A DNA stretch of 64,000 nucleotides from Chara braunii (Eukaryota; Plantae; Charophyceae): the NCBI GenBank assembly GCA_003427395.1, contig BFEA01000017.1:3539838-3603837 (forward strand), given 5' to 3'. A program made the translations under genes and the position numbers. The notes below the pieces were generated by a model. That model had not been told where the DNA came from. It saw nothing but the letters and a program-made list of their open reading frames with translations, and did not search any database. How positions within the stretch are numbered: the first letter of the stretch is position 1; each line of letters begins with the position of its first letter. Positions 1 to 64,000 of this stretch are shown here, piece by piece.

Positions 1-3000
1 TTCTACCCTCTTTAAAATCATGTAGCTTATATAAAAGCGAGAACCAAATATCGCCTAAGATTGCAAAAAATCAGGTAAGCTTGATATAGCATGATTTGTA
101 ATCTACTACACGTGTGTTGGATCTTTGTAGGTAGCTATCTATTTCCGACACAACCAACGTAGTACAAGTTGCATCAAGGATAAAATAATATCCCCAAGCT
201 TGCCACTGAACTGCCTTCCTCCATCGACGACTTCTACCACCTCCGAAATTTTGTATCTAATATAAGAAGAAAATTGAGGTGTCTCCTGGAAAAATAGAAC
301 GCCAAATAAGCTATCATAGTTTAGCTAACTAGAGATTAAAGAAAATCGTGGCACAAACACTATAGGAGGCCATGCCACAACAACAAAGCCTAACCTCGGC
401 ATCCATGAACAACTCCTAGCGGCCCTCATACTAAACACAATATACCAGAGATGATATTTTATGATAAAAAACCCCAATGGTTGTCGTGATCTCCCTGCCA
501 AGACAATACATATCCCCGTAGGTTGTCATGGCATCCCACCTTGAGTTCGCTACTGGATTGCCATCCTTCCTCGACATGTCTCCAAATCTCTCTACCAGAC
601 CTCACGCTCCTGCTGCAAACAGGTTACATGGCTACACTCCAGCACCGGCCAACGTCGTTCTAGCATCAGTAAACCAAGATCACAGAACACAACTGCTTTG
701 ATGACGTCAACCCAGATTCTACCCTTTTTAAAATCATGTAGCTTATATAAAAGGAAAAACTAGATGTCGCTTAGGATTGCAAGAAATCAGGTACGCTTGA
801 TATAGCATGATTAGCTACATCATTAGTAATATACTAATATACTACACGTGCCCTGGATCAGCTATCTATCTTTTTGTACATCAAGGGGTAGAAAAATCTA
901 TTTTAGCATCGACAAACCATGAGTGCAAAACATCAGAGTCTTGCACGGCTTCGGACCGACTTCTACCACATCTAAAATTTTGTATCTAATATGAGAAGAA
1001 AACTGAGGTGTCTCCTGGAAAAATAGAGCGTTAAATAAGCTATCATAGTTTAGCTAATTACAGATTAAAAAAAATTGAGGCACAAACACTATAAGAGGCT
1101 ATGCCACAACAACAAAGCCTTACCTCGACATCCATGAATAACTCCTAGCCGCCCTCATACTAAACACAACATACCAGAGACAATATTTCCTAACCAAAAC
1201 CAGCAATGGTTGTCGTGATATCACTTTCAAGACGATATATATCCCCTTAGGTTGTCATGGCAGCCCCCCTCAGTTCGTCACTGGATTGCCATCCTCCCTC
1301 GACATATCCCCAAATCTCTCTACAAGGCCTCACGCTCCTGCTGCAAACAGGTCACAGGGATACACTCCAACACCGGCCAACATCGTTCTAGCATCAGGAA
1401 ACCAATAGCAAAGAACACAACTGCTTGATGACGTCACCCTCTTTAAAATCATGTAGCTTATATAAAAGGGAAAACCAAATGTTACCTAGGATTGCAAAAA
1501 ATGAGGTAAGCTTGATATAGCACGATTAGTAATATACTACACGTGCCCTGGATAAGCTATCTGTCTCCCAGACCCCCAACGTAGTACAAGTTACGTCAAG
1601 GTTTTAAAAAATCTATTTTAGCATCGGCAAACCAAGAACATAAAATATCACAACTTTGCACGACTTCGGACCGACTTCTACCACCTGTGAAATTTTGTAT
1701 CTAATATAAGAAGAAACTTGAGGTGTCTCCTGGAAAAATAGAACGCCGAATAAGCTATCATAATTCAGCTAATTTGAGATTAAAGAAAATCGTGGCACAA
1801 ACACTATAGGAGGCTATGCCACAACAACAAAGCCTAACCTCGACATCCATGAACAACTCATAGCCGCCCTCATACTAAACACAACATACCAGAGACGATA
1901 TTTCCTAACCAAAACCAGCAATGGTTGTCGTGATCTCCCTGCCAAGACGATACCCATCCTCTGAGGTTGTCATGGCTGGCCCCCCCCGGTTCGCCACTAG
2001 ATTGTCATCCTCCCTCAACATATCCCCAAATCTCTCTACCAGGTCTCACGCTCCTGCTGCAAACAGGTGACAGGGCTACACCTCAGCACCAGCCAACGTT
2101 GTTCCAGCATCAGTAAACCAAGAGCAGAAAACATAACTGCTTTGATGACATCAACCCAGATTCTACCCTCTTTAAAATCATGTTCATTATATAAAATTGA
2201 AAACCAAATATCGCCTAGGATTGCAAAAAAACAGGTAAGCTTGATATAGCATGATTAGTAATATACTACACGTGCCCTGGATCGGCTATTTGCCTCTCAG
2301 ACACCCAATGTAGTACAAGTTACATCAAGGGTTTGAAAAATATTTTTCAGCATCGGCAAACCAAGAGCACAAAACATCACAGATTTGCGCAGCTTCGGAC
2401 CGACTTCTAACACCTATGAAATTTTGTATTTAACATAAGAAGAAAATTGAGGTGTCTCCTGAAAAAATAGAACTCCAAATAAGTTATCATAGTTCAGCTA
2501 ATTAGAGATTAAAGAAAATCGTGGCACAAACATTATAGAAGGCTATGCCACAACAGCAAAGCCTAACCTCGACATCCATGAACAACTCCTAACCACCCTC
2601 ATACTTAACACAACATACCAGAGACGATATTTCCTAACCAAAACTAACAATGGTTATCGTGATCTCCCTGCCAAGACGATACCTATCCTCCTAGGTTGTC
2701 ATGGCGGCCCCCCCCCAAGTTCGTGACTAGATTGCCATCCTCCCTCGACATGTCGCCAAATCTCTCTACCAAGTCTCACGCTCCTCCTGCAAACAGGTCA
2801 CATGGCTACACTCAAGCACCGGCCAACGTCATTCTAGCATCAGTAAACCAAGAGCACATAACACAACAGTTACTGCTTTGATAACGTCAGCTTGGATTCT
2901 ACCCTCTTTAAAATCATGTAGCTTATATAAAAGGGAAAACCAGATGTCGCCTATGATTGCAAAAAATCAGGTAAGATTGATAGAGCATGATTAGTAATGT

Positions 3001-3830
3001 ACTACATGTGAGTTGGATCCTTGAAGACAACTATCTGTCCTCCAGACACCCAATGTAGTATAGGTTTTATCAAGGGTTAGAAATTTCTCTTTTAACATCG
3101 GCAGACCAAGAGCACAAAACATCACAACTTTGAACGGTTTTGGACCAACTTCCACCATCTCTGAAACTTCGTATCTAACATAACAAAAAAATCGAGGTAT
3201 CTCCTGGGAAGATTGAACGCCAAATAAGCTATCATAGTTCAACTAATTAGAAATTAAAGAAAATCGTGGCACAAACACTATAGGAGGCTATGCCACAACA
3301 GCAAAGCCTAACCTCGGTATCCATGAATAACACCTAGCTGCCCTCATACTAAACACAACATACCATAGACGATATTTCCTAACTAAAACCAGCAATGGTT
3401 GTCGTGATCTCCCTGTCAAGATGATACCTATCCCCTTAGATTGTCATGGCAACCCCCTTCCCCAGTTCGCCACTGGATCGCCATCCTCCCTCGACATATC
3501 CCCAGATCTCTCAACTAGGCCTCACACTCCTGCTGCAAAAAGGTCACAGAGTTACACTCTGGCACAAACCAACGTCGTTCTAGCATTAGTAAACCAAGAG
3601 CACATAACACAACTGCTTTGATGACATCAACCCGAATTCTACCCTCTTTAAAATCATGTAGCTTATATAAAAGGGAAAACAAGATGTCGCCTAGGATTGC
3701 AAAAAATCAGGTAAGCTTGATATAGCATGATTAGTAATATACTATACGTGAGTTGGATCTTTGAAGACAACCATCTGTCTCCTAGACACCCAGCGTAGTA
3801 CAGGTTACATCAAGGGTTAGAAAAATCCCC
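1..3830 (-). repeat. Tandem array of a ~720-740 bp unit (about 5.2 copies), the internal repeat of non-coding retroposon copy A; array runs off the window start
   Basis: Marker ttctaccctctttaaaatcatgtagc recurs at ~1, 717, 1436, 2161, 2897 and 3637. The reverse complement of the unit matches 18940-19140, 19500-19700 and 53100-53220. Confidence 0.9.
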
Positions 3831-5197
3831 CTTCTCNCCCCCCCCCCCCCCTCCTTCCCCCACCTACCCCAACGTTGCCTCCTCCGAAATGGATTGCCCC
3901 GAGACCTTTTTTTCCCCCCTCCATCTTATAAAGGCATATAGTTCCCACTCAAAGTATGCCTTTGTGTCCTATATAGCCCTAATATGCCACCGTTGGGATG
4001 TGTACCCACACCGCTGCCCTAAAATAGGACAACCACTTAATTCTGCCCTCATCCCCTTCAAGGCTTCACCTCCCCCTTGTGTCACCCCTGGAGAGTGAAA
4101 CTCTCCATTGCTACCTCAAATCTCCGTCGGAAAAAACATTGACGCCCAAGGAGGAGGAAACAGATTAATAATAGAAAGAACTATAAAGTGGAGAAATTTA
4201 CTAGATAAATTAGGTATCCATATAATAACAATTAAAGTCATACTTGAATACTATGAAAAATGCAGTGAAAATTCCAAAAGAAAATCAGACATGAAACGCC
4301 TGTGACCAGATTGAAAGAACTAGGGAATAATAAAGGATACAACAATCAATGACTAATTAATTATGAATTTTTGAAATATCATATAGGTCAATTTAATGCG
4401 AAATCCAAGATTCAAAGATAGACATGATCGAGAATATACTCAGATGTTAGTTGAGATGTTAATCAAATATGATATTATTCGGATGTTAGTTGAGATATTA
4501 ATTAAACATGGTGATTATGATGACTATGATGATAACTGAATTGGTTTTTAAAATTACGATTGAGTGATTGTATTATGACAAATTAAAAAGTAGATAGGAA
4601 AGAAAATCCCGAGTAGATAGCAAGTTACTTGAGAAAGAAACTTGATGAAAATAACTAGATTACAAAGGATTGAAATATGTGAGGAATCCTCCCTACCCCC
4701 ACCCCTTTTATCCCTATTCTCTCTTCCCCCCTATACCCCACGCTTCTCTCCCATTATCCCCCTCCTTTACCCTCTTTGTACCCCTTCCTTTCCCCCACCC
4801 CTCCCCCCGCTACTTCATCTGTTTAAGCCTCCGATCATGTGGATTGGCGTTTTTTTGACACTTGTCTCACTAAAATGAATTTTGGTCCTAACATACATCA
4901 TTGGGTAAATATCTTACACTTCAATGTCACAACGAGAGTATAAGTGAATGGTTTTTTATCTCTGAAGATCCATCTTCAACGATCGGTCAGACAAGGAGAC
5001 CCTTTGACCCCCTTTCTGATTCTAATCATTATGGAGGCACGAAGGGCTAATCTTCGGTCTAGTTACAAATCTCTGGTATTCCAAAAGAAGCTATACCCAT
5101 TAGTTCGATATTTGCAGATGACATAACTATAATGTTGGAAACCTTTGTATCAAATATGGAGGAGATCCGATCGTTAATGGATAGATTTCCCAAGGTC

Positions 5198-5700
5198 TTT
5201 CTTTCTTTCCTTTTTTTTTTTTTTTTTTTTTTTTGAATAGGTCGTTAAGGTCCTGACTCCTTGTCCATTCTGGGGAGTGTCAGTCTGGTTCCCATTCCAC
5301 CGGCAAGTCAGATGGTATTACATTAAAAACACACTCACACGCTCCTCTCTCTTCTGGTGTGGAGGCCCAAGGCCGACATTAATCACTTCCAACCGGAAGG
5401 ATGTACCGCTCCTTACCCCTGCCTAAGTTAGCCTGTACTATTTCTCTCCTACCCTTCGCTGCTGGACTAGAGATCCATTTACTCTACGCTTAAAGCCTGA
5501 CCACTCGGGCTCTGTCTCGTTTGTTCCTCTCAGCTTCTTGACTCTCTGATTGACCTTTCTTGCAAGAACTGTTGACTTGGCCTTTTGTGGCGCTTTTTAT
5601 TGGGTTTTACCTCCAGTTGGTACAAATTTGTTCTATGGTCATTTAGCAAAACACGTACCAAACTTCTACAAAGACAAATTTCAACCTTTTTATGGAGAGG
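5198..5700 (-). mobile_element. Probable 5'-truncated poly(A) retroelement 3' end inserted antisense in the LINE relic
   Basis: T-rich tract at 5198-5234 interrupts the RT region, preceded on the minus strand by TGTAA and stem-loop-forming sequence. The 5' limit is uncertain. Confidence 0.45.
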
Positions 5701-6383
5701 TAATCATGAACAAGAGAAGGTTATTCCAAGGGTAGCCTAACTCCCTCTCATCCAACCCAAAGCACGAGGGGGGTTCAAGTTAGGAATCTCATACCTCACC
5801 CTTCAAAGTAAAGCACTTTCTTTACAGTCACTGTGGGTCAATAATCTGATCCTCTCCATAGACAAACCTTGGATAAGGCTGGCCTTGGAGCAACTCAGGA
5901 AGCTGGCCCTCGCCGCCCTCCCGTCTACAGATGGCACGCATCCTCTTTCATGGATTGAGGACAAATACTGGAGTACACCTAGAGGGTGGCCTCCGTCCAA
6001 GGTTGAACGGAGCAGAGCGGCAGCTAGAAATGATCTGCTTTTTGATAACATATGGGTGTCATTATTGAAAACTTGGCGGCAACTTCCCTTGCCCAATAAA
6101 CCTTTTCCCTCAAGGTATGTGGAGTGTCGCCTCCACCACTCTTTGGTAATAGATGGATTAGGGACAACTATGGATGTGTACTGAATAGTTCAGCCATACC
6201 ATAGTCACGCGGGGTCAAATGGGGGGTGTTGAGGACTAAGGATTTGTGGGATTCATCAAAGAAAGACTGTAAAACAGTTGACCAATTGAGAAAGACTCTT
6301 TATTATGCCCACCACTGCCAACAACATGCAGATTGTCAAGAACAAGTAATCCTTGTTATCTCTCTGGCGTGGGTACAAATCTT

Positions 6384-6537
6384 AAACCACCAGTACTTCC
6401 TAAAGTTGTTCCCATCAACAGGCCACAATTTTAGGAAACATACGGGCCACTACAGGAGCGCCCAAATTCATCCGACTAGAAGCGTTTCTACTTTATTTCT
6501 TTCCACGGCGGATAGCAGGGCCAAGTACTGGTGGTTT
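6384..6537. mobile_element. Small MITE with 15-bp TIR AAACCACCAGTACTT
   Basis: aaaccaccagtactt (6384) ... aagtactggtggttt (6537). The internal gggccactac-ggagcgcccaaattcatc unit recurs at 22180-22600. Confidence 0.7.
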
Positions 6538-7039
6538 CTAAGAAAGGAATTGTTTTCCGGGAAGCGGATTGGATGGTTGTTTTCTCCCCCGATGACCAGT
6601 CTATGATAGGACAGATTGTTCACTTGCTCTCGGATGGAGCCCTGGTAAGCCTGTTTATGCTAAATAGGGACCACCTCCTTTCCCCGGGTCCCTCCCCAGA
6701 GGATCGTGTGTACATTTCGTCAATTCAGGGATGGAGGGTGTACCACCCCAAGACCCCAATTGCAAACCTCCCTCTTGACCCGGAAGAATGGATTTGGCAG
6801 ATTAAGTTGAAGCCGCCTGCCATTATGACTGGGCCATCATCTTGCAGCTGCTGGAAAAGGGAGAGTCGTAGGTTTATTTTACCTATCGGTTTGTTGGGTG
6901 CATTACCGTGCATATACACAGACCAAGTAAAATTCATCCTCTTCATACGCTACCTTAAGACTAACCCCCCCCCCCCCCCCCCCCCCCAAAAGAAAAAAAA
7001 AAGACTAACCCACCTTCATTGCTGCCTGTCATAGTCCAC

Positions 7040-7330
7040 AGTTTGTGGTCTTCTGAGTTTGGAGGAGAGGGGGAGGCAGATTGCTACACCTGCTGATGCC
7101 CTCTCCTTTGTGGGCGCCTCGTAGCTTACATATATGGCCAGATGAACTTTGCTTGTGCTGTGTGTGCCGGGGTGTCCTGCAGGTGTGTCTCTTGAACACA
7201 CACTGCATCGGGCCAACCCCCATTGACCGGGTTCTTTAACATACTCCATATGGCGGTTTTTTTCTTTGCTTTTGCTTGGATTAATCCATAATTGACAGTC
7301 AGCGAGCAGATGTCAATGTCCGCCATGGCT
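7040..7330 (-). pseudogene. LINE ORF2 N-terminal APE endonuclease fragment
   Basis: ICSLTVN..GL, AVCVQETHL and SAGVAICL motifs in frameshifted minus-strand frames. Confidence 0.65.
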
Positions 7331-8069
7331 AGCTTCACTGCCCATTGGGGATGCCTCCTGACCGGGGGGGGGGCGGGGGGTGCTGGGAGGGGTCGGGGAG
7401 TTGCGGAGGCTGTAGGGGTTGTGATACCATCATAATTGGGTCCCAAAGGGGGGTGGCTGAGACTTTGGGGTTGGGGCGGGGTCCAGACTTGAGGGTCAGG
7501 AGGTTGGGCAGATTGTGAAGCCACTAGCTGCTGTCCTCTCATAGTTTGGCTCATTTGGGTCAATGGATGTGTGTGTCCTTCCAATTTTATTACTGTGTCC
7601 TCTTTCTATGCTCAATCCAAACTCTTGACTGGGAGGACAAACCGGGGGTCGTCCCATTGATTAGTCCTTTTGTGTTTGTTAACTTTGTTATTACTACGAC
7701 CCTTTCCTCTTTTTGTTCCGACGCGGTAGATATAAACTCTCTTCTTGTAGTTGGCATTTTGTATAAAGTTATAAACTTTAGACAAGTGTTGCCAGCTCCT
7801 TTTTTTCTGCATATGGATGCCTTTTGCTACAGGGGAGGGGCTCCACCTCACAGAGAAGGATTGGAGGCCTTGCTGCCTCTGAATCTAAAACTCTCTTCAT
7901 CCTGTGTATATTGCCTTGGGCACGGGAACCTAATAAAGAACTTTTGTTTACAAAAGTAATATAAGATTATATGCTGGTTTCTTTTTGCTTTCTGATGGAA
8001 CTGTTCAGAATCTCTGTGGAGCCCGCAGAGCCATCCACCAGGAACACTGCCCGGTCTGATCTGTCACAG

Positions 8070-8472
8070 GCGGGCGCTGCCATGCGAGTGCTGCTGGGCA
8101 GGCACTGCCATGCGACAACTGCTGGGCGGGCACTGCCATGCAAGCGCTGCTGGGCGGACATGCGTTGCCATGCGAGCGCTGTTGGGTGGGCATGAGCACT
8201 GTTGGGCGGGTGGGCGCTGCCATGCGGGCGCCGCCAGGCGGGGGCTGCCATGCGAGCGCTGCTGGGCGGGCGCTGCCATGCGAGCGCTGCCGGGCGGGCG
8301 CTGCCATGTGAGCACTGCCATGCGGGCGCTGCCATGCGAGTGCTGCTGGGCGGGCGCTGCCATGTGAGCGCTGCTGGGCGGGCGCTGCCATGCGCGTGCT
8401 GCTGGGCGGACATGCGTTGCCATGCGACTCGGAGCGCTGTTGGGTGGGCATGAGCACTGTTGGGCGGGCGGC
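8070..8472. repeat. GC-rich minisatellite, ~28-bp unit (gggcgggcgctgccatgcgagcgctgct)
   Basis: About 14 imperfect direct copies. It explains the repetitive ORFs in all frames here. Confidence 0.9.
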
Positions 8473-8771
8473 TATGAACAAGGGCTGATGAGAACGGAGG
8501 GTGAGAAGGCAGACGATATCTAAGAAGTCACTTGGTGTTCCCCTGCCTCTTGAACGCACATTGTTGCAATCTTCTTGCTTCGTGTTCCATCCAGTGATGC
8601 TGCAGGTTAGCATACGACATGGAGGGGGGCCTGCTTTCGATTGAAAGTGAGGTTTCATGACGAGTCACTCATGCTCTTTAGCTTGCGTTCATCTTCTTAG
8701 GTGGAGGGAGGTCGGCTGAGGCAAGTGAAAAACAGAAGGAGTGGGAGGAGGATTGGCAGGAGACATCCAGT

Positions 8772-9078
8772 AATAGCAATTTCGTCAAAACGGACATATT
8801 TTATTTTTTGAACGAAATTGAAAACTAAAAAATCGGTCCGATTTAGGTCGATATTTTCAGCTCCAGGGGGTACGACGTTCTGAAAACGCCCTACCCCATG
8901 GATGCAAACTAAGTCCAGATACATCCAGGCCCTTGGAGTCCAGCTAAGTCTAGATACATCCAAGGGGTAAGACGCCGGACCCTCAAGAGCTTGAAATTTC
9001 CACCTAAATCTCTCTAATTTATGAGGTTTCAATTTCGTTCAAAAAATAAAATATGTCTATTTTGACGAAATTGTTGTT
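8772..9078. mobile_element. MITE with long TIRs and a 4-bp TSD (CAGT)
   Basis: aatagcaatttcgtcaaaa ... ttttgacgaaattgttgtt, with ~50-bp TIR. cagt at 8768-8771 and 9079-9082. Same TIR family as 50251-50593. Confidence 0.85.
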
Positions 9079-9263
9079 CAGTGTGTTTTTTGAAGAAAGG
9101 TTCTGCGTCATCTTCATCATCATCAGCAACATAATCAGGGAGGATCATTATAGGCTCATCATGCTTTTCATTAGCAGCACAAATGTTATCGCCATCATCA
9201 ACAACATTGTGAGAGAAATACGTGTCAGGGTTATTATCTTGATCATCAAAGTACGGGAGGTTG

Positions 9264-9579
9264 TGTAGCGGACCCACCAGGTGTGGTGCTCCGCTAGTGA
9301 CACAGAGATGGATATAGAGGAAGAAGGGGGGGGGAGCGAGATGGCACAACGCAGCTCCCCACGCAAGACTCCAACGCACGTACTCCAAAATGTGCAAGTG
9401 AAGAATGAGACTGAAAACAGACAATGGTTGGGGTATACCCCAATGGACTGACGGGACTGGACTGGACTGGCTGGTACCGACAGAGGTACCGGCCTGGACT
9501 GGCCTACCCCGAATACAACACAGGCCTATGAGAACAGGCCAAGGGGCTGGTCTCACAGGCCAACCCGAGGTCCGCTACA
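9264..9579 (-). repeat. 3' LTR (316 bp)
   Basis: Direct repeat of 17708-18006 with one 17-bp indel and roughly a dozen substitutions. Confidence 0.95.
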
Positions 9580-10766
9580 CGATCCTTGGCCTGTGATGGA
9601 TCGCCTATATACAAACATGCTTCCGCCAAGAAGCGGAACTCTACCAAAGAAAAGAAAACCTGAGTAGTCTAGGATGCGGAGCAAGCTCCATGCTGAGTCC
9701 ATGCGATGCAACCTAGGATATAAAATGTCACAAAACANCAATGTCACAGCTAACAGCCTAAGTGAAAGTAGAAGCAACTAACTAACATAGATGTCCTAGG
9801 AAAGCAAAAGCAACTAACTAGCATACATGTNNNNNNNNNNNNNNNNNNNNNNNNNNNNNNNNNNNNNNNNNNNNNNNNNNNNNNNNNNNNNNNNNNNNNN
9901 NNNNNNNNNNNNNNNNNNNNNNNNNNNNNNNNNNNNNNNNNNNNNNNNNNNNNNNNNNNNNNNNNNNNNNNNNNNNNNNNNNNNNNNNNNNNNNNNNNNN
10001 NNNNNNNNNNNNNNNNNNNNNNNNNNNNNNNNNNNNNNNNNNNNNNNNNNNNNNNNNNNNNNNNNNNNNNNNNNNNNNNNNNNNNNNNNNNNNNNNNNNN
10101 NNNNNNNNNNNNNNNNNNNNNNNNNNNNNNNNNNNNNNNNNNNNNNNNNNNNNNNNNNNNNNNNNNNNNNNNNNNNNNNNNNNNNNNNNNNNNNNNNNNN
10201 NNNNNNNNNNNNNNNNNNNNNNNNNNNNNNNNNNNNNNNNNNNNNNNNNNNNNNNNNNNNNNNNNNNNNNNNNNNNNNNNNNNNNNNNNNNNNNNNNNNN
10301 NNNNNNNNNNNNNNNNNNNNNNNNNNNNNNNNNNNNNNNNNNNNNNNNNNNNNNNNNNNNNNNNNNNNNNNNNNNNNNNNNNNNNNNNNNNNNNNNNNNN
10401 NNNNNNNNNNNNNNNNNNNNNNNNNNNNNNNNNNNNNNNNNNNNNNNNNNNNNNNNNNNNNNNNNNNNNNNNNNNNNNNNNNNNNNNNNNNNNNNNNNNN
10501 NNNNNNNNNNNNNNNNNNNNNNNNNNNNNNNNNNNNNNNNNNNNNNNNNNNNNNNNNNNNNNNNNNNNNNNNNNNNNNNNNNNNNNNNNNNNNNNNNNNN
10601 NNNNNNNNNNNNNNNNNNNNNNNNNNNNNNNNNNNNNNNNNNNNNNNNNNNNNNNNNNNNNNNNNNNNNNNNNNNNNNNNNNNNNNNNNNNNNNNNNNNN
10701 NNNNNNNNNNNNNNNNNNNNNNNNNNNNNNNNNNNNNNNNNNNNNNNNNNNNNNNNNNNNNNNNNN

Positions 10767-12273
10767 CACGACGAGCACGGTCATAGGCACTCACCAACAT
10801 GCGAGCGTGCTGCAAGTGCTCGAGGGGCTCCCAGGTAGCCTCCTCATCAGGGTAACCCTTCCAACGTACGAGATACTCGACGTGGGGAGGGTTGTCGTCG
10901 GTGACTCGGCGACCAATGATGTCTGAAACGAGGAACTCCTCGTGGTCGTCCACCATGAGGGGTGGAGGGCGCTCGTATGGTCGTCCAGTGAAACGCTCAG
11001 ACGGTCTGCGGTAAGGACGTAGTAACGAGACGTGGTAGACATGATGCACACGAGCCTGGCGTAGGTAGTTGGGCAACTTCACACGAAAGTTGACCGGGCT
11101 AGATGTCGTATCAGAACCGACGGCCTGGAGGATGCGGCATGGGCCAAAGAAGCGACGCCGAAACTTGCGAAGCGTGTCCGCTTCGATCTGTAAGTGGCGG
11201 GTGTCAATAAGCACATCTTCACCGACTTTGACTGGATGGTCCATCCTCGATCGGTTCGCACGTGCTGCCATGCGAGTCTGGGAAGCGGCTATGTGCTCAT
11301 GTGCGGTCTTCATGATCGACGTCATGTGTGCAACCCAATCATCCAGCGGGGGACAACTCGTGTCGGTGTGCATCTGTGACGGTCGAAGAAAGTCTGCGGG
11401 AACACGAGGGTGATAGCCGAGGTCGCAATAGTAAGATGACATCCCCGTGGCTGGCGAGACGGCGTGGTTGTAGGCTATCTCCGCGTGGGCAAGATGGAGG
11501 TCCCACTGCTGGTCGTCACGAACAATCATTCGGAGAGTATCTCCGAAAGTCCTGTTCGTGATCTCGGTCTGACCATCAGTCTGAGGATGGTAAGACGACG
11601 AGAAGCGGAGCTGAGTGCCGTACACCTCGCGGAGCCGTCGCCAGAATTGGCTGGTAAAGCGCGGATCACGGTCAGATATGATGCTCAGAGGTAAGCCGTG
11701 GTCACGCACAACTCGGTCAAATACGATGCCGGCGACCTCACGTGCACTGATGGCATAGCGGCACGGAACAAAGCGTGCACGCTTTGTGAAGCGGTCGACA
11801 ACGACCAGAATAGCATCATGACCGTGGGGGGTCGGAGGTCGAAGAGGACCGATACAGTCCATCGAGATGGACTGCCAACGACCCTCAGGGATAGGAAGAG
11901 GCTGGAGCAAACCATAAGGTAGGTGGTTCGCACTGTTCATCTCCTGACAGGTGGGATACTCTGCGACGTAGTCCTTCACAAAGTCCTTGCGCTTCGGCCA
12001 GACGTACAGGCGGCTCACACGAGCCAACGTCTTGTGGAAGCCCATATGACCGGCGGCTGCCTGGTCATGGAACTCTGCTACTGCTCGGACACGTAGCTGT
12101 CCAGTGGAGGGAACGCAAATACGGGGCTCTCTGGTGCCCTGTGAAACGTGCCAGTACATGGGACCGTTGTCCCCGAGAGAGTAGTTCGGGACGGTCTTGC
12201 TGCTCCGAAGGGTCGCGTGGATGTCGCGATAGTCGGGGCAGTGGCGGTACTGAGTGCGAAACTCGTCGATCAC
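10767..12273 (-). CDS. Gypsy integrase (HHCC partly decayed, DDE core, GPY/F) plus C-terminal chromodomain
   Basis: HD..GHMG, WQSISMD, IISDRDPRFTS, QTDGQTE, FFGP, EFLVSDII..EYLVRWKGYPDEEATWEP. Confidence 0.9.
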
Positions 12274-12379
12274 CGAGTGGTGGACGGTGGTGACCGAGAT
12301 GAAAGAGAGTTGGATCTGCTCCTGGTCGTGGTCAGGGCGCCGGGATAGGGCATCTGCGACCCGATTAGTCTCACCCTTG

Positions 12380-13691
12380 ATGTGCTCAGTGGTGAAACTA
12401 AACTTGGATAGTTCGCGCCACCAGCGAGCCTGCCGAGAGGTGAGCTTCGGCTTAGTCAGAAAAGCCTAGAGTTGTCCGTGCGCATCGTGAATGGTGCCCC
12501 GTGCAGGTAGTGCCGCTAGTGCCGAGCGGCATAAACTACTGCGAGAACCTCACGTTCATCAGCAGTGTAGTTTATCTCGGTGGGCAGGAGCTGACGGGAG
12601 TAGAAGGCTATCGGACAATCACCTAAGCGAGACTCGATAGTGCCGTCCTCGGCGATGGTAGAAGAATAGTCAATAGAGGGCTCGTCAGTAGAGATGGGAG
12701 CCATGGAGATAGAGGGAGGATATGGCTCCAGAGGGATGAGCTCGGCGTCGGGACAGGGTGGATCATAGTGTAAGAGATCCGTCACGTCCACCATAAAGAA
12801 GGNGACGTCGTCCTGTNGAATGAAGTGAGNGAACTNCCGAGGCGAGGTGACAGTGATAGAGGGAGATGGTGTGGGCACTGAAGGCTCCGGGGGAGGAGGA
12901 TCGGGGCGTGGTGTCGCCGTGGTACCTATGAAAGGTACGCGATACGTCTCTCCACACTTCGTTTTGAGAACGAGAGTGTTGGTCGCCCAATCGGCCTCGG
13001 TGCTGCGGAACCGACGAGACCACGGAGTGCCGAGAATGAAGTCGTACCCCGTCTCCATCACATTGAAATGTGCAGAGGAGCGGTGGCGACGAGACGTCGG
13101 GGAACGATCAATTGGCTCGAGAGTGAGGAAGAAGGGGAGGTCGGTGACCGTCTGATCGAAGAAGCGCTGAGTCTTGTCATCCCCTAGAGTAACGGAGATG
13201 GGAGTCGGAGACCCTGTCATGGGTAAGCGGGCTTCCTTCACCACACGTGGGTGAATGAAGTCGCCCTGAGAACCGGAATCCCACAACGCTGAGTACACCC
13301 TCGTGGAGGTCCCAAGTCGTACGGGGATGATCGGGAGGGTGCGATCAGGGTCAGAGAGGATGGCGAGAAGGCGACGCAGTGCATCGACATGCAGGGTGAG
13401 TCGCTCCTGACGAGCCTGGAGCATGCTCAAGTCCAGAAGAGAGGACACAACGTCCTTGCGAGTAGCAAGCTGCTCGCTGCAACGGGCTGAGCGAATGGCT
13501 CGACGCGTCGGTAGTCGCGGCGGGGAAGGAGGGGAGACGGTGGTCTGCGGAGGCGCAGACGGTACTGCGACAGAGGGCTGAGAACACTCTGTCGAGTCCT
13601 GCGATACCTCAACTCCAGTAGCGAGAGGGGCGAACCGCGACAGAGATGTCGGGAAGCCCACTACTGAGGAGGGCGCAGGTGTACACTGCAC
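12380..13691 (-). pseudogene. Aspartic protease fused directly to the RNase H C-terminal part (RT missing)
   Basis: ALWDSGSQGDFI..DFILGTPW, then PIAFYSRQLLPTEINYTADEREVLAVVYAARH*RHYL. No YxDD region between them. Confidence 0.85.
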
Positions 13692-13696
13692 CGTGG

Positions 13697-15756
13697 CTAG
13701 GAGGCGCCGGGGGGGGACTGAGCACGGCGCTGACGAGAAAGGTCAGCGTAGTGGTGTTCGAGGGCGGTGGTGTAAGGGCACCGCGAGGAGGTATGACCGT
13801 CCAAGCGGCAGCGCAAACACCCACGCCGGCCTAGAATAGCCGCGCGCTCCTCAGGGGAAAGGACACCACGAGGAGGGACGAAGCCCTGAGGGAGGTCCTC
13901 CTGAGGGACCTCGGGGGGCGACGTGCCAGCGTGACCGGGGCGGCTGCGTGCTCGAGAGAGGGCAGAGAGCGCGAGCTGAAGGCGCTCAGCTGCAGGGAGG
14001 GTAGAGTCCTCCAAGTGATAGTGGACGGCCTCGCAGAGATCGAGGTCGTAGCTGTGGTCGCCCTCAGGTGACAGTGGGGCAACAGCGTCCTGCTCACCAT
14101 ACTCCAGCGCGTTGAAGCGGCGCGAGAAGTGGCGGCCCTGCTGCGTGGAACGGCGGGGGCGACCGCGGAACAGGGAACGGCGCTGGGAAGTGCCGTGAGA
14201 GGAGGAGGAGGCGTAGCCCGTGCGCTGGGGTTGGGAGGAGGAGGCGGGGTGAAGACGGGTTCGCATCCGCTGATGGTCCCTGGCGGCCTCGTAAGCCTGT
14301 GGGGCCGATGTGAACTCGTACCGCCATAGCTCGGAGCGGTACTCGAGCGGAAGGCTGACCAAGAAACGATCGATAAGGGCAGCCTCGGGGAGGAACGCCA
14401 CGTCGCAAACGAGGCGGGCGTCCTGAAAGACCTGGATGTGGCGATCCAGGCCAGCAGCGCCACCAAAGTCGGACCAGCGTGTAGTGACGACACGCACGAA
14501 GGCGTCAGTCACGTCGTATCGGGCTCCGAAGCGATCCTCGAGGAACACCTGGAAATCCACGAAGGTCGGAGTCCGATCCTCACGAAGGGAGTAGGCATAG
14601 AAATCCTCCCAGGCCTCGAAAGGACCGCCATGCAGGCACGTGGAGAGGTGACCCACCCACGTCTCGGGTGTGGCACCCATGAGCTGGAGTGTGCGGTGGC
14701 AGACTGCAGCCACCGAGACACGCGTATGCCTGTACCGTCATACAAGGCGATGTCCGACAAGCGGATGAGTGGTGCGCCACCGTTTTGGCGGCGAGGGGAT
14801 CGAGGAGCGGAGGCCTGTGCCACGGCTGAGTAAGTCGGCGCAGGTCCTGGGGAAAGGGGCGCAGCCGACTGTGCGCCCGGGCCACATGGGGGAGCGGCGG
14901 TGGCAACAGCGGCAGGTTGCGAGGGTGCTGCGGTAGAAGAGGTTGCAGCAACCGCGGGAGTAGGAAGAAGGTAGGAAGGAGTTGTATATGGTGCAGGGCG
15001 CGGAAAGCGAGCCTGCATGGGAGGAAGGGTAGAGGAGGCAGGGGATGCGGCCGAAGGCGCGGCCACCTGTGAGGGTGGGGGGTGGCTGAAGTCGTAAGAG
15101 GGCGAGGTCGGCCCGGAGCTGGGCAATCTCGTCCGCGAGACCCCGAACGTAGGTCGATCGAGGGGTGGCAGGAGGAAGAGTGGAGGGGGTGGACGCACAA
15201 GCAGTGGGGGCATCCCCGAGGGGGAAGAGCCAGGTGGCGCTGCGGTCGTGCGAAGGGGAGGGAGAAGCGGGGCACCCGGAAAAACTGAGACCATGGTAGC
15301 GGGTTGTTGTACCGTGGCCGTAGCGACCGGGATCTGTGCGGGTGCGCCCGTAGACTGAGGGGGGGCGTGGCTCGTGGCGGCCGTCGTGCTAGGGGCGTGG
15401 ACAGTCACCAAGATGGTCGGGTCAGGGGCAACGGAGGAGGAAGCTCCGCCGTGGCCACCCTGTCGGAGGACGGGGGACTCGGACTGGGATCCAGGAGATG
15501 ACGGACACGCAGCGTCCTGGAGTTGCTGCATGCCGGCGGCAAGGGTCACCACCTGCGCCTGTAAGAGCGCGAGGGCCGCAAGTTGCGTCTGGATGGGCGC
15601 AAGGGTCGCGAGTTGTGCGTGGATGGGCGCAAGGAGGGAGGTGAGGAGGGTGTGTAGATCCCCCTGGGGCTGATGGCCCTGGTCCGCCGGCACGGGTGTG
15701 GAGCCCGATGCAGTGGTCATCGCTGTGTCGGCGGCGTGTGACGCACCGTCGGCCAT
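13697..15756 (-). pseudogene. gag (Pro/Ser-rich N-terminus, capsid, CCHC knuckle); frameshift near 14710
   Basis: LYDGTG..SRWL then ..FLEDRFG.. in overlapping ORFs. Zinc knuckle CLRCRLDGHTSSRC. Confidence 0.85.
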
Positions 15757-17691
15757 GGGAAGATGACGGNNNNNNNNNNNNNNNNNNNNNNNNNNNNNNN
15801 NNNNNNNNNNNNNNNNNNNNNNNNNNNNNNNNNNNNNNNNNNNNNNNNNNNNNNNNNNNNNNNNNNNNNNNNNNNNNNNNNNNNNNNNNNNNNNNNNNNN
15901 NNNNNNNNNNNNNNNNNNNNNNNNNNNNNNNNNNNNNNNNNNNNNNNNNNNNNNNNNNNNNNNNNNNNNNNNNNNNNNNNNNNNNNNNNNNNNNNNNNNN
16001 NNNNNNNNNNNNNNNNNNNNNNNNNNNNNNNNNNNNNNNNNNNNNNNNNNNNNNNNNNNNNNNNNNNNNNNNNNNNNNNNNNNNNNNNNNNNNNNNNNNN
16101 NNNNNNNNNNNNNNNNNNNNNNNNNNNNNNNNNNNNNNNNNNNNNNNNNNNNNNNNNNNNNNNNNNNNNNNNNNNNNNNNNNNNNNNNNNNNNNNNNNNN
16201 NNNNNNNNNNNNNNNNNNNNNNNNNNNNNNNNNNNNNNNNNNNNNNNNNNNNNNNNNNNNNNNNNNNNNNNNNNNNNNNNNNNNNNNNNNNNNNNNNNNN
16301 NNNNNNNNNNNNNNNNNNNNNNNNNNNNNNNNNNNNNNNNNNNNNNNNNNNNNNNNNNNNNNNNNNNNNNNNNNNNNNNNNNNNNNNNNNNNNNNNNNNN
16401 NNNNNNNNNNNNNNNNNNNNNNNNNNNNNNNNNNNNNNNNNNNNNNNNNNNNNNNNNNNNNNNNNNNNNNNNNNNNNNNNNNNNNNNNNNNNNNNNNNNN
16501 NNNNNNNNNNNNNNNNNNNNNNNNNNNNNNNNNNNNNNNNNNNNNNNNNNNNNNNNNNNNNNNNNNNNNNNNNNNNNNNNNNNNNNNNNNNNNNNNNNNN
16601 NNNNNNNNNNNNNNNNNNNNNNNNNNNNNNNNNNNNNNNNNNNNNNNNNNNNNNNNNNNNNNNNNNNNNNNNNNNNNNNNNNNNNNNNNNNNNNNNNNNN
16701 NNNNNNNNNAGGTAGTTGGGGGAGAGGAGGGATGGGGAAAGGTGGACAGGGATCAAGAAAGAAGGAGAAAGAAGGAAAGAAAAGAAGAGATGAAAAAAAT
16801 AGAGTAAAAGAATGGGTGGTGGGAGAAAGGTGGGGTGAGGAAGATGAAAGGAGGAGAGAAAAGATGCAGTGGAAGGTGGGGGAAAGAGAAGGGGTGAGTA
16901 AGAGGAGAGTGGGTTAGTAGAGGGAGAGGGGAGAAGGGAGTGATACCTGGCCCTTGGTGTCTCCAAGGGCACAAGGTACACCAAGACCAGGAGGGTCTTG
17001 GTCTTTGCTGCAGCAGCCAGTTGGAGGAGAGAGGGAGGGGGCTGAGATCTTGATCAGCCCCCAGCAACACTTCTGCAGATGTCCAGATGTAGGGTCTGTT
17101 GTGTGAGCAGACCCTCTCCACTGTAGAGCAGCCCCCTAAGCAGGGTGGTCTTCAGTCCCACCACAGGCTGCCACGTGGCCGTGGAGATGGCCACGTGCAC
17201 AGGCAGCAGCAGCCGCAAAGGGGGGGGGGGGGGGGGTAAATAGCAACTTCGCTGCTGGGGGGAGGGTAAATAGCCAGCACGGGACCTCTTCAACACGAGT
17301 GTGCTGTGCTTCAAAGCCATGGACACACTGTGGCGAGTGTGTTATGAGGTTGCTTACGCACGTGCATGGCTCAGCAGATGCCTGGGTTCAAACCTTAGTG
17401 GCAGCAGTTGGATCTCGGATTTTGATAATATAAAATTCGGGAGCGGAGCGGGGCAGCGGGGCAACATGGGCGCGCGCGCACATGCCTTGGCCTTGGCGCT
17501 CGCGCGCACGTGTCGTGATGCAGCTTCCTTTTTCGCCACGTGGAGCGCACGCGTCGTGATGCAACACCTTTCTTCGTTGTTTTTTCCCACTTTTTCGGCC
17601 GAAAACGTTCGGAAAGCAGCCAAAAACCCGACTGTCGGGTTTTGCCGTATTTCCCTGCTGTGCGGTGTGGTGGGTGGGGGCGGGGACCGTT

Positions 17692-17706
17692 CCCGCTCCG
17701 ATACCA
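17692..17706 (-). promoter_or_regulatory. Primer-binding site, tRNA-iMet-like (TGGTATCGGAGCGGG)
   Basis: Lies 1 nt inside the 5' LTR. One mismatch to the canonical TGGTATCAGAGC. Confidence 0.8.
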
Positions 17707-17707
17707 A

Positions 17708-18006
17708 TGTAGCGGACCCACCAGGTGTGGTGCTCCGCTAGTGACACAGAGATGGATATGGAGGAAGAAGGGGGGGGGAGCGAGATGGCACAACGCAGCT
17801 CCCCACGCAAGACTCCAACGCACGTACTAGAATGAGACTGAAAACAGACAATGGCTGGGGTATACCCCAGCGGACTGACAGAAATGGACTGGACTGGCTG
17901 GTACCGACAGAGGTACCGGCCTGGACTGACCTACCCCGAATACAACACAGGGCTGTGAGAACAGGCCAAGGGGCTGGTCTCACAGGCCAACCCGAGGTCC
18001 GCTACA
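17708..18006 (-). repeat. 5' LTR (299 bp)
   Basis: TG..CA termini with an 11-bp terminal inverted repeat, followed by the PBS. Confidence 0.95.
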
Positions 18007-18011
18007 GGTTG

Positions 18012-20025
18012 GATCTTTATTGTCATCATTATCGTCATTGTCATCGCCGTCGTAATCATCATCATCATCACCATCATCACCATCATCTTCATCATCATCA
18101 TTGAGGTAAAGTGGCTATAGGAGGACAGGCTGGATCTTCATTGACATCGTTATCATCATTGTTATCGCCGTCGTCATCATCATAATCATCATCATCATCA
18201 TCTTCATTTTCATTATTTTTGAAGTAAGTTTGTTATTGTGCTTCTAATAATCAAATTGACCACTAATTTCATCATCTCAGTATCATCCCATTTACGAACC
18301 TAACTACTTTTCTATAACTAATATCTTAACTAAAGTCTCAAACACTCCTGATCTTTCTTCTCTTCGAAACCTCAATTTCTTGTCTAACTAACATAAATGG
18401 TATTTTTATATACCTAAAATTCCAGGTGAAGATCTCTAATTAATGTTTTTTTTTTTTTTTTAATCACGTTTATCTACTCTCAAGTCCTACTATCAATAAC
18501 TTAGTCATAAATTATTTGACTATTTGACTAACTCTTTCCTTATATGGAAGAGACATAAATGTTCCTTCCTACATTCGTAATTTTATCTGACATTTCATAA
18601 AAATAGGTTGAATTTGTGGTAAGGGATGGGGAGAGCCCTGCTCTGCAGGGGTTTCATTAGGAGGGGGGTGAAACCCTGGAGGGGGCACGGGCAGATTGTG
18701 AGGAATACTCTATTATGGGGTTGGGCTTTAAATCCCAGCGGGGGCAGACTAGGGTGAAGGGATAGACAGGGGAATGGAGGGAATGGAGGAAGGCAGGGAA
18801 AATTTTTCGAATCTTCTCATTATAATCATATTCATAATCATCATCATCATTATCATCATCCATGTTATATCATGCTTACTGGTGCTCGGTAATTCTTGGT
18901 GGCATCTGGCTTCCTTCCTCATTCGGGATATAGGATCTTAGAGATGGTCGAATCTAGGCCGATATCTACAGAGTTGCCTTGTTCCGGGCCCCTGGCTTTG
19001 CCGATGCCGAGCTGGGGCGTTGCCCTGTAATCTGCAATTGGCAGGAGTGTGCGGCCTTGTAGAGAGATCTGGGGATTTGCTGAGGGAGGAAGGCAATCCA
19101 GTGGCGAACCGGGGGGGCTGCCTTGACAACCTATGGGGTCAGGGATAATCTAGGTGGCGAGAACAGGTCAGCTACCGTTGACATTGGTAAGGAGGGTATT
19201 GTCTCTGAGATGTAATGTCTTGGTACAGGGAGGGCTAGGAGGTGTTCTAGGATTAGGAGGTCAGAAGTGCTGATAAAGCATAGTTTTCTACTTTTTCTAC
19301 ATACTAATCATCATCATCATCATCATCATCATTGTCTCAATCATGTTAAAAAAATAAAATAAAATAAAATCATCATAATCATCATCATCATCATCATCAT
19401 CATTAGTATCATCATCTCAATATGTTATATTAAGCTTTTTGGTGTTCTAAAATTTTTGGCAGCATCTAGACTTCTTCCACAATCGGGATATAGGATTTCA
19501 GAGATGGTTGAACCTGGACTGGTGTCTACAGAGTTGCTCTGTTCTGAGCCCCTGGTTTGCCGATGCCAGAACGACGCTGGCCGGAGCTGGGGCGTTGCCC
19601 TGTAACCTGCAAATGGCAGGAGTGTGAGGCCTTGTAGAGAAATCTGGGGTTTGCTGAGGGAGGAAGGCAATCCAATGGTGAACAGGGGGGGCAAAGGGAG
19701 CGAGAAGAGAACAGCCATGGTAGACGTTGGTTAGGTTGGTACTGTCTCTAAGTCACAATGTCCTGGTATAGGGAGGGCTAGGAGTTGTTCTAAGATTAGG
19801 AGGTCAGAATTGATGATATAGCATAGTCTCCTTTTTGCACTTATCTTCATTATCATTAGCATCATCATCAGCAGTATCACTATCATCATCATGATCATTA
19901 TCATCACCATATGAGGGACGCTGAGCCCGGTTCTCAGCAAGTTCGGTTCGGTTACTCCGGGCAGAATGTGAGGACCCCGGCCTCAATCTTCTTATTGGTA
20001 ATATCAGCCTTGGGCACTGGGCCCA

Positions 20026-20077
<52 letters not shown>

Positions 20078-20082
20078 AAAAA

Positions 20083-20085
<3 letters not shown>
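18012..20085 (+). mobile_element. 3' part of non-coding poly(A) retroposon copy B (2 internal units, terminal stem-loop, poly(A)); its 5' part may lie left of the gypsy insertion (~8070-9258)
   Basis: Units at ~18880-19300 and ~19430-19850 are homologous to array 1-3830. gggacGCTGAG-cccggtt-CTCAGC at 19915-19938. Poly(A) at 20028-20085. Confidence 0.7.
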
Positions 20086-20086
<1 letters not shown>

Positions 20087-20124
<38 letters not shown>

Positions 20125-20700
20125 CTCGCATTGATAATTTTATTAGTTTCTCTTTTTTCTCTCTACATTTTTTTTCTGTTAGACAGTTATTTCAAGTATG
20201 TGCACAGTTTTTCAAGTAGGTGCATAGTTTATTGAGGGATATCAGGGTAGGACTGGGTACTTTAATTAGTCTCCTGGGGCATGGTCCCACTAGCAACCGG
20301 ATAGGATAGAAAAGAGTTTGTGTGGCAGTTGAGTGACCCAAATCCTGCCGTGCAGTAGCCGTGATCCCACGGTCAGTGTTTTCCATGTATTACCCGAAAA
20401 AGTAAGGAGATCTTGGTTCCCCTCCTCCTCTCCTTAACACTGGGCATGCCGGTGCAAAGGAAGATTCCCGCCAAAATCTTTTCAATCCGTTGGGGGCATG
20501 GCCAACCCCAGGAAAAAACGTGTCGGCCATAGGCCCACTGGATAGAAGATTTTCAGTATTTTGCTTGCTGTTGTGCAATTATCTCATTGGGTGGAGCCCT
20601 CCTTCAATCACGGAGTATATGGGGAGTGTCAGGATCACTGCTGACAGAAGTCGAGTTTATTCCAGAAAATGTGGCAGTTACTTTCTGCACTGTTGTTGCA
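20087..20700 (-). pseudogene. Probable LINE ORF2 C-terminal fragment with poly(A) tail
   Basis: Poly(T) at 20087-20124. Decayed Cys-rich segment (..APACPV..) on the minus strand. Confidence 0.4.
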
Positions 20701-21166
20701 ACCACCACCATCAGATCATTTGTGATCTGATGGCTGGGAAGCACTCTGCTGTGATTTCAGGTGGGAGGTCTCTGTTTCTTTTTTTTTTTTTTGCCTTCCT
20801 CCTGTTTTCTCACCCCAGAAATTCGTAATGAACCTGTCATCCCCCTGCCACTCCGTGTCACACTGGATCGGCCAAACTCCTATCCGACTGCTAATGGGAC
20901 CACACCCCTGCTGCTTCCCTTTGTGGTTACCTTGAGAAAATGTGCCCGCATCTTTGTTTATAGTACTTTATACTTGCCAATGATGTATCAGGGTGACAGG
21001 GACCATGATGGAAAAAAAAAAAGAAAAAAAAAAAGATGGAGCCAGTTTCCAGCAGGTGTTGCTCCCCACCAACAGATGGAGCCTTTTATATCACCTTGGT
21101 AAGTGGCCGCCTCAGCCGCCTGCGTAGAGGTCCTCTCCCTTCCCCCCCCCCCNACCCCCCCACACA

Positions 21167-21204
<38 letters not shown>

Positions 21205-22121
21205 TTTCCTTGGAACAAAAAAGGATAACAGATTTTGATCCGGATTGGCTAGCCTGGGGGAAAAGGGCAGAAGATAGCATCAGTTGCTGAGAACAATCAT
21301 TTGGAGAGACGGGAAGCAAAATGAGAAGAACTCCAATTGGAAACACCTCAATTGGCGTACTATTCTTCCCCTTTTACTAAAGAATACCGTGTGGTGAGCA
21401 CACTAAGCAGCTTACGCAAATTTTTCACAGGTCCCTCGTTCCGTCGAGGGGCCCAAAAAGAAAAAACAAATATCAAGCTCTATCATTCAATCATTCAATC
21501 ATTGAACAAAATTGGGCTTCCTAAGAAAGCCATTATTTTTTTTCACATTTTAGTCTCCGCACGCACGATGTGCGACCATTGATGGTCCGCGGACATCCCC
21601 AGTTTGCGGTACCATCTGAATTTTCTTTACTTTAAAACCTTTTTAATTTTTATTTTGGACCCTCGGGCCTAAGATGCAATCTGGACCACAATACGTCCAG
21701 GTACATCAGATGGTGCAACGTCCTGGAGATGCTGGACCATCGATGGTCTTACTTCGTGGGGACGCAAAAATGCTAAAAAATGTGGAATCTTTTACGAAGC
21801 CCAATTTCTTTCAACAAAAAAAAACAAACTGTCAGTTTTAAATCACCATTACCTCCTAGCCTCTTTTTGGCAAGATGGAAAAAAACTGCGCACGCCACCC
21901 ATCTTGGTCCGGTAGCACAGTTCACCTGAAGAATGCGGGGCCTGGCTGCAGTACTCTCGAAATGTGCAAAACGATAGTGAATCTTCCTCTAGAATATGGA
22001 AAGATACACGGCCATGATTTTTGTCTTTTGTGGATGTCCAGAGTAGTGCAGCGAGACTCCCGTGGTGTAGACCATATAGGTGCTTCGAGTTTGCCTGTGA
22101 AAGGTAGCGGTGGCTTAAAGT

Positions 22122-23009
22122 TTAAACCACCACCACTACCTAAAGTCCTGGCCGTGTATTAGCTGACCGGCCGTGGGTTAAACGGGCCACTACTGGAGCG
22201 CCCAAATTCATCTGACGAGAAACGCTTCTACCCTATTTTTCCCCACGGCCGACGTATGGGCCAAGTACTTGTGGTTAGCTCAACTTAGCTTAGCTGGCCG
22301 TGGGCTGAACGAACGGGCCACTACGGGAACGGGCCACTACGGGAGCGCCCAAATTCATCTGGCTACCTTCCCCCGAACATAACGCACCCTGAAAGGGAAA
22401 GTATACAAGGTATGTTTCCAGCCAGATACAGTCAGAATGAGGTGTGTTGGGGGAAGACGGTAGAAGGGCTTCTACTCTATTTTTCCTCGCAGCCTATGTA
22501 TGGGCCACTAGGGGAGCGCCCAAATTCATCCAACTAGAAACGCTTCAGAATCTACTCTATCTTTCCCCGCGGCCGACGTATGGGCCAAGTACTGGTGGTT
22601 TGACGAAGTCGCGTAAGAGGGCCCAGACTCTTACAGGATGTAGACCTCAGCAGCAAAGAACAGGAAATAAAATCTCAGAGAAGTCGACATGGGGATGGTG
22701 GGTCAATACCAGCTGTACAGGACGCAGCTGTGCAGCTGGGCATCATCCTTGAGCCGTGCTCCTGGTTCTGCAATGATGTGTTCAAGCCTCTTTTTCTTTT
22801 CTTTTTTTTCTTTTTCTTTTTTTTTTAAACCGCTCCATCTATTGGTGGGATGTGTTCAAGCCTCAAGGCCTTCATTTTAGGAAATTTCTCTCACCATCAT
22901 CCTTGCGCCGGGCTCCTGGTTTGCCACTGCCGCTAGTTACTGTGCTTCATGGTTTAATTTTATCGTCGCGTTCGGGATGATATCCTGTCTACTTCTGTTT
23001 TCTTGCCAT

Positions 23010-23050
<41 letters not shown>

Positions 23051-23631
23051 CTTTCTCTTTTCTTGCATCCCTTTGTTGATTGTGACAATACTAACGACAG
23101 ATGCTGAGTTGACTTATTGTTGATGATTACGTTGCTGGAGTCGACGCTTCGACTGCTTCATTTTAGGAAATTTCTCTCACCATCATCCTTGCGCCGGGCT
23201 ACTGGTTCTACAATGATCTGTTAAAGGCCAGGCCCTTCATTTTGGGAATTTTCCTCACCGATGCTATAAGGAATTAAACCAGACTGAGTGGGAAGTTTTC
23301 TCACCATCCTTAGGCTAAGGAATAAATCACCAGCACTTGGCCCACTGCAGCTATTTTTTTTAAAGCTGGGCATCATCCTTGAGCTGGGCTCCTGGTTCTG
23401 CAACAATCGGTTCAAGGTCAAGGCCTTCATTTTGGGACGCTTCGCTCACCATCCAAAGGAATTGAACCACCATTCCTTGGGCCTTCTTTTTTTTTTTCAA
23501 GCTGGACAGCTTTCCAGGTTTGGGGCCGCCATTGATGAATTTCATAAACGGCCTGCCAAGCGGGGCCCAACCCCCCAAAAGTCATGGCGTCTTTCCGCAG
23601 CCATATGCTGGGCCAAGTACTGGTGGTTTAA
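22122..23631. repeat. Composite repeat bounded by aaaccacc..ggtggttt, with ~95-bp and ~65-bp internal imperfect repeats; related to MITE 6384-6537
   Basis: ttaaaccacc at 22122 and gtactggtggtttaa at ~23617-23631. Repeated gggccactac/ggagcgcccaaattcatc and catcatccttgagccgggctcctggtt units. Confidence 0.55.
22791..22848 (-). mobile_element. 58-bp extremely 5'-truncated retro-insertion (3' half of the pseudoknot motif plus A-tail)
   Basis: Minus strand reads cccaccaatagatggagcggttt(A-rich). Perfect 16-bp TSD gatgtgttcaagcctc at 22775-22790 and 22849-22864. Confidence 0.9.
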
Positions 23632-24273
23632 GGCCTCCAGTATGATCTTATGAAGAAAAGGAAACAGGATTGAGGGGGTCTATCAGGTATATGATGACGG
23701 GGTCTACCCATGCATGGCTTCGCTCTAGGGTAGGGTACTAGGGATATAAGTCGCTCCGGTGAGTCTGAGTTCCGCCTAGCCCTGGATAACTTGAAGTTAG
23801 GGGAAGGACGGTCGGATGTGTCCGTGGGGCGCCGGATTGCCTTGCTTAGGTACTCCTGCTGGGTAGACTCTCCGAATTATTGGGACTGTAGAAGATTGCA
23901 TGAGCCTGGCGTCCGAAGTGCCCGTACTGCAAGGTTCGTCCGCTTCCGCTTTCACTAGGGCTGGGGGGTTGGCCCAGCCTTGGTGCTTGTCACTGCAGCT
24001 GTCTGTTCCAAGTTGCCCTCCATACTGGTAGGGTGATGGTCCTGAGTGCTGGTCACACTGAGGTAGGATAGTAGGGACCGGGTGCGCTGGCTGGGAGTAA
24101 TAACTTGGGGATGGGTGGGGTAGGTGGCCTAGTATCCTGTCAGGACAACTATTGGCTGCCGCTGCCAGCAATCACGGAGGGTCAGGTCCTTGGCCTTTAC
24201 AACACCCTGGGCTTTAAAAACAAAAAAAAAGAGAAACAAAAAAGAGAGAGAAAAAAAAAGAAGAGAGGATCTT

Positions 24274-24371
24274 AGCTACTTTGGGACATCCGTTACAATT
24301 GGAATGATACAGAGAATATTATCATGGGCCCTGCACAAGGATGACACACATGAATCGAGAAACAGTCCAAA
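24274..24371 (+). pseudogene. U6: U6 snRNA retropseudogene (diverged, near full length)
   Basis: gggacatccgttacaattggaatgatacagagaatattatcatgggccctgcacaaggatgacacacatgaatcgagaaacagtccaaa aligns to plant U6 including the ACAGAGA box. No USE/TATA seen upstream. Confidence 0.9.
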
Positions 24372-24372
24372 G

Positions 24373-25403
24373 CCTCGGAAGCCTTTGTGCAGCGAAGTTC
24401 TTGTGGATACCAGAAGCCTCGGAAGACCAGGGCTTTATGTCTAAGGTGGCCTAGGATACCGTAGCCACCCCCAAATTGACGGGGGCTCTCGGGATTCTGG
24501 ACCCAAAGCAACAAAATCTGGCCTTATTAGCCAAGTGGCCCATCTTGGCAATGCTGGATACCTCTCAAAAGGCCTGGACCAGATTCGCCCAGTATCTCCT
24601 TGGCTCAGACTGGAAACTGGCCAATCATGATGACGTTTGGCTCTGTCTATGTCTCCCGTCCTTCTCTCAGCGTCGGCCGAAGTTGGTACTGTGGCGCCAG
24701 ATTTTGTATGCTTGGAACAGGTTACGCCCTCCCATTGTTAGGGAGCCAGTTACACGCCTGTCAGAAATCCTCAATCAACTGCTCTTCGAGAACCCTCGGA
24801 TTCTTCAACAGGATGGCGAAGTATTCTCGGCTGCTCCATCATCGAGGGAACTTCCTTCGCTAGTCGTTGAAATAGTGGCGCCTTCTTTCTACTATCGATT
24901 TTCTTCCTGCCGACGGTTCTTGGAGAGGGTTAGCGTTATGCGATTTTGCTCAAGCGTTGCATGGCTTCGGTCACCCTTTCACATTCCGAAAGGGCGGAGC
25001 AGATTCAGAAGGGTATGTTGGTGATGGAAATGCTCTGGTTCGTTCAGACAACGAATGTCACTTATTTGCCGGGGAGGGGTTTTCGCCCTTGGGATGGGGT
25101 GCGTGAATAATCCTGTCAGGTTGGTTGGTTCGGCTTGTTTTTCACCATTTTCCGTCTTCTCAAAGGAGCCCCAATTCGCAAGACCTCTATCTCAGCGGTG
25201 GTCATCGAACCGCCAGATTGAGGTCTTGACTGTCAGGCTGCTCCATCAATTGGTGGGGAGCAATACCTGCTGGAAACCGGGTCCAGCGTCCCTGAACAAC
25301 ATTGTCGTCGTACAATTTATATTCGGAACCATCGGTTGGTACGGCTTGTAATTGTGCCGATTGTGGATACCTATTTTTTGGAGCGAATAAAAGTTTCTCA
25401 CCT

Positions 25404-25447
<44 letters not shown>

Positions 25448-26321
25448 TTGGCAAAACTTCGTGTACTTCGCCTCAGTGACTTGTGGAACGAGACTGGGAA
25501 CTGTTGGCTCACTGTGGACTCACTTCGGGCAAAATTGCCCAGGGCCCGCAATATCAGAGGAAATTTCGAGGCTCTGAAACAGGCAATGCCCGCTTCCTGG
25601 ATCCTGTGCCTTCAACCAAACAGACATCCGGGCAAAGATACTTGGTTTTCTTCTCCCTCCTGTTCGTCCATCTTCTGGCATGTGATTGCCCCCCCCCTCA
25701 CGGGGGGGTACGAAGGTACGAGTTTGGAAGCACAGCCGGAATGCCAAGACAGAGGACCACCTCAGTTTCATAGGTGAAGAATTGGCGACTCTGGATGATG
25801 AACTACAAGAAGTGAGGGTCTGGGTTTCTGAGGGCCCCAGGGGTACTAAGGAAACTTGCTCGGGGGGGTGCCCAGCCTCGTCCTTTAAAATAGATCCATA
25901 TAACTGGGGCTGGTCGGATCTGGTCAAGCCAGGGGACTTTACTCCACTCAGCCAGTATTCCATGAAAGTTGGGAGGGCCATCCAACTCAAGAAAATCCAA
26001 AAAACGCCAGACTGAGTTGATCTGGCTATCAGAAGATGGAAAGAACACCCTGCAGATCATGTCTCCGAAGCCCAGTTACGGAAATTTCGGAAACAGCTCC
26101 AGAAACTTCCAGACCAGAAGGCAGCAAGTTTGCTATCCTCTGGATGCCAGAGTAATCAATGCTGGCAGGCTTCCTCACTCTGTATGCATTCTGTATTCGT
26201 GTTGTAAAGGGACGCTGGACCCGCTTTCCAGCAGGTGATGCTCCCCACCAATAGACGGAGCCTCTCCCCAGGTGCTAGCGGTGTCTGATTTCGTCAGCAC
26301 CGCTAGCACTGCAGGGGGTTG

Positions 26322-26366
<45 letters not shown>

Positions 26367-27286
26367 ACTGTGGTTACAATCTATGCAGGCAGTTCCCTCT
26401 GCAGAGTGGCTGTCCTCCAGGGGGATGCCAGTCTCTCTGCAATGCAGCCGTTGCACGTGGGCCTGGGAAACTTCATCCCATCTATGGGTGGACTGCCCTT
26501 ATTCCTGACTGATCTGGCAATTATGGTGGAGGAAAGACTGGGCAAATCTCGGGGACTCCGTAGTCCCCTGGTCAGACTCATGGATCCGTTCAGGTTGCTC
26601 GGATGTGTGCTCTTCATTCAACTTGGGCTGGGGCTATATCGCCCAACTTCAAGTCTGCAGAGGGGTCATTATGAGGATTCTCTGGCAGAGCCGCTATGAG
26701 AAGCTCCTTACAGAGGAACCTCTTTGCCCAGAGAAGCAGAAAAGGCTTATCCTAATTCAAATCAGCCTTATTGTTATTGCAGACTGGCAAAGGAAGGGCC
26801 CTCTGTGGTTTTCTCTTACATGGGCGTGGGTCAGTCGTTTGGTGTCTGTGCAAGAAGGAAAGTTGGCGCTTTGCCCATGGTTGTGTCCGGGCCCGTATTT
26901 AGAAGACACTGCTAGTTGTTGAACTTAGAGGAAAAGAGTCGTCTTTAGACTTATTATTGTTGGGAGTTATTTGTGTTAGTGCCCTTTGTTTGGGTCACCA
27001 TTATGCTCACAAGCTAAAGTTGTAAGGCTAGAAGTGGCCACCTCTCTCAGAGTATAGTGGTCTTGAGTTTTGACTGTTTGGAAGATGAACTGGACACGCA
27101 GAAAGGAATGGACGCTGGACCCGGTTTCCAGTATATATATTTTGGAAACGGTTTCCAGTATATGCCTAAGCTGGGTATGGCCCCCAGAAACTCCCGGTTG
27201 TTTGTGAGGGATTCCCGAGTCGGACCTCCTCTCATTTCACATTCAAAGTTTAAATTTTTCCCAAAAAAAAAAAAAAAAAAAAAAAA
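24373..27286 (+). mobile_element. 5'-truncated L1/Tx1-type LINE inserted at the U6 3' end, with two nested poly(A) insertions (24854-25443, 26132-26360)
   Basis: KFLW..SKVA*DTV..GALGILDPKQQNLALLAKW, QLLFENP, LSDLW and DPYNWGW match ORF2 of the 28-36 kb LINE. Poly(A) at 27263-27289. TSD aaac(a/g)gtccaaag at 24360-24372 and 27287-27299. Nested TSDs aactt and aagttt. Confidence 0.85.
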
Positions 27287-27674
27287 AAACGGTCCAAAGG
27301 AAAAATGAAAGAAAAAAAAAGGGACTTTTTTATTAAAAAAAGAAAAAAAGGGATCTTCCAAACCGGCTCAAACCAATAAAAAAGGCCTGACAAAAAATAA
27401 TAATAAAATAAATAAATACATAAAAAAGGCCTGAAAGGCTGTCCTGTCCAGATCTGACAGGTAATTGAATTGGCTGGGATTAGCCACAAAAAAGAAAAAG
27501 AAAAAAAAAAAAAAAAGCAAATAACAACAACCACAACAACAACTACACCCACAACAACCACTTGACGGAGGTATCCGCCTTTCACTGTGAGAGGCAGCTA
27601 TGCTTGCCAGCGCAGGGGTCCCATACCTACATGGCCTACCTTCTTCCCTCGAATCGGACGTAGGGTTGTTTAAC

Positions 27675-27706
<32 letters not shown>

Positions 27707-27707
27707 A

Positions 27708-27749
<42 letters not shown>

Positions 27750-29287
27750 TTCAACCAGAGTGGCCCGGGGTCACTTGCCCGGCCAGGCCAATTGTTTTTA
27801 AAAAATGAAATAAAATAAAAATATTTTTTAATATTATTTTTTATTCTAAATTTGGTGAAGAATTTCGATGTGACCCCGAGGCAAAAGTTCTTCAGTTATT
27901 TTTCTGCACAACATAGGTTTTTTTCGGATTTTTCGGTTTTTTTTTTTTTTTTTTTTTTTTTTCTGGGACCTTCCCTGGTCCTTGCACGGGCTGGCCACCC
28001 GGGACCCGGGCGCCCGGCTGGTAGCCTATAGCTATATTTGACTCATACTTCAGTCTTTATACAGCTCTAATAATGACCGTCCATCCGTTGTATTCGGTGA
28101 ACGAAGGTAAGTTAAAGTTAGCCCATAGGGGATCGCGAAAGCGCTATCGAGAGAAGGTAGTGCCATGCCAAAACTGGTCGTTGGGGCGGCGGGGACGAGT
28201 GAGGTGGCGCCGAGGTGGCGCAAAGGTGGGATCGTTCCAAAAGGGCATTACCGTGCTCTTGTCGTAACCCGGTCTTGGTCGACGCCACGTCAGCAATCCC
28301 GTCTAACCGAGAGAGGATAGGAGTGACTGTGGGGACGGTGGATGGGCAGGATCTGCGCGCCGGTATATACCAGAATAATCAAAATGTCAGGGGTGTTTGC
28401 CCTTGGCTTCAGATATGGAAACTGGAGACATCGCATGAAGTGAATGTACGGAAGCGAGATGAAGACGTTTCGTTGCAGATTGGTGATCTTCTGATCGACA
28501 CTGTTTGGTAAGAGTGTAAGTTGGCGTTATCTGTTGTTCGACCGTGTGTTCATTTGGTGAAAGTGGGATTTTGGAGCTTCTATTACTGCTGACTTTGGGA
28601 ATGAGAATTGTTATCATCAGATTATTGAAGATTTGGTGTCGACTTGGGGAGCCGAATCTCATTCAAATACTTAGCCCTAATTTTTTCCCTGTTCGGATGG
28701 AACTGCTGCGGTTAGATCGTCGACGATTTTGTGTCGTGGATTTGGACAGTTGGACTTTATCGAATTGGTAATTTGGACTTAAGCGTATTCCTTGAGCGAT
28801 AGTGGGTGGTTGGCCTATTCGTCCTTTTCTTTGATTTCTTCCTTGTTTTATGCCGAAAGTCTGTTCAGGATAGTAGTTTTTAAATGTTTTTAGTCAGGGT
28901 TTTAGACTACCACTGGGCGACCTAATCGCCCCCCCTCTGTTTGGCTCTTAGACGCTACTGAACATGCGTCCCAACTGGTGGATTGTTGCTTTCAAATGCT
29001 CTTCGTCACCTTTTTCCTGATCGCCTCTGTGCCAGCCGGTTGTGATGGTGATGCTCAGCGTTGCTCTGGAAATTGATTGATTAGCTGGGACGTGTAGGAA
29101 TTTTAGTGCCAACTCAAAAATAGTGACGAAGGGGCCTGCTGTGTGATTGGCTGTGCCTTGGTATAATTGACACGAATAGTGGACATAAATACGTGTAAGT
29201 ACAGTGGAGATAAATACGTGTAAGTCCAGTTTTGGAAATTGGACGGACGAAGTGTGAATAACAGTGTCACATTATACACTGGGCAGG

Positions 29288-31104
29288 ATGGATCAACAGC
29301 GTGAACAATTGTGTGAAATGGTACGGGAATGTTTTATAACTGGAAAAAAAAAACCGAATATAGCTACGACTAGGGATGTCTCAAATGACACGGTGGTGGT
29401 AGACATAGATCCTAGAGCGGCGGATGTTATAGTGGAGTATTTGCGGAGGCATGGGGTATTGGTGAGCTTTCAAGGACTTGACGCTGGGGTCCCATTTGCC
29501 AAAAAGGAGGAATGGATGAGAACGATTGAATCGGGTTGGGATTTGACCATGTTGCAAGGGAAGAAAGGGCGAATTCGACCGGAGGGAGCCAATATGATCA
29601 CTTACCTTGCAATCAATCATGTCTTGCGAGACTGGTTGATTAATACTTTGCAGATAGAAGAGAAAGCGGTGGTGGGTGGGAAACCATGCAAAGTACTCTA
29701 TAAGCAATGGGCAACTCCGGCAGAACAAGCCAAGGCGAGGGAAGATCTTCAGGCCCAGAGGTTTTGGATTAGGGTTCTGAGGGTTCCCTTTCTGGCTATG
29801 CCTTTCCCGGAAGCAGCAATAAAAAGAGAGTACGGTCAGGTCCAAAAAGCCTATGCCCCTGAACGAAATCAGGCAGCGCCCCGATTGGTTAACCGCAGAT
29901 TTGACCTCCACCCTCGAGCAAAGTCCAGGGTAACTAAATACCTTAAATTTCGCTCTCCGCAGGGGTGGCACAATGTGGAAGTAGTCACACAAGACTCATC
30001 ATGGTGTCACGATTGTCGTTGGTATGGTCACAAGTCAGGTGAACCGGCCTGCCCGAAAAAAGGAATGGGGAATGTGTTTGCGGGACCGACAATTATAGTA
30101 GGTGTATCTGTGGGATCAATGGTTACTGCAGGGATTTCAGTGGGACCATCAGTCACAGTAGGGGCCTCGTCATCATCGGCCCAGCCTGCTACCTGCTCTC
30201 CTTATCCAACTCTGTCCACATCAACGACTGTTGTGACGATTTCTGGCACGATGAATTCTGTGCCGGCTCCAGCTGGATCAGTACCCACCTCTGAGGGAAC
30301 CGACCCTATGAAGGGTTTGATCTCAGTTGGGCCTTCCTCCGCCACGGTAGTTACAACAACAGTGGTACCACAAGGAACGTCTTTGGTGGAACCAACACAG
30401 CAACAACCTGCACCGGGACCAGAAGTGTAAACCTCAGAAGGAATCCACCTCGACTCATCGAAAAATTCTTACTGGTGGACCGAAACAGGCAGGATACAGT
30501 CCGTACCAACGTCCAGGACAGCCTCGAAAAATGGACGAGAGATTAGTTACCTGGGCAGACATGGTGGAAGATGAAGACGATTATGGGAAGGGGGATCCCC
30601 CCCCCAACCAGATGAACACAATCAGCAGCACCTCCAACGTGCGGAGGTATTTCCTGGTTCTATCAGGGAAGCAATTGCGGCGGGACAGCCTGGGGTGGTG
30701 GTTCCACTAGTATTTTTGGCAGTGGACGGGGACTTGCAGCTAATGACGGTCTTTTCGACGGAAGGGGCCCTTTCTATACCACATTTTGTGATGTACACTG
30801 AGCCGACTTTGAAATCGGTCTTGGTGGAGATCCAGAAGTGGTTGGGAGAGTTAGACCTTTCCCTTCCATGGAATGGGTCAGGTTGACACCTACAAACGCT
30901 CAGGGCCGAACAGACATTCTCTGCTTCCCAATCATTGATGCGATTGTAAATCCTTCGGCAAAAGGACCTGCTGCTTTGACTGGCCTGAGATGGATTTCAC
31001 TGCAGTTGTTCAAGAACCCGGGTGGGCAGACTGCAATTGACACCAGAATTTACGACAGTTGGAATGGTGCCCTGCTTACGCAAGTCGATTCACATATCCC
31101 ATGA
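29288..31104 (+). pseudogene. LINE ORF1 (zinc knuckle), disrupted after 30430
   Basis: FWIRVLRVP motif and CHDCRWYGHKSGEPAC knuckle. A coding-like continuation runs over 30431-31104 with a stop and frameshifts. Confidence 0.8.
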
Positions 31105-31170
31105 CACAAAAGCATCTTTTCCAACCAGTTTCTTATGCTGAAATGTGTTGATTGGCCTGAAATGTAAACT

Positions 31171-34100
31171 ATGGACAAAATCAGATTAGTATCATGGAAT
31201 GTTAGAGGGTTCGGATCAAGAAGAGTAGCGACAAAGCGATCTTTGATTAAGTCTTTGGCAAGGAATAAAGGAATACAAATCGCGTTGCTGCAAGAAACTA
31301 AGTTAAATGATTCTGCGATTGCAGATCAAATGGGTTGGTGGTTGGGCGAACAATTTTAGGCCTCAGCCCAAGGGACCCGGGGTGGTGTTGCGATATTGAT
31401 AGCCAGAACGGCGCCGTTTGAAGTAACAGATCACTGTGTCGATCCTTTTGGACGTTGGGTGTGGGTGAGAATCACGGTTGCTCAGGAACAGTGGGCAATC
31501 TGTAATATTTACGCCCCTACCTCTCAATCAGAGAGAGTGAAATTGTTCACATCGTTGCCATGGATGATCCCGCAAGTGGATAACCTCATTCTAGGTGGGG
31601 ATTGGAATACAACCCTTGTTCCGGGGGTGGATTCCATGCGATTGGGACCTGCTGGAAATGACGCTGCCCAATTTACCAATTTCACCTATTCTAATGGATT
31701 CTCTGATTTGTTTCGGGTTCTGCACCCTTTTGAAAAAGGCTTTACTTTTTTTTCAGCAGGCGCCCTGCAGCAACAATACTTACCTCAGAGTCGTATTGAT
31801 TTGTTTTTTGCGTCAGACACTCTGATGCCTAGACTTTCGAGATGCTTTGTTGTACCATATATAGGATCAGATCACCTACCTCTTTTTTTGGAATTTTTTC
31901 TACATATTACTGTTAGAGTAGGAAGGGATAGGACTATTTTGCCTGAATGGGTGGTACTGACACAAGTTTTTTCACAGTTCATGTGTGAGTTTTGGCCCAA
32001 GTGGAAGACTGCCAAAGCTTTGTTTTCTTCCTTAGCAGAATGGATTCAGGGAGGACAGCAGATAGTGCTGCAAAGAGGCTTGCTAATCAAGAAGTCAATC
32101 CTTCTCGCTAATCGGACAGAGTTGCAGAAAATCAATGAGGAATTGGTAGCGGTTATGTGTCAGGCTGCGGTGGCAACCCGGCAACAAGAGGAACATGCTT
32201 TGATGACTCGGATGGATGAACTCAAACAGCGATGGATAATGCGGACACAGCCTGCAATTCGGAACGTGATTAACAATAAGAGGATAGGTTGGTTAGTGAA
32301 AGGTGATCGAATGACCTCTTCCTTTTTCGCAGCCCATCGCCCTCCATACCAAAACCAGATGATATCAGCCATTAAACACCCGTTTGACGCTTTGGCACCG
32401 ATAGCAGTTGAGACACAAACAATTGTTACTAACGTTTCTTTATTTTATGAAAGTTTGTTGACCTCGCAAGCTCAATGCTCGGAGCAACAATTACTCCAAC
32501 AATATCATGAACAGGTTTGGTCTAAAGTGGACAAGAAACTGTCTAACAATCAACGGCAAATGTTGGAGGCTGATATAGTCATGCAAGAGGTGGTGGATGC
32601 AGTTTCACCTTTGTCACAACATAAAACGCCGGGGTTGAATGGTCTTCCGGCCCAGTTTTTTAGAGGTTTTTCGCTCCATTTGCTGCCTGAACTTGTGTTG
32701 ATTTGTCAAGCCGTCGGGAATGGTGCATCATTGTCGACTTCGGCTCTGCAAGGAATTATTACTTTTGCATACAAGACAGGAGATCGATCGGACATAGCCA
32801 ATTATAGACCAATAACGCTTATGCCGGTACTTTACAAAATCCTGTCCAAAATAATGACATCCAGGCTACAGACAGTCCTGCCTTCGCTGATTCATCAAAC
32901 ACAGACAGGTTTTCTCCAAGACAGACAGATTCTACACAACGTGATGATTGTGGAACAGCTTGCTGAACTGGTAGCTGGAGGAGAGGACAACCTAGCCATT
33001 GTGTTGTAAGATCTTTCAAAGGCTTATGATAGAGTGGGTTGGGAATTTCTGCAGGCTGTGCTTACTGCTTTTGGATTTGCCCCGAACTTCAAGCACGCAA
33101 TGGATTCTCTTTTGCACAATGCTACCTCCCGAGTCTGTGTCAACGGGGTCTTATAAGCCTCGATCCGATTAAGTCGGTCGGTGAGACAGGACTGCCCTGT
33201 GGCACCGTATCTCTATCTCTTGTATCTATAAATAATGCATATTTTAATCAGATCTAACCCGAAAATTCCGGGCTTTGCGCTGCCCTCTGGGGAAAGACTG
33301 AAGACGGAAGCATTCGCAGATGACTCGGTGGCCTTTACTCCTGTCGATGATCAAGCTTTTTTTGCACTTAGAGAAAATGTGGATCTGTTTTGTTTGTTGT
33401 CACAAGCTAAGGTCAACTGGTCTAAATCCTCGGTCCTCATACCTCCAGGTGAACAACCTCCACACAATTGGGGCCTTAGGATAGTGGTCTCGGGTGGACA
33501 GGATAGGCTTTTGGGACATCGAATTTCCTTTGATCTGCTGTCGGTACAGGATTCTGCAACATCTATAGCAGGTCTACGCTCGACACTACTGCCTTGGGTA
33601 AGGTACAAAGGTGCTAGCTTGTTTGGTCGAGCAATAGTCATCAACAATGCAGTGCTGTCCACTATGTGGTACCGTCGGGCTATTCATCAATTGGATGGAG
33701 CGTCGCTGCAGACGATACGCCACTTGCTAACTCGTTACTTGTGGAAAGAAGAGATTGATGATGATAATTTATTGCCCAAAGTGGCATGGGAAACTGTAAC
33801 CCAATCAAAACGGAATGGAGGATTAGCCATATTGGACCCTGAACGACAGATTGCTGCACTTCTTGCGAGATGGGTCCCATGGACAATTCTGCAAAGTCCG
33901 AGCACGCCGTGGAGGCAAAAGGCAGAATTTTATATTTGTTCCTGGTTAGAATGGACCGATATCCGCTGTATCTGGCTGACCGTACTCAACCCGGAGTATC
34001 AGAGGAAGAGATTGCCTCCCGGGATATGGGCTGGAATATTGAAAGCTTGGAGGGGTGTCTGTCCGAAATTGCAAACCCCTCCGTTGGTTTTTGAAAGATT

Positions 34101-35436
34101 GATGACTCAACCGCTGTTTAACAACCCATGTTTGCTCAACCCGGAAGGACGACAGTTTCGCTGCTTTGGCCCGCAAGAGTTTGGAAATGCATGGATGTCA
34201 AGAGGGGTTGGTACTGTGGCAGATCTCTGGGACGTTGCACATTCTGACTGGAAAACAGCTGAAGATTTGGCCCCGAGGCTGCTTGGACTCTGGCACAGGG
34301 AAGAGCATATGCAACAGCTGAGGAACGCTATCCCTCAACAATGGGTGGACATATTGAGAATGGGACCGCAACTTGTTAAAGAGATGTGGTATAAGGATGC
34401 GCTGCTAGAGACACCTAATTGCATTTGGAGGGTAGAAGACTACTCGGAGGTGGTGGAAATTCCAACGACTTCCTGGAGGGTGCTAGGAGGGGCTGATTCG
34501 TTAGGTGAGCCTCTTCACCTTTCTGAACACCAGGTCCCTCTTCCTCCACCTGAGCAACTGATGTCGGTCTGTGTGCTTGAGAACAAACAAAGCTATAGAC
34601 CCTACCTTCTGAAAGCGCCTCTCTATAGTTTGGCAGTGGACCACAGGGATTGGGGGTGGGACCACCCGTTGAACAGTTCTCAACAAGTGGGAATAGCTGA
34701 GTACACAACGAAGGTAGGTTACTTGTTAATGACACCTCGAATTGACGTCAACTGGTCAGTGGCCAGAAGATGGATGGCAATGGGATGGGTGAGGGACTCG
34801 TTAACAAGGTTGGCAGCTGCTCTTCAGACATTTTGGAAGCAATTAATTGAGTTGGTGGTAAGCAAACATGCGAGTTTGCTATGGCTGTTGATGCACATGG
34901 CACTGCCGGTGAATGCCTGGTGTGCCCGCCGAACAACAAAGGCTGTACCAGAATGTGGCCTATGCTTGGGAACTCGAATTGAGGACATCCACCATTTTTT
35001 GTTGCATTGTGAACTCTCCAGACCCTTTTGGGACTGGTGGAGACAGTCGGGAGTCCCGATTCCTGGTGCGGACTCCCGGTGGGAGGATGAATTTATCCTC
35101 CTGGGAACAGCTTCTAGGAGAAAGCCTGCACAGACTCATCTTATTCATGCAGAGGAGACCATCAGAGGAGCCATTTTATGGACCCTCTGGGACCTCCGAA
35201 ATGCTAGATTGAGAAAGAATGAGCAATTCACTCCGCGGATGGTTAGAGCTCAAATTAAGTATGCAATAAAGCAAGCCATATCTGCAGACTGGGAATACCG
35301 GGTACAGAGAAAAGGTTATTCGGCTAAGGCTATTAAATGGTTTGGATCCAGATGGGGTGATTTTCCGGGACTGGTTACAATGGATGCAGCTCAAGAAGGT
35401 TTGTCTTTGTTAAGATTTTCTAATGTTTTTGTTTAG
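31171..35436 (+). pseudogene. LINE ORF2 (APE-RT-CCHC), 1422 codons in one frame with 4 premature stops
   Basis: SWNVRG, LQETK, NIYAP, GGDWN, SRID, SDH, NYRPITL, DLSKAYDRV, VRQDCP, FADD, CGLC..EDIHHFLLHC. Stops at 31357, 33007, ~33154 and ~33229. Confidence 0.95.
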
Positions 35437-36160
35437 TCTTTGTAGTGGTCTGTCTTAATTTTGGCTTGGTTGCCTTTTTTTTTTTTTTTTTTTTGCTCTC
35501 TCTCTCTGATTACGTCCTAGGTTGTTGCTTTGCCTCTTATTTGGGACTGGTTTTGGTTTTGTAATGATAGGATCCTACAAACTGGTGTGGAGTTGCAAGA
35601 TAGAAACGTAGGATGAGGCAATTTTAGAGTACAACGCACAGTTTCTAGAATAGGATAATTCTCATTGGGCTAGTCTGTGTGTTTTAGGGCAGATTGTACT
35701 GCGGTCGGGATGGGTTTGGCCGGAGGTGCCTTGCCGAGCCTGCAAGGGCCGCAGAGTATATGTAAGGGACACCGGAAATGATGACTTTTTTCCCTTCAAA
35801 AAAAAATAATAATAAAGTTAGCCCTTAGGAGTAGTGGCAGTTAGGTAGGTGGGGAAAGGTGAATTTGAGAAGGTAGGTGTGTAGGGATTTTTTTTTTTTT
35901 CTTTTTTTTTTTTAGTAATATAGGGGAAAAATCCCGGAAAGGTGAATTTGAGAGGAGTTAAAAAANNNNNNNNNNNNNNNNNNNNNNNNNNNNNNNNNNN
36001 NNNNNNNNNNNNNNNNNNNNNNCTAAAAAAAAAACTCAAAAAAAAAAAAAAGTGAAAAAAAAACTAAAAAAAACTAAAAAAAAACTAAAATAAATAAATA
36101 AATAAAATTTGAGAGAAGAACAAGAAAATCAACATTTTAATAAAAATAATAATCTGGCTA

Positions 36161-37264
36161 CTAGAAGGAGGACAGGCCGGTCAGCTTCCTCAGTTGTTCA
36201 TAGGAGCACCAGAAGACGAATTGCCAGGGACCAAGTCGGGCCCAGGTGGGAAAAAACCCCTTCCACAGGGCGAGGACGCCCTCGGATCGGACGGTCTTCA
36301 AGAGGCAGTCCAGTGAGCTGCTGTACTGAGTACTCGAAAGCAGCGTGGCCCCGCTGACTCTGAGACCCCCTGCCACGTGCCCTGCTCGATTGCCTGCCAC
36401 GTGTCCTTGATTCATCATTCTTGTCTTGACAACGTCGGCAGGGCAGCTGAGAACGGTCGCACAGAGGCCGGACATGACGCTCGCCGCTGTGTGAGCGACC
36501 ACATTGTCGTCGCACAGCTGCCTGGTGATCACAAATCGCTTGGCTTGGTCATAGCAGGCCAGCTCGCCTACGTTGACCAAGGCCGCTCTCTGAGCGTTGG
36601 GACCCACCCCCCTCCATAACCCTCTCACCCCCTCCTCTCTGTAGATGGACGCACAAGCCGTTGGAAAATTGGAGTACCTTGGGGCAACCCCAAGAGCGGC
36701 AAGGCGGCCATCGGCCTGCATGCGTACTTTGACAAGGTCAGCTGGGCTAGCAATGACCTGTCCGACGACACCTGCAAGCCCCCCGCTTGCAGCCTTGAGA
36801 AGCACAGGCACCTCCTTCTCCACTGCCGACCCCCCCATTGCTTCCCCCCCCCTTCCAGCAGCAGCTGCAGCTGCAGGTGCACCAGATTGACGAGAGCGGG
36901 AGTGGGAATGGGAGAGAGAGTCGCGGAGGTGCTCGTAGATAACGATGCGAGAGCTCGTATAGATGACATGCCGCACAAGGGCCGGGGACAGACCCCTGTA
37001 CAACCCCAAGACACCCTCTTCGCGAGCGATTGACAAGCCCGTCGCCAGGGCCCCACGATGAACCCCCCCCCCTGCTCTCCCCACACCCGTTCCGGACATC
37101 GAGAGCCCCATCTCCCCCTGCAGCTGCAGCCTCGTCTTCGTGATGTCGATCGGAAACGTGGCACTTTCTGCGGCGATGGCTGCAACTGACGTCAGGCTCA
37201 ATCTCAAGGCCACCTGCTGCCGCTCCTTCTGCTGCTGCCGCTCAACGCTGCATTCCGACGCCAT
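36161..37264 (-). CDS. UCP3: Mitochondrial uncoupling protein, plant UCP3/PUMP3-like (SLC25 carrier), 367 aa, single coding exon
   Basis: Three carrier signatures (FPIDITKTRLQ, SPADLVKVRMQ, CPADVVKTRMM), GELACYDQAK and WKGFFPTWARLGPWQFVFW. ATG at 37264 follows a T-tract plus ttctcag acceptor (~37295), implying a 5'-UTR intron. Confidence 0.93.
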   Translation of the reverse strand: MASECSVERQQQKERQQVALRLSLTSVAAIAAESATFPIDITKTRLQLQGEMGLSMSGTGVGRAGGGVHRGALATGLSIAREEGVLGLYRGLSPALVRHVIYTSSRIVIYEHLRDSLSHSHSRSRQSGAPAAAAAAGRGGEAMGGSAVEKEVPVLLKAASGGLAGVVGQVIASPADLVKVRMQADGRLAALGVAPRYSNFPTACASIYREEGVRGLWRGVGPNAQRAALVNVGELACYDQAKRFVITRQLCDDNVVAHTAASVMSGLCATVLSCPADVVKTRMMNQGHVAGNRAGHVAGGLRVSGATLLSSTQYSSSLDCLLKTVRSEGVLALWKGFFPTWARLGPWQFVFWCSYEQLRKLTGLSSF

Positions 37265-37315
37265 GATGGCGATCCCGGCCTGCCTGCTCGATACCTGAGA
37301 ACTCAACGGACAGAG

Positions 37316-37347
<32 letters not shown>

Positions 37348-38688
37348 NNNNNNNNNNNNNNNNNNNNNAAAAAAAAAAAAAAAAAAACCAGCACTACCCG
37401 CTGGGCCGCTGCTGGTTCGCCTCAGAGTCTGAACACCACTTACTAATATGGGGTGGATGCCCCCACAAGCCAGTTGTGTGCTGACTATGGTAATCACACC
37501 GGGGGCTATGTCCCACTTACACGAATGAAGCGATACTGATCGTAGATAGCAAAGATCAACGGCCACAATCTCTTAATCCGTGCAAGTGGGACCTTGGCCC
37601 CGGATAGCGTGATGGCTGTGCGGTTCAGATTGCCCCCCTGGTAGCGTGATGGGCCAACGGAGTAGCAATGGACTACCACCTCCACACCCTGACCGCTTCA
37701 CGAGGCAGCCGAGTTGTAACAGGGGGGACTAAGGAAGGGGGGCTGGCTCCACTGCATAACATTCTACATGCATGCAGATTCTACGTGATGGACCAAATAC
37801 AGTGCATTCAGAATTATCTGCGATGAGTCCGAATGTACCTGGTCAAACTGCGTAGTCCAGGAACCTGTAGAACATTCAGTACTACTGGAGCGAGGCCCCA
37901 GGTCTTGTCATCTGTGCACACTTCGTGATAGATTTGCAAATCTCAACAAGACATCAACTACATATATCGTCATATATATAGTCAAACAGATACATACAGA
38001 TAACAGATACATACAGATATATATATATATATAGTCAATCAGAGCTGCCGGGTAAGCCGTAGGCAGAGAGGAAGAAGAGGACAACAAACGAGGGAGGGGC
38101 TGTGACAAACTGTTTCGTCGGAGTTTTACCTACCTACTCAGCAGGAGGAGGAGGGTGAACCCTTTTATATATAAATGCCGCTCTTCGTAATATGGTCCAC
38201 CGTGGATTTCTGTTTGATGATATATATATATATATATAGGTCCTGAATTTTTGTCAAAGCTTGCGTCTTCACGGGATTTTGCCAGGTTAAGGCAAAAATT
38301 ATAAGCTAGCAGACGTTCCAGCCTTTCAATAGGACAGGATGGGCCGTTGATTCAACAAAAGAGGTTACACTCTCTACCAAAAAAAAGAAAGAAAAAAAAG
38401 GACCGAACTAACCTCTCTGCAACCGATGAATAGTCTCATGCACTGCTGAGTGCTCAGGCTTGGCCAGTACCTCCTCAGACCATTTAATTACTGCAAAAAC
38501 TCGCGGGTACGGTCCACACAAAAACTCGCAGCAGCTTCTGTCCACCCACGTGCTCTTCTAGCTCTCATCGAAGGCAGTTTTACTTACTTAAAAATAAAAA
38601 GTGGAGACACTTCGCTTTACTTCAGAAGCTCTATGTTTAATCCGAAGAGTTGGTGCTCAGTTGCACTCTCATCCACGCATGGCCATTC

Positions 38689-38780
<92 letters not shown>

Positions 38781-39190
38781 CTACGGACACCCTTTCTCCG
38801 TGCAGGCGAGTGGTGAAGATCCTGTGTGTCTCAGCCTCACCGGTCAAGAGCTACTCTCCCCTCCATCCTCTGAAATTTAATTAAAGCGCTGCTAACGTTC
38901 CAACCATCATACGACTGACCGACCAGTTGAATCATCTGGTGGAATTCGCCGGAAAACAGATTCCGTACAACTCCAAGTGACGGTATCCCACGATCTATTC
39001 ACGAATTGCCAACCGTCAGACTCTCTCAGGTCTACTACACAGTAGCCGTTTCTTTTTCGCTCGCCGGGCATTCATCACCCGGATTCACCCCACCAGGTTG
39101 GAACACGCTCAGAGAATTTCACCAGGTGGGAAAAAAAAAAAAAAAAAAAAAACCCTCAAAAAACTCTTCCCGGTTTTCGGATGACCAGCA

Positions 39191-39200
39191 GGACATCCGT

Positions 39201-39232
<32 letters not shown>

Positions 39233-39328
39233 GGCCCCTGCGCATTTTTTTTTTTATTATTATTATTTTTTTTTTTGGCCCCTGCGCTTTCAAGGATGAC
39301 ACGCATAAATCGAGAAATGGTCCAAATT
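39191..39328 (+). pseudogene. U6: U6 snRNA retropseudogene lacking the first ~10 nt, with an internal T-rich insertion and a (TAA)n tail
   Basis: ggacatccgttaaaattggaacgatacagagaagattagcatggcccctgcgc...caaggatgacacgcataaatcgagaaatggtccaaatt, nearly identical to plant U6. Confidence 0.95.
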
Positions 39329-39604
39329 ATAAAAATAATAATAATAATAATAATAATATATTAATAATAATAATAATAATAATATATTAATAATAATAAT
39401 GAGGATCAGAGACTGCTCCAAGAAGGAAAAAGCTTTTTTTCTTCTTTGCTGTGAACGAGTCGAGCCTTTTTTTTTTTGTTGTTGCCCCCGACTTCCGGAC
39501 TTTTTTTTTCTTTTTTCTAAATGTTTTCGTTATTGCCCTTCCAAACTCCTGGTCTTTTTCTTTTTTTGCCCCGGCGACTTCGGAACGTCGTTTACTTACC
39601 GCAG

Positions 39605-39736
39605 TTAAGGGCGTCGCCACACCACTGTCGAAATGTGCAAAATGAGAATGAGCTTCCTGCTAGAACATGGCCAGATGCACCCGGCGCCACATTTTTGTGT
39701 TTTCCACATTTCGACAGTGGTGTGACGAGCCGCTAA
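39605..39736. mobile_element. Small fold-back/MITE-like element
   Basis: cacaccactgtcgaaatgtg ... cacatttcgacagtggtgtg inverted repeat. Related sequence at ~21955-22050 (+) and ~40885-40995 (-). Confidence 0.65.
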
Positions 39737-41010
39737 ATGTTCTTCCGCAATTCTTGTGTGGAAAGAAAGAGGGGAGCCTGCTTTTTTTTTTTTTTTTTTT
39801 TTTTTGGGCCGACTTTCGAGTTTGCATGCGACTCCGAATTTACAGACGGAAGAGTAGTGAGGGAGCTGGTACAAAAAAAAAAAAAAGAGTCTGCATGCGG
39901 CTCCCAATTTACAGACGGAAGAGTAGTGAGGGAGCTGGTTCAAAAAAAAAAAAGAAAAAAAAGAAAAAAAAAAAGGAGCTGGTTGTACTTTGCCGGACTC
40001 GAAGCCGGTAGTACGTGGGAGACGTTCTTCTTTCTCCCAAACCCGTAGCCATAGTTCGAACTCTTTACTAGTTAGAATAGCCGCACAAAAAAAAAAAAAA
40101 AAAAAAGGAAGAAAGCATAGCCGTACGTGTGTATTACTGCGATTACGAATCTCCTGGCGCGCTTAGAGCCACACACGATCGTTTGCAGGACAGCGAGTGG
40201 GAACGCCACGTGGCAACAGCAGAATGAATGTCACAATCCGTGACGGACACGTGGAGGGCACACGCCGTCATACATATCCGGTCATCAACGGCCCAAGAAA
40301 GAAGGAAAGACACTCCTGCTGTCTGCTGCACCAAGGAGAGCCTCCTCTGGGAGAAGGGGGCACAGTGGGAGACGGGCTATGGGTGAGAAAAGGGGGGGAG
40401 AGGGGGAGGGGGGAGGGCCCAGAGGGCGGGGGGTGCGATTTGTTTTTGTGTTTTGGGGGGGGGAAGGGGGGAGGAATTGGGAGGGATGGACGATTTTTTT
40501 TGGGGGGGAGAGAAGGGAGGGGAACAGTCGGCATGTCCGTGACCTCCTCCTTTTACCAATCGCCATCGTGACATCGTCCCTGCAATCCTTCCCCTACTCA
40601 TTTAACTTCAAATTAGGGAAAAAAATAAAATAAAATAAAAACTAATAAAAAGAATCTGCCGTCTTTGCCCGAGTAGAGCGCAGGGTCATTGTCACAGTCT
40701 CTGTATTCGAAGTGAAAGTTGGCCGCAATACAGATGTTACGACCGTGCGTTCTATTTGGGGGAAGACGGACGGTAATCCTGCTCAGTTCAGATAATCCTA
40801 TGTTCCTCTCGACCGCACGTAGTGAAGAATCGTGCACCTCAGGTGCAGCTCCCCCCACCACCAATGGAACAGAGCCAAAAAAAGCGCTCCACTACTCTTG
40901 GCATGCACAAAAGCCAAAAATTATGGCCGTGTATCTTTCCATTATTTCCATGTGTTAGGGGAGATTCACTCTCGTTTTGCACATTACGAGAGAGTAGTGG
41001 AGCGAGGCCC

Positions 41011-41099
<89 letters not shown>

Positions 41100-41200
41100 G
41101 CGAGTGGAGCGAGGCCCATGAGCACGCTCCCCTAGAAGGCCCATCGCTGACCACTCCATCTATTGGTTTAGGGGAGCTCCTCCTGCCAAACAAAACACGC

Positions 41201-41249
<49 letters not shown>

Positions 41250-41408
41250 CGGGCGGGATTAATCAGAACTCCAAACGGGAGCACAGTTGGTGTCTCGTCG
41301 AGCAAGCCATCAGTTGCCGTAGGATGGGCATAGGGTGGAATGAGGTAAAGGACGGGGAAAAGGAGGGGGGGCTTATGTAGGCAAGGTCATAGGCAATATC
41401 GTGAGGAA

Positions 41409-41476
41409 ATACTTTTCTCGGCCTTTTGGCTAAGTAAGCTCAAGTGTAGTATCTGTTCTGATCAGTTTAATATCTG
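41409..41476 (+). pseudogene. U2: 3'-truncated U2 snRNA retropseudogene (nt ~1-64)
   Basis: atacttttctcggccttttggctaag(taag)ctcaagtgtagtatctgttctgatcagtttaatatctg includes the branch-recognition GTAGTA. Short A-tail; flanking direct repeat atatcgtgagg at 41396-41406 and 41492-41502. Confidence 0.92.
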
Positions 41477-42519
41477 GAAAAAAACATATGTATATCGTGA
41501 GGGAAGAATATCGGTTCGTTTCTCTTCTTTTTCCGACCTCAAAGCATTTTGAATGCATCGGGCAGCGCCTGGTGTTCAGATTCATTCGAAATGTTAGCGG
41601 ATGACGAGTAATGCAACGACCGGTCGGCCCCCCCAACCAATGGGGAAACTGCAGAACTACCCGGTTTGGAGAAGTATCGTACCGGTCCGCCCCTGCCGCA
41701 GATGACATTCCTCACAGCAACACACACACATGTCGGGACATGGTCTCGTCGGAATCATATCCCGACGAAGGTAATGTGTCTGCCGCAGGCGCAAGTCCTC
41801 GGGATTAGCTTTTGCAAAACACCCGGGGCAACCAAAAAAAAAAAAAACAGCCGGGGCGAGGTCCCACCAGGAAACAGGAGTCACTGTGGAGTTGACGCCT
41901 GAATCTGGACGTGTTTGGGGAGAGCGGTGCAGAAAATCGGCGATTGATCTGCGTCTCTGCATCTGTGCCTTAATCCCATTCACATTCAGGCGCTTACCTC
42001 GCCCCCCTTATGCCCTGAACGCTTACATACACAACAAAAGAAAAAAAAGAAGAGGAGGAAAGAAAGAGAGCAAAAGACAGATGCCCACGGTGTGAGTGGC
42101 ACTTCTCCTATCCCGTCCGTATCACCTTAAAGTTTACAAGGATTCTTTTTTTTTTCTTCTCCTTCTTTTTCCTGTTTTCCTGCTGTGCCTGTTCTCACGT
42201 TCCGTATCAAATTTGCGAGACATTTTTATTTTTATTTTTAGTATTTACGAGGAACTGAGGCTAAGATGTGTGGTGTTCACGTTCTGCTCGAAAAACAGTG
42301 TTTTCTATTTTTTCCCTCAAAATTCAAATTTCGATTGCAACTTCGATCGAAGAGGAAAAACAACGGGGTCCTGCACATTACATCCCGGAAAACAGTAGTT
42401 TATAGTACTATGGCATTGGATTTTATTTTATTTCTAATTAGCCAGCTGCCTATCATGGGTTGGTGGAAGTGAACTAGTGACAATATTAACAAAGGGGCAA
42501 GTGAACGCTCATACGTAGA

Positions 42520-42890
42520 CCAGTGCCATGTGCATGCCCGTACACAAGGGTGCATGCACATACGTGTACAAGTGGCATGGTGCATGCAGGCACACAAGCG
42601 TATCTATACAAGTGACATGTGCATGCACAGAAGTATGCAAGCATACAAAGTGTCATGTGCACGCACCTGTGCATGCATCTATGCACACAGGCAGGCATGC
42701 ACATACGTATATAAGTGGCATGTGCATGCACGTACACATTGTCAAGCGTATGTACACAAGTGACATGTGCATGCACATACGTATACAAGTGGCATGGTGC
42801 GTGCACGCACGTATACAATGTACACATACGAAGATTCACAGTGCATGCACCTATACACAGGCACGCATGCATGCATGCATGCACGCAATT
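42520..42890. repeat. Purine-pyrimidine alternating low-complexity minisatellite (tgcatgcacatacgtatacaagtggca-type)
   Basis: Direct inspection of the sequence. Confidence 0.8.
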
Positions 42891-43089
42891 GTGTCGGTGG
42901 GAGTAAGTTTGAAGCCGACCAACAAAAACTTTTCTCGCCCAGGGGTATCATTTAACTTAGGGCGACGTAATCAGTCAAATGCATCCTGGGCAGACTGTGC
43001 AGGTTCAACCTCTGTTTTTTGTTGGCGTTGTTTTTTTTTGGGTGAATTTTTTTTTGGGTGAAAGTAGGGATGAAACAGTCTGTTCATCC

Positions 43090-43968
43090 AGCGGCCGAAC
43101 TCAGTTGGTTAGGCTCGTAAGTGGCATTCAGGAGGTCGTGGGTTCAATCCCCATTGACCTCATGTACCTTCCTGGGCATGCTTGGCGCCCGCCACCTAGA
43201 GATAAGACCATTGGATCCCCCGATCGGCATTGAGCAGAGTCTGCTGATGTTCGTAGGGGAGGGGACTTGAGGGGAGGCACAGGGGTTGGTCCTGTTGGCA
43301 TGGTCCCTGATGGGATAATTGGTAGAAAGAGCCCACGCCAAAACCTTTTCGGTTTTGGCCACCCAAAGTTCGGCCGTTTGGTACTACCGGCCCAAACAAC
43401 TTTCCCGTGGGTGAAAGGCACCTTCGCGCCGTTGCCACATATCCCTGTGCCTTTTTTTACTGGTTCAAGAATTTGGTGCTGTTTCTGCACCAGATTCATG
43501 AACCGGTAGGGCCCTTCTTTTTTCAAAATCGCGTAGGTGGGCCTCATTCGATACTCCAGCGTTACCACCCCCGGCCTTTCTTACATCAAAATGAATCTGG
43601 CGCTGTTATGCGACAGATTCATGATCCCGTAGGGCCCTTGGAGCGACACATGGGCCTGTAGTACCCCACATGCAAGTCGCTGGGCCGGTAGTACCAAACG
43701 GCTAAACTTTGGGCGGCCAAAACCGAAAAGGTTTTGGCGTGGGCGCCTTCTACCGATTATCCCGTCCCTGATGCTACCGGCTGTCCCCTTCCCTTAGCCC
43801 GTATCGCCCACCTGCAGGTCCGGAGCAGCCCCCGCATGTTCTCTCGTGAACATGGTTCTGGCTGCTACGGGGTTCCGTATGCCTACAATTAGGAGTAGTG
43901 GTAGGTAGGTAGTGTGCGGTGAAATTGAGAGAAGAATATAGCTTTCATGAAAGAAAAAAAAAAAAAAA
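43090..43968 (+). mobile_element. tRNA-derived SINE (~420 bp without the insert), interrupted by a MULE-type MITE
   Basis: A-box-like gaactcagttggttag (~43097), B-box ggttcaatcc (43141-43150), body, and A-tail at 43950-43968. Confidence 0.7.
43312..43763. mobile_element. Mutator-like (MULE) MITE
   Basis: ~83-bp TIRs gggataattggtagaa...ttctaccgattatccc. Perfect 9-bp TSD gtccctgat at 43303-43311 and 43764-43772. Confidence 0.92.
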
Positions 43969-45011
43969 GTTTGGCACAGGCCGTACTCACACTAGCTCTA
44001 TCTTAAATGTATCTGACCAAAGTTGACAGACGGACCTGGATCTATCTGACCGCAATTAAACAAGTCCTAGTGTGATGAGAGGATTTCACGTCGCAGACAC
44101 CGAGTCCCACTGCCAGGGTCCCAGATTGTCCCAGTCCTAGATGGTCCCATTCCCACCGGTCCCAATAGGTGAGTCCCAGGTAGGGTCGGTAGGGTCCTTA
44201 GGTCCGTAGAGCGACATAGCTGCTTTGGGTTGTCCTTTGGAGAGGAGGGCAGCGGCGTAGCTGCTTTGTGTTGTCCTTTGGCTGTGGTGTGAATCTTCAT
44301 GTGAGATTTAATGGTGCATGTTCGGTGGAGAATCTGGAGATTGAATCTGAGCAGATCATTGCATTGGTATCAGGGCTGGAAACAGCTGCATCAGCTGAAG
44401 TTGGGTGCTGGCAAGGGATAAGGCCCGTGGGAAGTTGATTAGGGTCGACCATGAGTTGAGGGCCGAAGGAGAAGGGGCATGTTGTGGAGGGGCACATACC
44501 TGCATGTGTGGAAGGAGTTTGATGAGAAGAAGTGGTTGAGGGAGGAAGGAGAAAAGCTTCAACAGAAGTTGAGCGAGCAGAGAGGTAAGGAGACTGAAGT
44601 AAAAGAGAGTCTGACCCTCATGACCAATGCTCTGCTGCACGCCGCCCAGGAATTGACCGCCCTCTAGAGCACCACCAAGAAGAGTTCCAGGGTAGGTGGA
44701 AGTTCTGTGGAACAACCTCCTCTACGCATCTTCCCACCGGATCAATGATAGGACCTCCAATTATGCCCATCAATTACAGGACATCTTCACCAAAAAGCTC
44801 ATGAACACCATCACATCGGTGAGGTTACGTAGCGGTGGTGGAGGAGGAGATGGTGGAGATCCAGGGGAGATGATGGAAAGGGAGGAAGACTCAAAAATCG
44901 AAAAGGAGATGGGGACCAAAAGGGGAATGAACAGCGAACCGGAGGAGGAGAAAGGAGGGAGAAGAAGGTCGATGTCCCATGGACCTATGACGGGAAGAGA
45001 GAAGAAAAATT

Positions 45012-48000
45012 TTCCGTGTTCGCAAGCACAGCGCGACCGGGAGCGCTACGCCCCCCCGATCTCGCCGACGGGCTACGGAGAAGCGGGCAGGCACGGACAG
45101 CGCATGGGGATGAAGGGCGACGGGGAGCATCAGTGAGCGGAGAGGCGCGAAGGAAGAGGATGCGATGCATGGCGACGAAGGGCGATGGGGAGTAGCAGCG
45201 AGCGGAGAGGCGCGATGGAAGAGGATGCGGACAGGGCAGGTGACGAGCGGTGATGGGTGAAAGGAAGAGGGTTTAGGGCGGGTTGGGGGGGTGGCTATGG
45301 TCGTTGCGTAAACCGCTTTCGTGGTTTTCACCAATAGGAAGGGGTCGAGGGTGACGACTTGCAGAAGGCTGTAACTAGGGTGCTTCATTCATCCTGGTGA
45401 GTGCTTCTATTTGGGAAATGACTTCGGACTTCTCCGTCTACAAAGCTGCTAGTCTGGCGAGCATGGTTTTTTTTTTCGAGGTTGCTTTTCTACAGGTTTC
45501 GCATCATCAAGATTGGAAGTGAGTGAAGATGTTGAGTGGGGTAGAGGTAGAGCTTGGGCGATGGGATTGATCTCCCCCCTCCTTCCTCAATTCTGGTGTG
45601 AATGAATGTCTAGTAGGGTTCGAACCTCCTGCGATGACTCATTGACGGGTTTGGTGAGGCGGAGTCACATTGCCTTCTGATCCTTGGGGGATTGGAGATG
45701 GCCGTTGTTGTCTTCGGTGTTAGCATTTGCCTTGATGCTTAGTAGCTAACAGTGGGAGGAGGGGGGTCCTCTTTCCCCGAAGATGGTGGGGTAGGGTTTG
45801 AGGGGAAGGGTGGCAACACTGGCAAGTAGGTGGGGGTCGAGGAAGGGGGGAGGAGTTTTTTGGGAAAACTCTATGGTTGAGGGTGGAAATTTCTATTGGG
45901 ATGTTCTGCGTAATAGTCGTGATTCAATAGGAATTAAGTGCGTTTTTTAAAGGAGTTTCTTATAATTGTCTTCGCCCTCTCACACACAATTGATTGTAGA
46001 GATGTTTTTTTGTTTAGCATCGATTTGTTTTTCTGTTGAGTAATTTCTTGATTTACTGTCGTAAGTGATCTTGTTGATTTCTAATATCCCCTAATAGGAT
46101 TAAGTACGATTTTGAAAGGAGCTTCTCATAACTTTTCAATACGGGCCAATTGTCTTCGCCATCTCACACACAATTGATTGACGAGATGTTTTACCAACTT
46201 TTACTGTTTAGTGACGATTTTTCTTATCAGTAATTTCTTGACTTACTGTCTGAGTGATTCCGAACCTTGGGGTTCCGGAAATCAGTGTCGTAAGTCCTCT
46301 TTGACATCAAAATCGATTCCCTAGTTTGGTTCCCTATTTGGATTTTCAATGCTTATTAAATCTCATTTTCAATCTCATTTTTTCTCAAATTTGAAATTTG
46401 TATTATGATTTTCTGCGTGGACTAATCAGAATTGTTTATCTCAAGTAATTAGTCCTAGTTATGATCTCATTGATCTGGTTTTGTTTTTTATTCTGATTGG
46501 CTTTTCCTGATGATTGTGTCTTAAAGTTTGTCTGGGTCTTTGTATGGCATATTTGCGGCTTGCGTTGTGAATCTGCGGGGTTCTCCTTTAGGGTTGGAGC
46601 CCCTCCCCGTGAGGGTTTCACAAGGTGGGACGTGTTACCCTTGGAGGGGGAGAGGCGGTATTGAGGGATTATCTTTTTTTTGGGCTAGGCTGATTTAGGG
46701 TCGGATCAGCATTAGCAGTTGGGAAGAGAAGGCAATGGGGAGGCTGCATATAGCAGGGTGGGGGTTATTCTTTGAGGAAAGGAGTAACTTTGATGGTCAC
46801 ACAGTGCGCCTATAAGTGTTGTAGAGTCCCGGGTGAATGCCAGAATCTGCTTCTGTTTTGGTGAGTCTTTGAAAAAATTTCCAAAAAATCTCTTAAAAAG
46901 TTATTCGGTAAGCAGGAAGGGGAAGGTTGGTTTTAGTAAGGTGGTGCTCGCGCAGCGGACGGATTGGGGCTCAGGGCGGATGGTCTATCAGAAGGGCGGG
47001 GTGGGGTGACAATGGTCGGAGCTGGAGCAGTTCCTCTGTAACCAGGGGGAGCTTGAAACTATTGGAGCTATGCCGAGGGTGGAAGGCATAACCATCTTGT
47101 TCAACGTAGCTGATGCCGGGGTAGGGACCCTGTAACCTTGGGGGCTGTGCAGCTAAGGAAGTTGTCGAGGGCGGAAGACACTTCCTGTTCGTCAGAACTA
47201 GTTCGGTCAGTACTGGGGCAGTTCGCGTTGTCACCCTAGCAAAGGGGGTATGAGATCTAGCGAGTTCTTGTATGAGGACTGAATGCCTGGGCAGTAGTCC
47301 TTCCTCTGCGGAGGGGGAAAGAGCTGGATTGTGGGTGGTCTTTCTGTTTTTTCTTAGTCGAAGCCAGGTATTTGGGTTGGGGGGTTCTGAGTTGGTATCT
47401 AAAAGAAAAGAGGGAAGAGGGGGGGTGCGAGAATTGGAGGATGGTAGGTAGAAAGGAAGGCTCTCAATAGAGGAAGGTTTTTTGCTAAGGTAAGTAGGTT
47501 AGAAGAACGATGTTGGGACGACACAGGCCGGTGCTGGAGCTCTTGCTCTTTGACCTAGATAAGGGAGCTTGAGGCCTGTGGAGTTATGCCGAGGGTGGAA
47601 GGCATAACCAGACCGTTCAACGTTGTCGGCGCCGGGGTATTAACCCTGTAAACTGTGTCAGGGGCTTGCCGCTATGCGAAATGTCGAAGGAGGAAGGCAC
47701 TTTCTGTCCGTCAGAACTAGTTTGGTCAGTTTTGGGGAAGGTTGTGGTGCCTTGTTACCCTAGCAGAAGGGGGTTATGTGACACTCGCGGCCGCGGCCGC
47801 GGGCATTTCGGCCGCTGCGGCCGAGATTCCGCAGCCGATGAGGCCCAGTCTGCAGCCCAGTTTTTAAATATATTTTTTCGACCTAAAAAAACACGTAAAC
47901 AAAAAATAAAAAAAATATGGGGGTGTAGGGCTTGGAAAACCCTACACCCCTATATTTTTTTCTTTGGAATCCGACTTTGTTTAGGATTTAAAAAAAATCA

Positions 48001-48344
48001 AAAACTAAATTGGATTTAAAGAAAATTAAAAATATATATATATAAAGAAAAACAGGAATTTGTTTTTTTCATTTTTTTATCATGAGATATATGGTACCTG
48101 AGCTGACCTGTAATTTTTTTTTTAAATGAATTTGTGTTTTTTCAACTTTTTTGCAGGGCTATGAGGTATTTTAAAAAAATGCAGATGCAAAATTGGAAAA
48201 TAAATAAACAAAAAACTTGAAAAAAGGGGTTTGTTTGATTGATTGATTGACTGATTGATTGATTGATTGATTGTGAGTGAGTGAGTGAGTGAGTGAGTGA
48301 GTGAATGAGTGAGTGAGTGAGTGAGTGAGTGTGTGTGTGTGTGT

Positions 48345-48386
<42 letters not shown>

Positions 48387-48497
48387 TTTTGCTCATCCTT
48401 TCAATGGAAGTTGCGCGAGGCCGCGGTGCAACTTCCATCGAACGGATGAGCAAAATCGATCGAACCTTCGACTAGAAGGTTGCAATATTCACCACTA

Positions 48498-48561
<64 letters not shown>

Positions 48562-49248
48562 NNNNNNNNNNNNNNNNNNNNNNNNNNNNNNNNNNNNNNN
48601 NNNNNNNNNNNNNNNNNNNNNNNNNNNNNNNNNNNNNNNNNNNNNNNNNNNNNNNNNNNNNNNNNNNNNNNNNNNNNNNNNNNNNNNNNNNNNNNNNNNN
48701 NNNNNNNNNNNNNNNNNNNNNNNNNNNNNNNNNNNNNNNNNNNNNNNNNNNNNNNNNNNNNNNNNNNNNNNNNNNNNNNNNNNNNNNNNNNNNNNNNNNN
48801 NNNNNNNNNNNNNNNNNNNNNNNNNNNNNNNNNNNNNNNNNNNNNNNNNNNNNNNNNNNNNNNNNNNNNNNNNNNNNNNNNNNNNNNNNNNNNNNNNNNN
48901 NNNNNNNNNNNNNNNNNNNNNNNNNNNNNNNNNNNNNNNNNNNNNNNNNNNNNNNNNNNNNNNNNNNNNNNNNNNNNNNNNNNNNNNNNNNNNNNNNNNN
49001 NNNNNNNNNNNNNNNNNNNNNNNNNNNNNNNNNNNNNNNNNNNNNNNNNNNNNNNNNNNNNNNNNNNNNNNNNNNNNNNNNNNNNNNNNNNNNNNNNNNN
49101 NNNNNNNNNNNNNNNNNNNNNNNNNNNNNNNNNNNNNNNNNNNNNNNNNNNNNNNNNNNNNNNNNNNNNNNNNNNNNNNNNNNNNNNNNNNNNNNNNNNN
49201 NNNNNNNNNNNNNNNNNNNNNNNNNNGGGGAGGGAGGACGCCTCCCCC

Positions 49249-49285
<37 letters not shown>

Positions 49286-49286
49286 C

Positions 49287-49317
<31 letters not shown>

Positions 49318-49926
49318 ACAATCAATTGATTTTTTTTTTGATTTTTTTTTTTCACGCATAAAAAATCGCCCACCCAAATTTTAGATTTTTTTTTTTTTTT
49401 TGTACAGGCCTATCGCGGCCGACGTGCGCAGGCCGAGCGCGCGCGCCGATTTTGCGTGCGCGCCCCCGCCTGGGCGTGGCGCGGCCGCGGGCCTGCGGCC
49501 TAGGAGGTCGGCCGTGGATTAGGATCCTGCGGCCGCGGCCGAGGGTGCCACGTAGGAAGGGGGTATGAGATCAAGTGAGTTATGGTACGAGGACTGAAAG
49601 CCTGGACCGACGTTCCATCTATTGAGGGGGGAAGATTAGGATAGTATGTCGTTTCAGTTTTGACCCCCCGCTCTCATATTGATTAAGCTTAAGTACTGTT
49701 TAAGTAGCCTAGCAATAGGTTAGCAAGTTACCCAAGTTTTCTTAAATTTTTCAGAATCTTTTTCATAGTTCTCAGATTGTTCTTAGTCGAAGCCAGGTAA
49801 TGGCCCTCGTATCTCAAATCATTTCTTGAATCATTTGTATAATTCTATATGGGATGTTGGGCCCGGTTCCCAGCACGTGTTGCTCCCCACGGATAGATTG
49901 GAGCCTTTTGTCCCCCCCCCCAAAAA

Positions 49927-49955
<29 letters not shown>
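45012..49955 (+). mobile_element. Non-coding poly(A) retroposon copy C (~3.2 kb net): GC-rich head, two ~520-bp units, terminal stem-loop plus pseudoknot, (AAAT)n tail
   Basis: Interrupts gag with candidate TSD aaaaatt (45005-45011 and 49956-49962). Units at ~47040-47370 and 47560-47773 plus 49556-49800. Terminal motif at 49851-49904. Confidence 0.75.
47774..49555. mobile_element. Non-autonomous DNA transposon with GC-rich TIRs and an 8-10-bp TSD
   Basis: ttatgtgacactcgcggccgcggccgc ... gcggccgcggccgagggtgccacgtag. gaaggggg on both sides; removing the element restores the host unit seen at 47237-47290. Confidence 0.8.
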
Positions 49956-49957
<2 letters not shown>

Positions 49958-50250
49958 AAATTGGACACATATCTGTACACGCAGTTATGCGCAGTTACTC
50001 CCTTACCACGATTGTGTGTCGATGGCTAGTTTGTGCCTTGGAGAGTACGCTGTTAACTTTACCTTATCGTTGATGAAGGCAGTGGGTTGCTCATTGATGG
50101 TAGAGTAGTCCCAACGCACCCGCATAGAGGATTTTTGGAGGGCCCTGAAGGAAAGGTTTGAGGACAACAACCTGGCCCGGCAAACCGAGTATTTGATCCT
50201 CAACATCGGTAACCGCAGGTGGAAGAGTGTATCTGCGCTGAAGTCCATGA

Positions 50251-50593
50251 AACTGCCATTTCGTCAAAATGGACATTTTTTATTTTTTGAACGAAATTGA
50301 AACTGAGTTTTTTTGTCGAAAACTCGTCAAATTTGTTGTTCCTGAGGGTCCGGCGTTTGTAAAACGCTGGACCCCCTAGTTGTACATGGACCTAGCTTAA
50401 GATCAGGCACCTCCAGGCAGTCCTGCCAGGAGGTGCCTGGTCTCAAGCTAGGTCTATGTACAACCAGGGGGTTCAGCGTTTGTAAAATGCTGGACCATCA
50501 GGAACAACAAATTTTGACGAGTTTTCGGCCAAAAAACTCGATTTCAATTTCGTTCAAAAAATAAAAAATGTTCATTTTGACGAAATAGTCGTT
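50251..50593. mobile_element. Fold-back MITE (near-complete 343-bp palindrome) with a 4-bp TSD (ATGA)
   Basis: Arms pair almost to the centre (~50421). atga at 50247-50250 and 50594-50597; removal restores gag ..ALKSMMDEL.. Confidence 0.9.
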
Positions 50594-51967
50594 ATGATGG
50601 ATGAGTTGTCGCAGTGTCCGGACCGTGACCGTGGTCTGACCCCCATGCAGATCTTGAACAACTTTGCCAAGGCACTTCTCGATCCCCTTAGGTCCCAATT
50701 GTATGTCAAGACGGAGGACGAAGGCATGACAATGATGACATATAAGAGATTTAGTAAGGAGGTTGGAGACCAGGCCGGTTTCCTTCAAGAGGCAAATTTA
50801 TGCCATTATTGGAAAGACTTGTAGAAAGGGAACCAGTGGAAGAACAAGACCGGTAACACAGAGGGTATGACAGTCTTTTAGTCGCGTTCGAGAAAGGAGG
50901 AGTTGAGGCACTACCCTACAAGATAGACTATAGACAAGAAGATGTGGACAACGACCATGTAGACCAGGGAGGGGACTATGTGATTGTTGCAGCCCATGGG
51001 GGAGGGCAATGTGGTAGAGGAGGGGGTCGAGGTAGAGGAGGCCGAAAGAGGTGGAGGTAGAGGTGGGATCCTACATCAACCTCTGTCATTGGGCTCTTTA
51101 GACAAGAGGATCTCTGTTCAGCTCACGCTTCTATCTGTTTGTCTGAGTTTGAAGGCCTTGTAGGGCAGATGTCACTCCTACTGGCTGTTCCCTTTTGGAG
51201 ACCTATAATCAGGGCAAAAGGAAATTATGTGATTGAGGTTACCACACTCGATGCACTGGCCCACATCAATCCTCTTCTTCCATAGGCTATACGCTATATT
51301 GAGGACCTTGCAAGACTTCCCATCTGGAAGCCTTGGGTGTGTTGGATAAAGCCTTCCTGCTCTTCCTCTTCCCCCATTGAAGAGAGAACCGCGCCCATCT
51401 TGCGGGCAACCATTACCCCTACCTCCCGTGTAGTAGCTCCCATCGCCGCTAGTTCTCCAGAGGTCGCTTGCACTAGGATCTCTCTAGGTGGCTCCCTTGC
51501 AGGCATCAGTGATGAGTTGATCACTCATTGCCAAGCCTGGCCCGAAATGAAGAACAAGTCGAAGGGGCGGCTAATTATAACACATGTAGGCGCGTTAGTT
51601 GATAGTGGATCGACGTGTAGCTACGTTAGCCAAAAAGGACTGAAGAAGATGCATCTCGGCATGAAGGTTAAGAAGCTGGATGAGCCGATTGTGAGTAGAT
51701 TGACCGACAATGAAAATATGAGAGTTGAAGACTACGTCGACCAGTCGACGTGGTAAGGGCATACTTCCAGTTGGAGGGGGGGACTAAGTTGGAGAGAGTT
51801 TCGCACTTTCTGACCCTCTTAGTGGAGGACAACCTACCCTTTGATATGATTCTAGGAACAAATTGAGGAAACACTGCATACACGGTCATCAATTTGTGCG
51901 AGTATGAGTGTTGGATGTCCAACCTTGAAGGTGGGAAAAAGAAAATGCATTTCTTTCACGAGTTAAG

Positions 51968-53605
51968 TGCAGCGGTTCTTCATCAGGAAGCTCATCGTTA
52001 GGGGAGCTGCTCTTCATCAAGGAGGTCATCATTAGGGGAGTTGCTCTTCATCAGGGAGGCCATCATTAGGGGAGCGACTTTTCATCATGAAACAATGTTA
52101 TATTGTTTGTTTTGACTCTTGCAGGTTGTCATCATCTCGGTATTGCAGCTGGGCGGTTATTATCTTCATCAGCATTTTTTTTCCCTGCGATGTTGATCAT
52201 CATCATCTTCTTCATGTTGTCGTGCGTTCATAGCACATTAAAAAAAATATAAAAAAAATCTTCATTGCACAGTGCGCTGCTGTCATCATCGCGCTCTCCT
52301 AGGGCGTAGTAAATTCAATGATTCCGCATGGCGCTTCTCGCCTTCTTCACGTCGATTGTTGACATCATCAGGGTGCGGTGGGTCTTCCTCATTACTACGC
52401 TGCTTCTTCTCATTAATTCGTCCTAGGGCATTTCTCGTCGTCATCATCTCATTGAGTTTTTCATTCTCATCAGCTTCATCAACCATTATCATCATCATCA
52501 TCGTCAACCTCTCAATTCTTATTTCCCTATTTTTTTATATACTCGAGGTTGTAAAAATCCTCCCCACAAGATTGCTAACGTTGAAGGCAGGATGGAATGA
52601 GTGGGGAGAGATCTTTTTCTGCAGGGGAAACAGTGAAACACAAGGTGGGAAGTGTTTGCCTATGAGGAATAAGGGCGGACAAGAGGGACTGCACAACTCT
52701 GGGGCTGGAAGAGATAGAAGGCGGAACATCATCTACTAGCAGTGGCAGAGTAGGGCAGAGATAGCTTGAGGTAGGCTATTTGGGGGCACAACCTTCTTTG
52801 AGGGGAGTAGGGTAGAGGGAGGTTTTCCTATTGTTGGGGCTGTGAGGAACTGTTCAACAACAGAGTGGTTCTCATTAGCGGAGGCAGCAAGGGAGAGGAG
52901 GGGTGGTAAGAGGGCAAACGAGGAGGGGTGGACAGGGAAGGGTCAATCAAAATAAAATATCATCATCATCAACATCATCATCATCATTATCAGATTGGTT
53001 GTTTGCTCAGGATCCCACTATTATCAGATCCGAATTTTTAGGTTGCATTCTAGTCTAGCTGATTTCCTAATTGAGCTTTTATTGTGCTTTTGTCCAGGTT
53101 GAGTAGCATCCAGAACGACGTTGGCCGACGTTGGGGCATCGCCCTGTAAACTTCATAGGAGTTTAAGGCCTTGGATAGAGATATGGGGATTGGTGAGGGT
53201 GAAAGGCAATTACAATACTTGACCAAAGGCTACAATCTGGCAGACGAGGGTCGGCGCTGGGGTGGGTGGCACTGCCCTGTAAACCTAGCTAGATTAAGGT
53301 GTGAGACCGGGTAGAGGCTTGGTTGGTACACATTATTGGCTCGATGGAGACTGGCTGGTTGGTATGGATATCTAAGATTAGTATTAGGGTAGTATGTGTG
53401 ATCTGAGTAGATGAGCATTCTGAGTAGTCAGCATTAATCTCTAGCTTATTATCTCAATCATCCTGAAGTATTCCTGAATCATCCCAAATTTTCATCAATC
53501 ATCAATGTATTCCAATTATACGGGACGTTGGGACCGCTTCCCAGCACGTGTTGCTCCCCACGAATAGATTGGAGCAATATTAAAAAAAAAAAAGAAAAAA
53601 AAAAA
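51968..53605 (+). mobile_element. Non-coding poly(A) retroposon copy D inserted between gypsy PR and RT
   Basis: 33-bp tandem repeats at 51975-52090, CAT-rich tract, unit homology at 53100-53300, terminal motif at 53522-53575, A-tail at 53582-53605. No TSD found. Confidence 0.65.
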
Positions 53606-54482
53606 GACACTTCATCTCTTAGAGCATGAGTGTCTCCGCGCTTGCTAGGCGTGTGGTCAAGAAAGACATAATTGACCAAGTCTTCGTCGCTTATGTTAGA
53701 CCGGTGAGTGATCAGTCAAAAAGAGAGGAGAAGACACCACTCGAAGAAGAGAGGTTGCTGCGAGAGTTCGCTGATGTGGGAGAGGCACCGACTGACATTG
53801 TAGAAAGGGAAATTAAGCACCAAATCGAGATAGAGCCCAGTAGGGAAACTTTTAAAGGGTTCATTTACTGTATGTCTTCCATAGAATTAGAGGAGTTGCA
53901 TAGGCAGCTAGACGAAGTATTTGAGAAAGGATGGATAAAATCAAACTCATCTTTGTACGGTGCACCAGTTTTATTAGTGCCAAAGGAGGGCAAACTGCGT
54001 ATATGAATTGACTATAGGGAACTCAAAGCTGTTACTTTGAAGAATGTCTAACCATTGTCAAGCATCGACTATCTATTGTCAATGGATAAGTTGTAGGGCT
54101 GCAAATATTTTTTTTAAATAGATTTGAAGTTGGGGTACCACCACATAAAGGTACAACCCGAAGACCAACACAAGACGACTTTCAAAACGCGTTATGACCA
54201 CTATGAGTTTGTGGTCATGCTGTTTGGTCTGACGAACGCCCCAGCTACCTTTCAAAGATGCATGAACGCCCTCTTTAGATAAAGACTTGATAAATTTGTA
54301 GCTGTAATATTCAAATGGCATTTTGATTTTTAGCAAGACGCTAAAGGAGCATTGGCAACACGTTCATCTACTCCTAGAGAAATTGCACGACGTCAATTTT
54401 AAGTTGAATTCGAAGAGAGTGAGTGGGTCAAGCGTCAAGTGCTATATCTAGGGCATGTATTTGATGGAAATGAAACCCGATT

Positions 54483-54787
54483 ATGGAGATTGATTTGGAG
54501 GGAGGAGAAAGACTCCAGAGACTTGATGAATTTATGTTCTGAGTTATTCAAGGTGGTTTACTCTCAATTGTGATCCTTGGTTTCTTTGTGAATCTCATTG
54601 CGCTCGAAAGTCGCGAGCGACTTGGGATTGATTCAATTCAATTCTTTTTTGGTTACTAGATTTCTACTGTTCATATCTCTGTTTGGTGTGATGTGAGACC
54701 CTCTCCAAATCTGCTTTGTTATTATAGCATGTGTATGAGGACATGTTAATGCCCTGCTTCATTGCGTTCTCAATCAGCCACATAGCA
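54483..54787 (+). repeat. LTR-like dispersed repeat, related to 61245-61350 and 61955-62055
   Basis: Shared blocks ttattcaaggtggtttactctc and ccctctccaaatctgctttgt..ttctcaatcag(c/t)cacatagca. Confidence 0.55.
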
Positions 54788-56378
54788 GTTGGTATAAATT
54801 TACTATAAAAGTTGCAATAGGGTATTTCTTAAGTCTTCTTGTGAGCAAATTGTTGATCATCTTCTTCTGGAAAGTTGTTGGAGGCGGAGGAGCGGAATCT
54901 ATGCCATCTTCAAGTGTTGCAATCTGGTGAAGGAGAGGAGAGGAGGTGTCTCTTCCCATAACCAAGTTACTATGGTGTCTCCACAAGTTAAGAAGGTGAA
55001 TTAAGAATTTGGTGATTGAGTGGAAGTGAGCAGGAAGTGCATACATGAAGCTGCAAGTGGCGAGGGGTTGTAGGGAAGTGACTTTAACTTAGGGTTACTA
55101 ACCTTTCCTTCCCTCAGTGTTGGGGTAGTTTAGGGTTCTCTAAGCCTAAGCACCGTGACATTAATGCAGTTTAGGGTTTCACCACCCTTAATTGACTAAC
55201 CCTAGTGCATTGAGCTCTCAAGTGGAGGAGAACTGCATCTTTATGGGTTTCTACGACACGAGAGATAATTTTCGGGAGTTTTCAACGCACGGATAAGGAG
55301 GAATATTGATTTGAAGGACCAGGAGAGAATTGAGTTGGGTGCTGACTTACATTTAGCCAATTTGGTTATGGAGATAAGGTTTTCTGCATGGCGCTGTCAG
55401 TTTCCTGGCTCCAGAGTTAATTGGCGCTGCATCTTCAAGTCTCTATCAATGAGTTTGTCACAAACTAGCAACCGAAGTGATGCGAAGTCTATATTAGAAT
55501 TCCCTAGCTGAGCACTGGGTCTAGACTAGGGTTTCTGACTGCATGACTACGATTTATCCCTTGTTGTCCTAGTTTCAATTTGTTGTGTCATCCATACTAG
55601 TCATCTACGTTTATTTCTATCGAGTAATTTTTACAAGTGCGTTGAATCTTGCGAGTCTTATTGTAGGGTTTTGTTAGACACATAAGTCATACTATGCCCA
55701 GATTAGGTTAGCGGAAGCTATATTTAGTCAATGTTGTCCTACTCTGCTGACCAGACTCAAATCCAGCGGAGTCAAATTTGGTTTGCGCAGTGGCTCCCTG
55801 TTAGCTGTTCGGTCAGTTGATCAATTGATGATGGTTGTCAGTGAATAAGGATAAAAAAGATTTTGTTTTAAATCCATCTTAAATTTACGCTCGGTATGAA
55901 ACAGAAAATTAATGCCCTCTTGAACTTTTGTAATCTGAACTCATAAATTTTTTTTTTTCTTCACTATAAGTGTATGGCGATGGGATTCTGACCTGAGTTG
56001 ATTGGATCTGATTTTTATCTTTGGTTGCTAAATAGGGATTAGGCGGGATAAAAAGGAAATTCACTGGGTGATTTTACTTTGGTTAAGACCTTGATCTGTT
56101 CCTATAACCTCAATTCCAGTTGAAGACACTTAACACCTGCTCGCCATTAACAATATCAAAGTTAATAATCTAACTCTAACCCAATAAACAAACATCAGAA
56201 GAGAATTCATTTAGTTTGCATTATGGGTGTAAACCCTAATTTTCTGAGCTAAACAACATGGCTGATGGGACATCAGGGTAAGGATAAGAAGAAGTCTCTG
56301 ACCGAGGTGGATATACTTGATGCTGAGCTAATTTTATGAGCCAAACAACATGGCTGATGAGGCATCAAGTAAGATGCT

Positions 56379-56786
56379 GTGTAGCACACCGAACATGTCC
56401 GGCGCCCCACCGAGCAACCGAACATGTTTGCAGCCGAACATGCTTGCACGCTCGGTCGAGCGGGAACCGAACCGAACATGTTCGGCCGAGCTCAAATTAG
56501 GGGGCTGCCGAGCACGTCCTCATGTGATCATGGTGTGCGGACTGTGTGTGGGGTGTATTTGGGGTGTGTGCGTGTGTATGTGTGTGTGGTGTGTGAGTGT
56601 GTGAGTGCGTGTATGTTCAGGAGTGATGAGCAATGCCCCCCAGGGCCCCTGAAACCCGATATATATTAAAATAAAAATAAAATAAAAAATAAAAAAAAAT
56701 ATTCGGGCTCGACCTATTTTCGGCCACGTTCGGGCTCGGTACCAAGTGTTCGGTTTCGGTCACCGAGCCCGAGCGCGATGCTACAC
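56379..56786. mobile_element. MITE with 8-bp TIR (GTGTAGCA), subterminal ccgaacatg/ccgag repeats and a 12-bp TSD
   Basis: aagtaagatgct at 56367-56378 and 56787-56798. gtgtagca...tgctacac termini. Confidence 0.85.
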
Positions 56787-57399
56787 AAGTAAGATGCTCA
56801 AAAGGAAATTGAGAGGATTGGAAAGAAAAAAACAGATGCAAAACAAAGGGGAAGAGAAGTCGGGCGCAGAGGAAAATTGATTGACAACTTTTCCACTAGG
56901 GATGCCAGATCTTTTGAAGTCCATTAAAAGCTTGGAGGGTGGATACGGTTGGAAACTCTTCATAACTAGAATGTTTTCACGTCTGGGATTAATCACACTA
57001 TTGAATGCTCAGCCTATCTCGAGTACTGCATGCATTGCGTAAGAACAAACCATCAACTCCGAATCGAATATGCTTTTCAGCATTACGGTGAGCCTCACGC
57101 TTGTGTCTCAAATTTACCGGCTTGTAATTGCTAACATTATGCATAATGGAGGCCAATATCTTAAGTCATAGAGACCTGAACTAACCTCCATTTAAACCTC
57201 TCTCAAGCATCTTGCAGACCCTTTCCTCCAACATTCCCCTTCTCCTTCCTCTCCTGATCCTAAATTTCCCCCTCCTCATTCTCAAGCCCATACACCTTCT
57301 ACCTCTACACAGTTCACGAGCGAGTTTCTCTAAAAGTCAAGACCCGCCTTCCCCAAAGGGAAAACCAGCGCAGAGGACCTGGGTGTCAGTGCGAGCCGA

Positions 57400-60300
57400 C
57401 AAGAATTGCGACTCCCGAAGATGGCCTAGCCTGAGAAGTTCACCGGGAAGACCTAAAGTGCATGTCAACCCAGATTGCCCTGATGAGCTGCCCCTAATCA
57501 AACGAGGACAAGGTGAGGACCATAGTAGCTCTCCTTGCCGACGCAACCTTGAAGTGGGCCACTTCTAAGGCTAATAGGGTGGAGAGCATCTAGCAGATTG
57601 AACCTCTATTGTAGGTCTAGACCCATTATTCCAGGGTTTGGAGGAGAGGTTTGCAGATAAAAAGCGAGCCCAGAACTCCGTCCATCAGATAGCCAAAGTA
57701 TGTAATTCCAAATGACATGGATCCCTCTTTCGGCTCTATTCCGAATGAGAATCACTTACCTCTACTCCCGGTTTGACTATGTCAAAAACAGTAGATGAAA
57801 GTGGCTTGTCCGGGCAGCCCCAAAAGGGTATGCTAGGGCCTTGTATGTTGTTACCTATAAGGACTGAAGGTCCTTTGGCAAGGCAGCCCTGGACATGGAG
57901 ACCACCCTCCAGTTCGAATCTAACTCTCTGAAGAGAAACATACCCTCTTCCTAAAACCAGAGGAGAGGAAGAGGTAGATTGATTTGTTGTAATCTGAGTA
58001 TGCCTTCGCTGTGAACAAGGAGGAATGATGCCCTCAGCTGGTCAGGATGCAGGAGCCTCTCCAGATCCAATTCTCTTCACTTTGGCCCAGGTACTGAAGA
58101 GCTTCACCAAGGGCTCCAATCAGTCCAAGCGACAAGCAACTCCACTCCTAAGGGATCAAGCAAACACCCCAGTGGACCGTAGAAGCACAATCAGCCAAAG
58201 TTTGACAAGTGTCCAGCTAATCCCGTGAATCCTTTTACCTTCCCTGGAGAGATCTCATAATCAACGAAGGGGTTTTGTAGAAGAGGAGTGATGATAGGAT
58301 TTGCCTCATGTGTGCAGGGAAACACTTTGTCAAGGAGTGACCAACTTGGGGCAAGAATAGTATAAAACACTAAATAGGCCAATCGAGGTTGCAGACGCTC
58401 TTGCTAAACTGAATTCCTCTAATATTAAAGATGAATCAGCTTCTAAGCTTGAGTCCAGTCCAGCATTGACTTTTCGTTCATGTACACTAAGCCTAAGCCT
58501 CTTATTGATTAGCCCTCATCTGAGGAAAAATCTGATCAACTTTGTTTCTTCACCTTCAGTGCAGGAGAAGAAAAACATAAAGTACGGACTGATCATGTTC
58601 AAGCCTTCCGTCAACAGGACCCGTATCGAGTGTCTATTGGACTGATCGCTTGGACATGGTGCAAGATTGCAAGATCTTCAGCAAAATCAATCTGAAGTCG
58701 GATTACCACCAAATCGATATGGTTGAGAAGGATGTCCACAAGACAGCCTTTTAGACTAGGTATGGTACTACTTATAAGTAGTACCTGGTCATGCCTGTTG
58801 GACTCTGTAATGCACCAGGGACCTTCCAAATTGAAATAAACAGGATCTACAAGTTGTTCCTTCATCAATTTGCAGATGTCTATCTGGATTATGTCCTGGT
58901 GTTTAAAAAGAACGTCAAAAAACATGTGGAGCATCTGAAGGCATATTGAGTTTTCAGAGAACACAAGACCTTTGGGATTTCTTTTGTCTTGTACTTGGGT
59001 CATGTGATCTCGTCAGAGGGCCTTGCCCTTGAAGTTTCCAAGGTCGCTGCAGTTAGGGATGGTCTCAACCTTAAACAGCCAAAGATATCAAGTCATTCAT
59101 GGGATCGGCTTCGAACAATGGAAAGTTCATTTAGAACTTCTCCCCTAACTAACTTATTGGTCAAGGATGCCCCCTTCAGATGGACTCCTACATGCCAGGT
59201 GGCTTTCATTGAAGCCTTTACCCAGGCACATGTACTAAAACTGCTAGACCCTACCTTGCCCTATGTGTTGATCATACACGCAAATCAGTATAGTGTCATG
59301 AACCCCAATAGGTACATTGTATCTAAGCACCATTGAGCTTAGATCCGTGTAGTCGGCTACACCCCTTGCCTCTCTAGACTCCTTTTTCCAGATGCATTGC
59401 ATCTAATAGACTTTTTTAATCTGAACCGAGGTGGCTGCTAAACCTTGAATTAGGCTAGGGCCCTTGGTGCTCCAAAAGTTCCCCCTTTTTGGAGCCGTCT
59501 GACCGGCCTGAAGCCCGTGCAATTCATAAGTAAGAAGACTACTTTAAAAAGAAAACAAGCATCTACGAACGATCTATGCCCTTGCATGTGCCCTGAAGCA
59601 ATGGACACACTTCCTACTAGGGAGACACTTCAAAATCTATTATGATCACTCAACTTTGCAATGAACGAAAACTCAAGGGGAGTTGAATAATTAGTCCGCA
59701 AGGTATATTCTGTTCATAGACATGTTTGACTTTGAACTGCAGCACAAAAACCCACAATAGAGTTGCAGATGCACTTTCCCGCAGATCTGACACCTTTGCT
59801 GCCATTGTTCACTCTTACTCCTTCGAGGATTCCTTGAGAAAGGCCATTACAGATGTGTTGCCTGAGGATCCGATCTTCGGCCCCATCCTCGAGAATCTGC
59901 AAACAGACCCCAACTCTGAGCCAGGTTACATCTTGACTTCGGACCTGCTATACATGAGCAGCAAGGGAAAGTGTCGGTGCATCCCTGCTGACCGTCTGAT
60001 CAAGACTCTACCTACCGCCGAGTGTCATGATTCCCATGGGCATTTTGGGTCTATAAAAACTTATGCGGGTCTGGTCCAATGGCTTAACTGGTCGGAACTG
60101 AAAGAAGTTCTTAAAAACTTAGACACTTGTGAGATATGTCACACGAACAAGGTCCACAGGCGACCACCTATGGGACTTCTCAAACCGCTACCCATCCCAA
60201 ATGGTCCGCAAAAGCCAATTTTGATACACTTTACTGACCTCAGCAAGACTACCCCTCGTGGGATGAAACAGGTCATCGTTTGTGTTGTCCGTTTCTCTAA

Positions 60301-60520
60301 GTACGTGGCCCGAGGAGGTGAGAATCCCTCTCAACTGAGAGGTCTTCTTAGAGACCATCATTTCCCGACAGGCCCGCTCAATTTGGTCCACCTATCCTGG
60401 GAAAGGGATTTGAAGTGCGGCAAATCGAGGCACAGTTGGGGACTGGCCCCAACTACGAGTACCTTGTTAAATTCCTCTCCCACAAAAGCAAAAAGGCTTG
60501 CTGGCCCGCCATTCACCCCA
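57400..60520 (+). pseudogene. Degraded Ty3/gypsy (chromovirus) RT-RH-IN relic with a chromodomain remnant
   Basis: FSKINLKSDYHQI, KTAF.TRYG, MPVGLCNAP.TFQ, YLDYVLVF (58680-58900), NRVADALSR, HDSHGHFG, C..C, GLLKPLPIP, FEVRQI..EYLVKF (~60409-60500). Confidence 0.85.
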
Positions 60521-62229
60521 TGGGCACTATCAGTTTGGTGGTCCTCGCTCCCCTGGAGGGTAGGAATGCAGTGTTCTTGCAGTTTCTCAGCCGGCTGTAG
60601 CACTAACTAGAACGATTTACAATTTTTCAGAGTTACGGGTCCTTACCGGTAACTGAAGCAGGCCTAAGCCGACAGAGACGGTTCTGGAAATTCCCTAAAC
60701 TACTGGAAAAGTGGGGACCAGTGGGACCACGCCTCGTTTCAGGGCTCGAGGGACCGGTGCTTTACTTTTGCCTCAGACCAGTACCGCTGTTACTCGAAAA
60801 CACAGACCCATAACTGTTTGTTGGCTTTAGGTCCTTCCAGTGCAGTTGGCTAGAACTAAAATAGAATTGATCCGGAGAGTTCAGAGGTCTTTTGTGGAGC
60901 AGTTGTTAAGGCTGCTGGAGCAGCACTGTAGCTAGGAAGCGGCTGCTAGGGTTTCAGGCAGAAGTGAAGCAGGTGCTTCATGTGCTGAGCCTAACGACGG
61001 CATAACTGCGCTGTGGGGTTAGGCGCTTCCATATCTTCTTCTTCATGGCCGCCTCCATATCTTCTTCTCCAAGATAGAGGTTCTTTCCTCATCCTGGTGC
61101 TGGTGCTGGTGCTGGTGTTGGTGCTAGTTCTTCAGGGAGGACTCTGGCCCAGTGTTGGGACATCTGAGGGAGTTCTGGAGGCGGTGGTGATCTGCATAGT
61201 AGTGAGGCTTTGGAATTGGGCGGTGCGCCATAGCCCCGCGGTGTAGGTTGAGCTGGAGGGAGGAGAACGACCCCAGAGCCAGAGCCTTGATGATGAATCT
61301 GTGTTTTGAGTTTATTCAAGGTGGTTTACTCTCGGCGGTGATCCTTGGTGATTGCATTGGAGACACAAGCGGTTAACAGGGACACAAGGAGTTAATAGAG
61401 ACCCCTACTTTTCAGCCCTGGTTAAAACCCCCAGCACTGAAAAGTTGAAAACAGTGAAAAGCGCTGAAAACACTAAAAACTTGAAAAGTGCATTTGGGGA
61501 TAAATTTCTTCAGCTTTTTTTTTGGTGTGTTTTTTTGCCCTGTTTTATTTTTGGTCAAGGTTTGCGTGTGCTGAGTTTGGCTTTTGTTGGAGTCTTGGAG
61601 ATGACTGTTTCGGCCAGCCCTGAAAATCCTGAAAAATCCTGAAAACTGAAAAGAGCGAATTTTGCATGAAAACACAACTTTGCCTTGGGGTTTAAGGCCC
61701 TTTTGATCCATTTTCTCTACCTTTTTTTTTGTTGCTGTTGGTTTATTTGGTGTCGGCTCTATGGACTGGTGTTAAGCCTGGCTTAAAAGGTGTGGGACAT
61801 TTGTTATAATGACCCTGAAAAAAATCCTCCTGAAAATTTAGGGCTCTGTTAACTGCTTCTTGCTGGAGAGTGGCGAGGGACACTGGATTGATAGATACTA
61901 TTCAATTCTCTTCTTGGTTACTGACACTTCCGCTGAGCATATCTCTGTCTGGAATGATGTGTAACCCTCTCCAAATCTGCTTTGTCATTAGGGCATATGT
62001 GTATGCGGACATGCTGATGTCCTGTTGGATTGTGTTCTCAATCAGTCACATAGCATAGGCATGTTAAATATCCTCATTCGAAACAATGAAGGACTGATGA
62101 AATTACAACCGGCAACGCAACTCGCCTCTAACCTTAACTTCACGAACGTCTCTTTTATATTCTGATGAATCTGGTCCACCATAAATCATTCAGAGCATGT
62201 GGCTGTTCTCGTTATGCTCTAATGCTAAC

Positions 62230-62308
62230 ACACACCGACCCACGCACGCCTGCACGCAGGCACACATGCACACACCCACCCACACATCCACCCACACACC
62301 CACACCCA

Positions 62309-62351
<43 letters not shown>

Positions 62352-62360
62352 GCACGCATG

Positions 62361-62400
<40 letters not shown>

Positions 62401-62416
62401 CTTTTTCTATCAGAAG

Positions 62417-62510
<94 letters not shown>

Positions 62511-62511
62511 N

Positions 62512-62583
<72 letters not shown>
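62230..62583. repeat. Compound (CA)n/(CT)n/(GT)n microsatellite; others at 23014-23047, 38693-38777, 41012-41095, 41203-41247, 48235-48561 and 63303-63391
   Basis: Direct inspection of the sequence. Confidence 0.95.
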
Positions 62584-62584
<1 letters not shown>

Positions 62585-63298
62585 AGTTCGCGCTACTGTG
62601 AGAATACTAAAGGGCTTAAATGGTCTGTTGAGATTGCTGATTTGAGAAATTGAGAACGAGTAGTGGTTTCATAATTTCATTGCAATTCCATTCTACTCTA
62701 AGGCTGCAGTACTGCAAACATTGTGCGATCACAGTTTCTAAGCACCACTTCTTGGTTCGCTCACTGTTTCTAAGCCACAATGGAATTGCAATGCAGATTG
62801 CGGAACATCGTCGTTGCTGAAAATGGGAGCAAATGGATAAACAAAAAAAGGGAGGAGGACAACAGCAAACAGCAATAGCTGCAGAGTCGCGCAGACAGCA
62901 TACGCAGTGCAAGTGCGTGGTGTGATCTGAACGCAGAAGAGCCATGGGATGAAGCAAATATAGTGCACCAATTGAGACTTGATTTAAATTAACAGAAGAT
63001 TTTCAAATTTTATTACTTGCCCTGCACAACTGAAGAGTCCACAGGAGAATTTGCTCAATGGGAACCCACAACGTCAACGGAACGACTCACCCAACTGAAT
63101 AGAAGATAAGATATTTCACATGGGAGAGATGGGGAAGAAAGGTGAGAGAGAGCCATGTGTATATAATTTACATACAAAAAAACTTTGAGAAAAAAACTCG
63201 AAAAGGTGAAGTAAACTCGTGTGATGTAATTACTAATTAGGTAGGTAGCAGGTAGGTAGTAGGCAGGTACTATATATTTTTATTATTTTGTGACCGTC

Positions 63299-63393
<95 letters not shown>

Positions 63394-63440
63394 CCGGCAG
63401 GAGCAGGAAGCCATATTGCATAATAGGTACAGAGTACACC

Positions 63441-63668
63441 TCACGTCACCTCATTTTTGTTCTTTTCCAGTGCCTTCACCATCGCGGCCCCTCCTAAGTA
63501 CAGGCCCATAAGAGGACCAGCAAGAAGGAGTTGGGTGAGTGGGTCTGTCGACGGTGTGAGTACGGCTGCAGCTGTAACCGCACCCACAACAACATACTTC
63601 CACACCGCCAACATTTGCTCCCCAGTCACAAGCCCTGTCTGCCCCAAAAGCAGCTGAATCACTGGCAC
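63441..63668 (-). CDS. tatC: Last coding exon of chloroplast Sec-independent translocase TatC (cpTatC/APG2-like); upstream exons lie outside the window
   Basis: [60 protein letters not shown] matches the TatC TM5-TM6 region. Phase-0 acceptor ctgcag| at 63669. Confidence 0.93.
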
Positions 63669-64000
63669 CTGCAGCATAGTTCGACAGCACATCCAACCAA
63701 CAAATACACCATCAGACAAACCAAAACAACACAACAGAGGACACAGAAGTGGGCATCGGGTGCCCACAACCGCAACCACCTGCCCCACCCGACCCACAAG
63801 GTGGGTTGGGCTTGGGTCTACCTATGCCTCCTTGGGTGGGTGACGGGCATATGCAGCTAGTGGGCATTTCTGGGTCATTGACGGGTCAGTATTTGCTCTG
63901 GGTCACACATTGCGTGGGTGACAGGTGGGTGAAGGGTTGGCCTGGGCCACCCGACCCATAGACTCAGGACCACCCAAGAAAATCCTCCTCCCCCCCCCCC

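Follow-up and report, generated by a model that had tools for sequence, protein, structure and literature searches.

Introduction

The Alu and B1 elements of Euarchontoglires (SINE1) are non-autonomous retroposons whose sense RNA carries the fold of the SRP Alu 5' domain with its conserved U-turn, and which end in poly(A) and are mobilized by LINEs. In SRP RNA this domain is the tip that docks on the ribosome, and human Alu elements rely on it to gain access to the enzyme of a LINE. Alu and B1 are 150-300 nt long and transcribed by RNA polymerase III, and they begin with the domain, which is accompanied by the 3' Alu part of helix 5. Here, we describe non-autonomous retroposons of the streptophyte alga Chara braunii that are alike in an Alu-like 5' domain fold in sense orientation, and that end in a LINE 3' stem-loop followed by poly(A). 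In contrast to Alu and B1, the domain is internal in these elements, occurs in 2-7 copies, is without helix 5 and has an outer helix of its own. SINE1 elements are short and have a 7SL-derived 5' pol III head; the Chara elements are not built in this way.

The hominid SVA elements are of kilobase scale, non-coding, probably of the RNA polymerase II type, end in poly(A), contain simple repeats and variable internal tandem units, and are LINE-mobilized. The Alu-like part of SVA consists of antisense Alu fragments and not of a folded 5' domain in each unit, and SVA and the Chara elements have no known sequence relation. In SINE/LINE pairs of the stringent type a 3' stem-loop is common to the retroposon and the LINE, as it is in Chara, there with compensatory variants. 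As a rule, the SINEs of these pairs have a head derived from tRNA or 5S and lack Alu-like modules.

The hagfish element SINE1-1_EBu combines an Alu-domain fold with a LINE-derived tail (RTE), shows compensatory changes that keep the fold and belongs to an independent lineage (PMC7245038). It differs in its plainly 7SL-derived 5' head, which is present in a single copy and from which the S domain is deleted (PMC7245038), whereas the likeness of the Chara modules is one of fold and sequence signature. Published elements with an SRP Alu domain come from vertebrates only, namely Euarchontoglires, hagfish and shrew mole (PMC7245038, PMC10886601, bioRxiv 10.1101/2024.08.25.609555), and we found no published report of SRP Alu-domain retroposons outside the vertebrates. 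For ORF2p-driven retrotransposition, a 5' Alu domain of 46 nt is both required and sufficient, SA46 reaching ~86% of full Alu, and Alu sequences embedded in an RNA polymerase II transcript likewise promote its retrotransposition (PMC12199147). In size and in their pol II poly(A) context, SA46 and AY46 (Moldovan, Yin and Moran 2025) are the closest functional match to the Chara modules, but they are engineered, human, present in one copy at the RNA 5' end and equipped with canonical loops (PMC12199147).

Results

The window, by which we mean the whole stretch of DNA that was analysed, comprises 64,000 nt of Chara braunii (GCA_003427395.1, BFEA01000017.1). The original prediction had placed eleven Alu-like copies in it, and a covariance model trained on ten window copies (R1) recovered all eleven. 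R1 matched 13 copies in the window, two of them absent from the earlier list, and 6 in one other Chara braunii locus (L005); each of these 19 has an E-value below 1e-4 and is in sense orientation. The pattern GGGGY-N3-8-RCCC-TGTAA matched five times on the + strand of the window (19014, 19589, 47118, 47634, 53133), with a chance expectation of 0 (100 shuffles). That the motif lies on the poly(A) strand is true of all copies. L005 is one of six other Chara loci that were retrieved via gypsy and LINE proteins, and since it alone yielded a family element, the covariation rests on five elements. A search of the protein collection for more genomic copies by means of a conserved antisense ORF (19425-19718, minus strand) found none.

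The family elements are ~1 to over 4 kb long (Table 1), with internal modules repeated 2-7 times and a separate head that is unrelated to the module. The 5' end of element A is placed at 18462 should the two T-runs, 18446-18461 and 20087-20124, represent a target-site duplication, and otherwise at ~18560; the element may sit in a T-run. Target-site duplications were not found for elements C and D. The two copies of element A are 93% alike in the motif stretch. Copy A2 reads GACGC-UGGCC-GGA-GCU-G-GGGC-GUU-GCCC-UGUAA-CCUGC-AAAUG-GCAGG-AGU-GUGA-GGCC, and copy A1 has the core GCU-G-GGGC-GUU-GCCC-UGUAA-UCUGC-AAUUG-GCAGG-AGU, a 17-nt deletion having removed the 5' strand of its outer helix P0. The copies of element B (B1-B5) are very similar to each other. 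Element C has almost nothing alignable with A, D or L005 outside the modules, and there all helices are kept via double changes.

Table 1. Retroposon and LINE features of the window. Alu-like copies are R1 matches and, except where marked as new, belong to the earlier list.
Feature	Position	Strand	Remarks
Element A, non-coding retroposon	18462-20086	+	Head, (ATC)n spacers, two units, 3' tail, poly(A)
Element A head	~18600-18800	+	
Element A units	18862-19420, 19422-19900	+	~560-575 bp
Copy A1	19000-19061	+	Core 19011-19048; 47.5 bits and 57.3 bits in two model searches
Copy A2	19573-19636	+	Complete; core 19586-19623; 80.7 bits; genomic k-mer depth peak
Second conserved hairpin, loop GAGGGAGGAAGGCA	19082-19095, 19656-19669	+	~35 nt downstream of Alu-like module
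Element A 3' tail	19905-20027	+	Stem-loop GGGACGCUGAGCCCGGUUCUCAGCA at 19915-19939, common to LINE 3' ends
Element A poly(A) tail	20028-20086	+	
Element B	1-4120	-	Head ~4120-3860, then at least 5 units of ~720 bp; runs off window start
Element B copies	3513-3576, 2767-2830, 2037-2100, 1321-1384, 593-656	-	H3 degraded
Element C, diverged subfamily	46560-49960	+	1.76-kb insertion at ~47780-49540; (AAAT)n end
Element C copies (four)	47008-47066 (new), 47103-47159, 47520-47582 (new), 47619-47678	+	
Element C tail stem-loop	49851-49875	+	
Element D	52580-53607	+	Head, then copies D1, D2
Copy D1	53117-53175	+	Short H3
Copy D2	53243-53313	+	Long H3, loop UGGC
Element D tail	53522-53546, 53583-53607	+	Stem-loop; poly(A)
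LINE copy, 5'-truncated	26362-27289	+	ORF2 C-terminus 26362-26859, then 3' UTR
LINE copy 3' UTR stem-loop	~27101-27125	+	
LINE copy poly(A)	27263-27289	+	
Further tails of LINE type	26209-26233	+	
	25268-25292	-	

The module measures 40-60 nt, is present in each retroposon unit and has on the poly(A) strand the order GACG box, outer helix P0, H2, H3, UGUNR, H4, H2, NUGA, P0. The short closing helix H2 encloses the hairpins H3 and H4 in a three-way junction, with the UGUNR turn between them. In an alignment fitted to the model, with ~13 distinct copies from five elements, 89.8% of the cells of P0, H2, H3 and H4 are paired (93%, 93%, 88% and 86%, respectively), compared to 41-56% when the partners are slid by 1-3 columns. 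Double, compensatory changes occur in 10 of the 16 pairs (three of the four in P0, one in H2, two in H3 and four in H4). The 23 compensatory cells stand against 9.6 +/- 2.5 in shuffles, none of 500 of which reached the observed value; with the 13 non-redundant copies the numbers are 17 and 6.3 +/- 2.2 (0 of 2000 shuffles). The stem covariation described earlier is thereby borne out (GGGC/GCCC versus GGGU/ACCC; GCU/AGY versus GCC/GGC), and it extends to H4 and to P0. This outer helix was missing from the earlier description and exists in four paired versions, GGCC/GGCC, GGUC/GACC, AGCUG/CAGCU and CGGC/GCCG. The loops vary freely, as had been stated, in both sequence and length, the H3 loop having 3-4 nt or 6-11 nt depending on the copy. 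In the minus-strand copies, described before as decayed, H3 is indeed down to 2-3 bp, with P0, H2, H4 and UGUNR kept.

The turn fits UGUNR in 18 of 19 copies, N being A, G, C or U and R being A or G, in the variants UGUAA, UGUGA, UGUCA, UGUUA and UGUGG. Its information content is 2.0, 1.6, 2.0, 0.9 and 1.6 bits for U, G, U, N and R. The expectation that TGTAA should exceed its flanks in conservation holds in part: UGU ranks with the best-conserved positions, but conservation is about equal in the GACG box and the UGA linker, which points to a constraint on something beyond the Alu fold. Minimum-free-energy folding of eleven single copies gave no better values than shuffled sequences did, and for several copies it predicted a fold other than the three-way junction. 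The doubt expressed earlier about loop-loop pairing was justified for the copies at 19011 and 19586, in which the H3 loop is GUU and the H4 loops are AAUUG and AAAUG; an H3 loop of 3 nt, facing an H4 loop that lacks C, cannot form the canonical Alu loop-loop pairs. In the long-H3 copy D2, the loop UGGC agrees with that of the metazoan consensus.

A second conserved hairpin with the loop GAGGGNGGAA always accompanies the module, and its loop pattern has 11 matches in the window where 0.28 are expected. A Pumilio-type reading (UGUANAUA) and a hammerhead reading were both rejected, since the additional letters that they would need are missing.

The likeness to SRP RNA was seen in both search directions, with 4227 families in one and 86 kb of prokaryote DNA in the other. 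In Rfam scans of short stretches, SRP models were the top match in three of four cases, each time in sense orientation and with the alignment starting at model position 1; all SRP scores (9.5-16.3 bits) are far below the gathering thresholds of 70-105 bits and were seen only with short stretches. D2 (53256-53320) matched Metazoa_SRP positions 1-75 (16.3 bits, E 0.018), L005 matched Metazoa_SRP positions 1-44 (E 0.035) and Plant_SRP positions 1-60 (E 0.12), and A2 (19575-19640) matched Archaea_SRP positions 1-79 (E 0.99), all below gathering. E-value scans of the whole elements A and D and of copy C2 gave no SRP match. At gathering thresholds Rfam detected in the window U6 (twice), U2 and U5 only and in the six other Chara loci nothing, with no 7SL gene in either set. 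For the reciprocal test a model built from Chara copies only (R2) was run on 86 kb of prokaryote loci picked by S-domain pattern alone. Its top five matches (E 0.0045-0.075) are SRP Alu 5' domains of archaea and clostridia, and 7 of 15 matches precede an S motif of their own strand by 60-260 nt, a zone that makes up ~1.4% of the searched sequence. The SRP RNAs of three Bacillaceae loci were not detected by the Chara model. The sequences on either side of H2 pair with each other locally, forming P0, and the partner strand of SRP helix 5 was not found. A supposed likeness of the stretch after H2 to the helix 5 strand of human 7SL was dropped because few letters match in Rfam alignments. Of the original SRP Alu reading, the sequence and secondary-structure signature of the 5' domain is supported by the sub-threshold Rfam matches, the reciprocal model and covariation, but helix 5 and, in the copies at 19011 and 19586, the canonical loop-loop pairs are not.

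The stem-loop of the retroposon tails is common to the LINE 3' UTR of the window and exists in the compensatory variants CUGGG/CCCAG, CUGAG/CUCAG and CUGGA/UCCAG. The elements thus have the poly(A) and LINE-derived 3' end that indicates LINE dependence. Parasitism of L1 had been proposed; the shared 3' stem-loop and poly(A) agree with a LINE, and the partner can be described more broadly as a LINE of the APE type that carries RVT_1 and zf-RVT. As the tail already offers this stem-loop, an Alu-like domain would add to tail recognition and would not be the sole hook. A U6-LINE chimera is also present in the window.

Genomic k-mer depth reaches 259,000 in the motif bin compared to 5,000-32,000 in most other bins of the unit, with 93,000 just upstream. 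The motif, at 8-50 times the depth of most of the unit, is its most repeated part. In oligo-dT RNA-seq, reads fall on the motif and on the tail but not on the flanks. Most reads are 90-95% alike and hence come from paralogues; the element A copy itself has little or no expression. In one oligo-dT run the read strand was biased oppositely on motif and tail, and a second run was unbiased.

Discussion

The covariation, the two-way likeness to SRP Alu domains and the LINE-type tails led us to an explanation that we consider evenly balanced between right and wrong: poly(A) retroposons of Chara braunii may carry SRP Alu 5'-like modules, derived from 7SL RNA, that bind SRP9/14 and thereby exploit the enzyme of a LINE. 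The module would descend from the host 7SL RNA, a fragment of which was perhaps acquired by template switching of the reverse transcriptase, as the U6-LINE chimera suggests. The extra outer helix P0 would lock the module in place of SRP helix 5. Bound to SRP9/14, the module could park the RNA on ribosomes that make LINE protein, and the LINE enzyme would then copy the parasite RNA. Multiple modules per RNA may raise the prospects that one of them is folded and bound.

A folded and selected protein-binding site need not have SRP9/14 as its partner. The site could serve a LINE ORF1 or ORF2 protein, or a host factor for export, stability or packaging, in which case the Alu likeness would be partial or inherited and ribosome docking no longer its use. 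In its favour, SRP RNA has no equivalent of the conserved GACG box, NUGA linker and P0, the loop-loop pairs are impossible in short-H3 copies, the GAGGGNGGAA-loop hairpin is constantly found beside the module, and the LINE 3' stem-loop is already available for recognition. Against it, the variation of UGUNR is exactly that of SRP RNAs, the two-way searches single out SRP Alu domains, and human cells need no more than the minimal 5' Alu domain (PMC12199147). We regard this reading as unlikely but worth serious consideration. The modules might also be a passive relic, a captured 7SL-like fragment that was spread by tandem duplication and retroposition and whose conservation reflects descent and not function. 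This would fit the close kinship of copies within arrays (A1 and A2; B1-B5), the duplication of the B copies despite the loss of most of H3, and the scant or absent expression of the element A copy. We think it improbable, since subfamily C is alignable almost only in the modules and yet keeps the helices by double changes, P0 has four different paired sequences, and the genomic depth of the motif so far exceeds that of most of the unit.

The two remaining readings fare worse. The 5' domain of 7SL and Alu contains an A box (PMC7245038), and the modules could be internal RNA polymerase III promoters comparable to the 7SL-derived head of SINE1. Against this, they are internal and repeated in elements of 1.5-4 kb, related reads appear in oligo-dT RNA-seq, the compensatory changes indicate selection on RNA pairing and not on a DNA box, and no B box was noticed by eye, so that such a role is very unlikely. 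A G+C-rich repeat that happens to hold TGTAA would explain why the folding energies of single sequences are no better than those of shuffles; this is scarcely credible, as it is contradicted by the pattern count, the covariation tests and the 7 of 15 reciprocal matches in ~1.4% of the target.

Returning to SRP9/14 as the partner, we propose tentatively that the Alu strategy arose independently in a streptophyte alga: minimal domains captured from 7SL and multiplied in tandem within a long composite retroposon of the pol II type would recruit SRP9/14 and dock the RNA on ribosomes, and this RNA would outcompete that of the LINE for the reverse transcriptase. If true, this plant-lineage case would be an independent origin with a new layout, internal tandem minimal 5' domains combined with a LINE 3' stem-loop, and the Chara module would be the natural counterpart of the engineered 46-nt minimal domain (PMC12199147). 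Between them, the copies amount to a set of natural mutants, in which H3 is short or long, all four bases occur at the N of UGUNR and the outer helix has four versions, and which lends itself directly to SRP9/14 binding assays. Such a case would favour the view that efficient LINE parasitism stems from the Alu fold as such rather than from primate history, and ribosome docking via the SRP Alu fold would then be a general solution to LINE parasitism that was found repeatedly across eukaryotes.

Results

The original prediction held that non-coding retroposons of this stretch repeat, in tandem units, an RNA fold resembling the Alu domain of SRP RNA. Four elements (A to D) carry the module in the window and a fifth at another Chara braunii locus, L005. 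Common to all are a head rich in G, spacers made of (ATC)n or other sequence, units in varying number, and a 3' tail with poly(A) or an A-rich end. Only short ORFs are present (the longest found has 102 aa), and for one conserved ORF on the antisense strand the protein collection returned no match. There are five occurrences of GGGGY-N3-8-RCCC-TGTAA on the + strand of the window, and shuffles produced none. A covariance model (R1), made from an alignment of 10 copies on which the predicted fold plus one extra helix was imposed, gave 19 matches at E < 1e-4 in the window and L005, 13 of them in the window, including all 11 copies originally listed and two additional ones. The original observation thus holds, and every motif lies on the poly(A) strand, as expected. 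A second model (R2) built on all 19 copies revealed no further clear copies in 188 kb.

In the sense RNA the module shows, in this order, a GACG box, the 5' strand of the outer helix P0 (mostly GGCC), 0-3 nt, the 5' strand of H2 (GCY) and a G. Next come H3 (GGGN...NCCC), the turn UGUNR, H4 (CCU.. ..AGG), the 3' strand of H2 (RGY), NUGA and the 3' strand of P0. Two forms of H3 occur, a short one whose loop has 3-4 nt (e.g. the copies at 19011 and 19586) and a long one of 19-22 nt overall (e.g. 53256 and most L005 copies). Downstream follow UGGUAGAGAGAU and a second hairpin with the purine loop GAGGGNGGAA, found 11 times in the window where 0.28 would be expected. Some 35 nt separate each module from this downstream hairpin, which in subfamily C flanks the module on both sides. 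A and B units also contain a diverged second module copy (GGGGGGGCUGCCUUGACAACCUAUGGGG) in which UGACAA replaces UGUAA. Modules in C, D and L005 are paired 95-140 nt apart in a dimer-like layout, and in D the short-H3 copy precedes the long-H3 copy.

Standard pairs fill 89.8% of the cells in the 19-copy alignment, and 41-56% when the 3' partners are slid by 1-3 columns. The stem covariation noted originally was borne out: both sides change in 10 of 16 pairs, and compensatory cells number 23, where shuffles give 9.6 +/- 2.5 (0/500 reach 23), in an alignment that is fitted to the model and draws on copies from five elements only. Removal of near-duplicates and one fused match left 13 copies, of which 89.9% of cells are paired, with 17 compensatory cells against 6.3 +/- 2.2 (0/2000). 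Covariation is clearest in P0 (GGCC/GGCC, GGUC/GACC, AGCUG/CAGCU, CGGC/GCCG). Because single-copy folding energies were no better than those of shuffles, the case for the fold rests on comparison and not on thermodynamics. The turn is among the best-kept positions of the module (U 2.0, G 1.6, U 2.0, N 0.9, R 1.6 bits in the non-redundant set); UGUAA, UGUGA, UGUCA, UGUUA and UGUGG all obey the UGUNR rule, and one copy has UUUGA. Conservation is about as strong in the GACG box and in the UGA linker, so that the expectation of a turn better kept than its flanks holds only in part.

Rfam scans of short motif-bearing stretches yielded SRP matches that were all in sense orientation and all started at model position 1, with scores far below gathering. 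SRP families came top in score and E-value for the two longer stretches; for A2, the second copy of element A, Archaea_SRP had the best E-value, yet an unrelated model scored higher (13.4 bits). Neither C2 (47612-47682) nor scans of whole elements gave an SRP match. The alignments lay H2, H3, UGUAA and H4 onto the SRP model's own helices. Taken alone, these matches are only suggestive of SRP likeness.

The reverse test used prokaryote loci picked by the SRP S-domain pattern AGGYCCGGAAGGRAGCA only, and the Alu end therefore had no part in their choice. Three of the eight R1 matches in 578 kb, at one clostridial and two archaeal loci, lay 145-200 nt 5' of the S motif and on its strand. When 12 loci (86 kb) were searched without filters, R1 gave six matches, the best four of which were SRP Alu 5' domains. 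R2, made from the 19 Chara copies only, ranked five SRP Alu domains top (E 0.0045-0.075; 86 kb), and 7 of its 15 matches lay in the expected zone, about 1.4% of the sequence searched (chance ~1e-9 by a simple binomial estimate). The match at one locus, L031, has letters identical to the Rfam archaeal consensus in the A2 alignment. The SRP RNAs of three Bacillaceae loci were missed by the Chara model. We conclude that the module shares with SRP Alu 5' domains their signature in sequence and secondary structure.

Summed k-mer depth in contigs of one DNA run reached 259,000 in the A2 motif bin and 93,000 in the bin immediately upstream; other bins of the A2 unit had mostly 5,000-32,000, the A1 motif flank 87,000 and the 3' tail of element A 81,000-93,000. 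Genomic reads that part within the H4 loop reconverge at CAGG-AGC-GUGAGGCC, a pattern that fits free loops and fixed stems. In two oligo-dT RNA-seq runs, whose libraries do not reveal strand, reads covered the motif and tail of element A and none its flanks. Most are 90-95% alike with partial fit and so derive from paralogues; few are 99% alike, and this copy is thus weakly expressed at best.

Features of the window and of L005
Feature	Position	Strand	Details
Element A	about 18.5-20.09 kb	+	2 motif copies
Element B	4.12 kb to position 1	-	5 motif copies
Element C	46.56-49.96 kb	+	4 motif copies; insertion-split
Element D	52.58-53.61 kb	+	2 motif copies
Fifth element	L005		7 motifs
Additional copies (R1)	47008-47066, 47520-47582		
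Metazoa_SRP match (D1, D2)	53110-53320		position = stretch scanned; model 1-75; 16.3 bits, E 0.018
Metazoa_SRP match	L005 21020-21290		position = stretch scanned; model 1-44; 15.7 bits, E 0.035
Plant_SRP match	L005 21020-21290		position = stretch scanned; model 1-60; 12.8 bits, E 0.12
Archaea_SRP match (A2)	19575-19640		position = stretch scanned; model 1-79; 9.5 bits, E 0.99
GAGGGNGGAA-loop hairpin	19082-19095, 19656-19669, 47075-47088, 47167-47180, 47591-47604, 47686-47699, 53195-53208		minus-strand copies also
Diverged second module copy	19112-19150 (A); matching place in B units, e.g. 3480-3440 (-)		
3' stem-loop	19915-19939, 49851-49875, 53522-53546, 26209-26233, ~27101-27125, 25268-25292 (-); L005 ~20760-20790 (-)		
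LINE ORF2 C-terminus	26362-26859		3' UTR with same stem-loop; poly(A) at 27263
U6 (twice), U2, U5 snRNA copies	24269-24376, 39173-39275, 41409-41571, 21332-21451		above Rfam gathering; poly(A)-rich stretch
Gypsy-type LTR retrotransposon	9814-16984	-	integrase with chromodomain; 80-90% identity to many annotated C. braunii proteins (integrase ORF: to dozens)
Mito_carr ORF	36161-37306	-	381 aa, intronless, 3 repeats; E 2e-64; A-rich runs adjoin

The window, which comes from the stonewort alga Chara braunii, is rich in retrocopies, with many poly(A) runs and snRNA copies. The Mito_carr ORF may be either a gene or a retrogene. Element C is divided at ~47780-49540 by an A+T-rich insert of 1.76 kb with G+C-rich, GCGGCCGCGGCCG-type ends, which could be a DNA transposon. 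T-runs flank element A (18446-18461 and 20087-20124), its 59-nt poly(A) passing directly into a 38-nt T-run; they represent either a target-site duplication or a tail-to-tail neighbour that is a minus-strand retrocopy.

Discussion

The canonical SRP Alu domain has a helix 5 partner; the Chara module is without it, and the strand after H2 pairs instead with the strand before H2 (P0). That loop-loop pairing is not obvious had been remarked originally, and short-H3 copies, including those at 19011 and 19586, indeed cannot form such pairs. Long-H3 copies score better than short-H3 copies with SRP models, and the H3 loop of D2, the second copy of element D, is UGGC, the metazoan SRP consensus loop. 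Both would fit descent from a 7SL-like precursor in which H3 was later shortened. Rfam found no 7SL gene in the window or six other Chara loci.

The 7SL-derived or Alu-domain elements returned by full-text literature searches come only from Euarchontoglires, hagfish and a shrew mole (PMC7245038; PMC10886601), with none from plants or algae. For ORF2p-driven retrotransposition in human cells, a 5' Alu domain of 46 nt, which associates with SRP9/14, is both necessary and sufficient, and embedding Alu sequences in a pol II transcript promotes retrotransposition of that transcript (PMC12199147). SRP9/14-dependent functions require the U-turn (PMC12265939 and work cited there). By analogy, the Chara modules may bind SRP9/14, which would bring the retroposon RNA to ribosomes producing LINE protein, where the common 3' stem-loop and poly(A) would allow it to be copied.

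The element 3' ends carry the stem-loop GGGAYGYUGGRCCCGGUUYCCAGCA, with compensatory stem variants (CUGGG/CCCAG, CUGAG/CUCAG, CUGGA/UCCAG). The stem-loop also occurs in the 3' UTR behind the LINE ORF2 C-terminus at 26362-26859 and at two further ends that resemble those of LINEs; a conserved GCUCCCCAC...AUAGA..GGAGC comes after it. The LINEs of the window include several 5'-truncated fragments and a long one that has RVT_1, zf-RVT and a weak match to an endonuclease; a LINE ORF has 66% identity to CBR_g3661 (GCA_003427395.1). Since the stem-loop is common to the retroposons and a LINE 3' UTR, the retroposons look like tail-dependent parasites of that LINE, and the Alu-like modules would give them a second hook. 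The U6 copy at 24269-24376 abuts a LINE ORF2 fragment (24341-24826); this junction looks like a chimeric retrocopy and resembles U6-L1 chimeric retrocopies, which are template-switching products. If it is such a chimera, template switching onto small RNAs would operate in the Chara genome, and this would be a plausible route for the capture of 7SL.
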